Assembly: GCA_046882025.1 (NCBI GenBank)
Contig: JBKSNB010000086.1
Span: forward strand, 1-46,601
Source of the DNA: Alphaproteobacteria bacterium
GTDB taxonomy: Bacteria > Pseudomonadota > Alphaproteobacteria > Rs-D84
Direction of reading: 5' to 3'
DNA: 46,601 nt
This document shows positions 1-46,601 of this stretch, piece after piece. The translations under genes and the position numbers were made by a program. The notes below the pieces were generated by a model. The model was not told where the DNA came from and searched no databases. It saw only the letters and a list, made by a program, of their open reading frames with translations. Numbering within the stretch: the first letter of the stretch is position 1; each line of letters starts with the position of its first letter.

Positions 1-46
1 TCGCAGGCCAAAGCACCCACGATTCTTTAAACATGCGAAACAACAC

Positions 47-175
47 TTACAAATCGTTTGTATCAATGCCACGATCACGCAACATTTTAACAATAACAGA
101 ATCTTCTTTCTTTGCCTTTAGGTTTTGCACACCCTTTTCAAATCCCTTTTTATTTCCAGGCATTTTAGTTGTCAT
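47..175 (-). CDS. possible small ORF (42 aa), hypothetical protein
   Basis: ATG at 175 is preceded by an AAGGGG SD-like motif. It encodes MTTKMPGNKKGFEKGVQNLKAKKEDSVIVKMLRDRGIDTNDL. No family recognised; may be noise. Confidence 0.2.
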   Translation of the reverse strand: MTTKMPGNKKGFEKGVQNLKAKKEDSVIVKMLRDRGIDTNDL

Positions 176-275
176 ATGTATACCCCTTTTAAATTCAACT
201 ATGTTCTGCAATATACACCAACAAAATATTTTGTCAAGTATATTGTTTTTCATCAACCAATTCTTGCATCAACAC

Positions 276-1841
276 CTATCGCACAATACCGCCAGGGATT
301 TCCTTGACCTCCAATGCGATGGGGGCAGGATTTGCCTTTTCGGTATAGTGAACTTCCTTAACAACGCGAACACGTCTGTTTTCTGCATTTGCAACACCAT
401 CTGGCGTTGGAACCTTTAAATCTTCTTCACCTGCAGACACCGCTATAATTTGACTCGCCGGTATACCATATTCTATCAGCATTTTTTGCACCGCCTCTGC
501 ACGGCGCCCACCCAACGCATAATTATAACTTTGTGAACCCATTGTATCTGTATGCCCAACAACCGTCACCTTGATATTCTTATTTTCCTGGGTTGCAGTT
601 GCCAACTGTTTAATCAACGCCTGATATTCTGGTTTTATTGTTGATTTATCAAAATCGAAACGCACTTCAAAAATTTCTTCCATAACATGCTGTTTTGGTT
701 CTAATGGAATCTGTTGAACCTTGATCATTGTTTTATCGCCAGATGCCGCCTGCAATTTATCCAAGCGTGCATTTATCGCCGCCAATTCAGACCGCATAGC
801 CATCATCATATCAATAAATTCCTGACGTGACACCAATTCTTCTGAAACGATGGGTTCATTTTGGCAATCACATGGTGCAACAAAAACACTGGTATCACCA
901 CATGTTGTTGAAACATTGTTTTCCCCCTGTTCTGCAGACGCCGCATCACATGCCGGTTGAGCCGCACAATCACACCCTGCATCAGCATCAATATCATTAG
1001 CCACAAAACCACGCACAGATTTATCCATGGCCCTAACCGAATTATCCACTGCCTTAACAGATTTATTTGCGCCATAAATATTTTGATTAAATGTCAGTGG
1101 CTGAACCGGCACAGGATTTATCAAATGTTCAGGAATATTAACATTATTAACAATGATAACCCCATCACGCGAACGTGACGTTGCCTGCATTGCCGCCATT
1201 GTCATTGTTTCAGGATAATACTGCTGTTCCTGGACAACAGGTTTAACATTTTCAACAATAGTTTGCTCTGATTTTTGGGTTGAAACGACCTGACCGCCGA
1301 TACAATCACGCAACGCATTCATAGATTTGTAATACCGATCACGACATTTTTCTGCGGTTGCGTTCTGACCACTTGCAGACGCAGACAACCAACAATCAAA
1401 TTTTGCCTGAACCTCTGCCGCCAATTCAGGATTCGAATATGTTGCATCACTTCTAAACTGATCCATTATATCATTATAGGCAGTATACAATTCGTACGAT
1501 TCCTGTTCATCATCAATTTGCCAATCTGACAAAGATTCTGGGAACGGCGTTTCGCCCGAAAACGCTGCGACTGCTTTCTGGGCAAAACGTTCACCCATAT
1601 CAGGATAACCACTAGTCCGCGCATTATAAATTGCATACGAACGATAATTCATCGCCAACTGATTCAAGAAAGAATCCTTATGCGGTGCCGAATAAACATC
1701 CAACTGTTCGATATAATCGACCGTTGGCGTATCAAATGCGACATATTCATCATTATTCGTTCCCGCGCATCCGACCAGCCCAACAACCCCAACCACCGAT
1801 AAAACACGCATCACAGACACAACAGATATAACATTTTTCAT
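276..1841 (-). CDS. OmpA-family peptidoglycan-binding lipoprotein
   Basis: N-terminal lipoprotein signal with lipobox (VGLVGC). C-terminal OmpA_C-like domain (FDFDKSTIKPEY...VVGHTDTMGSQSYNYALGGRRAEAV...NRRVRV). Confidence 0.8.
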   Translation of the reverse strand: MKNVISVVSVMRVLSVVGVVGLVGCAGTNNDEYVAFDTPTVDYIEQLDVYSAPHKDSFLNQLAMNYRSYAIYNARTSGYPDMGERFAQKAVAAFSGETPFPESLSDWQIDDEQESYELYTAYNDIMDQFRSDATYSNPELAAEVQAKFDCWLSASASGQNATAEKCRDRYYKSMNALRDCIGGQVVSTQKSEQTIVENVKPVVQEQQYYPETMTMAAMQATSRSRDGVIIVNNVNIPEHLINPVPVQPLTFNQNIYGANKSVKAVDNSVRAMDKSVRGFVANDIDADAGCDCAAQPACDAASAEQGENNVSTTCGDTSVFVAPCDCQNEPIVSEELVSRQEFIDMMMAMRSELAAINARLDKLQAASGDKTMIKVQQIPLEPKQHVMEEIFEVRFDFDKSTIKPEYQALIKQLATATQENKNIKVTVVGHTDTMGSQSYNYALGGRRAEAVQKMLIEYGIPASQIIAVSAGEEDLKVPTPDGVANAENRRVRVVKEVHYTEKANPAPIALEVKEIPGGIVR

Positions 1842-1921
1842 AAAAAAATCCTTTCCTATTTGTGTTTAATTATACAAAAAATCGTATATTTAGTAAAGCA
1901 GAAAAAAAGTCCTAAAAAATA

Positions 1922-2716
1922 TTATTTATCCAAAAACTGTGCGGCGACACTGCCCAACGAAGACAAACCGCCCAATCCTGCCCCACTATTTGTCAAGTTC
2001 GAAACCGATTGCATAATCGTTGCCGTATTCGTTTTTGCACCAACGTTGCCCATCGTATTCTTCAAGAATTCACCCCATGCGTCACGTTTTTTCGCACTCA
2101 AACGTGAATTTGAACAAGAATCAACCTTGTCTAATATCTTTGCTGCCATTGTTGCCTCTGTTGCGGTATAATCAGCCGGCGAAAAATCGACCAGATTAAA
2201 CACATCATAAATATTAGAAATTGTTTTTCTGTTTTTAGACGACGCACTGCACAAACCATCATCACAATATTCACCAACGGACGCCATTGGATAACCATCC
2301 CATATTGCACCCTTATCATCAAAACAATCCCAGCATAATTCGACACCGGTTAATTCTGCTTCACCATTCTGAACATGCGTTCTATACGGCACAGCACCAC
2401 AACACATGTGCAATCCCAGTGCTTCACGTGCAGACATTGCGCCCGTTTTTGCCCATTCCTTTATCATATTATTAACAAAGGTTATTTCCGTACTGGTTGG
2501 CTGACATTCCGCATCCAACGCACGTTGTTTCGCACTTATTTCCTTAATACCACTGGCGAGTGACAGCACCGTCGGCACCAAACTGGTTGTTGTATCGATT
2601 GCACTCTGTTGCTGTGTTGCGACAGGCGCGGCCTTTTTCACAGCAACCGCCCCCATGGCATCAGCACACGCCAACGCAGTTAACAAACCAACAAAGAACA
2701 GTGTGTTTCTTTTCAT
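1922..2716 (-). CDS. secreted cysteine-rich hypothetical protein
   Basis: Start moved to ATG 2716, giving the signal peptide MKRNTLFFVGLLTALACADA. Clustered Cys (HMCCGAVPY, CWDCFDDKG, EYCDDGLC) and a Gly-rich C-terminus (SGAGLGGLSSLGS). No family recognised. Confidence 0.6.
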   Translation of the reverse strand: MKRNTLFFVGLLTALACADAMGAVAVKKAAPVATQQQSAIDTTTSLVPTVLSLASGIKEISAKQRALDAECQPTSTEITFVNNMIKEWAKTGAMSAREALGLHMCCGAVPYRTHVQNGEAELTGVELCWDCFDDKGAIWDGYPMASVGEYCDDGLCSASSKNRKTISNIYDVFNLVDFSPADYTATEATMAAKILDKVDSCSNSRLSAKKRDAWGEFLKNTMGNVGAKTNTATIMQSVSNLTNSGAGLGGLSSLGSVAAQFLDK

Positions 2717-2767
2717 CTCTCTTAGGACAGATTGTAGCACAAAAAAAGAAACAAATAAATATAAAAA

Positions 2768-2796
2768 TTGCTTTTTGTTTTATGGCGCGCTACCAT
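2768..2796 (+). promoter_or_regulatory. sigma70-like promoter (TTGCTT-N17-TACCAT) placing the TSS at or next to the lptC ATG (leaderless-type)
   Basis: -35 at 2768-2773, -10 at 2791-2796, ATG at 2804, only 7 nt after the -10. No SD. The block TACCATACCCAGTATG is near-identical to the one at 12325-12340. Confidence 0.35.
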
Positions 2797-2803
2797 ACCC
2801 AGT

Positions 2804-3283
2804 ATGCCGAACGACACACGCAGTTTTTTGATTTTTAGGAAACACAAACGCCTGACCCGCCTGCGCCAATTTTTTTTCACAGGTTGGGGATTGGTTATGA
2901 TTGCGTCATTGATTGCGGGCGCCCTGTTTACCAAGCAGATTTTATGGACACCAATATCTGCGATAAATATGACGGATATTGTCAGCAACCAATTCAAAAT
3001 GTCGAATGCATCATTTTATGGCACCGACAAAAATGGCGAACCTTTTTCTGTTCGGGCATCTTCTGGGCGCCAGGAATACGACAACCCAAACATTGTTTTT
3101 TTAGACAATGTTTCCGGCACAACGGTCAGGATTGACAACAACAAAAAAATCACAGATAATATACGTGCCAACACCGCCCGATATGACCGCAAGGCAAAAA
3201 CATTAACACTGCTGGGGCATGTCCGCATCGATTCCAGTAACGGCGACAAAATATTAACAGATGAAATGGTGATACAATTATGA
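2804..3283 (+). CDS. lptC: LPS export system protein LptC-like
   Basis: Single N-terminal TM anchor (FFFTGWGLVMIASLIAGALF), then a ~130-aa beta-rich periplasmic domain. ATGA overlap with lptB. Size and position are typical of LptC. Start set to ATG 2804 instead of TTG 2768. Confidence 0.6.
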   Translation: MPNDTRSFLIFRKHKRLTRLRQFFFTGWGLVMIASLIAGALFTKQILWTPISAINMTDIVSNQFKMSNASFYGTDKNGEPFSVRASSGRQEYDNPNIVFLDNVSGTTVRIDNNKKITDNIRANTARYDRKAKTLTLLGHVRIDSSNGDKILTDEMVIQL

Positions 3284-4011
3284 TTAAACAATCTGAATTA
3301 CGTATCGAACACTTATCGAAAACATACGGCAAACGCATGGTTCTGCGCGACATATCGCTGTATGCGCGCCAGGGCGAATCGGTTGGGCTGTTGGGACCGA
3401 ATGGCGCGGGAAAAACGACGGCATTTTATTGCATAACAGGCCAGTTAAACGCAACCGGTGGTCAAATTTTTTTAAATTCCCAGGATATAACCCACCTGCC
3501 GTTTTACCAACGTGCGCGTCTAAAAATCGGCTATCTACCCCAGGAAAACAGTGTTTTCCGCGGTCTGTCGGTCGAAGATAATATTATGGCAATTCTGGAA
3601 GTGGTCGAATCGAATCGGAAAAAGCGCACCGAAAAATTAAACAATCTGTTGCATGAATTTGATATCGAATCGTTGCGGCACAGTCCTGCAACCGCACTGT
3701 CGGGGGGCGAACGTCGACGTGTGGAAATCGCACGCGCATTGGCCAACGATCCAAAATTTATATTACTGGACGAACCATTTGCCGGCATTGATCCAATTGC
3801 CGTTAACGAAATTAGATGCCTGGTATCACAATTAAAGAATCGTGGTTTGGGTGTAATAATTACCGACCACAACGTTCGTGAAACACTTGGCATTACCGAC
3901 CGCAGTTATGTTTTACACGACGGATTGATTTTGAAACACGGCACCAGCAACGAAATAATTCACGACAAAATGGTGAAAAAGGTTTATCTGGGCGAAGATT
4001 TCACAATGTAA
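3280..4011 (+). CDS. lptB: LPS export ABC transporter ATP-binding protein LptB
   Basis: Walker A GPNGAGKTT, ABC signature LSGGERRRVEIARAL, Walker B ILLDEPFAGIDP. 243 aa. Confidence 0.9.
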   Translation: MIKQSELRIEHLSKTYGKRMVLRDISLYARQGESVGLLGPNGAGKTTAFYCITGQLNATGGQIFLNSQDITHLPFYQRARLKIGYLPQENSVFRGLSVEDNIMAILEVVESNRKKRTEKLNNLLHEFDIESLRHSPATALSGGERRRVEIARALANDPKFILLDEPFAGIDPIAVNEIRCLVSQLKNRGLGVIITDHNVRETLGITDRSYVLHDGLILKHGTSNEIIHDKMVKKVYLGEDFTM

Positions 4012-4192
4012 ACCGCTACGCGGGGACGGTGGAAAACAAACGAAGGTTTAAATTGCATCGCCCAAAAAATATTTATTGTCAACATATGCAATCTAACAAT
4101 CGTTGAAAATCTGTTTTTTTGTGTTTTGTAAAAATTGAATTTTTTGAAAAAAGTGATTGAATTTAAACCTTGGTTTTCGCACCAGTTTTTAG

Positions 4193-4224
4193 CAAAAAAT
4201 ACACCGCACCAAACGGCGCGGTTA
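4193..4224 (-). terminator. rho-independent terminator candidate downstream of carD
   Basis: Hairpin ACCGCACC-AAAC-GGCGCGGT (one mismatch), preceded on the + strand by an A-run, which is a T-run on the minus strand. Confidence 0.4.
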
Positions 4225-4250
4225 TGTTATAACACAAATTTATGTAGAAC

Positions 4251-4817
4251 CTATTCGGTTTCGTTTTCAGCAATTTCATCGTCTGAATCTTCATCAACCG
4301 CGTTCAAATCTATTTCCTTTGGAACACCCAAGATATCTTCTATCTTCTCTGACGCGGCATCCAAATCCATTTTATGCAATACGGCAAATTCCTGGGCCAT
4401 ACGTTCCAACGCACGCAAATACAACTGGCGCGCAGAAAATGTCATTGTATCCGCCGCACTGCGCCGTTGCAGGTCACGTACCACCTCTGCCAGTTTCATG
4501 GGGTCACCCGAATTAATATTTTCTTCATATTGTGCGGCACGACGCGCCCATATCATACGTTTTGCACCCGCACGCCCCTTGGCCGACGCAATCGCTTCAT
4601 CCATTTTTTTCGCACTGGTCAATGGTCGCAAGCCAGAAATTTCCGCACGTTCCAACGGGACACGCAACGTCATATGATTCCGTTCGAAATCAATAACCAA
4701 CATTTTTATTTTCTGACCACCGATAACTTGTTCTTCGGTGCGAACCAATTTACCAACGCCCTGGGTTGGATAAACAACAAACTGACCCGCCTTAAAATCT
4801 AACTTCTTATTTGGCAT
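4251..4817 (-). CDS. carD: CarD/CdnL-family RNA-polymerase-binding transcription regulator
   Basis: N-terminal CarD/TRCF RNAP-interaction domain (FKAGQFVVYPTQGVGKLV...VIDFERNHMTLRVPLERAE). Start set to ATG 4817 (AAAGGTG SD) rather than GTG 4826. Acidic C-terminal tail. Confidence 0.85.
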   Translation of the reverse strand: MPNKKLDFKAGQFVVYPTQGVGKLVRTEEQVIGGQKIKMLVIDFERNHMTLRVPLERAEISGLRPLTSAKKMDEAIASAKGRAGAKRMIWARRAAQYEENINSGDPMKLAEVVRDLQRRSAADTMTFSARQLYLRALERMAQEFAVLHKMDLDAASEKIEDILGVPKEIDLNAVDEDSDDEIAENETE

Positions 4818-4904
4818 ACTATACACCTTTGTTTAGGTTGCCACCCTCTCTCGTTTCGTCTAATTATACCACAAAAATATCAAAAAACAAATATTTAGGA
4901 AACT

Positions 4905-5435
4905 TTATCTGGGCAATTTACGAATACTAGTTGTACGGCGCACACTGGATGCCTTGACCGTCTCTGGCGTTGTAACCCGTTCAGTGCAAACATATTCGTC
5001 ACCCTGTAAAACCGCAACCTGGCCCGCAGGACAATTCGGTTTTTCCAAACGCCACCCAAAACAAGACCCCTTTTGATACGACATATACGCCGAACGTTCT
5101 GTCGCAGTGTACCTATATGCACCATATCGCGGATTCCATTCACCAACGCGTTCACCATTACACCATTTACGTTCACCAAAACACGTAACACAATTTCCGG
5201 CATTGTCGCACAACTCATTCGGACCAGATAAACGATATCCAGAATTTGCACTATCCCCGCTGCCCATGTATTTACCCGTTTCTAAATCCAGGCACCATAC
5301 ACGTTGACATTGAAACGTGTTAATATTATCAATACGTTTAGATTCAACCAACGCATACCCATCACCGCACGAAAACGCACCATGTGCATTCGCTGCAATA
5401 AAACAACAAAAAAATAAAAACAATATCTTTTTCAT
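4905..5435 (-). CDS. secreted cysteine-rich hypothetical protein
   Basis: Start moved to ATG 5435, giving the signal peptide MKKILFLFFCCFIAANAHG. Many Cys (FSCGDGY, FQCQRVWC, CDNAGNCVTCFGERKWC). Basic Thr/Ser/Arg C-terminal tail (TTPETVKASSVRRTTSIRKLPR). Confidence 0.6.
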   Translation of the reverse strand: MKKILFLFFCCFIAANAHGAFSCGDGYALVESKRIDNINTFQCQRVWCLDLETGKYMGSGDSANSGYRLSGPNELCDNAGNCVTCFGERKWCNGERVGEWNPRYGAYRYTATERSAYMSYQKGSCFGWRLEKPNCPAGQVAVLQGDEYVCTERVTTPETVKASSVRRTTSIRKLPR

Positions 5436-5482
5436 CTGTAATTTATATTCTACTATTTTTCTATGTTTTTTCCACACGTTTT

Positions 5483-5914
5483 TTATTGCCCCAAACCAGC
5501 CGGCGAAAAACGCCCAACATTTTTGAACAATTCTTCAAACGCATTTAATTCTATTGCGGCCGGAATATCCGTTTCCCCAGATGCAATTCTGACATCTGGC
5601 AAATCAGAATCATGCAATATTTGTGTTTTTGTCACACGACCATTTTTAACCCATGCCAGCAAAATCGTCTTGTCATCATATGTGTGTTTAAACGGCCCCC
5701 AAAAATTTTCATTTGCACCATAATATATCCAAACTTCATCACCATAAATTGTTTTTGTCTGGGGATCACCAACCAAATTCTGCAATTGTTTTGTTGTTTT
5801 AATGGTTGAAATCTGTTCATCTATATCAGATGGGAAAACATACCCACGATGCTTGGTCTGTAATGCACACCCAGAAATCACGACACAAAATAAAATCAAT
5901 AATATTTTCTTCAT
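5483..5914 (-). CDS. bamE: outer-membrane assembly lipoprotein BamE (SmpA/OmlA)-like
   Basis: Lipoprotein signal (VVISGC). ~140 aa with an SmpA/OmlA-like core (TKQLQNLVGDPQTKTIYGDEVWIYY). ATGA overlap with the PFOR stop codon. Confidence 0.6.
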   Translation of the reverse strand: MKKILLILFCVVISGCALQTKHRGYVFPSDIDEQISTIKTTKQLQNLVGDPQTKTIYGDEVWIYYGANENFWGPFKHTYDDKTILLAWVKNGRVTKTQILHDSDLPDVRIASGETDIPAAIELNAFEELFKNVGRFSPAGLGQ

Positions 5915-8900
5915 TTCTTTTCATCCTTTACGTTATCCATTGCAAATTTTGCAATATATTTTTTTAAGTCACTTTTGTATTTATTATTAACCTTGGCCAT
6001 ATTAACCAATTTATCAAAATTCTGGTTTGCCGCACGTGCCGCCCCAAATCGCGATTCGGTTTTCAGGAAATCTTCCAATGGAACAATTTCATCTGTATTA
6101 GAATCCATTGTTAATGGATAATGCCCCTCGCCTATCAGGCGCGGATCGAATCGGTATAACGGCCACGCGCCCGTCTGAACCAACCGAGTTTGATGTTCAG
6201 GCGCATTCTGCAAATTAAACCCATGTGCGATACATGGCGCATACGCCAATATCAGCGATGGACCATCAAAACTTTCGGCTTCACGCAGGGCATGTATCGC
6301 CTGGGCTTGATTTGCCCCCAATGCAATCTGGGCGACATAGGCACCAGACATCATCGCAATCATACCCAAATCTTTTTTTGCACGTTCCTTGCCACCGATA
6401 GCAAACTTCATACTGGCACCGAACGGTGTTGCCTTGGACTGCTGACCACCAGTGTTTGAATACCCCTCAGTATCCAGGACCAAAATATTAACATTTTCCC
6501 CACTATGCAACACATGATCCAAACCACCATATCCAATATCGTATGCCCAACCATCACCACCAATAATCCATACTGATTTATCAACAATTGAATCCAGTAA
6601 CACTTCGGCCTGACGAGCAATTGGATTTTTAAATCGTTTCAGTTTTTTTCGCAAATCCGATTCAGTTTCACGTTGTTTCACAACAGAATCTATGTCAAAA
6701 ACCGCATCTGCATTTTCTATCTGCAATTCATGCAACAACGCACGCAACGCATCACGTTTTTGGTTTAATGCGATTCGCATCCCCAGGCCATATTCCGCAT
6801 TATCTTCGAACAACGAATTCGACCACGCAGGTCCCCGACCATTAGAATCCGTTGTCCATGGTGTTGTTGGCAAATTTGCACCATATATCGACGAACAACC
6901 GGTTGCATTGGCAACAATCATACGGTCACCAAACAGGTGCGATAATAATTTTATATATGGTGTTTCACCACACCCAGCGCACGCCCCCGGAAATTCAAAA
7001 TAATGCGGCAATAATTCAATATGCTTTGGAATATTCAAATTTAATTTATCGCGTGATATATCTGGAATTTTCTGTGCTGTGTCAAACGCAACCTGATTCA
7101 CATCGGCATCTTGCTTTTTAATCATAGACAACGCATGCACAGGGCAATTCTTGACACATATACCACACCCGGTGCAATCAGCCGGTGATATTGTTAATGT
7201 ATAATACATTCCTTCGCCCAATTCAGGTGTTTTCATCGGGACAACTATGACACCATGCTTTTCTGCCTCATCCGCCTGTTGCCTGGTCATAACCTTGATA
7301 CGAATGGCCGCATGCGGGCACAGCATTGAACATTTTCCACATTGAATACACTTATTCAAATCGCATGTTGCGACGTTTTCAGAGATTCCGCGTTTTTCAT
7401 ATTTTGATGTTCCAACTGGGTATTGCCCTGCCCCAAACGCACCATCAACCTTAAAACGTGACACAGGAATTTCATCCCCATGATTTGCCGCAATTTCACC
7501 CAAGGTTCCCGCAATCTCAGCCGGTGCATCAGCTGTCATCGCAGGCACAAAATCAGGCGCAAAATTTGACACCGATGATGGCAATTTATACTGCACCAAA
7601 TAATCGGATGCCGTATCAACCGCACTCCAATTCGCCTGAACAACATCCATCCCCTTTTTGCGATATGTTTTTTCAATGGCATCCTTGGCACTGTCTGCTG
7701 CAACCTTAGGGTCAATAATTTTAGTCAAATTAAAGAAATTCAACATTATAAATGTATTTATCCTATTGCCCAGCCCCAGTTTCGCCGCAGCACTGTTTGC
7801 ATCCAAGAAATATACATTTGCACGCATACGTATCAGATGCGCCTGAACATCGCGTGGCAGATTTGCAAATGCGACATCAGGGGACATGGACGTATTAATC
7901 ATAACCGTCCCCCCGGGTCGCAATGCCTTAAACACATCAAAACGCTGTGCAATCATAAAATTAGACACACTTATAAAATCAGCCGATTCAACCAGATATT
8001 CACTCTGAATTGGTTTTGTTGAAAAACGAACATGCGATGCCGTCAATCCACCTGATTTTTTAGAATCATAAACCGCATAAGATTGCGGATACAATTCAGA
8101 ATTTTCACCAACAATTTTTACAATATTTTTGACTGCGCCAACCGTTCCATCAGACCCAATACCATACAATATCGCGGTTTTAACATCTTTATCTTCGATT
8201 GAAAACGCATTATCTGTGGCCAAAGACAGTCCACTTAAATCATCATCAATACCAACCGTAAAATTATGATGTAAATCGCCACGCATCATAAATTCATATA
8301 TCGCCTTAACATCGCGTGGGGTAAATTCCTTGCTGCCCAAACCATAGCGACCACCAAACACAGACACACCACATGGAACAATCGTTTTAATATCCTGGTA
8401 TAATGGTTCACCAATACTGCCCGGTTCCTTGGTTCTATCTAAAACAGCAACCTGCTTAACCGTTTTTGGCAACGCATGCAAAAACGCATCAACCGGGAAC
8501 GGACGATACAAATGTATTTTTATCAAACCCAATCCCTTGGGTAAAAAGCGCAACGTCTCAGAAATCGTTTCACACGCAGACCCCATGGCAACAATAACAT
8601 TTTCCGCCTTTTTATCACCGACATATTCAACCAGCGAATAATTGCGACCCGTCAATTTAGAAAATTCATCCATAACATTTTGCACAATTTCCGGGGTATT
8701 TTGATACAGCGGGTTTGCGGCCTCGCGCCCCTGGAAATAAACATCTGGATTCTGGGCTGTGCCACGAATCGATGGTCTGTCCGGTGACATACCACGACTG
8801 CGCGCCGCAACAACCATATCATCCGGCAACAATTTAGACAAAACATCATCATCTATGCGGCTTAGGCGTGATTCTTCATGACTAGTTCTGAAACCATCAA

Positions 8901-9405
8901 AGAAATGCAAAAACGGGACACGACTGCGCAATGTTGCCGCATGGGCAATTGCCGCCATATCGTGTGCCTGTTGCACATTGTGGGACGACAACATTGCAAA
9001 CCCAGTCCCACGCACAGACATAACATCACTGTGGTCACCAAATATAGATAACGCATGCGTTGCAATCGCGCGCGCCGCCACATGCATAACAAACGGTGTT
9101 TGTTCACCCGCAATTTTATACATATTCGGAATCATTAACAGCAATCCCTGGGACGCCGTAAATGTTGTTGCCATTGCCCCCATCTGTAATGCCCCGTGCA
9201 AGGCACCCGCCGCACCAGCTTCTGACTGCATTTCTATAATTTCTGGAATTGCGCCCCAAATATTTTTCTTGTGCTGGAACGTCCAAGAATCCGCCAATTC
9301 ACCCATAGTACTGCTGGGGGTAATCGGATAAATCGCCGCAAAATCAACACATCGATACGCGACATCCGCCGCCGCCCAATTTCCATCAACAATCAAACTT
9401 GTCAT
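5911..9405 (-). CDS. nifJ: pyruvate:ferredoxin (flavodoxin) oxidoreductase, single-polypeptide NifJ/PFOR type
   Basis: 1164 aa from ATG 9405 (GAGGAA SD). N-terminus MTSLIVDGNWAAADVAYR...YPITPSS. Two 4Fe-4S motifs (CIQCGKCSMLCP, CTGCGICVKNCP). TPP-binding GGDGWAYDIGYGG. The 41 extra N-terminal codons in the ORF track are rejected. Confidence 0.95.
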   Translation of the reverse strand: MTSLIVDGNWAAADVAYRCVDFAAIYPITPSSTMGELADSWTFQHKKNIWGAIPEIIEMQSEAGAAGALHGALQMGAMATTFTASQGLLLMIPNMYKIAGEQTPFVMHVAARAIATHALSIFGDHSDVMSVRGTGFAMLSSHNVQQAHDMAAIAHAATLRSRVPFLHFFDGFRTSHEESRLSRIDDDVLSKLLPDDMVVAARSRGMSPDRPSIRGTAQNPDVYFQGREAANPLYQNTPEIVQNVMDEFSKLTGRNYSLVEYVGDKKAENVIVAMGSACETISETLRFLPKGLGLIKIHLYRPFPVDAFLHALPKTVKQVAVLDRTKEPGSIGEPLYQDIKTIVPCGVSVFGGRYGLGSKEFTPRDVKAIYEFMMRGDLHHNFTVGIDDDLSGLSLATDNAFSIEDKDVKTAILYGIGSDGTVGAVKNIVKIVGENSELYPQSYAVYDSKKSGGLTASHVRFSTKPIQSEYLVESADFISVSNFMIAQRFDVFKALRPGGTVMINTSMSPDVAFANLPRDVQAHLIRMRANVYFLDANSAAAKLGLGNRINTFIMLNFFNLTKIIDPKVAADSAKDAIEKTYRKKGMDVVQANWSAVDTASDYLVQYKLPSSVSNFAPDFVPAMTADAPAEIAGTLGEIAANHGDEIPVSRFKVDGAFGAGQYPVGTSKYEKRGISENVATCDLNKCIQCGKCSMLCPHAAIRIKVMTRQQADEAEKHGVIVVPMKTPELGEGMYYTLTISPADCTGCGICVKNCPVHALSMIKKQDADVNQVAFDTAQKIPDISRDKLNLNIPKHIELLPHYFEFPGACAGCGETPYIKLLSHLFGDRMIVANATGCSSIYGANLPTTPWTTDSNGRGPAWSNSLFEDNAEYGLGMRIALNQKRDALRALLHELQIENADAVFDIDSVVKQRETESDLRKKLKRFKNPIARQAEVLLDSIVDKSVWIIGGDGWAYDIGYGGLDHVLHSGENVNILVLDTEGYSNTGGQQSKATPFGASMKFAIGGKERAKKDLGMIAMMSGAYVAQIALGANQAQAIHALREAESFDGPSLILAYAPCIAHGFNLQNAPEHQTRLVQTGAWPLYRFDPRLIGEGHYPLTMDSNTDEIVPLEDFLKTESRFGAARAANQNFDKLVNMAKVNNKYKSDLKKYIAKFAMDNVKDEKK

Positions 9406-9437
9406 TATATTTCCTCGCGCTTTCTCTATCAGGCATG

Positions 9438-9466
9438 ATGATAGCCACTTTATAAAACCAACGCAA
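9438..9466 (-). promoter_or_regulatory. sigma70-like promoter candidate for PFOR (TTGCGT-N17-TATCAT on the minus strand)
   Basis: -35 at 9461-9466 and -10 at 9438-9443 on the minus strand, about 30 nt upstream of the ATG at 9405. Confidence 0.3.
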
Positions 9467-9544
9467 GAAATAATAAAACACCACTTGACAAACAAAAATT
9501 TTTGTGTCATATTTGTATCAACAAACAAAAAAAGGACAAAGATT

Positions 9545-10816
9545 ATGACAAGATTAAAAAGTGTTCCAACAATCTACGCAATCTCTAAAGACGTCCGTAC
9601 GCAAAAGGCGGATGTTGAAGACGGGAATTTTTTACTTCAAATTCATAATGCTGTAAAAAATCTGGATATCAAACAGGCAATAAATCTGTTAAAACAAACA
9701 GATATGATAAAACTGTTCATTTTTAACTATAACAACCCGGCAGATAGGCCAACACTATTTACAGTCCAGCAACATCTTGGACGTGTTAACCCGTGTCTTA
9801 ATCAAAACCAACATTGTCCTTACGTTTTGTACGCCTTGCTATTACCAATGGTTGAAAAACCACAATTTTATTTCAAATATTTCAGTGATGAAGAATTAAA
9901 AAATTTGTACGAAATAATACGATTTGTTCAATTGCAGGGTTTAACAAAACCGAATAAGGACAAATGCGATGAAAAATTATCTGAATTAAACAAAAACCTA
10001 ACAGAAACCAAAGACAAAGACATGGTTCAAACTTTTGTCAGATCGTATCACCGTGTTCAAATAATCAAGGATGTAGCAGACTTATGGCCAGACGCAGAAA
10101 AAATATTTAGCAACTGGGTTAAAGCACTAGAATCCAACAAACAAAATGAATCTACACCGCAATTAGTAACACAGAACAAAAAAAGTTCAGACGATTTGGC
10201 ACCACACGAACTTACAAAAGTATTCCACGTTGCAGCAACTGCGATAACCCAAAAAACTTTGGAAGATATTAGTTATTATTTACCTGCGGATGCGATTGTT
10301 CAAAAAAAATCTAAAGTTGGCAGTGATAAACTATATTTAAAACGCGACTATCTGGAACAATTTGAAACTATATTTAAGCGCGATTACTATAAAAAAGCGC
10401 AACGAGTTACCAAACCAAAACCAGCCGCAACAGAATCCACCAAACATAAATCGGCTAAAAACGAAACTGCGCCATCAGCCAGCATTGCAACAAAACCAGA
10501 AACAATTAAACAAACCACTTCTTCGGAACGAACCACAGAAGACCTTGAAGGCATTGAAGTCCTTGAAAGACAAGCATTATCGTTGTCAACTAGCGAAGAT
10601 GAAATCTATGCCAAACACAAAACGGAAAAAAGTTCTGATGAACGTGCCAAACTGCGTGACGAATTAGGGCGAATCAGCGACCAACGTGCCGAGATCGAAC
10701 AAAACATTATTGAATTACGCAAGGCAGACGCAAAAGTAAAATCTGCACTTTCCGAATACAACAAACTACTGGCTAGTGTTAAGGCACAAATTAGAAACCA
10801 AACAAAAATATATTAA
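9545..10816 (+). CDS. hypothetical protein (423 aa), no signal peptide
   Basis: ATG 9545 with AAGGA SD. Lys/Thr/Ser/Glu-rich. C-terminal coiled-coil-like segment (ERAKLRDELGRISDQRAEIEQNIIELRKADAKVK). No family recognised. Confidence 0.6.
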   Translation: MTRLKSVPTIYAISKDVRTQKADVEDGNFLLQIHNAVKNLDIKQAINLLKQTDMIKLFIFNYNNPADRPTLFTVQQHLGRVNPCLNQNQHCPYVLYALLLPMVEKPQFYFKYFSDEELKNLYEIIRFVQLQGLTKPNKDKCDEKLSELNKNLTETKDKDMVQTFVRSYHRVQIIKDVADLWPDAEKIFSNWVKALESNKQNESTPQLVTQNKKSSDDLAPHELTKVFHVAATAITQKTLEDISYYLPADAIVQKKSKVGSDKLYLKRDYLEQFETIFKRDYYKKAQRVTKPKPAATESTKHKSAKNETAPSASIATKPETIKQTTSSERTTEDLEGIEVLERQALSLSTSEDEIYAKHKTEKSSDERAKLRDELGRISDQRAEIEQNIIELRKADAKVKSALSEYNKLLASVKAQIRNQTKIY

Positions 10817-10820
10817 AACC

Positions 10821-10850
10821 AAAAGGACATAAAAATGTCCTTTTATTTTT
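10821..10850. terminator. bidirectional hairpin terminator between convergent genes
   Basis: AAAAGGACAT-AAAA-ATGTCCTTTT hairpin flanked by an A-run and a T-run. It overlaps the ctpA stop codon. Confidence 0.45.
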
Positions 10851-12225
10851 CTCCTTTGTCTGCAATTTCAAAAACATTTGAAGTAACAGAAATATCATTA
10901 CGTTCTTGTATTTTACCCATGGCGATAACCATATCCATTGCACGTTGCAATTGGTAATCCTGGGCATCTTTTTCCTCGTCTGTTAATTCTTTATCTTCGT
11001 CATCATCTGTTTTTTTAGATTCACTTTTTTTGCTTTTATCGTTTTTCAAAGAATTCTTAAACGATGCCTCTGAATAATCACTGTTACGCTTTTCTATTAC
11101 TTCCAATTTACTCTGCAACACTTCTACATCTGGGGTAATACCCTCATTCTGAATTGATTTGCCACTGGGGGTATAATAACGCGCAATTGTAATATGAATG
11201 GCTGTACCATCACCCAATGGTTTTTGTTGTTGCACACTGCCCTTGCCAAAACTCTGGGATCCCATAACCAATGCGCGCCCATTGTCCTGCAGTGCACCCG
11301 CCACAATTTCTGAGGCAGATGCCGACCCATGGTTTATCAAAACGACAATAGGTTTTCCATTTATCAAATCCCCTGGATTTGCGAAACTGCGTTCTATGTT
11401 ATTTTTATCCTTACCCCGTGTAGATACAATTTCACCACCATCTAAAAACGCATCAGAAACATCTATCGCTGCCGTCAAATACCCACCGGGATTATTACGA
11501 ACATCCAAAACATATCCAACGACATTTTTCTTTTCTAACTTCTTAATCGCATCCTTTAATTCCTTGGTGGTCGTTGCCCCAAAATCAGAAATACGAATAT
11601 ACCCAATTAACGGCGAATCTTCATCCGAATCGGCCAAACGTTTTTCTTCGGCCTTAACTGATTTAACTTTTATAATATCACGTTTCAACGTAATTGTTTT
11701 TGGTTCACTATCTTCGGAAACAATTGTCAACTTAACCTTGGTTCCAGGTTTACCCTTCATTTTTTTAACTGCCTGATTCAACGTCAAATCAAACACCTGT
11801 TCGTCATCAATCCTGATAATATAATCACCCGCCTTGATACCTGCACGCGCCGCCGGCGTATCATCAATGGGCGAAATAACGCGAACCGCACCCTTGTCAC
11901 TGGTAATTTGAATTCCCAAACCACCAAAAGTCCCCTGCGATTTATCGTTAAAATCTTTAAAATCATCGGCATTAAGGTATGAAGAATGCGGATCCAATTC
12001 GTTTAACATCGCATTCATTGCCGCTTCTAACATTTTCTTTTCATCGGCTTCTTCGACAAAATTATCCCGTGCCGTTTCAAAAACCAGCGCAAATTTTTTC
12101 AATTCATCATAAATTTGTTCATCTGTTAAATGTTTAACAGGCTCATCTTTTTTACCCTTGACCGCACCAAACGACATAACCGGACTTAAAACCAGCATCA
12201 ACAAAACAATAACTTTCTTTATCAT
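10843..12225 (-). CDS. ctpA: carboxy-terminal processing peptidase (S41, Ctp/Prc family)
   Basis: Signal peptide. PDZ domain (GGLGIQITSDKGAVRVISPIDDTPAARAGIKAGDYI). S41 Ser/Lys contexts (VLINHGSASASEIVAGALQD, FGKGSVQ). Lys/Asp/Glu-rich C-terminal extension. Confidence 0.9.
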   Translation of the reverse strand: MIKKVIVLLMLVLSPVMSFGAVKGKKDEPVKHLTDEQIYDELKKFALVFETARDNFVEEADEKKMLEAAMNAMLNELDPHSSYLNADDFKDFNDKSQGTFGGLGIQITSDKGAVRVISPIDDTPAARAGIKAGDYIIRIDDEQVFDLTLNQAVKKMKGKPGTKVKLTIVSEDSEPKTITLKRDIIKVKSVKAEEKRLADSDEDSPLIGYIRISDFGATTTKELKDAIKKLEKKNVVGYVLDVRNNPGGYLTAAIDVSDAFLDGGEIVSTRGKDKNNIERSFANPGDLINGKPIVVLINHGSASASEIVAGALQDNGRALVMGSQSFGKGSVQQQKPLGDGTAIHITIARYYTPSGKSIQNEGITPDVEVLQSKLEVIEKRNSDYSEASFKNSLKNDKSKKSESKKTDDDEDKELTDEEKDAQDYQLQRAMDMVIAMGKIQERNDISVTSNVFEIADKGEK

Positions 12226-12301
12226 ACGCCAAACCCTTTATTTGTAAAACAAGCATAATTCAAAAAAAACATCCCCGCAACATCATTTTACACAACACCG
12301 C

Positions 12302-12330
12302 TTGACAAAATGTGTTTTTTGTATTACCAT
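12302..12330 (+). promoter_or_regulatory. sigma70-like promoter (TTGACA-N17-TACCAT), leaderless-type, for the kinase-like gene
   Basis: -35 at 12302-12307, -10 at 12325-12330, ATG at 12338, 7 nt after the -10. No SD. The geometry is the same as at 2768-2806. Confidence 0.35.
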
Positions 12331-12337
12331 ACCAAGT

Positions 12338-13258
12338 ATGACAAAACTAAAAGATCTTAATCATGGTCGTGAAACATACGCCGTATATTACGGCGATAGG
12401 TACGTATTAAAACGTCCCCTGCCCGACACAGGCGAAGAAGCACAAAAAAAATGGTTGGCCAAACAACACAAAACCCAGGAAACCATAAATTTAATTCGTG
12501 ATGTTCAAAACCCTACGTATAATGTTCCTGAAATGGTATTTATAAACGATGACGAATTTCAAATCTTGGAAGAACGTGCGTTGGGGTATCCGTTAACACG
12601 TGATTTATACCGTAAATTATCACGTCGTCAACAATATGAAATTATAAACAGTATTGGTGCATTCTTGGTCGACATGAACGAACTAAAACCCGTTCAGCCC
12701 TGTGTATCGCACAAAATCGCAGACGAACTAAAATTTAATCGTTTAAACAATTTTATTGAAAACAAGATGCCTAAATTTTTCAACGTCAATGATATTAGGC
12801 AAATTGCAAAAATTCGTGACAAAGTCGGACTATTTGAATACGAAACGTTTCCCGCATGGTCACACTGTGATTTAAACCCTGGAAATGTAATATACGATCC
12901 CGAAACCAGCAAGTTATCCTTTATAGATTTTGCCGAAGCAAACTATCGTTTTGTATATCGCGATATTTTCGCATCACTACAAATCGAATTAGACATCTGC
13001 AAACAAGTATATGACATCTATACTAAATTACATAATAAAACATTGTATCCTATACCCAGTATCAAAAACGATAAATTACGCGAAATAATGATGTATCGTA
13101 TAATGGTTGTATGGTTAAAACGCTTTATCAAAGCCGCCGACGATTTACGTATCAATCCACGTGATGAAAAAAGCATCCGCAACAACATAGAAAAAATAGA
13201 ATTTATGCGTGAACAAATAACGAACTTTCAGTTACTGCAACGCAAAATGTCAAAGTAA
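12338..13258 (+). CDS. APH/choline-kinase-like phosphotransferase (protein-kinase-like fold)
   Basis: VLKRP (ATP-binding Lys context), Brenner motif HCDLNPGNVIY, metal-binding IDFAEA. Start set to ATG 12338. Confidence 0.7.
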   Translation: MTKLKDLNHGRETYAVYYGDRYVLKRPLPDTGEEAQKKWLAKQHKTQETINLIRDVQNPTYNVPEMVFINDDEFQILEERALGYPLTRDLYRKLSRRQQYEIINSIGAFLVDMNELKPVQPCVSHKIADELKFNRLNNFIENKMPKFFNVNDIRQIAKIRDKVGLFEYETFPAWSHCDLNPGNVIYDPETSKLSFIDFAEANYRFVYRDIFASLQIELDICKQVYDIYTKLHNKTLYPIPSIKNDKLREIMMYRIMVVWLKRFIKAADDLRINPRDEKSIRNNIEKIEFMREQITNFQLLQRKMSK

Positions 13259-13259
13259 A

Positions 13260-14330
13260 TCATTCTTCTTTGAACAAATATCCCGGATCAACTGCCTTGT
13301 TATTACGTCTGACTTCCAAATACATTTCTGTTTTACTGTTATCCATGCGTCCGACTGGTTCACCGGCTAAAACCTCTTGATCAATCAAAACATCTATTTC
13401 ACCCAGATTTGTCATAACAGTATTATACCCATTTTTGTGTGACATAATTATTACACGACCAAAGCCCTTAAAACTGTCGGCGAATTTAACGATTCCATCC
13501 GCAGGTGCTGCGACCAAGGCATCACCACGTGTTTTTATTCGCCACCCATCAGATTTTAACCCCAACGCTGTTTTTTCACCGTATCGAACGATCACCCGCC
13601 CCCGCACTGGCAGATTTAATTTACGTTTTGAAAAGTGCGCATCCGCTGACATTTCCGAACTGCCGACGCCCGCGGATAATTCCGAAATACTTTTTGCACG
13701 CGCCGACAATTCGCGCAATTTTTTCTGGGTTGCAGATTGTTCTGCCTTTAATTTTTGATTTTGCGCAGACCGAGTTTTCAACAACTTGTCCAACTCTGTT
13801 TTTTCCTTGGTATATTTTTTAGCACTGCGATCCAATTTTTCTTTTTCAATTTCGCGACTATTTAAAATTCTTTCCAATTCTGCGACCTGTGCGGCGGCAT
13901 GATTAATATCATCATCCACAGAATCTGCCATACCCGTCAAAATTGCAGACGTTAAAATATATTCACGCATATCATCAGAATCAAACGTAGGATGCGACGC
14001 AACGAACAAAATCATTCCCGCTGCATCACCCAGGTTTTCTTTATTTTTTTCCATTTCTTGAACAATTGCATCACGTTTAGCATCCAGTTCTGCTATTTTT
14101 TGCGATATTTTATCACGTTCTTCTTCCAAAGAACTAACCTTATCGGCCGCCTTAACCAATTGTTTTTTTGTTGTCGCGACATCACGTTCAGACACCTTGA
14201 CCTGTTCATCCAGTTTTTTATTTTGTTGTTCGACCTGCTTAATTTCTGTCTGAATGCGTGCCAATTCATCCGCCACCACCCCAGGCGCAGACAAAAACAC
14301 CAACAAAACCGCAACCAGTATCTGTTTCAT
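13260..14330 (-). CDS. EnvC-like coiled-coil M23/LytM-domain protein (murein hydrolase activator type)
   Basis: Signal peptide, ~200-aa coiled coil and a C-terminal LytM domain (GWRIKTRGDALVAAPADGIVKFADSFKGFGRVIIMSHKNGYNTVMTNL). The HxxxD/HxH metal ligands look degenerate. Confidence 0.8.
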   Translation of the reverse strand: MKQILVAVLLVFLSAPGVVADELARIQTEIKQVEQQNKKLDEQVKVSERDVATTKKQLVKAADKVSSLEEERDKISQKIAELDAKRDAIVQEMEKNKENLGDAAGMILFVASHPTFDSDDMREYILTSAILTGMADSVDDDINHAAAQVAELERILNSREIEKEKLDRSAKKYTKEKTELDKLLKTRSAQNQKLKAEQSATQKKLRELSARAKSISELSAGVGSSEMSADAHFSKRKLNLPVRGRVIVRYGEKTALGLKSDGWRIKTRGDALVAAPADGIVKFADSFKGFGRVIIMSHKNGYNTVMTNLGEIDVLIDQEVLAGEPVGRMDNSKTEMYLEVRRNNKAVDPGYLFKEE

Positions 14331-15547
14331 TATTTTTTTACAATAACGCGCAAGAACACCTTTTTACCTTTTTGCACCATAAATTCATCATTGGGCGCCA
14401 AGACGAATTGAACATCCGTAATTTTATTACCATCAATTTGGATACCGCCCTGCTCTACATTTCTGCGGGCCTCAGATTTAGAATCAAACAGGCCAGACGC
14501 GACCAAGAAATCAACAATTTTCATATCAGCGGCCATATCAATTTCGACACTCGGAACATTTGACCAATCTGTACCCCCACCAAACAAAGCAGACGCGGCC
14601 GCTTCGGCATCACGCGCCGCGGCGGTTCCATGTGCAATTTCTGTTGCCGCAAACGCCAAACGTTTTTTTGCAACATTTAATTCTGCACCCTGCAACGCCG
14701 ATAATTTTGCAATTTCATCCAACGGAATTTCCGTAAACAATTTCAAGAATTTTTCAACTAAATCATCGGGTGTATTGCGAAAATATTGGTAATATTCATA
14801 TGGACTTGTTTTATCTGCATTAACCCAAACCGCATTTCCCGCAGATTTGCCAATTTTATTACCATTTGAATCAGTGATTAACGCGGTGGACATAACGAAA
14901 ACTTCGCTCCCACATTTTTTGCGGACCAATTCGATTCCCATAACGGCGTTGCCCCATTGATCCGCACCACACAATTGCAATGTGCAATTATATTTTTTAT
15001 ACAGTGTCAGAAAATCAACCGCCTGAAACGTCATATAGTTAAATTCCAAAAATGTCATACCATTTTCCAGACGTTTTTTCACACTTTCCATAGATAGCAT
15101 ATGCGGCACTGTAAAATCAGTGCCAAATTGCGCCAAAAAATCAAGATGCGAATAATTTTTCATCCAATCATAATTATCCACCAATATTCCATCAGATGGC
15201 GCGTCACCAAACCGAATAAATTTCTGATACGAATGTTTCAGACCGGCAATATTTTTCTGTAACACTTCTTCACTCATCATTGGGCGACCAGAATCACGTC
15301 CCGATGGATCACCAATGCGACCCGTTGCGCCCCCAACCAACATTATCGGACGATGCCCAAACTTTTGAAACCAGCGCATCATCATAACCGGAACCAGATG
15401 CCCCACATGCAACGAATCAGCGGTTGGGTCACCGCCGAAATAGGCGGTAATTTTACCGTTATTCAGCGCATTATTCAACGCATCCATATTTGAAAACTGG
15501 TTTATAAAACCACGTGCTTGTAATTCCAATAATAATTCATTTTGCAT
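14330..15547 (-). CDS. tyrS: tyrosine--tRNA ligase
   Basis: HIGH motif (SLHVGHL), KMSKS-type loop (KIGKSAGN), C-terminal S4-like domain. 405 aa. Confidence 0.95.
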   Translation of the reverse strand: MQNELLLELQARGFINQFSNMDALNNALNNGKITAYFGGDPTADSLHVGHLVPVMMMRWFQKFGHRPIMLVGGATGRIGDPSGRDSGRPMMSEEVLQKNIAGLKHSYQKFIRFGDAPSDGILVDNYDWMKNYSHLDFLAQFGTDFTVPHMLSMESVKKRLENGMTFLEFNYMTFQAVDFLTLYKKYNCTLQLCGADQWGNAVMGIELVRKKCGSEVFVMSTALITDSNGNKIGKSAGNAVWVNADKTSPYEYYQYFRNTPDDLVEKFLKLFTEIPLDEIAKLSALQGAELNVAKKRLAFAATEIAHGTAAARDAEAAASALFGGGTDWSNVPSVEIDMAADMKIVDFLVASGLFDSKSEARRNVEQGGIQIDGNKITDVQFVLAPNDEFMVQKGKKVFLRVIVKK

Positions 15548-15620
15548 ATCTATCTGTTCCTTATTTCTTCACGAACGCATGATACATTAAATTCATACCC
15601 GTTTCAAGACCTTAGTTATA

Positions 15621-15657
15621 AAAACGAACCGCCCATTTGGGCGGTTGTCGTTTTTTT
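15621..15657. terminator. rho-independent terminator after tsf
   Basis: AACCGCCC-ATTT-GGGCGGTT hairpin flanked by an A-run and a T-run. Confidence 0.6.
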
Positions 15658-15672
15658 ACCTAAAATGTTTTT

Positions 15673-16542
15673 TTAGTTCAACATTTTTGCAACTTCGTCC
15701 GCCAGGTTATCGTCACGTTTTTCGATACCTTCACCAACAACGTAATATGCAAAGCCCGCCAATTTACCGCCGGCCTCCGCAACGACCTGCTTTACTGTCT
15801 TGGATGCATCCATAACGAATGGCTGTTCTTCCAAAACTGATTCTGCATACCATTTATTGATACGACCCTGAACCATTTTTTCAACAACCGCTTCTGGTTT
15901 ACCCGCTGTCGCACCAGATTCAATGAACACCTTCTTTTCACGTTCAACGGCCTTGGGGTCAACATCGGCAATTGTCATGAATTCAGGTTTATTCGCCGCA
16001 ATGTGCATCGCGATTTTGTTTCCAATCTCTGCAATTTTTGGATCGTTACCGTCAATTGCAACCACAACACCAATCTGACCCATACCCGGAACCATCGCAT
16101 TGTGAATGTATGAAAAGATATTGTCACCATGAACTTTCTCAATACGACGCAAATTCATATTTTCACCAATGGTTGCGATTGTTGCCGCGATATCGTCCTT
16201 GACTGCGTTCAATGTCGCATCAAAATCACCACCTAATTCCAACGCTTTGTTTGCAACATTTGCAACCAATGCCTGGAACTTTTCATTTTTGGCAACAAAA
16301 TCTGTTTCTGCGTTCAATTCAACGACACAGCCCAGATTGTCACATTTTACAACCGTCACCAAACCAGATGCCGCAACACGACCAGATTTAGATGCCGCCT
16401 TAACAATACCCTTTTGACGCAACCAATCGGATGCGGCCTCAATATCGCCATTGTTTTCAACCAATGCCTTTTTACAATCCATCATACCTGCGGATGTTTT
16501 TTCACGCAGTTGTTGAATTAATTTTGCTGTTACTTCTGCCAT
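15673..16542 (-). CDS. tsf: translation elongation factor Ts
   Basis: MAEVTAKLIQQLREKTSAGMMDCKKAL... N-terminus. Start ATG 16542 with GGGAGA SD. Lies directly downstream of rpsB. Confidence 0.95.
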   Translation of the reverse strand: MAEVTAKLIQQLREKTSAGMMDCKKALVENNGDIEAASDWLRQKGIVKAASKSGRVAASGLVTVVKCDNLGCVVELNAETDFVAKNEKFQALVANVANKALELGGDFDATLNAVKDDIAATIATIGENMNLRRIEKVHGDNIFSYIHNAMVPGMGQIGVVVAIDGNDPKIAEIGNKIAMHIAANKPEFMTIADVDPKAVEREKKVFIESGATAGKPEAVVEKMVQGRINKWYAESVLEEQPFVMDASKTVKQVVAEAGGKLAGFAYYVVGEGIEKRDDNLADEVAKMLN

Positions 16543-16567
16543 ATCTTTTTCTCCCACTGTTGATAGG

Positions 16568-17419
16568 TTATTTTGCGGCCTTGTCAGCCAATTTTTCACG
16601 ACGTTCTGCACGTGCTTCTGATGTCTTAGATTTTACTTTGGCTTCTTTGGTTTTAATATCATGTTCCAAATCATCTGCCGCCGCATCCATCATATCAGAT
16701 TGTGCCTTTTTACCAGCTGCACCACCCAAACGTTTTTCAATACCCGACAATATTGCATCAACGAATAAGTCACAATACAATTGTATCGCACGTGACGCGT
16801 CATCATTTCCTGGGACTGGGTAATCAACCAATTCTGGATTTGCATTTGTATCACAAATTGCAATTGTTGGAATATCCAAATTCTTGGCTTCATGAACAGC
16901 ATTCAATTCACGTGGAACATCAATCACAACCATCGCCTGTGGCGTGCCATGCATTTCCAAAATACCACCAAATACATCACGTAATTTTTCAACTTCTTTG
17001 GTCATAACACCAACTTCTTTCTTGGTCAATCCTAATTTTTCAGCGTTTTCAATGTCAGATTCCATTTTCTTTAAACGGCGAATGCTTTGTGAAACAGTTG
17101 TCCAGTTCGTCAACATACCGCCCAACCAGCGATTATTAACATAAAATTGACCACAACGTTCAGCCGCGTCTTTAACAATATCCTTGGCCTGATGTTTTGT
17201 TGCAACAAATAATACCTTGCCACCAGCGGCCGCGATTGCTTCCAATGCAACCAATGAACGATGTAACAGCGGTGCCGTCTTGTTCAAATTAATAATATGA
17301 ATTTTATCCTTAACCCCATAAACGTATGGTGTCATCAGTGGGTTCCAACGACGGGTGTGGTGACCAAAATGTGCCCCTGCTTCCATCAGTTGTTTCATAG
17401 TAAATGTCGGCAATGCCAT
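16568..17419 (-). CDS. rpsB: 30S ribosomal protein S2
   Basis: MALPTFTMKQLMEAGAHFGHHTRRWNP... Start ATG 17419 with AAGGA SD. Lys/Ala-rich C-terminal extension. Confidence 0.95.
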   Translation of the reverse strand: MALPTFTMKQLMEAGAHFGHHTRRWNPLMTPYVYGVKDKIHIINLNKTAPLLHRSLVALEAIAAAGGKVLFVATKHQAKDIVKDAAERCGQFYVNNRWLGGMLTNWTTVSQSIRRLKKMESDIENAEKLGLTKKEVGVMTKEVEKLRDVFGGILEMHGTPQAMVVIDVPRELNAVHEAKNLDIPTIAICDTNANPELVDYPVPGNDDASRAIQLYCDLFVDAILSGIEKRLGGAAGKKAQSDMMDAAADDLEHDIKTKEAKVKSKTSEARAERREKLADKAAK

Positions 17420-17612
17420 AATTTTATCCTTTTTTCTGTTGTTATCCTCGTTGGCAGGCAAAAACCAGATTTATTATCAATCCGACAGAAATTCCGCCTA
17501 TCAACTGTGTTCTTCGCACCACAGTGCGTGCCGCCATCATAGACCAAAACCACAATAAAATCAAGTATTTTTTAACCAAAATAAAACATTGACAAAAAAA
17601 AACACCCGTGTA

Positions 17613-17641
17613 TTGACAAATATGTATTTTTGTATTATATA
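17613..17641 (+). promoter_or_regulatory. promoter candidate (TTGACA-N17-TATATA) for the S8 peptidase gene
   Basis: A second TTGACA lies at 17589-17594. The predicted leader is very short. Confidence 0.25.
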
Positions 17642-17660
17642 AATAGAAAGAGGCGAAAGT

Positions 17661-19535
17661 ATGGAATGTATGAAAAAATTATTTATTGGGTCATTATGTG
17701 CAATTACCACATTAACACCTGCATTTGCGGACACTGACAAGTGCACCGACCGGGATTATAGATTATTAAACCCTGAAAAATGCCCAACGCAGAGTTTTAT
17801 GACAACGGGAACCATTTTGGGCATCAGCGGGGGCATCGCCGCCGTTGGCGGTATTGCTGCACTTATTGGTATGGCGGGCGGCGGTTCATCATCAGATGCG
17901 GGCATCGCACCATCTGGTCCAACAACAATATCTTTTCGTTCACCCGCATTGACAAATCAATCTTACCTGTATGACAGTACAGACAAACCGACAAACATTG
18001 ATTTCAGCAATGTAATAAATAGTCCGTACTATATCAAAAATGCCGAACAATATAATGCCATAGGGCTAAATTACGCACATGCACGTGAAAAATACGGCAA
18101 AGGTTCAGAAATTAAAATAATGGATAATTTTTACTATTCCGATGATATTACACACGGTAAAAAAGTATCTTATTTTGCGGAAACAATTGCCCCGTCTGCC
18201 CAGATACAAAATATAAACGTGGCAAATTCTAATGGCACATTAAATTTTAACGAATTTGCAGATAATATCAGCAACACAAAATCTATCTATAACGCCAGTT
18301 GGGAAACACAAACCATTTTCGCAACCCAGGCCACAACCCGCCAATCTATATCTGCCATAACAGGAAATCATTTTATTAACGAAATGGCACGTGCTGCAAA
18401 AGACAATGATTCTATATTCGTATTTGCCGCAGGTAACAGTGGCATGACCGAAAGTTCGGCTTTGTCCGCCCTGCCAATCGCAGTCGAAGAATTACAGGGA
18501 CATTTTATTAATGTTGTTGCATTTGACACAGACACAAACGCATTAGCCAATTATAGCAACCAATGTGGTATTACCCAAGATTATTGTATTGCCGCACCTG
18601 GTTCAAACCTGCACACAGATTATTACGAAAACCTGACATCCTATGGAACCAGTTTTGCCGCCCCAATCGTTACAGGTGCAATAGCAATCTTGCAAGAAAC
18701 ATTCGAAAATCTTACGTCAAATCAAATTGTAGAAATCTTGTTAAGGACGGCAACCGACCTGGGCGAAGATGGCGTCGACAACGTTTATGGATGGGGATTG
18801 TTAAACTTGGAACGCGCCACCAGACCAATTGGTGAAATGAAAGTGGCAATTTCAGGCGAAATCACACAACGCTTGTCAAGCGCGAATGTAACGCCCGCCA
18901 TTGCCGCATCAATCGCAAAATCAGGGGTGACAATGGCCGCATTTGACGAATATGGTCGCGCATATACCCAAAATTTAAGTGATAATGTCAAAATTGTAAA
19001 CCGTGGACGCGCGTTTGACCGCCTGCGCAAAAACGAAACTGCAAACGCTAAATTTGGCATTCTGGAATTTGGTTCCAGTAATGTAAACCTGCTTGAAGGT
19101 AGCGGATTCTTGCAAACAGATACATCACAAAACGGATATATTGCCACGAATTACACTTTTAATTTATCAGACAACGCAAAGTTATTTACCCGTGGTCAAC
19201 TGGGGATAATATCTGCACGCCCTGCCCCAGAATCATTAATTAAACATTTTTCAAACGTATTTACCGCATCTGCAACAATCGGTATGGAATACCAAGATTG
19301 GAAATTTGAATTTACAATTCCTGAAACAATTATATCTGGGAATATGAGTATGTCTTTGGCCAGCACACGTTTGCGTAATGGCGACATCGTATTTAATAAC
19401 TATGATTTCGATTTGGCGACCGACCCAGCATTCGAATACGCCATATCATACAAAAACATAACAGCTGGATTTGTTGATAATCCGATTGGCACAGATGAAT
19501 TTTATGTACTGGCAAAGACTAAAATTGCGTTTTAA
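17661..19535 (+). CDS. S8 subtilisin-family serine peptidase with C-terminal beta-barrel-like (autotransporter-like) domain
   Basis: Signal peptide (MKKLFIGSLCAITTLTPAFA; alternative ATG at 17670). Subtilase contexts EIKIMDNF (Asp), ITHGKKV (His), AAGNSG (Asn) and YGTSFAAPIVTGAIAIL (Ser). Beta-rich C-terminal domain ending KTKIAF. Confidence 0.8.
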   Translation: MECMKKLFIGSLCAITTLTPAFADTDKCTDRDYRLLNPEKCPTQSFMTTGTILGISGGIAAVGGIAALIGMAGGGSSSDAGIAPSGPTTISFRSPALTNQSYLYDSTDKPTNIDFSNVINSPYYIKNAEQYNAIGLNYAHAREKYGKGSEIKIMDNFYYSDDITHGKKVSYFAETIAPSAQIQNINVANSNGTLNFNEFADNISNTKSIYNASWETQTIFATQATTRQSISAITGNHFINEMARAAKDNDSIFVFAAGNSGMTESSALSALPIAVEELQGHFINVVAFDTDTNALANYSNQCGITQDYCIAAPGSNLHTDYYENLTSYGTSFAAPIVTGAIAILQETFENLTSNQIVEILLRTATDLGEDGVDNVYGWGLLNLERATRPIGEMKVAISGEITQRLSSANVTPAIAASIAKSGVTMAAFDEYGRAYTQNLSDNVKIVNRGRAFDRLRKNETANAKFGILEFGSSNVNLLEGSGFLQTDTSQNGYIATNYTFNLSDNAKLFTRGQLGIISARPAPESLIKHFSNVFTASATIGMEYQDWKFEFTIPETIISGNMSMSLASTRLRNGDIVFNNYDFDLATDPAFEYAISYKNITAGFVDNPIGTDEFYVLAKTKIAF

Positions 19536-20395
19536 TTATCGCGCCTTAAATCGAAATTATGTATATAACTAAATCCAATTCCTATGGACGTATTGCTGGC
19601 ATATTTATCTGCACCACGGGCCTTGGCCAAACGGTATTGAAAATATGGTCCCAATGCAAAATTTTTCCATATATTTGTATCTAAACGTATTGTTATATTC
19701 AAATCACGTTCAAAATCAGTGTAAACATACTGTGAATACGAAAAATACTCGCGATAATATCCATCTGTTGAAAACTTGACGCCATCACGAACATTGTATT
19801 CCGCGCGCCAACCCAGTTCTGCAGCGGCCTTGCTGGTCGGACTATCTGTATTGGTAAAATCATATTCATACACACCGACCAGATAAAGATTCTTTAATAT
19901 ATCATGGTCAAACAATGCAACACCTGCATTCGGACGTATAACATTATTTCTGTGCGGATTACCGACAAATTCTGTTTGATATTGTCCACGGAAAATTGGT
20001 CCAAATCTTAAACCGCCAAAATCCCAACATGCATACGACAAATCAGACGAAAACAATATTTTATCTGCACTTTCATCCTTGGTAACAGGTTTATCATATG
20101 GACGTAGTGTCGTTTTACCATATTCCATAAACAAGGAATTATCCCACTTAAACCGATTAAAACCATATTCCAACGCCGTATCAAAAACGCCCTTTAACAA
20201 ATCCTGACTTGTGGCCGTAAACGCAGATATTGGTGATTCCCGATATGCTTGTTCATTCTGCCCTGTAACATTAGTTTTGTTCCAATCGAAACCAATTCTG
20301 CGGATATTCAGATTAAACTTACTTTCGTTCGGCGACGCATCCGCCATTAAAACCGTTGGCATCAAACACATCAAACAAACCAGAATTTTTTTCAT
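19532..20395 (-). CDS. putative outer-membrane beta-barrel protein
   Basis: Start ATG 20395, giving the signal peptide MKKILVCLMCLMPTVLMADA. Aromatic-rich alternating strands (GIGFSYIHNF). Last gene of a 3-gene minus-strand operon. Confidence 0.5.
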   Translation of the reverse strand: MKKILVCLMCLMPTVLMADASPNESKFNLNIRRIGFDWNKTNVTGQNEQAYRESPISAFTATSQDLLKGVFDTALEYGFNRFKWDNSLFMEYGKTTLRPYDKPVTKDESADKILFSSDLSYACWDFGGLRFGPIFRGQYQTEFVGNPHRNNVIRPNAGVALFDHDILKNLYLVGVYEYDFTNTDSPTSKAAAELGWRAEYNVRDGVKFSTDGYYREYFSYSQYVYTDFERDLNITIRLDTNIWKNFALGPYFQYRLAKARGADKYASNTSIGIGFSYIHNFDLRRDN

Positions 20396-20405
20396 AAACA
20401 CACCC

Positions 20406-21017
20406 CTATTTCCAAATGTTAACTGCGGAATCATTCAAAGAATATTTCCACCCATTATCATGCAACGTCGCCATAAATTGTGAACGCTGATGCTTTTGCA
20501 CAAACAATGTCACCTGATTGCCCAAGATTTCATCTATAACAGTGTTAATTTTTTTATTATCAAGAATTTTATTTAATTCAGCCCAATCAGACAATGGATT
20601 TGCCAACTTAACACCCACAACAAAAACATCATCATTTGACGCCGATGTTTTTAACCAATTTTGCACCTCATTCTGCGTCAACCATTGCTGTGCCGCCACC
20701 GAATCAAGTGTCATATAAATGTTTGCAGCATATGTTGTATCTGAAAAACGTTCACCTTCTATTGTGGTTTGTGATATCAATCCCGTCAATTCATCATTTT
20801 TTGCTGCATCAACAACGGTCTTCAACTGATCACGGGCGGCATACTGACCCAATGTATCCATAATTATTTGATGTCGTGCCTCTGCCATAGCGATATTCTT
20901 GGCGGTCACCGCCGTATCGCTGGTAATATTAACAACGGCATTTCCCGACAACACATCCGCCATTGCCGATGGACAAACACACAAACAACAAACAAAAAAT
21001 TTAATAAACCTTAACAT
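20406..21017 (-). CDS. exported hypothetical protein
   Basis: Signal peptide MLRFIKFFVCCLCVCPSAMA. 203 aa and soluble-looking. Abuts the upstream gene (stop at 21018, start at 21017). No family recognised. Confidence 0.55.
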   Translation of the reverse strand: MLRFIKFFVCCLCVCPSAMADVLSGNAVVNITSDTAVTAKNIAMAEARHQIIMDTLGQYAARDQLKTVVDAAKNDELTGLISQTTIEGERFSDTTYAANIYMTLDSVAAQQWLTQNEVQNWLKTSASNDDVFVVGVKLANPLSDWAELNKILDNKKINTVIDEILGNQVTLFVQKHQRSQFMATLHDNGWKYSLNDSAVNIWK

Positions 21018-22583
21018 CTAAAAACGTGCCGCCACACCCAAATGAACACCCAATGATTTATAGAAAGATTTGGTTTCCCCAGAATCCTTTACCGACCATC
21101 CATTGTTTTTTGCGTCATTAATATACAACGCAACCGAATCAGCATCGTATGAATTTCCAGCACTATCGGTAAAACCACCATGCAACATATAATATTCTGC
21201 TTCATTTGGATCCATTCCTGGCAAATTTTTCCACGCAGCCAATTGTGCATCATATACGGCAGTATAGTATGTTGGATTCAAATATGTTGTCGCATCTGCA
21301 GATCCAACGTGATAATAATCATACGTCACACCAATGGATAACGCGATTGAATCTGTGATTGCAGTTGTCCAATTTGCACCTGCGCCCAAATGCAACCCTG
21401 AAAACATAGATGCCTTATCCTCTACACTTTTTGGGTGTTGCCAATCTGGACGATACGGTTGATCGCCGGTCGCATCATACCCCGGCAGTCCCAATTCCAA
21501 ACGTATATTGGCATTATTATTTTTGTTCATTTCATAATCCATATCCAATGCGACATACGGTCCAGACCACACAACATCGTAATCATGCGACGTTCCAGAT
21601 TGCGCATAATAATATGTATTTTCTGTGCTAACATAATTTGCGCCCGGTGACACCAGCACACCTGCAACATCCGCATACCCATCATTATCTACATCCAAAA
21701 GTTTGACGCCACCAACCGCCTGATTCGTAATTGGCTGTCCTTCGCCAGATTGATTAAAGAATATTAACAATGGACCACACTGAACTTCGCCCCCATCTGT
21801 TGTTACACAATTATTACTGACATCCATTGTATCAATTGCCATACCATAATTATCGTTTGTCTTTAATTTGTATTTCAGATACCGATATCCAACTGATGGT
21901 GTCACCCTAAAACCACCCACAGAAAACAAATCCGTTAAACCGACCCCGGCATTAAATCCCAACATATTTCCGCCACTTGTTTTGCCAACAGATAACGCAT
22001 GTCCCATTTGATATTTTTCAAACGCCTGACCCGTAGATGTTGTCCCCTTCCACGCAGATTGAACAAAGCCCCCCAATGAAATATCATCATCAATCATTGA
22101 CGAATCGCCAAACTGAAAACCATACCGAACACCCGCATTAATCTGGAAAGGAACCTTTACATTGCCGAATTTGTATCCACCATCAATTCCCAACACATTC
22201 CAACGAATATTATCATAGTGCAGTTTCGAACCTGCATTTTTCATTTCAAATTCCCAATTAGCAAATTCATGATTTAACCCTGCATCCAAAAAGAAACCAC
22301 TTTTCGATTCGCTAGGTGCCACCTGTTTTTGCGTCTGTTGTGCAACAGGGGCACGTTGTTGGCTGACATTCGTGCCCACAGAATAGCGTGCATTTGTATA
22401 TGATGTATATCCATTTGCATTTGCGTTGTTCGCATTGTTATTACGATAATTAACATAGCCCGCCGCACTGGAATAAGAACGATTATTATTCGTGCTGTTG
22501 TAATACGTTCCCGCTGCACTTGCGACAACCGGCAACAATGAAACAATTAACGACGCACGCAAAATATGTGACAGATAAAACAT
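21018..22583 (-). CDS. putative outer-membrane beta-barrel protein with Asn/Tyr-rich N-terminal tract
   Basis: Start ATG 22583 (AAGGAG SD), giving the signal MFYLSHILRASLIVSLLPVVASAAG. Beta-strand-rich, ending HLGVAARF (terminal Phe, beta-signal-like). Confidence 0.55.
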   Translation of the reverse strand: MFYLSHILRASLIVSLLPVVASAAGTYYNSTNNNRSYSSAAGYVNYRNNNANNANANGYTSYTNARYSVGTNVSQQRAPVAQQTQKQVAPSESKSGFFLDAGLNHEFANWEFEMKNAGSKLHYDNIRWNVLGIDGGYKFGNVKVPFQINAGVRYGFQFGDSSMIDDDISLGGFVQSAWKGTTSTGQAFEKYQMGHALSVGKTSGGNMLGFNAGVGLTDLFSVGGFRVTPSVGYRYLKYKLKTNDNYGMAIDTMDVSNNCVTTDGGEVQCGPLLIFFNQSGEGQPITNQAVGGVKLLDVDNDGYADVAGVLVSPGANYVSTENTYYYAQSGTSHDYDVVWSGPYVALDMDYEMNKNNNANIRLELGLPGYDATGDQPYRPDWQHPKSVEDKASMFSGLHLGAGANWTTAITDSIALSIGVTYDYYHVGSADATTYLNPTYYTAVYDAQLAAWKNLPGMDPNEAEYYMLHGGFTDSAGNSYDADSVALYINDAKNNGWSVKDSGETKSFYKSLGVHLGVAARF

Positions 22584-22667
22584 CAAAAAACTCCTTACCT
22601 TAAAATATCTTATCACAAAACAGTTGCAAAAAAAACACTTTATTGCAAGAATAAACAATCAGTTGAC

Positions 22668-22752
22668 GCAGTCGTGGCGGAATTGGTATACGCGCAGCAC
22701 TAAGGATGCTGTGGGGAAACCCTTGGGGGTTCAAGTCCCCCCGGCTGCACCA
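22668..22752 (+). tRNA. tRNA-Leu, anticodon AAG (A34), class II with long variable arm, CCA encoded
   Basis: Acceptor GCAGTCG/CGGCTGC. D arm GCG-GAATTGGTATA-CGC. Anticodon stem CAGCA/TGCTG with loop CTAAGGA. 13-nt variable arm. T arm GGGGG-TTCAAGT-CCCCC. Position by position it matches the layout of E. coli tRNA-Leu. Confidence 0.9.
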
Positions 22753-22783
22753 AAAAAAACTATAATTAAATATAAAAATATAC

Positions 22784-22813
22784 TTGCCCACAAAAAACGA
22801 AATTTGCTAACAT
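22784..22813 (+). promoter_or_regulatory. promoter candidate (TTGCCC-N18-TAACAT) for the 861-aa Cys-rich gene
   Basis: The -10 lies 13 nt upstream of the ATG. Start context ATAAGGATGAAAGGA. Confidence 0.3.
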
Positions 22814-22826
22814 TCATCACATAAGG

Positions 22827-25412
22827 ATGAAAGGACTTAGGTACATTTTGGCTGTATGCCTTATCCCACTTGTATGTTGGGACACATGGGCGGCTGATGG
22901 TGCGGCTGTTTCGCGCGCCACTGTTCGTCGTGAAACAGCATCATCACGTGGATCTGTGGGTACAACCACGCGTTCAACCGCACCAACCAAGGTCACTATT
23001 CGTGCACGCACAACCACCACACCACGCACAACATCACAACGCCAAACAAATTCGACAGTGCGAACAAATGCGCGGGCTGCGACCACACAATCGAACCCAC
23101 GAACAACGACTGCGCGTGCAGCATTAAATTCTGACGCAGTAAACAATGTTTTGTCCCGCAACTATTCCAACTGCAAAAACGTATTTAACGAATGCATGGA
23201 TGAATTCTGCGCGAACAAGGATAGTCAATTAAAACGCTGTGCATGTTCTGCCCGAATTCATGATTTTGATTCAACCAAGAAACAACTTAATGCCGCCGAA
23301 GATAAATTATTAGATTTCAGCCAACGTTTATTGACCGTAAACCTGGACAAGGAAGACGCCCTGGCAATAAATACCGCCACCGAAGGTGAATTGGCATTCT
23401 ATAACACCACAGACACATCCCAATCAAAACGTGCATTGGATGCGATTGCAAAAAAATTGAACACATCTTTCAAGGGGTCTAATTTTAATACAAATGTGTC
23501 AAACCTGACATGGTCATTGAACGCGGACAGTGCATTTGATTCTGTTAATTCCATGGCGGGCGCATCGACCACAACCAAGAATGGAACGGCACTATATTCT
23601 GCGGCATTGCCGATATGTCGGGAAATGGCACGCGAAGTATGTTCTGAATATGAATTAACCATTGCCGAAAACGGCTATCAAATGTTAATTGCCCAGGATT
23701 GCAACACCGTTGAAAAAACGTATAAGACCCAGGTTGACCAAACCCGCGATAAAATCTTAGAAAGCAGCGCCCTGTTGGATATGTCACGTTTGGATATTTA
23801 TCAACAGCGTAATTCTGATGATATTTTAACGTGCAAGGGTAAAATGTTGGAAATGTTGACCGACAATACGGTTTGCGGTCCAACACTTGATAAATGTTTG
23901 GATAATACGGGGCGTTATATTAATCCAACAACGGGAACGGCATTTTTAACCGTAAATCTGACTGATTTGAATAATTTGATAATCCGTCCGACGGGCAATC
24001 AGACCTGGGCATCATTGAACCCCAGTTTTATATCATTTCTGAATTCGAAACGCAAATATATAGAAACGGCATCTGAACATTGCCAGGATATCGCCGACAA
24101 CGTATGGACCGCATTTGTCGAAGATGCATTGGCACAGATTAAATTGGCCCAGGCGGCAAAATTGGAAACCATACGCCAGGGTTGCACAACCCTGTCGTCA
24201 CAGTGCCTGACAGAATCCATCAAATCGATTCAGGATTTCGATTCACGTGCTCTGTCTATATTTGGTGTAAATGCGAATAAAACTGCGAATGGAATGTGCA
24301 GCGACATAATCAAATCATGCGAATTGGTTTTAGGCGACGATGATTCTAAATTATGGTCTACGGGTATGACCGATATTGCGACAATGGAAACATACGAAAC
24401 GATTATGTCCACCTGTCGCGAAGTCGGACGCAGTTGTATCATACGTTCGTGTTCATCAATATCTGGAAACTTTGGTTTATGCGAAAGTACCACTTATTCT
24501 GTAAACCGTGCATCAATATTAAATCGTTTGGCATGTTGGGACGAAGTAAAGGTGTGTGTTGAATCTGCGGGCAAATCATTGAACAACATTATGACAACAA
24601 TGGCGGGTGAAATTGGATTTGATAAGGACAACAACAACTTTTACAAAAAATTATATGGCGACAAAACACCAAACGACGCAATATGTTCTGGTGAATCGGG
24701 CGACTATGCGTGTTACCTGACGGAACGCATTTGGGGCAATTGCGATGACAAACCATCATCAGACGCATCAAACAAAATAATGAAACCAACTGACACCCAA
24801 GAAACAACATTGTTAAGTTGGTTCGCATCCAATACATCTTATTCGTGCAATGTTGCCATTTGTCCAGAAGGCAAAATATTAAAACAAACCAGCGACTCTT
24901 CTTATTACTGTGTAAATGCTGGCGACTATATTTGTGATGTTAAATGTAGCGGTACCAAAAGAATTTGGGTTACATCTGATGTTCAAAACTGTTGCACAAC
25001 TGGCACGGATGCCTATGGTAATTGCTGTTCAAATAAAACAATACTTACACCAGGCCACTCTGACAAATGGTGGGGCAACGAATTTAACCAAAAAATATGC
25101 GTGCCATCAGATAATTATAAATATATTATCAGTTATAATGGCACCACCCTGTTTTGTGGTGGGGATGTTGATGACTCTGATCCAAATAAAATAACATGCA
25201 ACAATTCAATGTTTAAAATTGATACGATTAACAAAGGTAATAAGAATAATGAGAATTGGAACTATGTTTCATTGGGTGATTCATTAAACATAACCCAATC
25301 TTATATTGCAGACACAACCGATAGCGGGACCTGCGCTAGCTCAGTATGCACGTTCAATGGCACATGGGGGGAATGTGAATCCCCACAACACTGGTCAGTG
25401 AATTTCGAATAA
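22827..25412 (+). CDS. giant secreted cysteine-rich protein, CMDxFC-motif family (member 1, 861 aa)
   Basis: Signal peptide MKGLRYILAVCLIPLVCWDTWA. Arg/Thr/Ser-rich tract (aa 25-100). Motif NCKNVFNECMDEFCANKDSQLKRCACS. The rest is a long region with many paired Cys. Closest paralogue is 43522-45801. Confidence 0.8.
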   Translation: MKGLRYILAVCLIPLVCWDTWAADGAAVSRATVRRETASSRGSVGTTTRSTAPTKVTIRARTTTTPRTTSQRQTNSTVRTNARAATTQSNPRTTTARAALNSDAVNNVLSRNYSNCKNVFNECMDEFCANKDSQLKRCACSARIHDFDSTKKQLNAAEDKLLDFSQRLLTVNLDKEDALAINTATEGELAFYNTTDTSQSKRALDAIAKKLNTSFKGSNFNTNVSNLTWSLNADSAFDSVNSMAGASTTTKNGTALYSAALPICREMAREVCSEYELTIAENGYQMLIAQDCNTVEKTYKTQVDQTRDKILESSALLDMSRLDIYQQRNSDDILTCKGKMLEMLTDNTVCGPTLDKCLDNTGRYINPTTGTAFLTVNLTDLNNLIIRPTGNQTWASLNPSFISFLNSKRKYIETASEHCQDIADNVWTAFVEDALAQIKLAQAAKLETIRQGCTTLSSQCLTESIKSIQDFDSRALSIFGVNANKTANGMCSDIIKSCELVLGDDDSKLWSTGMTDIATMETYETIMSTCREVGRSCIIRSCSSISGNFGLCESTTYSVNRASILNRLACWDEVKVCVESAGKSLNNIMTTMAGEIGFDKDNNNFYKKLYGDKTPNDAICSGESGDYACYLTERIWGNCDDKPSSDASNKIMKPTDTQETTLLSWFASNTSYSCNVAICPEGKILKQTSDSSYYCVNAGDYICDVKCSGTKRIWVTSDVQNCCTTGTDAYGNCCSNKTILTPGHSDKWWGNEFNQKICVPSDNYKYIISYNGTTLFCGGDVDDSDPNKITCNNSMFKIDTINKGNKNNENWNYVSLGDSLNITQSYIADTTDSGTCASSVCTFNGTWGECESPQHWSVNFE

Positions 25413-25421
25413 AAATTTTTA

Positions 25422-25450
25422 TTGATATTCGTCACAGTTTTTTCTAACAT
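25422..25450 (+). promoter_or_regulatory. promoter candidate (TTGATA-N17-TAACAT) for the 595-aa Cys-rich gene
   Basis: Located in the 50-bp gap between the two Cys-rich genes. AGGAA SD directly before the ATG at 25463. Confidence 0.3.
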
Positions 25451-25462
25451 CTATACCAGGAA

Positions 25463-35059: not shown

Positions 35060-35060
35060 T

Positions 35061-35681
35061 TTAACGATATTGATTATTCCGCAATTTTGACGGGAACAAC
35101 ATAAATACAAACATAACCGTCGACCATAACCATGATATTGCTGACAACAGTATGCATACTGGCAAAAATGCCTCTGCTACCATTATTGCCAAACTAATCC
35201 ACAACAAATGTGCCGACATACCCGCATCATGCAAACGACGCGCCATCAATGCCCACATTGGTATAATTATCACCATGCACCACAGTGCATATATCGCCCA
35301 ACACCACCACAGTGCAATTGGCGATGCCGCGACCACGATTTCTGCTGGTAACGTTTCAACCATTGGAATACGTGCAAACACAATTATTGTGGCGACGGTC
35401 AATATCACCGCCGGACCAAACGCCATCAAAAACATCCACCAATATTCAGCGCGCGTCGCGACACCTGTAAAATTAAAATATCCACGAAAGAAATTCGCAA
35501 TTGCGCGCCCAAGCGACACCATTTTGGGCTTTTCAGGTGCCCTTGCCGTTACAACGGGTTTAACAACCTTTTTGGCAACAACCTTGCGTGCAGGGGCTTT
35601 CTTGACCGCTGGTTTTACAGTTTTTTTAACAGGTACCTTTTTGGCAACTGGCTTTTTTATCGTTTTCTTTTTTGCTGGCAT
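35061..35681 (-). CDS. DUF805-family inner-membrane protein with Lys/Pro/Val-rich (histone-H1-like) N-terminal tract
   Basis: KKPVAKKVPVKKTVKPAVKKAPARKVVAKK tract, then a DUF805-like core (FNFTGVATRAEYWW...RRLHDAGMS) with several TM helices. AGGAGA SD. Confidence 0.6.
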   Translation of the reverse strand: MPAKKKTIKKPVAKKVPVKKTVKPAVKKAPARKVVAKKVVKPVVTARAPEKPKMVSLGRAIANFFRGYFNFTGVATRAEYWWMFLMAFGPAVILTVATIIVFARIPMVETLPAEIVVAASPIALWWCWAIYALWCMVIIIPMWALMARRLHDAGMSAHLLWISLAIMVAEAFLPVCILLSAISWLWSTVMFVFMLFPSKLRNNQYR

Positions 35682-35754
35682 AACTCTTTTCTCCTATATG
35701 TGCATATATTACATTTTTTTGCACACTTTAACAAGCATTTTATTTAATTCCCTA

Positions 35755-35784
35755 TTGACATATTTTTGTGAAATTTACTATCAT
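35755..35784 (+). promoter_or_regulatory. promoter candidate (TTGACA-N18-TATCAT) for the MotA/ExbB-like gene
   Basis: -35 at 35755-35760 and -10 at 35779-35784, 24 nt upstream of the ATG at 35809. Confidence 0.35.
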
Positions 35785-35808
35785 CAAATCATAACATTTG
35801 GGGGATGT

Positions 35809-36567
35809 ATGACAAATCATTTTCATATGACACTTAATCGCATGGCGTTTTTTACCGCATTTCTGGCGGTTGTGTTGATATTATTCTGGCCCCAATTTAT
35901 ATCCATCGCGGTTTCGAACATCGTATTAAATGGTATTATTATCGGCACTGGATTATTCGGCATAGGATTATGTTTCTATGAAATGTTCAAATTACTGCCG
36001 GAATATCGTTGGTTGTCGGCATACGTGAATGGCGATAAAAATACCCCCCTGCCCCCGATATTACTGCGACCGGTGGCGTTAATGTTGCACGCACAACCAA
36101 AAAAAATATCCACCAACACATTACAGGGATTCCTGGACATGATAATGGTGCGATTTGAAGATTCACGCGAATCGGTTCGCTATATCACAAACACATTAAT
36201 CTTTCTGGGGTTGTTGGGGACATTCTGGGGATTGATTGTGACGGTTGGCGGATTTTCTGAATTGCTGACGTCACTCGATTTTACGAACGAATCGGTATTA
36301 AGCACGATGCAATCTGGCCTATCGCGCCCATTGTCCGGTATGGCAACCGCGTTTACCAGTTCACTGTTGGGTCTGGCATCCAGTTTGTCGGTTGGTTTCC
36401 TGGGGTTGCAGGTTCAATTGGCGCAAAACGCAATATTCCGCGAATTGGAAGATTACCTGTCTGCACACACATCTGTGTCAGACGAAACATCAATTAATCA
36501 AATTCTGCCACAGATAAATTTAATAACCCGCGAACTATCGCGTACTGTGGTAAAACCAACAAAATAA
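35809..36567 (+). CDS. MotA/TolQ/ExbB-family proton-channel protein (252 aa)
   Basis: Start ATG 35809 (GGGGGA SD). TM helices and the channel signature LIFLGLLGTFWGLIVTVGGF...PLSGMATAFTSSLLGLASSL. The ORF-track N-terminal extension overlaps the opposite-strand gene and is rejected. Confidence 0.65.
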   Translation: MTNHFHMTLNRMAFFTAFLAVVLILFWPQFISIAVSNIVLNGIIIGTGLFGIGLCFYEMFKLLPEYRWLSAYVNGDKNTPLPPILLRPVALMLHAQPKKISTNTLQGFLDMIMVRFEDSRESVRYITNTLIFLGLLGTFWGLIVTVGGFSELLTSLDFTNESVLSTMQSGLSRPLSGMATAFTSSLLGLASSLSVGFLGLQVQLAQNAIFRELEDYLSAHTSVSDETSINQILPQINLITRELSRTVVKPTK

Positions 36568-36591
36568 AGAAAAATCTTAAGGGGGGAACAA

Positions 36592-37683
36592 ATGTTAAAT
36601 ATTCGTTTTCGCAATCAGACAAATGCATGGCCTGGATTCGTTGATTTATTTTCCAATCTGGTCATAATACTGATTTTCTTGTTAATCGTGTTCGTATTCT
36701 TGTGGACAACGACAAATGTATTTAACAAGGGCGGTGCTGCAAAGCAAATGGCGGACCTGCGCCAGGTAAACGCCGAACAGGCGGCATCGATTCAGCAAAT
36801 GTCTGCGGACAACCAGGCGGCAACATCGCTGTTGGTGCGTGCACGTGACGAATTAATAAACCTGGAATCACACAATGAAAAATTACACTCAGAAATTTCT
36901 GACATGAATTTGAGTATAAATGATTTGGTCACCGCGTATGAGGCTAAGATTGCCGACCTGCAATCCCAGGCAGATGAATTGGCGGCGGAATTGGCTGAAC
37001 GCCAGGCTGCACAAAGTGATGTTGTTGTGCAAAGTGTTGAAATGAACGAACAAATGGAAAAAACAACGGCCGAATTGAACGCGACCAAGGCAGAATTGGA
37101 AAAATTACGTGATGCATTGGCGATTGCCGAAGAACAATCTGCGGCCAAGGATGCAGAATATGCCGCGATGTCAAACCGCCTGAACAAAGCATTGGCAGAC
37201 AAGGTTGCAGAACTGAATGAAATGGCCCAATATCAATCTGATTTTTATAAACAAATCAAAATTGCATTGGGCGATCGCACAACACTGCGCCCCGATGGCG
37301 ACCGCTTTATCGTATCCAGCGATATATTATTCAAATCTGGTTCATATAAATTATCAGACGATGGAAAAAAGCAATTACGCTTAATCGCGAATGTCATCAA
37401 AGATTTTGAAGAAAAAATACCAACCGATATTGATTGGGTAATTCGTGTTGACGGTCACACCGACAAACGTGGTGTTATCCCCGGAACACATGCATATCAG
37501 GACAACATACAATTGTCATTCCTGCGTGCAACGGCGGTTGCAAATGAATTGGAACGAAACGGTGTATCACGTCGCCGGTTATTGCCATCAGGTTTCGGTG
37601 ACACACACCCATTTGCGCTGGGCGACACACCCGCAGATTTGGAACAAAATCGCCGTATAGAATTACAACTAACAAACAAATAA
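36592..37683 (+). CDS. MotB/OmpA-family peptidoglycan-binding protein with long coiled-coil linker (363 aa)
   Basis: MotB-type TM with an Asp (AWPGFVDLFSNLVIILIFLL). Long Ala/Glu/Gln-rich coiled coil (aa ~50-215). OmpA-like domain (ILFKSGSYKLSDDG...VDGHTDKRGV...LSFLRATAVANEL...NRRIELQL). Confidence 0.7.
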   Translation: MLNIRFRNQTNAWPGFVDLFSNLVIILIFLLIVFVFLWTTTNVFNKGGAAKQMADLRQVNAEQAASIQQMSADNQAATSLLVRARDELINLESHNEKLHSEISDMNLSINDLVTAYEAKIADLQSQADELAAELAERQAAQSDVVVQSVEMNEQMEKTTAELNATKAELEKLRDALAIAEEQSAAKDAEYAAMSNRLNKALADKVAELNEMAQYQSDFYKQIKIALGDRTTLRPDGDRFIVSSDILFKSGSYKLSDDGKKQLRLIANVIKDFEEKIPTDIDWVIRVDGHTDKRGVIPGTHAYQDNIQLSFLRATAVANELERNGVSRRRLLPSGFGDTHPFALGDTPADLEQNRRIELQLTNK

Positions 37684-37707
37684 AAACCGCCCGTTTGGGC
37701 GGTTTTT
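37682..37707 (+). terminator. rho-independent terminator after the MotB-like gene
   Basis: AAAAACCGCCC-GTTT-GGGCGGTTTTT. The same hairpin core recurs at 37881-37912 and, with one loop change, at 15621-15657. Confidence 0.65.
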
Positions 37708-37750
37708 ATTTGTTATACATGCCTTACACCATGTGTCGCGTTGCAATCTT

Positions 37751-37846
37751 TGTCATTGCGAGCGTAAGCGAAGCAATCCAGTCATAATAATGATAATACC
37801 ATATTCACTGGATTGCCACGGTCGCTACCACTCCCTCGCAATGACA
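37751..37846. repeat. imperfect palindromic intergenic element (MITE/REP-like)
   Basis: Left arm TGTCATTGCGAG...GCAATCCAGT (37751-37782). Right arm ACTGGATTGC...CTCGCAATGACA (37807-37846). Perfect 12-bp outer and 10-bp inner complementary blocks. Confidence 0.7.
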
Positions 37847-37880
37847 ATGGAACGCATTGTCGTTCCTGTGCGATGACATA

Positions 37881-37912
37881 AAAACAAACCGCCCGTTTGG
37901 GCGGTTTGTTTT
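37881..37912 (-). terminator. rho-independent terminator after the BOF-family gene (second copy of the CCGCCCGTTTGGGCGG hairpin)
   Basis: AAAACAAACCGCCC-GTTT-GGGCGGTTTGTTTT. Confidence 0.6.
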
Positions 37913-37925
37913 TATAAACAGTTTT

Positions 37926-38288
37926 TTACATCTTTTTAACCGTATCAACATCTATTTGAATATCGTTACCGTTCTTGTCCAATTCGCCCATAATCATAAC
38001 CATATCATTCGGACCAACCATAACTTCGCCCCACGCATCGTCATCTATATCGACCATTATTTTCGTGCCGTTTGCATCCTGGAAAACATAAATGTCATTG
38101 CCCATATTTTGAACCAAATAACCCTGTGCAACAACACGCGAATCATCGTTCAACATTTTTATGTCTTCAACCATCATTACCGACGGTTTAGTATTTTTAT
38201 ACATATTGTTATTATGCATCATCTGACCCGCAACCGCGACCCCAGACATAAATGCAGCCACAACTGCAACCATTGATATTTTTTTCAT
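37926..38288 (-). CDS. YgiW/YdeI-type bacterial OB-fold (BOF) periplasmic protein
   Basis: Start ATG 38288 (AAGGAG SD). Signal peptide. BOF-like core VVAQGYLVQNMGNDIYVFQDANGTKIMVDIDDDAWGE...VMIMGELDKNGNDIQIDV. Confidence 0.6.
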   Translation of the reverse strand: MKKISMVAVVAAFMSGVAVAGQMMHNNNMYKNTKPSVMMVEDIKMLNDDSRVVAQGYLVQNMGNDIYVFQDANGTKIMVDIDDDAWGEVMVGPNDMVMIMGELDKNGNDIQIDVDTVKKM

Positions 38289-38370
38289 GTGTTTTTCTCC
38301 TTTGGTGTTTGTTTTACACATAAATAATTTTACACGTGGGCTTTATAAAAACCATAGGAACAAAAACAAA

Positions 38371-38396
38371 GAAATCCCCGCATGCGCGGGGAAAAA
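38371..38396 (-). terminator. rho-independent terminator after the two-gene Cys-rich operon
   Basis: CCCCGC-ATGC-GCGGGG hairpin immediately after the stop at 38397, followed by a T-rich run on the minus strand. Confidence 0.5.
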
Positions 38397-40865
38397 TTAC
38401 ATTTGAATATCTTCACAATTCGGTCCATCAGATTCTGTTTCACACGATGTATTCCGACTGTTATGGAACCAAGACGAACTGCCACTAGTTGAGCAAGACT
38501 GTGTCGAAGTCGTTGTACAAACATGACATATTCTGGTATCACGATTAAACACAGATGTAACCTCTTTGGTAACACCGCCCAAACTGCCAGAATTACCACC
38601 TAAATATCCTGAATTACTGTATGAACTGTTTGCCAACTGTGACACACCTGCGCCGCCATTCAATAACTCTATATTTTGCAAACCATTGGCAACATCATAA
38701 CTTATCGCATAAGGTGGGGTCAACGGTGTTGATGGCGCAATACTGGCCACGTTTGAAATATTTCCACTTTCCGCAATTTTTTGACACATATACTGGGCAA
38801 TATCAGCAGATGCATTTTTCGTTGCATTGGCAATTTCTTCGGTCACCCTGGCATTATAATTATCTTGGGCCTGACGCAATGCCGAAACTGCTATCTGCAT
38901 CTTTACCGAATTCAACAGATTCGGGAAACGCGCCATTGTTGCAGCGCCTGCCTTACCCGTTATCTGTGACAAATCACGTCCATTAACACAATATTGGATC
39001 TCTGGGTCCTGTTCAATTAAATCTATGGTTCGATTAATTGTTCCGGCAATATTATTCAATTCTGCGGCTATCGTATTTATGACATCTTCATCTGATGCTT
39101 TATTATTCTGGGCGCGAACATTTTCAATATAATCTGCGACCCCAATTTGTCCCGGCGCCAAAACCCCATCACCATCAACCGTTTTTCCAGACGCGTCACC
39201 AATCTTGATACTGCCGAAAGAAATCATCCCAGTCACACGATACAAATCATCAATCTTTTGTGATCTGATTGATCCTGTACCCATGGTATCATCCGCGGCA
39301 AAACGGTTACAATCGGTGGTACTGCCACATATTTCTGTCATTTTCCTATCAACTATGTTTTGGCAATTATCCAACATAGAATTATCAATATTCAAATATA
39401 ATCCCATCAACATAGAATCCAAATCATCCATTGAAAAGTTTGGATTAGCTTGTTTACATACAACCAGTTTATCAATTGGACAAATATCATGAATATAGTT
39501 GTAATCCATACCTATACATTTTGAAAAGTCAGCCCCACAACGCATATCATCCATAAAGCAATCTTTTACCTCTGTCGTACAGGCATCAACACGCATTGCC
39601 GCCAATTTATCCGTCACGTATGACCATATCTGGGGTTCCATACGTTCACACGGATCTATTTCCACCTTGCAGAATGAACGTGCCATATCGGGGCGTGCCA
39701 AACACGCATCCATTGTTGCAACGCCCTTGCCTGCGATATCATCCTTGCACGCGGTTTGGATACATTTTGATATATCAGATAAACACGATTGACGTTTTTT
39801 TGATTCCGCCTGGGTTTCCGCCAAACGAATCGTTGGGGCCGCTTCACGCAAAAAATCGTTCCAAATCGTATCGCGCACAGCAACACATGAATCTAAAACA
39901 TTTTCACAGATATAACGTTTCGATTCCAATATTTCCATCGTTGATGCTGTAATATCGTACACAGTTGTTGTTTTTACAGTTGTATTTTTTGTTGATTTTG
40001 TTTTCTGTTGCGCATTTTCAGCCGCAATTGTGAACACACAGTTTTCCCAATTTGAACCACACGCATCCGCCGTTTGCATACACTTTTTATATTCAACCAT
40101 ACACTGACCACGATCATATTTATTTGCCGATGCCAAACTGTCACGCAATGCAGAACGCACCGCCGCCTGGGCCGATGACAACGCCTGACGCGCCTCTGCT
40201 TCCTTGGTGGAAATACTGTTTTCCAACGCTTTGCAATCAGACAAAATCTGACGTGAATATATAGATTTTAAGAACGAAATATCCTTAGTGCACGAATCAT
40301 CCATTTGTTCCACGCACAAATTATGTGCCGCTGAAAACAATGCATTACCCGACTTATTTGTTATGTCATCAAATTCATCTTCAAACACATCATCATCGTA
40401 TGACGTATTAAACATCGCCAATAACGATTCGCGTTTTTGTTTTTTGCTATCTTTGCCGTCTGATTGTTTAGAAACATTTCCATTTTCATCATATTGACGT
40501 GTTCCACTAAAAATAATATCTGCATTTGCACCCGCCTGAACACGTTCCACTTCTTCGGTTGCGATACGTTCGGCTTCGTTCAGATTATCTCGAATAGTAT
40601 TCAGACGTGCCTCATACTTTGAATTTTCATCACTGCATGCGCAACTGCCCCCGCTGACATTATCAATAATACAAAACTGATCCATACAACCATAATACGC
40701 ATCATAACATGCCTGGTCATAAATTCCCGTTGGGGTCACACGCGTCCGAACCGTTGTTCCCATCTGAATCGCAGATTGCTTTTTTGCGGTCGCTGTTGCA
40801 GCATTTACATTTCCACCCAGCAAAACAGCAGATATTGCAAATATCGAACAAACAGTTTTTTTCAT
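38397..40865 (-). CDS. giant secreted cysteine-rich protein, CMDxFC-motif family (member 2, 822 aa)
   Basis: Signal peptide MKKTVCSIFAISAVLLGGNVNA. Short basic Thr/Arg tract. Motif ACYDAYYGCMDQFCIIDNVSGGSCACS. Colinear with 40888-43047. C-terminal tail ...ICHVC...NCEDIQM. Confidence 0.8.
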   Translation of the reverse strand: MKKTVCSIFAISAVLLGGNVNAATATAKKQSAIQMGTTVRTRVTPTGIYDQACYDAYYGCMDQFCIIDNVSGGSCACSDENSKYEARLNTIRDNLNEAERIATEEVERVQAGANADIIFSGTRQYDENGNVSKQSDGKDSKKQKRESLLAMFNTSYDDDVFEDEFDDITNKSGNALFSAAHNLCVEQMDDSCTKDISFLKSIYSRQILSDCKALENSISTKEAEARQALSSAQAAVRSALRDSLASANKYDRGQCMVEYKKCMQTADACGSNWENCVFTIAAENAQQKTKSTKNTTVKTTTVYDITASTMEILESKRYICENVLDSCVAVRDTIWNDFLREAAPTIRLAETQAESKKRQSCLSDISKCIQTACKDDIAGKGVATMDACLARPDMARSFCKVEIDPCERMEPQIWSYVTDKLAAMRVDACTTEVKDCFMDDMRCGADFSKCIGMDYNYIHDICPIDKLVVCKQANPNFSMDDLDSMLMGLYLNIDNSMLDNCQNIVDRKMTEICGSTTDCNRFAADDTMGTGSIRSQKIDDLYRVTGMISFGSIKIGDASGKTVDGDGVLAPGQIGVADYIENVRAQNNKASDEDVINTIAAELNNIAGTINRTIDLIEQDPEIQYCVNGRDLSQITGKAGAATMARFPNLLNSVKMQIAVSALRQAQDNYNARVTEEIANATKNASADIAQYMCQKIAESGNISNVASIAPSTPLTPPYAISYDVANGLQNIELLNGGAGVSQLANSSYSNSGYLGGNSGSLGGVTKEVTSVFNRDTRICHVCTTTSTQSCSTSGSSSWFHNSRNTSCETESDGPNCEDIQM

Positions 40866-40887
40866 TTTCTCTCTCTCCTCTGGACCC

Positions 40888-43047
40888 TTACATATTTATA
40901 TCTTCGCAAGATTCTATTTCTTGACAGAATTCTTGTTCCCCACCAGATGCCATACCAACCAATCCGGCACCAACCGCACCAACGACTGCGCCAATTGCTG
41001 TTCCCCAACCCGGGGTTACCATTGTTCCAGCAGACGCACCTGCAGACAATCCACCAGCCGCTGCCTTTAATGCGGACGTTCCTTTTGATTCACCACCAAC
41101 TTCGCAAACCTGTTGCATACGGCATACATGGCAATTACGTAATGACGGTTCAAATGAAACGCTGCGAATATAACTGTAATTCTTGGAATCCTTATTTGGT
41201 TTTTCAACAGCATATGTTGTCAAACAGTTTTTTTCTGCAGCCGCCAAATCTTGATTACGGGACAATTCTGCAATCTTTGATTCCAATGCACGCAAAGCAC
41301 GATTTTCAGCACTAATCTGGGCAATCATCTTTGCACCATTAAACACACTCGCCCCCAGTGATTTTTTCCGACTGCCAACCGGTTGCTGGCTATCCAAACA
41401 TGCGCTGACTGTCACGTCTTGTTCGAACTGCTTAAAGAATTCATCAACCGCCGCACCCGCATTTGCGCGCACCATATCACGCAAAGCCAACGCGTCTTCT
41501 TCTGTTGATGGGACCGTATTCAACGCCGTCACCGTATCGTCATTTGGCAGACACGACATATCCGTTCCACACACAGAATTCAAACGTTCACCAAAATAAT
41601 TCACACAACCCTGCATCATTTGATAATCCATCTGTAACAATGCCGCACTAACAATTACGTCAAACTGTGTTTCCCCCTTACAAGATGGGAACATGCTCTG
41701 CGGACACATTGCAACAATCTGCGACGTAGATTTGCCTACGCATTCAGGCGCAGTAAAATTCGTTCCGCATCTCTGTTGCAAACATGCATCAACATCATTC
41801 TGACAGAACTGAGTCCGCAAATAACCCAATTTACCATTAATAACCGATTGAATTCCTGGTATTTTCTGTTCACATTCTGTAATTATCGGGCAAATCCCAG
41901 CCGCCACATTAACATCCGTCAAACATGCAGAATTTGTCGATGTCGAACAACTTTCTTCCAAACAATTCTGAATTTTTGCCAAACATGTCGCGCGCTGATT
42001 CCTGTCTGCATATTTCGCTGCATCAACCAATATCATTTGCGCTTCGTCCTGCCAATCAGACAAAACATAATTTTTGACCGCCATACATTGATCCAAAACA
42101 TTTTCACATGCATATGCACGACGTTCCAACAAATTTTCATCCAAACAGTTTTCAAAATTCGTTCCACAACCGCCCTTGTCTGCGATACAAGATCTATACG
42201 CCAATAAACATTCACCACGATTATACTTATTCGTCGTATCCAGCATTTCCAAACGTGCCTGACGAACTGCCGCCTCTGCCGTGCGTTTATTTGCCTGGGC
42301 ATTTGCCTTTTGATCCGCCAAATACGCATCATAAGATTTACAATCTGCAATTATCTGACGCGAATACAACAATTCTTCCATTTCTGCACGACCACCACAC
42401 GCATCCAGTTCAGCCGCGCAATATTCAGACGCCATTGCATATAAATTCCCACCAATATCATCATCAGTTGTCAAAGAATCTTCAACCACACTTGAATTTA
42501 GCCAACTGGCAAAATCCACCCCAGACAAAGAACGACTTTTTTTGGCAGCCGCGCTTTCGCCAAACACCAACGACGCCTTTGCACCCAAATTTTCACGTTC
42601 AACACCTTCGGTAAATAACTTATCTGCATCTGATTGTAACGTTTGTATTTCCTGAATTAATGATTTCGCCTGATTTATATTATCACTGCATGCGCAACGA
42701 TACCCCTCAGATTCATCCAGCAAACAAAAATCATCCATGCACGCCCGATATGCATCACGACAATTTTCTGGCTTTGACGGTTCTGGCTGTTCTGGCTGTT
42801 TTGGCTGTTCTGGCTGTTTTGGTTCATCCCCACCCGGTCCAGGAACAACAGGCACAACCGCTTCACTTTCCGCAGTTGGAATATTTTTAACCGTATTCGC
42901 CGTTGATTTTGTTGTCAGCGTCGGCATACGTGACGACATGGTATTCGGACGAACAACACCAACACGCGCCGATCCAGTCCGCACATCCGCCCCAAACACC
43001 ACCCCAGGCACAAACAACAACATTGTCGCAAAATTTAGTAATTTCAT
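40888..43047 (-). CDS. giant secreted cysteine-rich protein, CMDxFC-motif family (member 3, 719 aa)
   Basis: Start ATG 43047 (GTG 43056 rejected). Signal MKLLNFATMLLFVPGVVFG. (K/E)QP repeats. Motif NCRDAYRACMDDFCLLDESEGYRCACS. Gly/Ala zipper near the C-terminus. Tail ...NCHVC...SCEDINM. Confidence 0.8.
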   Translation of the reverse strand: MKLLNFATMLLFVPGVVFGADVRTGSARVGVVRPNTMSSRMPTLTTKSTANTVKNIPTAESEAVVPVVPGPGGDEPKQPEQPKQPEQPEPSKPENCRDAYRACMDDFCLLDESEGYRCACSDNINQAKSLIQEIQTLQSDADKLFTEGVERENLGAKASLVFGESAAAKKSRSLSGVDFASWLNSSVVEDSLTTDDDIGGNLYAMASEYCAAELDACGGRAEMEELLYSRQIIADCKSYDAYLADQKANAQANKRTAEAAVRQARLEMLDTTNKYNRGECLLAYRSCIADKGGCGTNFENCLDENLLERRAYACENVLDQCMAVKNYVLSDWQDEAQMILVDAAKYADRNQRATCLAKIQNCLEESCSTSTNSACLTDVNVAAGICPIITECEQKIPGIQSVINGKLGYLRTQFCQNDVDACLQQRCGTNFTAPECVGKSTSQIVAMCPQSMFPSCKGETQFDVIVSAALLQMDYQMMQGCVNYFGERLNSVCGTDMSCLPNDDTVTALNTVPSTEEDALALRDMVRANAGAAVDEFFKQFEQDVTVSACLDSQQPVGSRKKSLGASVFNGAKMIAQISAENRALRALESKIAELSRNQDLAAAEKNCLTTYAVEKPNKDSKNYSYIRSVSFEPSLRNCHVCRMQQVCEVGGESKGTSALKAAAGGLSAGASAGTMVTPGWGTAIGAVVGAVGAGLVGMASGGEQEFCQEIESCEDINM
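42781..42825 (-). repeat. 9-bp in-frame tandem repeat (5 units) encoding (K/E)QP repeats
   Basis: TTCTGGCTG TTCTGGCTG TTTTGGCTG TTCTGGCTG TTTTGGTTC on the + strand. Encodes EPKQPEQPKQPEQPE in the minus-strand gene. Confidence 0.85.
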
Positions 43048-43183
43048 ATCTCTCACCGTATAGTATATCTCTTATAGAGAGATTGTATCAAATTTTACCC
43101 GACATCGCAAGCACATAAAAAATATTCTTGCTTTTTTTACCCGACAGCAATATTATAAAACCAACAAAATCAAAGGTTATTTT

Positions 43184-43432
43184 ATGGCAAAAGACGACGT
43201 TATTGTTTTCAGTGGTGTTGTTGAGGATAAATTACCCAACACTATGTTTCGTGTCAAATTGGAAAACGGGCATGAAATATTGGCAACTGTCTGCGGCAAA
43301 ATGCGCAAAATGCGTATCTGGGTAAACGTTGGCGAAAAGGTTCGCGTTGAAATGACACCATACGATTTGGACAAGGGTCGCATAACATTTGTTGAACGCG
43401 CACACACACCGACGCAAAACACAGAAAATTAA
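43184..43432 (+). CDS. infA: translation initiation factor IF-1
   Basis: [69 protein letters not shown]... S1-like fold with a short C-terminal extension. Confidence 0.95.
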
Positions 43433-43456
43433 ATCCTGGCAACCCAGGATTTTTTA
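43433..43456 (+). terminator. rho-independent terminator after infA
   Basis: ATCCTGG-CAAC-CCAGGAT hairpin followed by TTTTT. Confidence 0.6.
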
Positions 43457-43478
43457 TTTCATTTATCACAAATATCGC

Positions 43479-43508
43479 TTGATATAAAAAAATCTTTTTT
43501 GCTATCAT
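43479..43508 (+). promoter_or_regulatory. promoter candidate (TTGATA-N18-TATCAT) for the 759-aa Cys-rich gene
   Basis: The -10 lies 13 nt upstream of the ATG at 43522. Start context ATAGGGATGAAAAGGA parallels the one at 22821-22835. Confidence 0.3.
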
Positions 43509-43521
43509 TTATCGCATAGGG

Positions 43522-45801
43522 ATGAAAAGGATTTTTTATTTTGTTGTAATGACGTTTGTGTGCATCTGCGGTTGCGATGCGGCTGTTCGTGTTGCGACAT
43601 CTGGCCCCACCAGACAAACAGTTTCATCCAGACAATCCCCAACCACAAACACACGCACAGTTCGGGCCACAACCCCCAGGGTTGCATCCCGACAAACAAA
43701 CAATGTTTCCAGGGTCGCCACCGCAACCATTCAACGCGTTTCAAATCAAACATCACGTCGGACAACGAATGCACGTTCTGGGACTTCGCGCACCGCCACA
43801 AACATTGCGACCCAAACATTTGATTCTGGATATAACGTATGTCGTGATGCGTATTTTACATGCATGGATCAATTCTGCGCACAACAGAATGATTCCTATC
43901 GCAGATGCGTATGCTCATCCCGGTTAAGCGAAATTCAATCACGCGAACGCTCTTTGTCTGAGGCATCAGATTCCCTGGCAACATTCAAAGATTTGAACAT
44001 CGACATCATCCCCAAAACAAGTGCAGAGGTAAAGGCAATGTTAACCGCATCTGCAGGCGAACATGCGTCAAAAAAAGACACATCTGATGCCAGCAAACAA
44101 TTAAACGGTATCAGTGCAATATTGGCAAAAACAAAATCACAATCTTTGTCAACAAATGGAACTATTGATATTGGCGGCAACATAAATTCTATATGGGCAA
44201 ATACTGATTTAGCATCTGGGGTAAATATTGCAAATTTATCTGGTGAACAATTATACAATGCCGTTAATGCACAGTGTGCCGAATTTGTAAGCGAAAAATG
44301 TCCATCTGCATCCATCAAAAACATGGTTATATCTGCATACGGCATGTACATAGAAAACGATTGTGCATTATTAATATCTGCATTGGACAAAAAACACAAC
44401 CTGGCGAACAGCGAAATTCGTGCGACCGAACACGAAATGGATAATGCACGACTTGAAAATTACAACGCACATAATTCTACATCTATAAATGATTGCCTTG
44501 CAAATGTGCGCGCCGATATAACATCTGATTCTGCGTGCGGTACCGATTATGTGCATTGCTTAGATGTGACGGGACTATATCTGAACAAATTGACCGGCGA
44601 ACCGATATACACCGCAAATTTTTATCAACTAGAAATGCAAATATCACTATCTGATGACATATTAACAAACAAGAACAATCAATTACTGGTGGCTGAATTA
44701 AACGGGAAACGCAAATTTGCAGAAAAATCATTGGAAACTTGTCGTGATTTATCAGATGATGTATGGAATGAATTTATGCGCCAGGCAATTACAGAAATCT
44801 ATCAAACGCAACAATATAAAATTCGCCAGGTAAAAGATGAATGTTTAGACGTGGTTAACACTTGTTACGATGAAAAAACAAATTCGCTGCGTGATTTTAG
44901 TAACATAGACGCAAATTTGCTAATTGGTTCATCCCTGGAATTAGCCGAAGAAATGTGCCAGGAAAAATTGAACACATGTAGTAACCTGTATGGTCAAGGC
45001 GCAGAAGGGATGCGAGAATTATTAACAGCCATGCACGAAATCACCGATCAAAAAATTGCTGCCAGTTGTAAAACAAATCTAGAATCTTATGTAAAAAAGA
45101 TGTGCGCTGTTCCTAGTATCGATACAATTCATTCTTATCCATATGCGTGTCGTGTTTATACACCAGGCGAACAAAGATTTGCCCGAATTGAAGCGTGCAA
45201 CATCCAGACCAAATCGAACCAAACATCCGACGATGAAGACCCAGATTCAGAAGCTTCTGATAATATCGACGGTTGTCCAATTGAATACACTACATGCTTT
45301 GATGGATATTATTTGAAAAATAAAAACTGTTTCATGTGTCCAACCAGATGCGCAACCTGTCAATACAACGACACCAACAATAAAGTTACATGTAATACGT
45401 GTGCCGACAACCAGGAAACAACCGACACAGATTGCAAAGCGGTAACACCAGAATCAACAAACGCATGTCCAGACAACGGAATGTATATTGGCAGTTTGTA
45501 TCAAAAATTGGTCAGATATGCACTGCAGGTTTGTGTTCGCCCATCAGCCACAAATAAAAACACTGTACCAGAAACCATCCTGCAAGACATTAGCACGGTT
45601 ATGCAATCTGTAACCGTTGACATGGGCAAAGAACTGGCCAGAGAATGTGAACGTTTAGATGGCATTTGGATATCTACACCAGATTCATCCAAAAAAACAG
45701 ATAAATTGCAAAAAACATTTTATAACGATACAGATTCTAACAAACAATGGGGATACTGCATAGAAGTAGAAGAACAAAACAATAATCAAACAAACGAATA
45801 A
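43522..45801 (+). CDS. giant secreted cysteine-rich protein, CMDxFC-motif family (member 4, 759 aa)
   Basis: Signal peptide MKRIFYFVVMTFVCICGCDA. Arg/Thr/Ser-rich tract (aa 21-97). Motif VCRDAYFTCMDQFCAQQNDSYRRCVCS. Furin-like CXXC segment near the C-terminus (CFDGYYLKNKNCFMCPTRCATCQ). Confidence 0.8.
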   Translation: MKRIFYFVVMTFVCICGCDAAVRVATSGPTRQTVSSRQSPTTNTRTVRATTPRVASRQTNNVSRVATATIQRVSNQTSRRTTNARSGTSRTATNIATQTFDSGYNVCRDAYFTCMDQFCAQQNDSYRRCVCSSRLSEIQSRERSLSEASDSLATFKDLNIDIIPKTSAEVKAMLTASAGEHASKKDTSDASKQLNGISAILAKTKSQSLSTNGTIDIGGNINSIWANTDLASGVNIANLSGEQLYNAVNAQCAEFVSEKCPSASIKNMVISAYGMYIENDCALLISALDKKHNLANSEIRATEHEMDNARLENYNAHNSTSINDCLANVRADITSDSACGTDYVHCLDVTGLYLNKLTGEPIYTANFYQLEMQISLSDDILTNKNNQLLVAELNGKRKFAEKSLETCRDLSDDVWNEFMRQAITEIYQTQQYKIRQVKDECLDVVNTCYDEKTNSLRDFSNIDANLLIGSSLELAEEMCQEKLNTCSNLYGQGAEGMRELLTAMHEITDQKIAASCKTNLESYVKKMCAVPSIDTIHSYPYACRVYTPGEQRFARIEACNIQTKSNQTSDDEDPDSEASDNIDGCPIEYTTCFDGYYLKNKNCFMCPTRCATCQYNDTNNKVTCNTCADNQETTDTDCKAVTPESTNACPDNGMYIGSLYQKLVRYALQVCVRPSATNKNTVPETILQDISTVMQSVTVDMGKELARECERLDGIWISTPDSSKKTDKLQKTFYNDTDSNKQWGYCIEVEEQNNNQTNE

Positions 45802-45852
45802 AACAAATACAATTGCAACAAGTGTTATTTTTTGATAAAATGTAGGTACATT

Positions 45853-46601
45853 ATGAATATAACAAAAACATCTTTATTGCTTATATGTGGCATGGCATTT
45901 TGTGCACCTGCCCTGTCGGCATCCAGTATCATTGTATTAAACGGGGGCGACTGGTGGAAACGAATCGGTCCGTCTGTATGCCGTATTAACAATCAAACCT
46001 GTTATCCTAAAATGGCGAGCAACGCATACTGTTCATCAATCGGCAACCCAGAATGTTGGGATGCAGACGCAAATTGTTGGGGTAAAAAATACATTTGTGA
46101 AAATGCATTAAAATCTGGTGTCTCAAACAATTTGTTAACCAAAGCAGAAATAGCATCTGCAACATTGATAAGCGGTGATTTTGATATAAATATCGAATCG
46201 GAATCTGAACGTTGTTTTGGTGTTCGTAAAACATATGACAATGGCGCAGCTGCCACCGTAAACGGCAAAAAGGTCAAGGTTTGGTGTAATAATGTTCCAC
46301 TGGAAAGTAATGATATTGAAATCATAAAGACGGGGCAAATTATTTTGACTGGCACACAACCAACATGTGGCACACTGTCCGAAAATGGATTTGCCGCAGT
46401 TCAGAATGGTTCATGCTGGGGTAAAGAATACAGCAAAAATTTCAAGAATAGCGATTACTATATAGATTGTAAATCCGGTCAATTGGAACCGTACCGTATT
46501 ATTGATATCAATGGTGCCCGGGATTATGACAAAAACGCCAATGCAGAATCTGATACATATGAAAAAATAAAAAACAAATTTCAAACCATGTTGAAAACAT
46601 C
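45853..46601 (+). CDS. secreted cysteine-rich hypothetical protein (5' partial view, runs off the window)
   Basis: Absent from the ORF track because no stop is reached. My manual translation from ATG 45853 stays open to 46601. Signal peptide MNITKTSLLLICGMAFCAPALSA, then Cys-rich sequence (CRINNQTCYP...CSSIGNPECWDADANCWGKKYIC). Confidence 0.6.
   Translation, partial: MNITKTSLLLICGMAFCAPALSASSIIVLNGGDWWKRIGPSVCRINNQTCYPKMASNAYCSSIGNPECWDADANCWGKKYICENALKSGVSNNLLTKAEIASATLISGDFDINIESESERCFGVRKTYDNGAAATVNGKKVKVWCNNVPLESNDIEIIKTGQIILTGTQPTCGTLSENGFAAVQNGSCWGKEYSKNFKNSDYYIDCKSGQLEPYRIIDINGARDYDKNANAESDTYEKIKNKFQTMLKT

Follow-up and report, generated by a model that had tools for sequence, protein, structure and literature searches.

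A Family of Large Cysteine-Rich, Predicted Secreted Proteins with Variable C-Termini in Gut Alphaproteobacteria of the Order Rs-D84

Introduction

Bacterial surface proteins and adhesins that carry a variable head on a stalk form paralogous families whose distal domains recombine. The chlamydial proteins OmcB and OmcA are Sec-exported, cysteine-rich envelope proteins (about 5% Cys) of an obligately partner-dependent bacterium. In polymorphic toxin systems such as CdiA and Rhs, a conserved N-terminus is joined to an exchangeable C-terminus; the recombination breakpoint falls ahead of the variable part, and the gene downstream varies as well. Here we describe four genes that share features with each of these systems.

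The DNA analyzed, referred to below as the window, is a stretch of 46,601 nucleotides (contig JBKSNB010000086.1 of assembly GCA_046882025.1) from a Candidatus Enterousia-like metagenome-assembled genome (MAG) of the order Rs-D84. Candidatus Enterousia and other Rs-D84 members are widespread, uncultured, anaerobic gut bacteria with a fermentative metabolism and no respiratory chains; their genomes are reduced (<1 Mb, about 850–900 genes) and lack most biosynthetic pathways, and dependence on a partner cell has been proposed (PMC12306168). A literature search combining Rs-D84 with "cysteine-rich" returned nothing.

Results and Discussion

A six-frame scan of the window for the motif C-x6-CMDxFC-x9-CxC, which opens the folded region of the proteins (CKNVFNECMDEFCANKDSQLKRCAC in M1), identified exactly four genes, termed M1 to M4. 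M1 (22827..25412, forward strand; labeled hypothetical protein ACLRFJ_02575 by NCBI) encodes 861 residues including 42 cysteines and has AAGGA directly 5′ of its ATG, and M4 (43522..45801, forward strand) encodes 759 residues; both reading frames are as given in an initial annotation of the window. M2 (38397..40865, reverse strand, 822 residues) ends in an invariant CEDIxM motif, and M3 (40888..43056, reverse strand) has a conserved Gly/Ala-rich hydrophobic stretch followed by a C-terminal CEDINM; its translation probably begins at the ATG at position 43047 (MKLLNF...). The order M2–M3–infA–M4 is syntenic in Candidatus E. avicola. M2 is the most conserved of the four, with orthologs of 64–86% identity and 817–866 residues, and a comparison of ortholog rates gave about 65% identity at fixed length for M2 versus 44–56% at variable length for M1 and M4.

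The initial annotation had described M1 and M4 as colinear and placed them in one sub-family and M2 and M3 in another, and alignment bears this out. BLASTP aligned M1 and M4 colinearly from residue 1 to residues 543 and 529, respectively (175 bits, E=1e-49, 27% identity over 557 columns), and the peptide pairs that had been quoted as examples fall together in this alignment (M1 350–373 with M4 339–362; M1 418–438 with M4 406–426). M2 and M3 score 206 bits against each other, compared with 44–72 bits for the cross pairs; M1 matched M2 with E=1e-13 and M3 with E=2e-8. An Arg/Thr/Ser tract of about 75 residues had also been noted in both M1 and M4, and spans 82 residues in the former and 78 in the latter. 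The net charge of the tract is +11 in M1 and +13 in M4, versus 0 in M3 and +3 in M2.

Both M1 and M4 thus contain a low-complexity tract and many cysteines, which could in principle make their resemblance a compositional artefact. This explanation has practically no chance of being right: when signal peptide and Arg/Thr/Ser tract were removed, the Smith–Waterman score was 440 (z=48), compared with a mean of 53±8 and at most 85 in 100 shuffles, the BLASTP E-value is composition-corrected, and hhalign of the M1 and M4 ortholog profiles gave a probability of 100% (E=2.5e-52). Across the family, shuffle z-scores are 17–48 and hhalign scaffold probabilities 99–100%. An alignment of 99 sequences from all four groups contains 16 invariant cysteines as well as invariant non-cysteine positions (M124, D125, F127, S141, G187, G253, L256, Y284, N329, G351, L405, and A434 in M1 numbering), and the motif residues C116, C123, M124, D125, F127, C128, C138, and C140 are invariant throughout. 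The sequence evidence confirms that M1 genuinely belongs, as a conserved member, to a family of four genes for large, Cys-rich, apparently secreted proteins.

All four proteins begin with what by inspection is a Sec signal peptide (n-, h-, and c-regions with AxA-like sites), also found in their orthologs, and contain about 4.5–5% cysteine. In M1, residues 1–22 (22827..22892) form a Sec-type signal peptide, assigned by eye (MKGLR, YILAVCLIPLVCW, and DTWA|AD), and this N-terminus is kept in orthologs. A Tat signal was rejected for M1 because the RR motif follows the hydrophobic segment instead of preceding it, and a lipoprotein assignment was rejected for M1 and M4 because their sequences and orthologs have no lipobox at a plausible distance. 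Residues 23–104 (22893..23138) are the basic tract, recognized by composition (13 R, 22 T, and 9 S among 82 residues) and predicted to be disordered; its composition is retained in M1 orthologs at a sequence identity of only 20–42%. Residues 105–545 (23139..24461) are the family scaffold common to M4, M2, and M3, with the CMDxFC motif, the invariant cysteines, and long helices. This is followed by an extension that is peculiar to the M1 lineage, rich in cysteine, and mostly helical (residues 546–672; 24462..24842), which ends at a TTLLSWFA-NT motif, and by a hypervariable, Cys-rich, beta-rich head (residues 673–861; 24843..25409) with an NCC...GNCC motif and a terminal HWSVNF strand. M4 is divided similarly into a signal peptide (1–20), an Arg/Thr/Ser tract (21–98; 13 R, 19 T, and 10 S among 78 residues), a scaffold (99–530), a hypervariable CXXC module (561–660), and a conserved tail (661–759).

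The AlphaFold2 models of M1 (pLDDT 72.5) and M4 (pLDDT 75.4) share the same helix plan and predict disorder for the basic tract, long helices for the stalk, and a head rich in beta strands. In the M1 model, residues 14–109 have pLDDT values below 50 and are accordingly taken as disordered, helices span 138–170, 274–328, 423–471, and 492–542, and strands fall within 683–860. The modeled stalk looks like long helices bundled within one molecule, and the C-terminal strands, judged from AlphaFold2 secondary structure alone, are short and scattered, unlike a membrane barrel. No known secretion or sorting signal, beta-barrel, or lipobox was found in the CMDxFC proteins.

Searches with M1, M4, and M2 each returned more than 800 homologues, nearly all from MAGs labeled "Alphaproteobacteria bacterium", and all those that carry a name are annotated as hypothetical proteins. 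The family comprises about 1,000 clusters at 50% identity and, as far as these searches reach, is confined to gut Alphaproteobacteria with very small genomes (Candidatus Enterousia and relatives). Pfam, NCBIfam, and PHROGs gave only sub-threshold noise (Mucin, Bacteriocin_IIc, Ephrin_rec_like) for the four proteins and a 595-residue neighbor of M1, and Pfam searches of 28 family members one by one (E<=0.05) gave nothing consistent. Searching PDB sequences with a profile of the 99-sequence alignment returned no hits at E<=1. Foldseek found nothing below E=0.07 for the M1 model against PDB and BFVD or for the M4 model against PDB, and the top matches are generic long-helix proteins with TM-scores <0.2.

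M1 lies 74 bp downstream of a tRNA-Leu gene with anticodon AAG (22668..22752, forward strand; ARAGORN), as the initial annotation had indicated. On its left the locus is bounded by a conserved gene for a Pom-like (PF17251) outer-membrane porin-like protein (21018..22658, reverse strand), and to the right by pth (peptidyl-tRNA hydrolase; 27251..27769, reverse strand), both assigned by Pfam and synteny, and then, by synteny, by polA (27831–30611). Further along is a syntenically conserved gene for a DsbA-like thiol-disulfide oxidoreductase with a CPYC motif and an N-terminal membrane anchor (30674..31528, reverse strand). Also among the surrounding genes are recO and further envelope-related neighbors, namely OmpA-domain proteins and a MotA/ExbB-like protein. 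A scan for promoters and terminators was uninformative and gave no more than expected from shuffled sequence.

The position of M1 next to a tRNA, together with a downstream gene that is present, absent, or replaced among relatives, had led to the suggestion that the two genes are an accessory islet inserted beside tRNA-Leu. We consider this very improbable. The order porin-like gene, tRNA-Leu(AAG), M1, pth, polA is found in all eight relatives with an upstream flank (L001, L002, L003, L005, L006, L009, L010, and L011), with M1 syntenic throughout, down to 43% identity (43–46% in the most distant orthologs); for this gene, that is the outcome which the initial annotation had named as refuting an islet. 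Pfam identified no integrase or other mobility gene among the neighbors of M1, the 3′ end of the tRNA-Leu occurs only once in the window, so no att-like duplication is present, and the GC content at the locus (0.41–0.43) is that of the rest of the window. Moreover, the variable segment starts inside M1 and not at the tRNA. Gene order across these relatives shows M1 to be a core, syntenic gene, and on the same basis the tRNA-Leu(AAG) is a conserved upstream neighbor and not an island attachment site.

The C-terminal thirds of the paralogues had been described as different, with CC-containing modules in M1 (NCCTTGTDAYGNCCSNK) and CXXC runs in M4, and profile comparison agrees: hhalign probabilities are below 1% for the C-terminal parts of M1 and M4, M1 and M2, and M4 and M2. 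Variation is also pronounced among orthologs. Residues 680–861 of M1 show 8–41% identity with 12–42% gaps, compared with 60–89% for the core, and the M4 CXXC module (561–660) shows 11–38% identity. The head is missing in L001, L010, and L011, where M1 ends at the TTLLSWFA-NT motif. The proposal of a conserved N-terminal scaffold with swapped, variable heads is therefore upheld for the shared scaffold, the unrelated C-termini, and the variation of heads among orthologs, but not for the NCC...GNCC module. Because this module is retained in head-bearing M1 orthologs, it is, on the sequences aligned, a feature of the M1 lineage and not a recently swapped cassette of another kind.

The next gene (25463..27250, forward strand) starts 50 bp past the M1 stop codon, as had been noted, and encodes a predicted secreted Cys-rich repeat protein of 595 residues with 52 cysteines (8.7%), including a tandem repeat of 126 bp (42 residues; 2.2 copies, 84% match) at 26852..27123 on the forward strand. 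It forms the second half of a hypervariable segment. DNA identity between the window and L009, a closely related strain, is 93–99% up to ~24600 and 47–78% past this point, which falls within the helical extension of M1. For the scaffold, the two are 98.2% identical with dS 0.13 and dN/dS 0.07; for the head, identity is 63.6% with dN 0.27, dS 0.68, and dN/dS 0.40, where uncertainty in the alignment, with its 18 gapped codons, may account for part of the high dS. The L009 counterpart of the 595-residue protein is only about 22% identical, those in three other relatives have 199–390 residues, and the gene is absent in four of the eight (L001, L003, L010, and L011). Head and downstream gene were lost together in L001, L010, and L011; L003 has a long M1 head without the downstream gene, and the two are therefore not strictly coupled.

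These comparisons show that the M1 head and the adjacent Cys-rich gene make up a hot spot, replaced or lost as one block, and that the mosaic breakpoint lies near residues 590–640; both the window and L009 are metagenome assemblies, which leaves a slight chance of a strain-chimeric assembly at the variable region. As judged from alignment and gene order, the unit that varies extends from about residue 590 of M1 as far as pth. The accessory character proposed for the second gene thus stands insofar as the gene is variable or absent among relatives, but the tRNA-flanked insertion does not, and the unit begins within M1. Since dN/dS in the head is below 1, its variability looks like recombination with relaxed or episodic selection and not proven positive selection. 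BLASTP detected no similarity between the M1 head and the neighboring Cys-rich proteins, which resemble one another weakly (E 1e-4 to 1e-9). In L002, L005, and L006 there is a gene for a lipoprotein-like protein of roughly 145 residues that is absent from the window; by reading of the sequences it looks well conserved across these three loci.

A conserved N-terminus, a variable C-terminus with a mosaic breakpoint just before it, a variable gene directly downstream, and the joint loss of head and downstream gene in three genomes would also be expected if M1 were polymorphic toxin-like, with a delivery body, an exchangeable C-terminal effector, and an immunity or partner module downstream. We consider this improbable. 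No toxin, pre-toxin, or Hint/VENN-type domain and no Foldseek match was found in the head, the M1 C-terminus has no Pfam, NCBIfam, or PHROG match, and head-bearing orthologs share the NCC...GNCC framework instead of carrying unrelated domains. For the downstream gene the picture is mixed: it co-varies with the head and is lost with it in three loci, yet its product is a large secreted Cys-rich repeat protein (199–595 residues), unlike an immunity protein, and L003 has a head without it. The ~145-residue lipoprotein-like gene, conserved in appearance where it occurs and missing here, is a further point against this reading.

The conserved body of M1, combined with its fast-changing tail and next gene, suggests that M1 is no inserted accessory island and that it probably serves in contact at the cell surface. 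More broadly, we lean, with somewhat better than even confidence, towards a model in which the CMDxFC proteins are disulfide-stapled surface proteins with exchangeable heads, M1 and M4 having a contact role and M2 and M3 a structural one. In this model, four ancient paralogues (M1 with M4, M2 with M3) of a lineage-specific Candidatus Enterousia/Rs-D84 family would be exported through Sec. Each would start with a cleavable signal peptide and a disordered tract, which in M1 and M4 is basic and rich in Arg/Thr/Ser, and continue with an elongated helical scaffold of ~430 residues and a paralogue-specific C-terminus. The 16 invariant cysteines would form about eight disulfides in the periplasm, stapling the helices into a rigid stalk, and the syntenic DsbA-like enzyme is a plausible oxidase for these bonds. 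The proteins would then be envelope or surface components: M2 and M3, which evolve slowly at fixed length and have the C-terminal CEDIxM and, in M3, a glycine-zipper-like stretch, may be structural or anchoring members, and M1 and M4 may present a Cys-rich, fast-evolving distal module outward. This module could contact partner or host cells or be under phage or immunity pressure.

The CMDxFC proteins could also stay in the periplasm. The four might form a disulfide-cross-linked lattice or set of struts in the periplasm or envelope that stiffens the reduced-genome cell and has no binding role, a tenable alternative that we nevertheless hold to be unlikely. It would fit the cysteine content of about 4.5–5% with an even set of invariant cysteines, the Sec signal peptides in proteins with no recognizable outer-membrane export signal, the envelope-related neighbors (Pom-like porin, OmpA-domain, MotA/ExbB-like, and DsbA-like), and the uniform conservation of M2, and the basic tract could bind peptidoglycan or lipopolysaccharide. 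What such a lattice leaves unexplained are the hypervariable, dispensable heads of M1 and M4 and the mosaic exchange involving the secreted neighbor gene. In addition, the family has no homology to OmcB or OmcA, and the lineage retains rod-shape and peptidoglycan genes (PMC12306168); a cell-wall substitute is therefore not needed.

Four proteins of 720–860 residues that are kept throughout a lineage with so few genes, match nothing in Pfam, NCBIfam, or PDB, and carry exchangeable distal modules are prime candidates for its contact machinery. A more speculative extension, which we regard as rather doubtful, is that CMDxFC genes and genes for Cys-rich repeat proteins like the variant surface proteins (VSPs) of Giardia constitute a variable contact or antigen repertoire of an obligate gut epibiont or parasite, in which head and partner gene are swapped as a block at a recombination hot spot (M1 residue ~590 to pth) and set partner or host specificity, for example by attaching the cell to protists of the gut, to other bacteria, or to epithelium. 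If this is correct, it would be a bacterial counterpart of the variant surface proteins of eukaryotic parasites, with a disulfide-stapled helical fold that has not been described before. VSP-like Cys-rich repeat genes are scattered between housekeeping genes. The hot spot at 24.6–27.25 kb could be used for strain typing, the conserved scaffolds as antigens or probes for visualizing cells, and the heads in binding assays. Even if the proteins are only envelope struts, an anaerobic bacterium of the gut would have yielded a new family of helical proteins rich in disulfides.

Comparison with Described Systems

Like OmcB and OmcA, the CMDxFC proteins carry predicted Sec signals, contain about 5% Cys, and belong to a lineage proposed to depend on partner cells, and a porin-like gene assigned to the Protochlamydia Pom family (PF17251) adjoins the M1 locus. 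Unlike them, they have a predicted helical and not beta-rich fold and hypervariable C-terminal modules, and occur in a lineage that keeps peptidoglycan and rod-shape genes (PMC12306168); the OmcB/OmcA Pfam models gave no match in 28 family members at E<=0.05.

The M4 module (CFMCPTRCATCQ...CNTC, with predicted beta hairpins at 596–627) is of the CXXC/CPxG type and highly variable, and is in this respect similar to Giardia VSP, furin-like, and ephrin-receptor-like (PF07699) repeats, as are the genes at 25463–27250 and 32307–33698, which are built of CXXC/CPxG-type repeats. Ephrin_rec_like scored 15.4 bits on the 595-residue protein, compared with a cut-off of 23.1, and M1 and M4 had no Pfam match to it. 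In contrast to VSPs, the M1 head uses CC doublets instead of CXXC, and neither a C-terminal membrane anchor nor a CRGKA tail is present here.

The conserved N-terminus, exchangeable C-terminus, recombination breakpoint, and variable downstream gene of M1 recall CdiA and Rhs, from which M1 differs in having no toxin or demarcation domain, in the Cys framework that its heads share, and in its downstream gene, which is missing in some relatives and otherwise encodes a large, apparently secreted repeat protein. Compared with stalk-plus-head adhesins, the CMDxFC proteins have no autotransporter barrel, YadA-type head or anchor, lipobox, or known sorting signal (Pfam gave no match in M1 to an autotransporter or trimeric autotransporter translocator or a YadA anchor), and their stalk is an apparent helix bundle with 16 conserved cysteines and not a trimeric coiled coil. 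What they have in common with these adhesins is a conserved, elongated body, a fast-evolving distal domain of variable length, the presence of paralogues, and mosaic exchange that is confined to the distal part.

Family membership and modular architecture

In a six-frame scan of the window (pattern C.D.{1,2}C with context), four long ORFs, and no others, proved to carry the CMDxFC motif: M1 (22827-25412, + strand, 861 aa), M2 (38397-40865, − strand, 822 aa), M3 (40888-43056, − strand, 722 aa) and M4 (43522-45801, + strand, 759 aa). M3 probably does not start at the annotated GTG (43056); an ATG at 43047 agrees with the orthologs. This 46.6-kb MAG contig is labeled ‘Alphaproteobacteria bacterium’, and M1 is recorded at NCBI as hypothetical protein ACLRFJ_02575. 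The nearest genome relatives of the M1 protein are Candidatus Enterousia species, which belong to the order Rs-D84 and have genomes of <1 Mb with about 850-900 genes (PMC12306168). Rs-D84 is fermentative, and dependence on a partner cell has been proposed (PMC12306168).

The initial annotation described M1 as colinear with M4, with M2 and M3 as a second sub-family, and pairwise alignment bears this out. M1 and M4 align from residue 1 to 543/529 (27% identity, 175 bits, E=1e-49), including both peptide pairs originally quoted, and M2 matches M3 at E=2e-60, versus 44-72 bits and E between 1e-7 and 3e-16 for cross pairs. Smith-Waterman comparison against 100 shuffles, after trimming of signal peptide and Arg/Thr/Ser tract, gave z values of 48 for M1-M4, 67 for M2-M3 and 17-25 for cross pairs. 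The tract itself is real by composition in M1 (residues 23-104: 13 R, 22 T and 9 S of 82) and in M4 (residues 21-98: 13 R, 19 T and 10 S of 78). When ortholog alignments were compared as profiles, the probability was 99-100% for the scaffolds versus <1% for the C-terminal parts of every pair, in keeping with the proposed common scaffold bearing differing C-terminal parts. In a 99-sequence alignment spanning all four groups, 16 cysteines are invariant, as are M124, D125, F127, S141, G187, G253, L256, Y284, N329, G351, L405 and A434. Alignments, shuffles, profiles, invariant residues and tracts therefore confirm what was first observed, including membership in the family and its division into two sub-families.

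A conserved locus

The 595-aa protein with 52 Cys encoded by the next gene (25463-27250, + strand) starts 50 bp past the M1 stop, and the two genes had been read as an accessory islet at tRNA-Leu (22668-22752). Using tblastn of window proteins against related loci, plus ARAGORN, we observed a shared order of Pom-like porin gene, tRNA-Leu(AAG), M1 ortholog, variable space, pth and polA. This order is kept in all eight loci with upstream flank (L001, L002, L003, L005, L006, L009, L010 and L011), although M1 identity is only 43-46% in L002 and L003; in L004, pth follows the M1 ortholog and the upstream sequence is missing from the locus. No mobility gene near M1, no second copy of the tRNA-Leu 3′ end and no GC anomaly at the locus were found. 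The constant tRNA-Leu(AAG)-M1-pth order thus contradicts an accessory M1, and an islet comprising both genes is scarcely credible.

The M2-M3-infA-M4 order (infA, 43184-43432) is also kept in Ca. E. avicola. Queries with M1, M4 and M2 each returned >800 homologues; the named ones are all hypothetical proteins, nearly all from ‘Alphaproteobacteria bacterium’ MAGs, with one labeled Muribaculaceae. Searched exhaustively with an HMM, 1.84 billion cluster representatives yielded 1,029 matches at E<=1e-3, including 596 at E<=1e-30. Given the kept synteny and this wide homologue set, all four CMDxFC genes are part of the conserved backbone of the lineage.

The tRNA-Leu, which has anticodon AAG (A34) within the loop C-U-A-A-G-G-A and a CCA end encoded in the gene, is kept in all eight relatives examined. 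Bacteria seldom have a tRNA-Leu with A34; in those that do, TadA deaminates it and the anticodon is read as IAG (PMC13249217, PMC8266599). In a genome of <1 Mb such a tRNA may reflect a tRNA-sparing strategy for CUN codons. Upstream lies a conserved envelope block of four genes (17661 to 22658) encoding an S8 subtilase (17661-19535, + strand), a DUF3078-like protein (19532-20434, − strand), a 203-aa secreted protein (20406-21017, − strand) and the Pom-like porin (21018-22658, − strand; PF17251, E=2e-10). Several of these genes evolve much faster than housekeeping neighbors: identity between the window and L001 is 50% for the 203-aa protein and 67% for the subtilase versus 99% for EF-Ts.

Probable exchange of the M1 head and the adjoining gene

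Orthologs are 60-89% identical to the window protein over the M1 core (residues 110-580) and 8-41% identical, with 12-42% gaps, over residues 680-861. The CXXC module of M4 (residues 561-660) shows 11-38% identity among orthologs before a tail that is conserved again, and M2 orthologs are uniformly conserved. M1 orthologs are 691 to 1117 aa long, those of M4 708 to 1014 and those of M2 817 to 866. Three M1 orthologs are ‘headless’ (704 aa in L001, 717 aa for P0010 in L010 and 733 aa for P0007 in L011) and end just past a conserved TTLLYWFA-NT motif; at these loci pth comes directly next and the Cys-rich gene is absent. Where the head is present, the downstream Cys-rich gene encodes 199, 354, 390 or 595 aa (at least 453 aa in L009, cut by the contig end); in L003 the head is long but no additional gene follows. 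A gene for a lipoprotein-like protein of ~145 aa, beginning M-YKKIIPYKLRRALSMATIAG...C and finishing WFVKNGWTINxxYQNQK, separates M1 from the Cys-rich gene in L002 (12929-13363), L005 (12716-13165) and L006 (12586-13014), and is found neither in the window nor in L009.

The closest strain is that of L009 (M1 ortholog P0002), whose porin-like protein is 97.5% identical to that of the window. The M1 scaffolds are 98.2% identical (dN/dS 0.07, dS 0.13) and the heads, residues 673-861, 63.6% identical (dN 0.27, dS 0.68, dN/dS 0.40); the downstream Cys-rich proteins share about 22% identity. Between 22055 and about 24600 the DNA is 93-99% identical, except in the Arg/Thr/Ser tract (22955-23251, 83-91%); beyond that point identity falls to 47-78%. 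Because dS rises five-fold from scaffold to head, comparison of these two sequences points to block exchange by recombination, beyond faster point substitution alone, with the caveats that the head alignment is gapped and that both assemblies are metagenomic.

A 126-bp tandem repeat within the 595-aa protein gene (26852-27123), encoding the 42-aa module CENCP-GYTSNEGA-DCY-IC-GQYAT, is present in 2.2 copies with an 84% match, which indicates recent expansion. Another Cys-rich secreted protein, of a third type (32307-33698, + strand; 463 aa, 52 Cys, 11.2%), has repeats of the form CP-NATC-GG-F-C-GY-K. By eye, its tail (...T-K-T/S-x-CY...G-F-L...W) resembles those of the 390-aa and 354-aa Cys-rich proteins encoded downstream of the M1 orthologs in L002 and L006; BLASTP links it to the 595-aa protein via internal repeats only (E=2.5e-4). 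This gene lies between recO and rplI and is, judging from locus comparison, truly accessory, since nothing occupies that junction in L005, L010 and L011, and L001 has two diverged copies (27-28% identity).

Protein anatomy and proposed function

M1-M4 each carry an n-h-c signal peptide with an AxA-like cleavage site, as read by eye. The AlphaFold2 model of M1 (pLDDT 72.5) features a disordered segment (residues 14-109), long helices (138-170, 274-328, 423-471 and 492-542), an extension that is helical, rich in Cys and reaches about residue 670, and then a strand-rich C-terminal part. That of M4 (pLDDT 75.4, 283 residues >=90) has the same helix plan, with beta hairpins (596-627) inside the CXXC module and a helical tail. 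M2 and M3 share an invariant C-terminal CEDIxM. In M3, a conserved Gly/Ala-rich hydrophobic stretch (GASAGTMVTPGWGTAIGAVVGAVG) precedes EFCQEIESCEDINM within the C-terminal about 60 codons (also in L007, 7329-9491), which could be a membrane-insertion or sorting element; M2 orthologs end in CEDIxM without it.

The M1 locus also encodes, three genes downstream, a DsbA-like oxidoreductase (30674-31528, − strand) that has a CPYC site plus a membrane segment at its N-terminus and is syntenic in relatives. Respiratory chains are reportedly absent from Rs-D84 (PMC12306168), which bears on how this enzyme would be re-oxidised. A mechanism is proposed where CMDxFC proteins would be exported by Sec and, following oxidative folding, would form a disulfide-stapled helical stalk, on account of the signal peptides, the modeled helices and the syntenic DsbA-like protein. 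M2 and M3 could then serve in structure or anchoring, and M1 and M4 would carry variable modules that are exposed. On balance we lean towards a putative surface-contact role. A purely structural envelope role seems rather unlikely for the family, and a polymorphic-toxin-like module in M1 very unlikely.

Just upstream of a 131-aa ORF (37926-38321) and M2 are genes for a weakly MotA/ExbB-like protein (35152-36567, + strand, 471 aa) and an OmpA-domain protein whose N-terminal part is a coiled coil (36592-37683, + strand, 363 aa), possibly a stator-like or Tol-like pair. At the place of the 131-aa ORF, L007 encodes a BOF-domain protein (PF04076), the domain being read in L007 only. In Ca. E. avicola, an autotransporter with a faint Chlam_PMP signal is encoded two genes downstream of the M4 ortholog (L007 13286-15682 and L008 9076-11322, − strand); the window stops before the matching position.

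Comparison with known systems

Pfam, NCBIfam and PHROG gave no family assignment for the CMDxFC proteins, no sequence relative was found in the PDB, Foldseek gave no match in PDB or BFVD, and a literature search found no paper tying Rs-D84 to cysteine-rich proteins. In putative function the family resembles stalk-plus-variable-head surface proteins, its Cys content and neighborhood recall the Cys-rich envelope proteins of chlamydiae, and the CXXC modules of M4 and neighboring genes resemble eukaryotic VSP-, furin- and ephrin-receptor-like repeats, but it belongs to none of these groups. It is instead a lineage-specific, structurally unmatched and presumably disulfide-rich family that belongs to the core genome of a genome-reduced gut symbiont and includes a defined hot spot where the M1 head and the adjoining gene appear to be exchanged.

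Follow-up and report, generated by a model that had tools for sequence, protein, structure and literature searches.

A cysteine-rich exported protein family of Rs-D84 / Candidatus Enterousia gut Alphaproteobacteria: possible building blocks of a disulfide-hardened envelope

Why would a bacterium with a genome below 1 Mb maintain four large genes for exported, cysteine-rich proteins? The window (the whole stretch of 46,601 nt analysed here) is a contig of an uncultured gut alphaproteobacterium of the Rs-D84 / Candidatus Enterousia group, whose genomes are tiny (<1 Mb); the preliminary description of this DNA was thus right to regard the gene investment as heavy. The four complete open reading frames that it had delimited, here called A to D, were all found where it had placed them. 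At 720-860 aa their products are large only, not 'giant' as first described. Gene A (38397..40865, minus strand, 822 aa) encodes a signal peptide (residues 1-22), a short basic tract, a Cys core, a helical middle part and a C-terminal beta domain with a terminal CEDIQM. Its upstream operon partner B (40888..43047, minus strand, 719 aa) has the family core, a Pro/Glu-rich linker, a C-terminal Gly/Ala-rich hairpin and a terminal CEDINM; its start is most likely the ATG at 43047, as already proposed, with which the orthologue N-termini agree, and a GTG at 43056 is likewise open. Gene C (43522..45801, plus strand, 759 aa) comprises a signal peptide, an 86-aa disordered Arg/Thr/Ser tail, the core, a Cys-repeat beta-hairpin insert (residues about 585-650) and then a variable tail. 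Gene D (22827..25412, plus strand, 861 aa), a C-type paralogue at a second locus, adjoins a Pom-like porin gene and has a 93-aa Arg/Thr/Ser tail, the family core and a long Cys-rich C-terminal part.

The proposal that A and B form an operon stood. The B stop and the A ATG are separated by 22 bp (40866..40887, minus strand; median gap of 24.5 bp in 80 species) holding a Shine-Dalgarno-like GGAGAGAGAG, and the sole terminator-like hairpin of the pair, identified by consensus scan only, lies directly 3' of A (38375..38392, minus strand; 7-bp stem with 6 GC pairs, T-rich tail). The locus picture had to be amended in that infA (43184-43432, plus strand) and a bidirectional terminator separate B from C. 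Promoter-like sites upstream of B (43062..43091, minus strand, TTGATA-18-TATACT) and of C (43479..43508, plus strand, TTGATA-18-TATCAT with TG) are consensus matches only, and shuffled sequence yields at least as many of them as the region does. Gene T (45853..46601, plus strand) starts 51 bp past C and runs off the end of the contig; it encodes a small exported protein, Cys-rich and with a signal peptide as described earlier, and BLASTP found no homology between it and A-D. Elsewhere in the window are the gene of a membrane-anchored DsbA-type thiol:disulfide oxidoreductase with a CPYC site (30674..31528, minus strand; Pfam DSBA 3e-19, Thioredoxin_4 1e-19) and envelope genes for the Pom-like porin, a DUF3078 outer-membrane protein, OmpA-family proteins, LptC/LptB, CtpA and an M23 peptidase. 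Codon usage, uninformative here, gave no sign of high expression.

Paralogy of the four proteins is clear from BLASTP, with E-values far beyond chance: A and B share 29% identity over 490 aa (1e-59), C and D 26% over 557 aa (7e-46), and the remaining pairs gave 3e-15 (A-C), 5e-16 (A-D), 1e-13 (B-C) and 2e-7 (B-D). The colinear strings pointed out previously were found in A and B. When the six-frame translation of the window was scanned with the regular expression C.{6}C[ML][DE].FC.{6,12}C.C, the signature C-x6-C-M-D-x-F-C-x9-C-x-C-S occurred exactly four times, once per gene and at the positions first noted: CYDAYYGCMDQFCIIDNVSGGSCAC in A (40635..40709, minus strand), CRDAYRACMDDFCLLDESEGYRCAC in B (42688..42762, minus strand), CRDAYFTCMDQFCAQQNDSYRRCVC in C (43840..43914, plus strand) and CKNVFNECMDEFCANKDSQLKRCAC in D (23172..23246, plus strand). 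In an alignment of 86 sequences, all five Cys of the A motif are invariant. The motif is also present in 130 of 149 diverse representatives of the family, and most of the others align solely downstream of it. It opens a colinear core of ~470 residues common to A-D, predicted to be all-helical and with Cys often spaced i/i+7 (C-x6-C). Besides the five Cys of the N-terminal motif the core holds 14 more invariant ones, as judged from alignments of 86 and 57 sequences; in A it covers residues 53-520 (39306..40709, minus strand), with 19 Cys invariant in the four subfamilies. An internal repeat of the form C-x6-C-x6-C-x6-C links residues 255-291 and 429-460 of A (hhalign probability 92%, E 6e-7). 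The 'same layout' ascribed to all members holds for the ~470 residues that follow the tract and fails beyond them: once mis-assigned sequences were removed, hhalign found no homology between A/B and C in their C-terminal parts (probability 0.1-0.3%).

That no family could be named for these proteins was confirmed throughout. Matches of A-D in Pfam-A 2025 all lay under the cut-off (best E 0.0045 or higher). No Pfam family recurred among 57 members, the most frequent being DUF7631 (6/57, best E 6.5e-4; 21.9 bits in P0241 versus a cut-off of 27), and eight long relatives gave no domain. NCBIfam 20.0 yielded nothing meaningful for A-D, and PHROGs v4 and PADLOC 2.0 no match. In the PDB, phmmer found 0 matches at E up to 1 and the best profile match had an E of 4.4. 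Foldseek searches with AlphaFold2 models of A and C were negative both against the PDB (best E 0.81 for A and 0.27 for C) and against BFVD (best E 0.29), with TM-scores of at most 0.16. Judged by sequence and by these two models, A-D thus appear to match no family or fold in Pfam, NCBIfam, PHROGs, PADLOC, the PDB or BFVD. Both models are nearly all helix, the helices being 35-58 residues long; that of A (pLDDT 69.7) has helices over 51-700 and strands over 738-821, and that of C (pLDDT 73.8) reaches about 90 in the core, falls below 50 for residues 16-98 and is about 35 in the tail. The pTM is low (0.40 and 0.46), so that the packing of the helices is uncertain. Since A-D have no homologue of known function, we infer every functional step discussed below.

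All named matches to the family are hypothetical proteins of the Rs-D84 / Candidatus Enterousia lineage. The family amounts to ~1000 clusters at 50% identity; A has 1425 homologues (62-86% identity, all hypothetical), C 811 (708-1014 aa) and D 905 (44-85% identity, 690-1117 aa). The order T-C-infA-B-A-BOF is kept in about 80 species-level genomes, with B and A adjacent in 80 of 80 loci and T after C in most; in many, a DsbA-type gene lies no more than 10 kb from A. The DUF3078-x-Pom-D block of the D locus is also kept in GCA_964313715. By sequence comparison, the paralogues A-D are ancient, and their family has so far been seen in these gut Alphaproteobacteria alone; the word 'diversified' used at first was misleading: each is an ancient orthologous group with synteny kept in about 80 species. 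Median identity to orthologues is 63% for A and 67% for B, near the values of DsbA (68%) and the OmpA-like neighbour (59%), IF-1 being at 87.5%; evolution is faster in C (53%) than in A and B, and T stands at 38%. The conserved synteny, together with A and B evolving as slowly as DsbA, marks fixed core genes rather than diversifying antigens or toxins. A 'toxin-like' nature had been suggested; in favour of secreted toxins or effectors acting on host or competitor cells, A-D are large, exported, multi-copy and functionally unassigned, and chance-level weak matches to Bacillus_HBL (2/57 members) and Bacteriocin_IIc point the same way. The pattern of conservation argues against it: toxins are usually patchy and mobile, whereas these four groups evolve slowly and recur at the same sites of the chromosome across about 80 species, and neither a nearby immunity-like gene, a secretion-system gene or a catalytic domain nor any PADLOC or PHROG signal was seen. 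We find this explanation hardly credible. The kept synteny and the slow evolution of A and B rather argue for a fixed structural or essential role in the envelope.

As to export, a heuristic was used that demands a positive n-region, an 11-residue hydrophobic stretch (mean KD at least 1.8) and small residues at -1 and -3. A-D all passed, as did most orthologues (A 80/80, B 69/80, C 74/75; the shortfall of B is due to over-extended start codons in the ORF calls), in agreement with the signal peptides originally reported. The N-termini of A-D contain neither a lipobox consensus nor a twin-arginine. By this heuristic the four proteins are predicted to be Sec-exported with type I signal peptides.

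The Cys counts bear on the state of the Cys residues outside the cytoplasm. A has exactly 36 in 80/80 species and B exactly 36 in 77/77 orthologues. C has 29, 31, 33, 35, 37 or 39 (odd in 59 of 68 orthologues) and D 38, 40, 42 or 44; mature T has 9 in 52 of 54 orthologues, and both C and T are odd in 38 of the 40 loci holding both, these parity counts treating related orthologues as independent. Within C and within D, the steps are mostly of two, which is in keeping with pairwise gain and loss of Cys and favours disulfides over metal sites; the sequences thus point to disulfides in A-D. Free thiolates facing inward would instead make A-D Cys-lined helical bundles for metal storage or thiol redox buffering. 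The i/i+7 spacing on long predicted helices, hence on one helix face, would suit such a bundle; an anoxic habitat favours free thiols and, with respiratory chains reported absent from the lineage (PMC12306168) and the gut anoxic, the route of DsbA re-oxidation is in question. The copper storage proteins Csp1 and Csp3, Cys-lined four-helix bundles, are likewise helical with many Cys along the helices. However, the even, invariant counts of A and B and the two-step counts of C and D fit disulfide pairs better, a DsbA gene accompanies the locus, no Pfam (copper storage family included) or PDB match was found, and A-D are predicted to use Sec rather than Tat and are about five to seven times larger. 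Copper storage proteins have a Cys density of about 10%, A-D one of ~5%. We regard a metal or thiol store as very unlikely.

The segments outside the core differ between the two pairs. The basic Arg/Thr/Ser tract attributed to all four is strongly basic in C and D but not in A and B: that of A is 30 aa long and mildly basic, and B has a short basic motif and then the Pro/Glu-rich linker. The disordered tails of C (residues 21-106, 43582..43839, plus strand; 15% Arg, 23% Thr, no Lys) and of D (residues 23-115, 22893..23171, plus strand; 15% Arg, 24% Thr) have a pI of 12, with Lys at about 0-1%, and the bodies of A-D are acidic (pI 4.6-4.75). At their free ends A (38400..38417, minus strand) and B (40891..40908, minus strand) carry CEDIQM-COOH and CEDINM-COOH, the latter conserved and the former matching C-E-D-[IV]-x-M in all 14 A orthologues printed. 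B also contains a GxxxG-type, glycine-zipper-like Gly/Ala-rich segment of ~45 aa (residues about 651-699; 40951..41097, minus strand), flanked by conserved Cys and conserved in all B orthologues. It scored 10-19 bits with Gly-zipper_Omp, Gly-zipper_YMGG and Bacteriocin_IIc (cut-offs 25-29), a result that recurred in 5 of 5 orthologues tested and that composition alone could account for. The segment is a candidate membrane-inserting hairpin. Its likeness to the glycine-zipper hairpins of SlyB/Pcp, the Rickettsia 17-kDa antigen and the Gly-zipper_Omp clan is limited to the C-terminus of B, which differs in having no lipobox and in presenting the segment as a loop inside a larger protein (700 aa), in a C-terminal module presumably framed by disulfides.

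Could the proteins contact other cells? Members of the lineage, with genomes below 1 Mb, lack amino-acid, nucleotide and lipid synthesis as well as standard transporters, and are believed to rely on other cells as partners (PMC12306168). Adhesins of the cell surface, or an apparatus for contact with partner cells, displayed or released and serving nutrient uptake, would suit this dependence, the basic disordered tails of C and D, the variable length of the C-terminal Cys-repeat modules (708-1014 aa in C, 690-1117 aa in D) and the faster evolution of C and T. The partner could be the host, a protist, another bacterium or mucus; disulfides would lend resistance to gut proteases. In C and D the C-terminal modules, and likewise the neighbours E and F, resemble eukaryote-type extracellular Cys repeats below threshold (cEGF 1e-3, TNFR_ELAPOR1 0.012-0.03, Ephrin_rec_like 0.016, EGF_MSP1_1 4e-5). 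They share with Giardia VSP/HCMP and furin/EGF/TNFR-type proteins a gut habitat (for Giardia), Cys-dense beta-hairpin repeats, a presumed protease resistance and variable length; those proteins have no counterpart of the A-D helical core. Against adhesins, A and B are conserved like housekeeping envelope proteins, their invariant-Cys core is the conserved part and no variable region or exposed variable tip is evident in them, no known adhesin, lectin or autotransporter domain was found even in the 1083-1186-aa relatives, and no path by which they might cross the outer membrane is apparent. We consider adhesion doubtful.

The reading that we prefer, tentatively and at somewhat less than an even chance for the mechanism as a whole, is that A-D are exported and serve as fixed structural units of an envelope scaffold or coat hardened by disulfides. 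Each would be exported by the Sec pathway and fold outside the cytoplasm into an elongated all-helical core, its helices stapled by many disulfides through Cys lying i/i+7 on one helix face. The DsbA-type enzyme, whose gene lies in the neighbourhood, would presumably form the disulfides. A and B, which share an operon, the invariant count of 36 Cys and a C-terminal ending, may work as a pair held to a membrane by the glycine-zipper-like hairpin of B. The Arg/Thr/Ser tails of C and D may bind anionic polymers of the envelope or of partner cells, or else adjacent subunits by their acidic bodies (pI about 4.7). C and T, with presumably one unpaired Cys each, may join via an intermolecular disulfide. 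As stoichiometric units, A-D would then form a protease-resistant, disulfide-hardened layer or scaffold. Location, assembly and function are all inferred here, and a periplasmic or outer-membrane-associated placement is as possible as surface exposure in the form of a coat or adhesin. That classical S-layer proteins usually have no Cys counts against an envelope layer, as does the question raised above of how DsbA would be re-oxidised.

Precedents exist for parts of this scheme. The disulfide-bridged Sel1-like-repeat proteins, such as the cysteine-rich HcpA-E of Helicobacter and the large periplasmic EnhC of Legionella, are exported and consist of helical repeats with one disulfide staple in every unit, much like the design proposed for A-D. 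However, none of the 57 members showed the Sel1 repeat (PF08238) at E up to 0.1, solved structures of such repeats gave no Foldseek match to the A or C model, and the Cys spacing (C-x6-C) and very long helices of A-D differ. The envelope layer would be a functional analogue, with an unrelated fold, of the chlamydial cysteine-rich outer-membrane complex (OmcB/OmcA with MOMP). Sec signals and about 4.5-5% Cys are common to both, as are a host-dependent bacterium with a small genome and a disulfide-hardened envelope role, here proposed; a basic N-terminal region precedes the Cys-rich body in OmcB and, among A-D, in C and D only, and the porin gene adjoining D belongs to the Pom family known from Protochlamydia. 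OmcB is beta-rich whereas A-D are predicted all-helical, without relation in sequence or fold, and no OmcB or DUF11-type repeat was matched by Pfam in A-D or the 57 members. Nor is there a sign here of developmental forms or of intermolecular cross-linking, for which the odd parity of C and T is the sole hint. In chlamydiae the disulfide network was once argued to replace the cell wall. The present lineage differs in possessing peptidoglycan synthesis genes, among them that for PBP1a, found in L081, and RodA, MreB and MrdA (PMC12306168), so that a disulfide network is not required as a wall substitute.

In its most specific form, which we regard as unlikely, the proposal would amount to a new envelope layer with a new fold: long helical bundles with ~18 disulfide staples apiece, a zipper-anchored A-B pair and a disulfide-linked C-T pair with Arg-rich tethers, possibly serving as a contact surface for the partner. 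If true, a disulfide-armoured envelope would have been invented independently of the chlamydiae, in an extracellular gut symbiont.

The four open reading frames of the preliminary description are all present where it had placed them, i.e. A (38397-40865, minus strand, 822 aa), B (40888-43047, minus strand, 719 aa), C (43522-45801, plus strand, 759 aa) and D (22827-25412, plus strand, 861 aa); the C and D proteins are 100% identical to the protein records ACLRFJ_02660 and ACLRFJ_02575, respectively. When a regular expression for the signature motif (C-x6-C-M-D-x-F-C-x9-C-x-C-S) was run on the six-frame translation of the window, exactly four matches were obtained, at the positions previously assigned. 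The proposed paralogy was confirmed by pairwise BLASTP: there are two close pairs, A-B (E 1e-59, 29% identity, 490 aa aligned) and C-D (E 7e-46, 26% identity, 557 aa aligned), clearly linked to each other by the cross-pair comparisons (E of 3e-15 for A-C, 5e-16 for A-D, 1e-13 for B-C and 2e-7 for B-D). The window is one entire contig (46,601 bp) from a metagenome-assembled genome; as computed from ORF lengths, exported Cys-rich proteins account for about 29% of its DNA.

A Sec-type signal peptide was called heuristically at the N-terminus of all four proteins. The same heuristic was passed by 80/80 A, 69/80 B and 74/75 C orthologues, the failing B orthologues being start-codon artefacts of ORF calling. 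The basic Arg/Thr/Ser tract that had been ascribed to each protein was found in only two of them: the tracts of C (86 residues) and D (93 residues) have a pI of 12, with 15% Arg, ~23% Thr, ~12% Ser and nearly no Lys, and that of C is disordered (AlphaFold pLDDT ~35), whereas the corresponding stretch of A is just 30 residues long and mildly basic, and B has a short Arg motif followed by a Pro/Glu-rich linker. The folded bodies of the proteins are acidic (pI 4.6-4.75). Two modes of anchoring were considered and rejected. The CICGC sequence in the signal peptide of C could have marked a lipoprotein, but the orthologue consensus, G-x-A-D-A followed by A-V-R, is without lipobox. In Brucella outer-membrane proteins, an N-terminal Ala-Asp motif anchors to peptidoglycan; the window B and D proteins begin with AD, but this is not kept in their orthologues.

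Homologues were numerous in a word-indexed search (1425 for A, 811 for C and 905 for D), all of them unnamed or 'hypothetical'. Their organism labels read Alphaproteobacteria, Proteobacteria or Candidatus Enterousia, except for a single 'bacterium' and a single Muribaculaceae label. When 1.84 billion representatives were searched with a profile, 1006 clusters were obtained at E <=1e-3, 573 of them at E <=1e-30; the few sampled clusters with names were Alphaproteobacteria, Proteobacteria or Rickettsiales MAGs. Confirmed stretches in the genomes of GTDB species numbered 573. Of these, the best 80 came mostly from animal and human gut sources, and nearly all carried labels of Candidatus Enterousia or of uncultured (alpha)proteobacterial or Rickettsiales MAGs (one was labelled Bacteroides fragilis); one locus lies on one 958,618-bp record that has the label 'circ'. 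A further C-like member, ~34% identical to C, was found in comparison loci L082 (8001-10601) and L083 (5463-8063) of the MAG GCA_009783145, at another chromosomal place, between a radical-SAM gene and dnaE, so that the sequences suggest that the family may comprise more than four paralogue types.

The gene order T-C-infA-B-A-BOF is kept in nearly all of the best 80 loci, and in many of them an OmpA-like gene and dsbA come next. T (45853-46601, plus strand, cut by the contig end) is a small exported Cys-rich protein whose gene begins 51 bp past C; its orthologues have a conserved PWW motif, which is DWW in the window copy. The IF-1 gene infA (43184-43432, plus strand) is the only gene between B and C, which diverge from each other, a placement kept in ~77/80 species, and a perfect bidirectional terminator hairpin (43431-43452) marks its end. 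B and A are separated by a median of 24.5 bp, and the next gene downstream of A, past its terminator, is conserved and encodes a BOF/YgiW-type periplasmic OB-fold protein (37926-38321, minus strand; PF04076, 4e-22). The DsbA-type oxidoreductase (30674-31528, minus strand; CPYC) has an ~110-aa N-terminal extension with two hydrophobic segments, the second containing CVC; no DsbB or VKOR gene was found within the window. Measured against the window protein, orthologues have a median identity of 63% for A, 67% for B, 53% for C, 38% for T, 68% for DsbA, 59% for the OmpA-like protein and 87.5% for IF-1, and all species examined have retained the four paralogues A-D. A phage, plasmid or defence-island origin was rejected on this chromosomal synteny amid housekeeping genes. 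The same universal, syntenic and slow-evolving presence makes it most improbable that A-D are toxins or effectors.

As the preliminary description had anticipated, no family could be named. Pfam, searched with the single proteins, 57 members and 8 long relatives, has none for A-D, nor do NCBIfam, PHROGs and PADLOC, and neither phmmer nor profile search gave a match in the PDB. The comparison of structure models that it had proposed was carried out with AlphaFold2 models of A (mean pLDDT 69.7, pTM 0.40) and C (pLDDT 73.8, pTM 0.46, with a core mostly at 80-94). Foldseek detected no fold match: against 350,542 PDB chains the best E was 0.81 for A and 0.27 for C, against BFVD it was 0.29 for C, and all TM-scores were <=0.16. 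The proteins are undescribed in the literature covered on Enterousia, Rs-D84 and cysteine-rich or epibiont topics, a scope outside which the 2023 Enterousia paper falls. We concluded that the family is new and fits no known family considered, and that, judging from models compared with PDB and BFVD, its fold is probably new as well.

The shared core is, in both models, almost all helix, with individual helices of 35-58 residues; the model of A closes with a small beta domain. In an 86-sequence alignment covering both subfamilies, 19 Cys are invariant, across A residues 53-501. Many of them are paired as C-x6-C or C-x7-C on predicted helices, which would set them on one helix face. A module C-x6-C-x6-C-x6-C is internally duplicated (A 255-291 versus 429-460, hhalign probability 92%). 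Past residue ~520, hhalign on cleaned orthologue sets detected no relation between the A/B and C/D types. For C, cleaning meant the removal of six mis-assigned A sequences, and the resulting set was also used for Cys parity; the C conservation profile and C minimum identity were computed with those few A sequences still included. A and B have in common a C-terminal module with five Cys and a free end C-E-D-[IV]-x-Met, kept in every orthologue displayed. Within this module, B holds a conserved Gly/Ala-rich segment of ~45 aa, with recurrent matches to the glycine-zipper clan, all sub-threshold. The C and D proteins continue past the core with Cys-dense beta-hairpin repeats and length-variable tails.

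The number of Cys, counted per orthologue from the motif to the protein end (orthologues not being independent observations), was exactly 36 in 80/80 species for A and in 77/77 for B. For D it was even in 93/116, most commonly 38, 40, 42 or 44. Even invariant counts and steps mostly of two are predicted by disulfide pairs and not by metal sites. Storage of metal or thiols by A-D is thus a very unlikely reading, disfavoured by Cys parity, by Sec export and by the linked DsbA. For C the count was odd in 59/68 orthologues of the cleaned set (mode 29, then 31, 33, 35, 37 and 39); T has 9 Cys in 52/54 orthologues (11 in the window copy), and both were odd in 38/40 loci holding both. These odd counts suggest that C and T may each have one unpaired Cys, possibly engaged in a C-T intermolecular bond. 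In 144 diverse sequences (140 representatives and A-D), the variable Cys columns are mostly at one frequency, ~0.15; they apparently mark one subfamily, and disulfide partners were therefore judged unrecoverable by co-occurrence.

Several other genes of the window concern the envelope. D adjoins a porin-like gene of the Pom family (Protochlamydia outer membrane protein; 21018-22583, minus strand; PF17251, E 2e-10), listed in a block with genes at 19532-20434 and 20406-21017 (minus strand) that includes a DUF3078 outer-membrane protein; in GCA_964313715, another species, the D orthologue likewise has this block beside it. The Pom-like gene belongs to a chlamydia-type porin family, unusual for an alphaproteobacterium. 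Its start is probably the Met at 22583, a TTG-start ORF (21018-22658) over-extending almost to the tRNA-Leu (anticodon AAG; 22668-22752, plus strand) that separates it from D. Two more exported Cys-rich proteins, E (25463-27250, plus strand; 595 aa, 52 Cys, 8.7%) and F (32307-33698, plus strand; 463 aa, 52 Cys, 11.2%), are unrelated to A-D. They show eukaryote-type Cys repeats, with Pfam matches (Ephrin_rec_like, TNFR_ELAPOR1, EGF_MSP1_1) that are all sub-threshold and no sequence match in the PDB; F minus its signal peptide has an odd Cys count. A weakly MotA/ExbB-like membrane protein (35815-36567, plus strand) precedes an OmpA-domain protein (36592-37683, plus strand) with a coiled-coil-like middle by sequence reading and weak Pfam matches to ArlX and HalX; since the lineage is reported to be without flagella, they may be an envelope pair, either Tol/Exb-like or of some other stator type. 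Pyruvate:ferredoxin oxidoreductase (5911-9528, minus strand) and LptC/LptB (2768-4011, plus strand) fit an anaerobic diderm with LPS transport. In codon adaptation relative to ribosomal genes, the oxidoreductase was lowest and A-D mid-range, a measure uninformative as an expression proxy.

The above data establish A-D as exported (by heuristic), lineage-restricted, ancient and slowly evolving proteins, with an invariant Cys framework and a predicted helical scaffold. Tentatively, the most likely reading is that they are structural envelope proteins. They would be disulfide-hardened, protease-resistant units of a layer in the periplasm, at the outer membrane or on the surface: A and B would form a pair tied to the membrane by the Gly-zipper-like hairpin of B, the Arg-rich tails would tether C and D, and T would perhaps be covalently joined to C. 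The nearest functional analogue is the chlamydial cysteine-rich outer-membrane complex, membership of which is ruled out by the lack of any sequence or fold relation.

Rs-D84/Candidatus Enterousia is widespread in human and animal guts, with genomes <1 Mb devoid of amino-acid, nucleotide and lipid synthesis, of respiration and of standard transporters; the authors inferred a dependence on partner cells (PMC12306168). The main rival reading, an apparatus for adhesion to partner cells, is somewhat less likely. It agrees with this lifestyle and with the variability of the C-terminal modules in C and D, but is poorly suited to A and B being conserved much as housekeeping genes are, and to the finding of no adhesin domain. 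Since they persist throughout the species examined, A-D are likely central either to the cell envelope or to partner contact. At present they are a new protein family with putative roles rather than a demonstrated new mechanism, and if they were ordinary low-abundance periplasmic proteins they would amount to a further domain of unknown function restricted to a single lineage. The family is a clear marker for the Rs-D84 lineage, its members are concrete targets (antibodies, proteomics, cryo-ET) for locating the cells and their partners, and it provides a test case for the making of dozens of disulfides per protein in an anaerobe without respiration. In a gut lineage both enigmatic and widespread, A-D are a component that stands out, is conserved and costly, and yields testable predictions.
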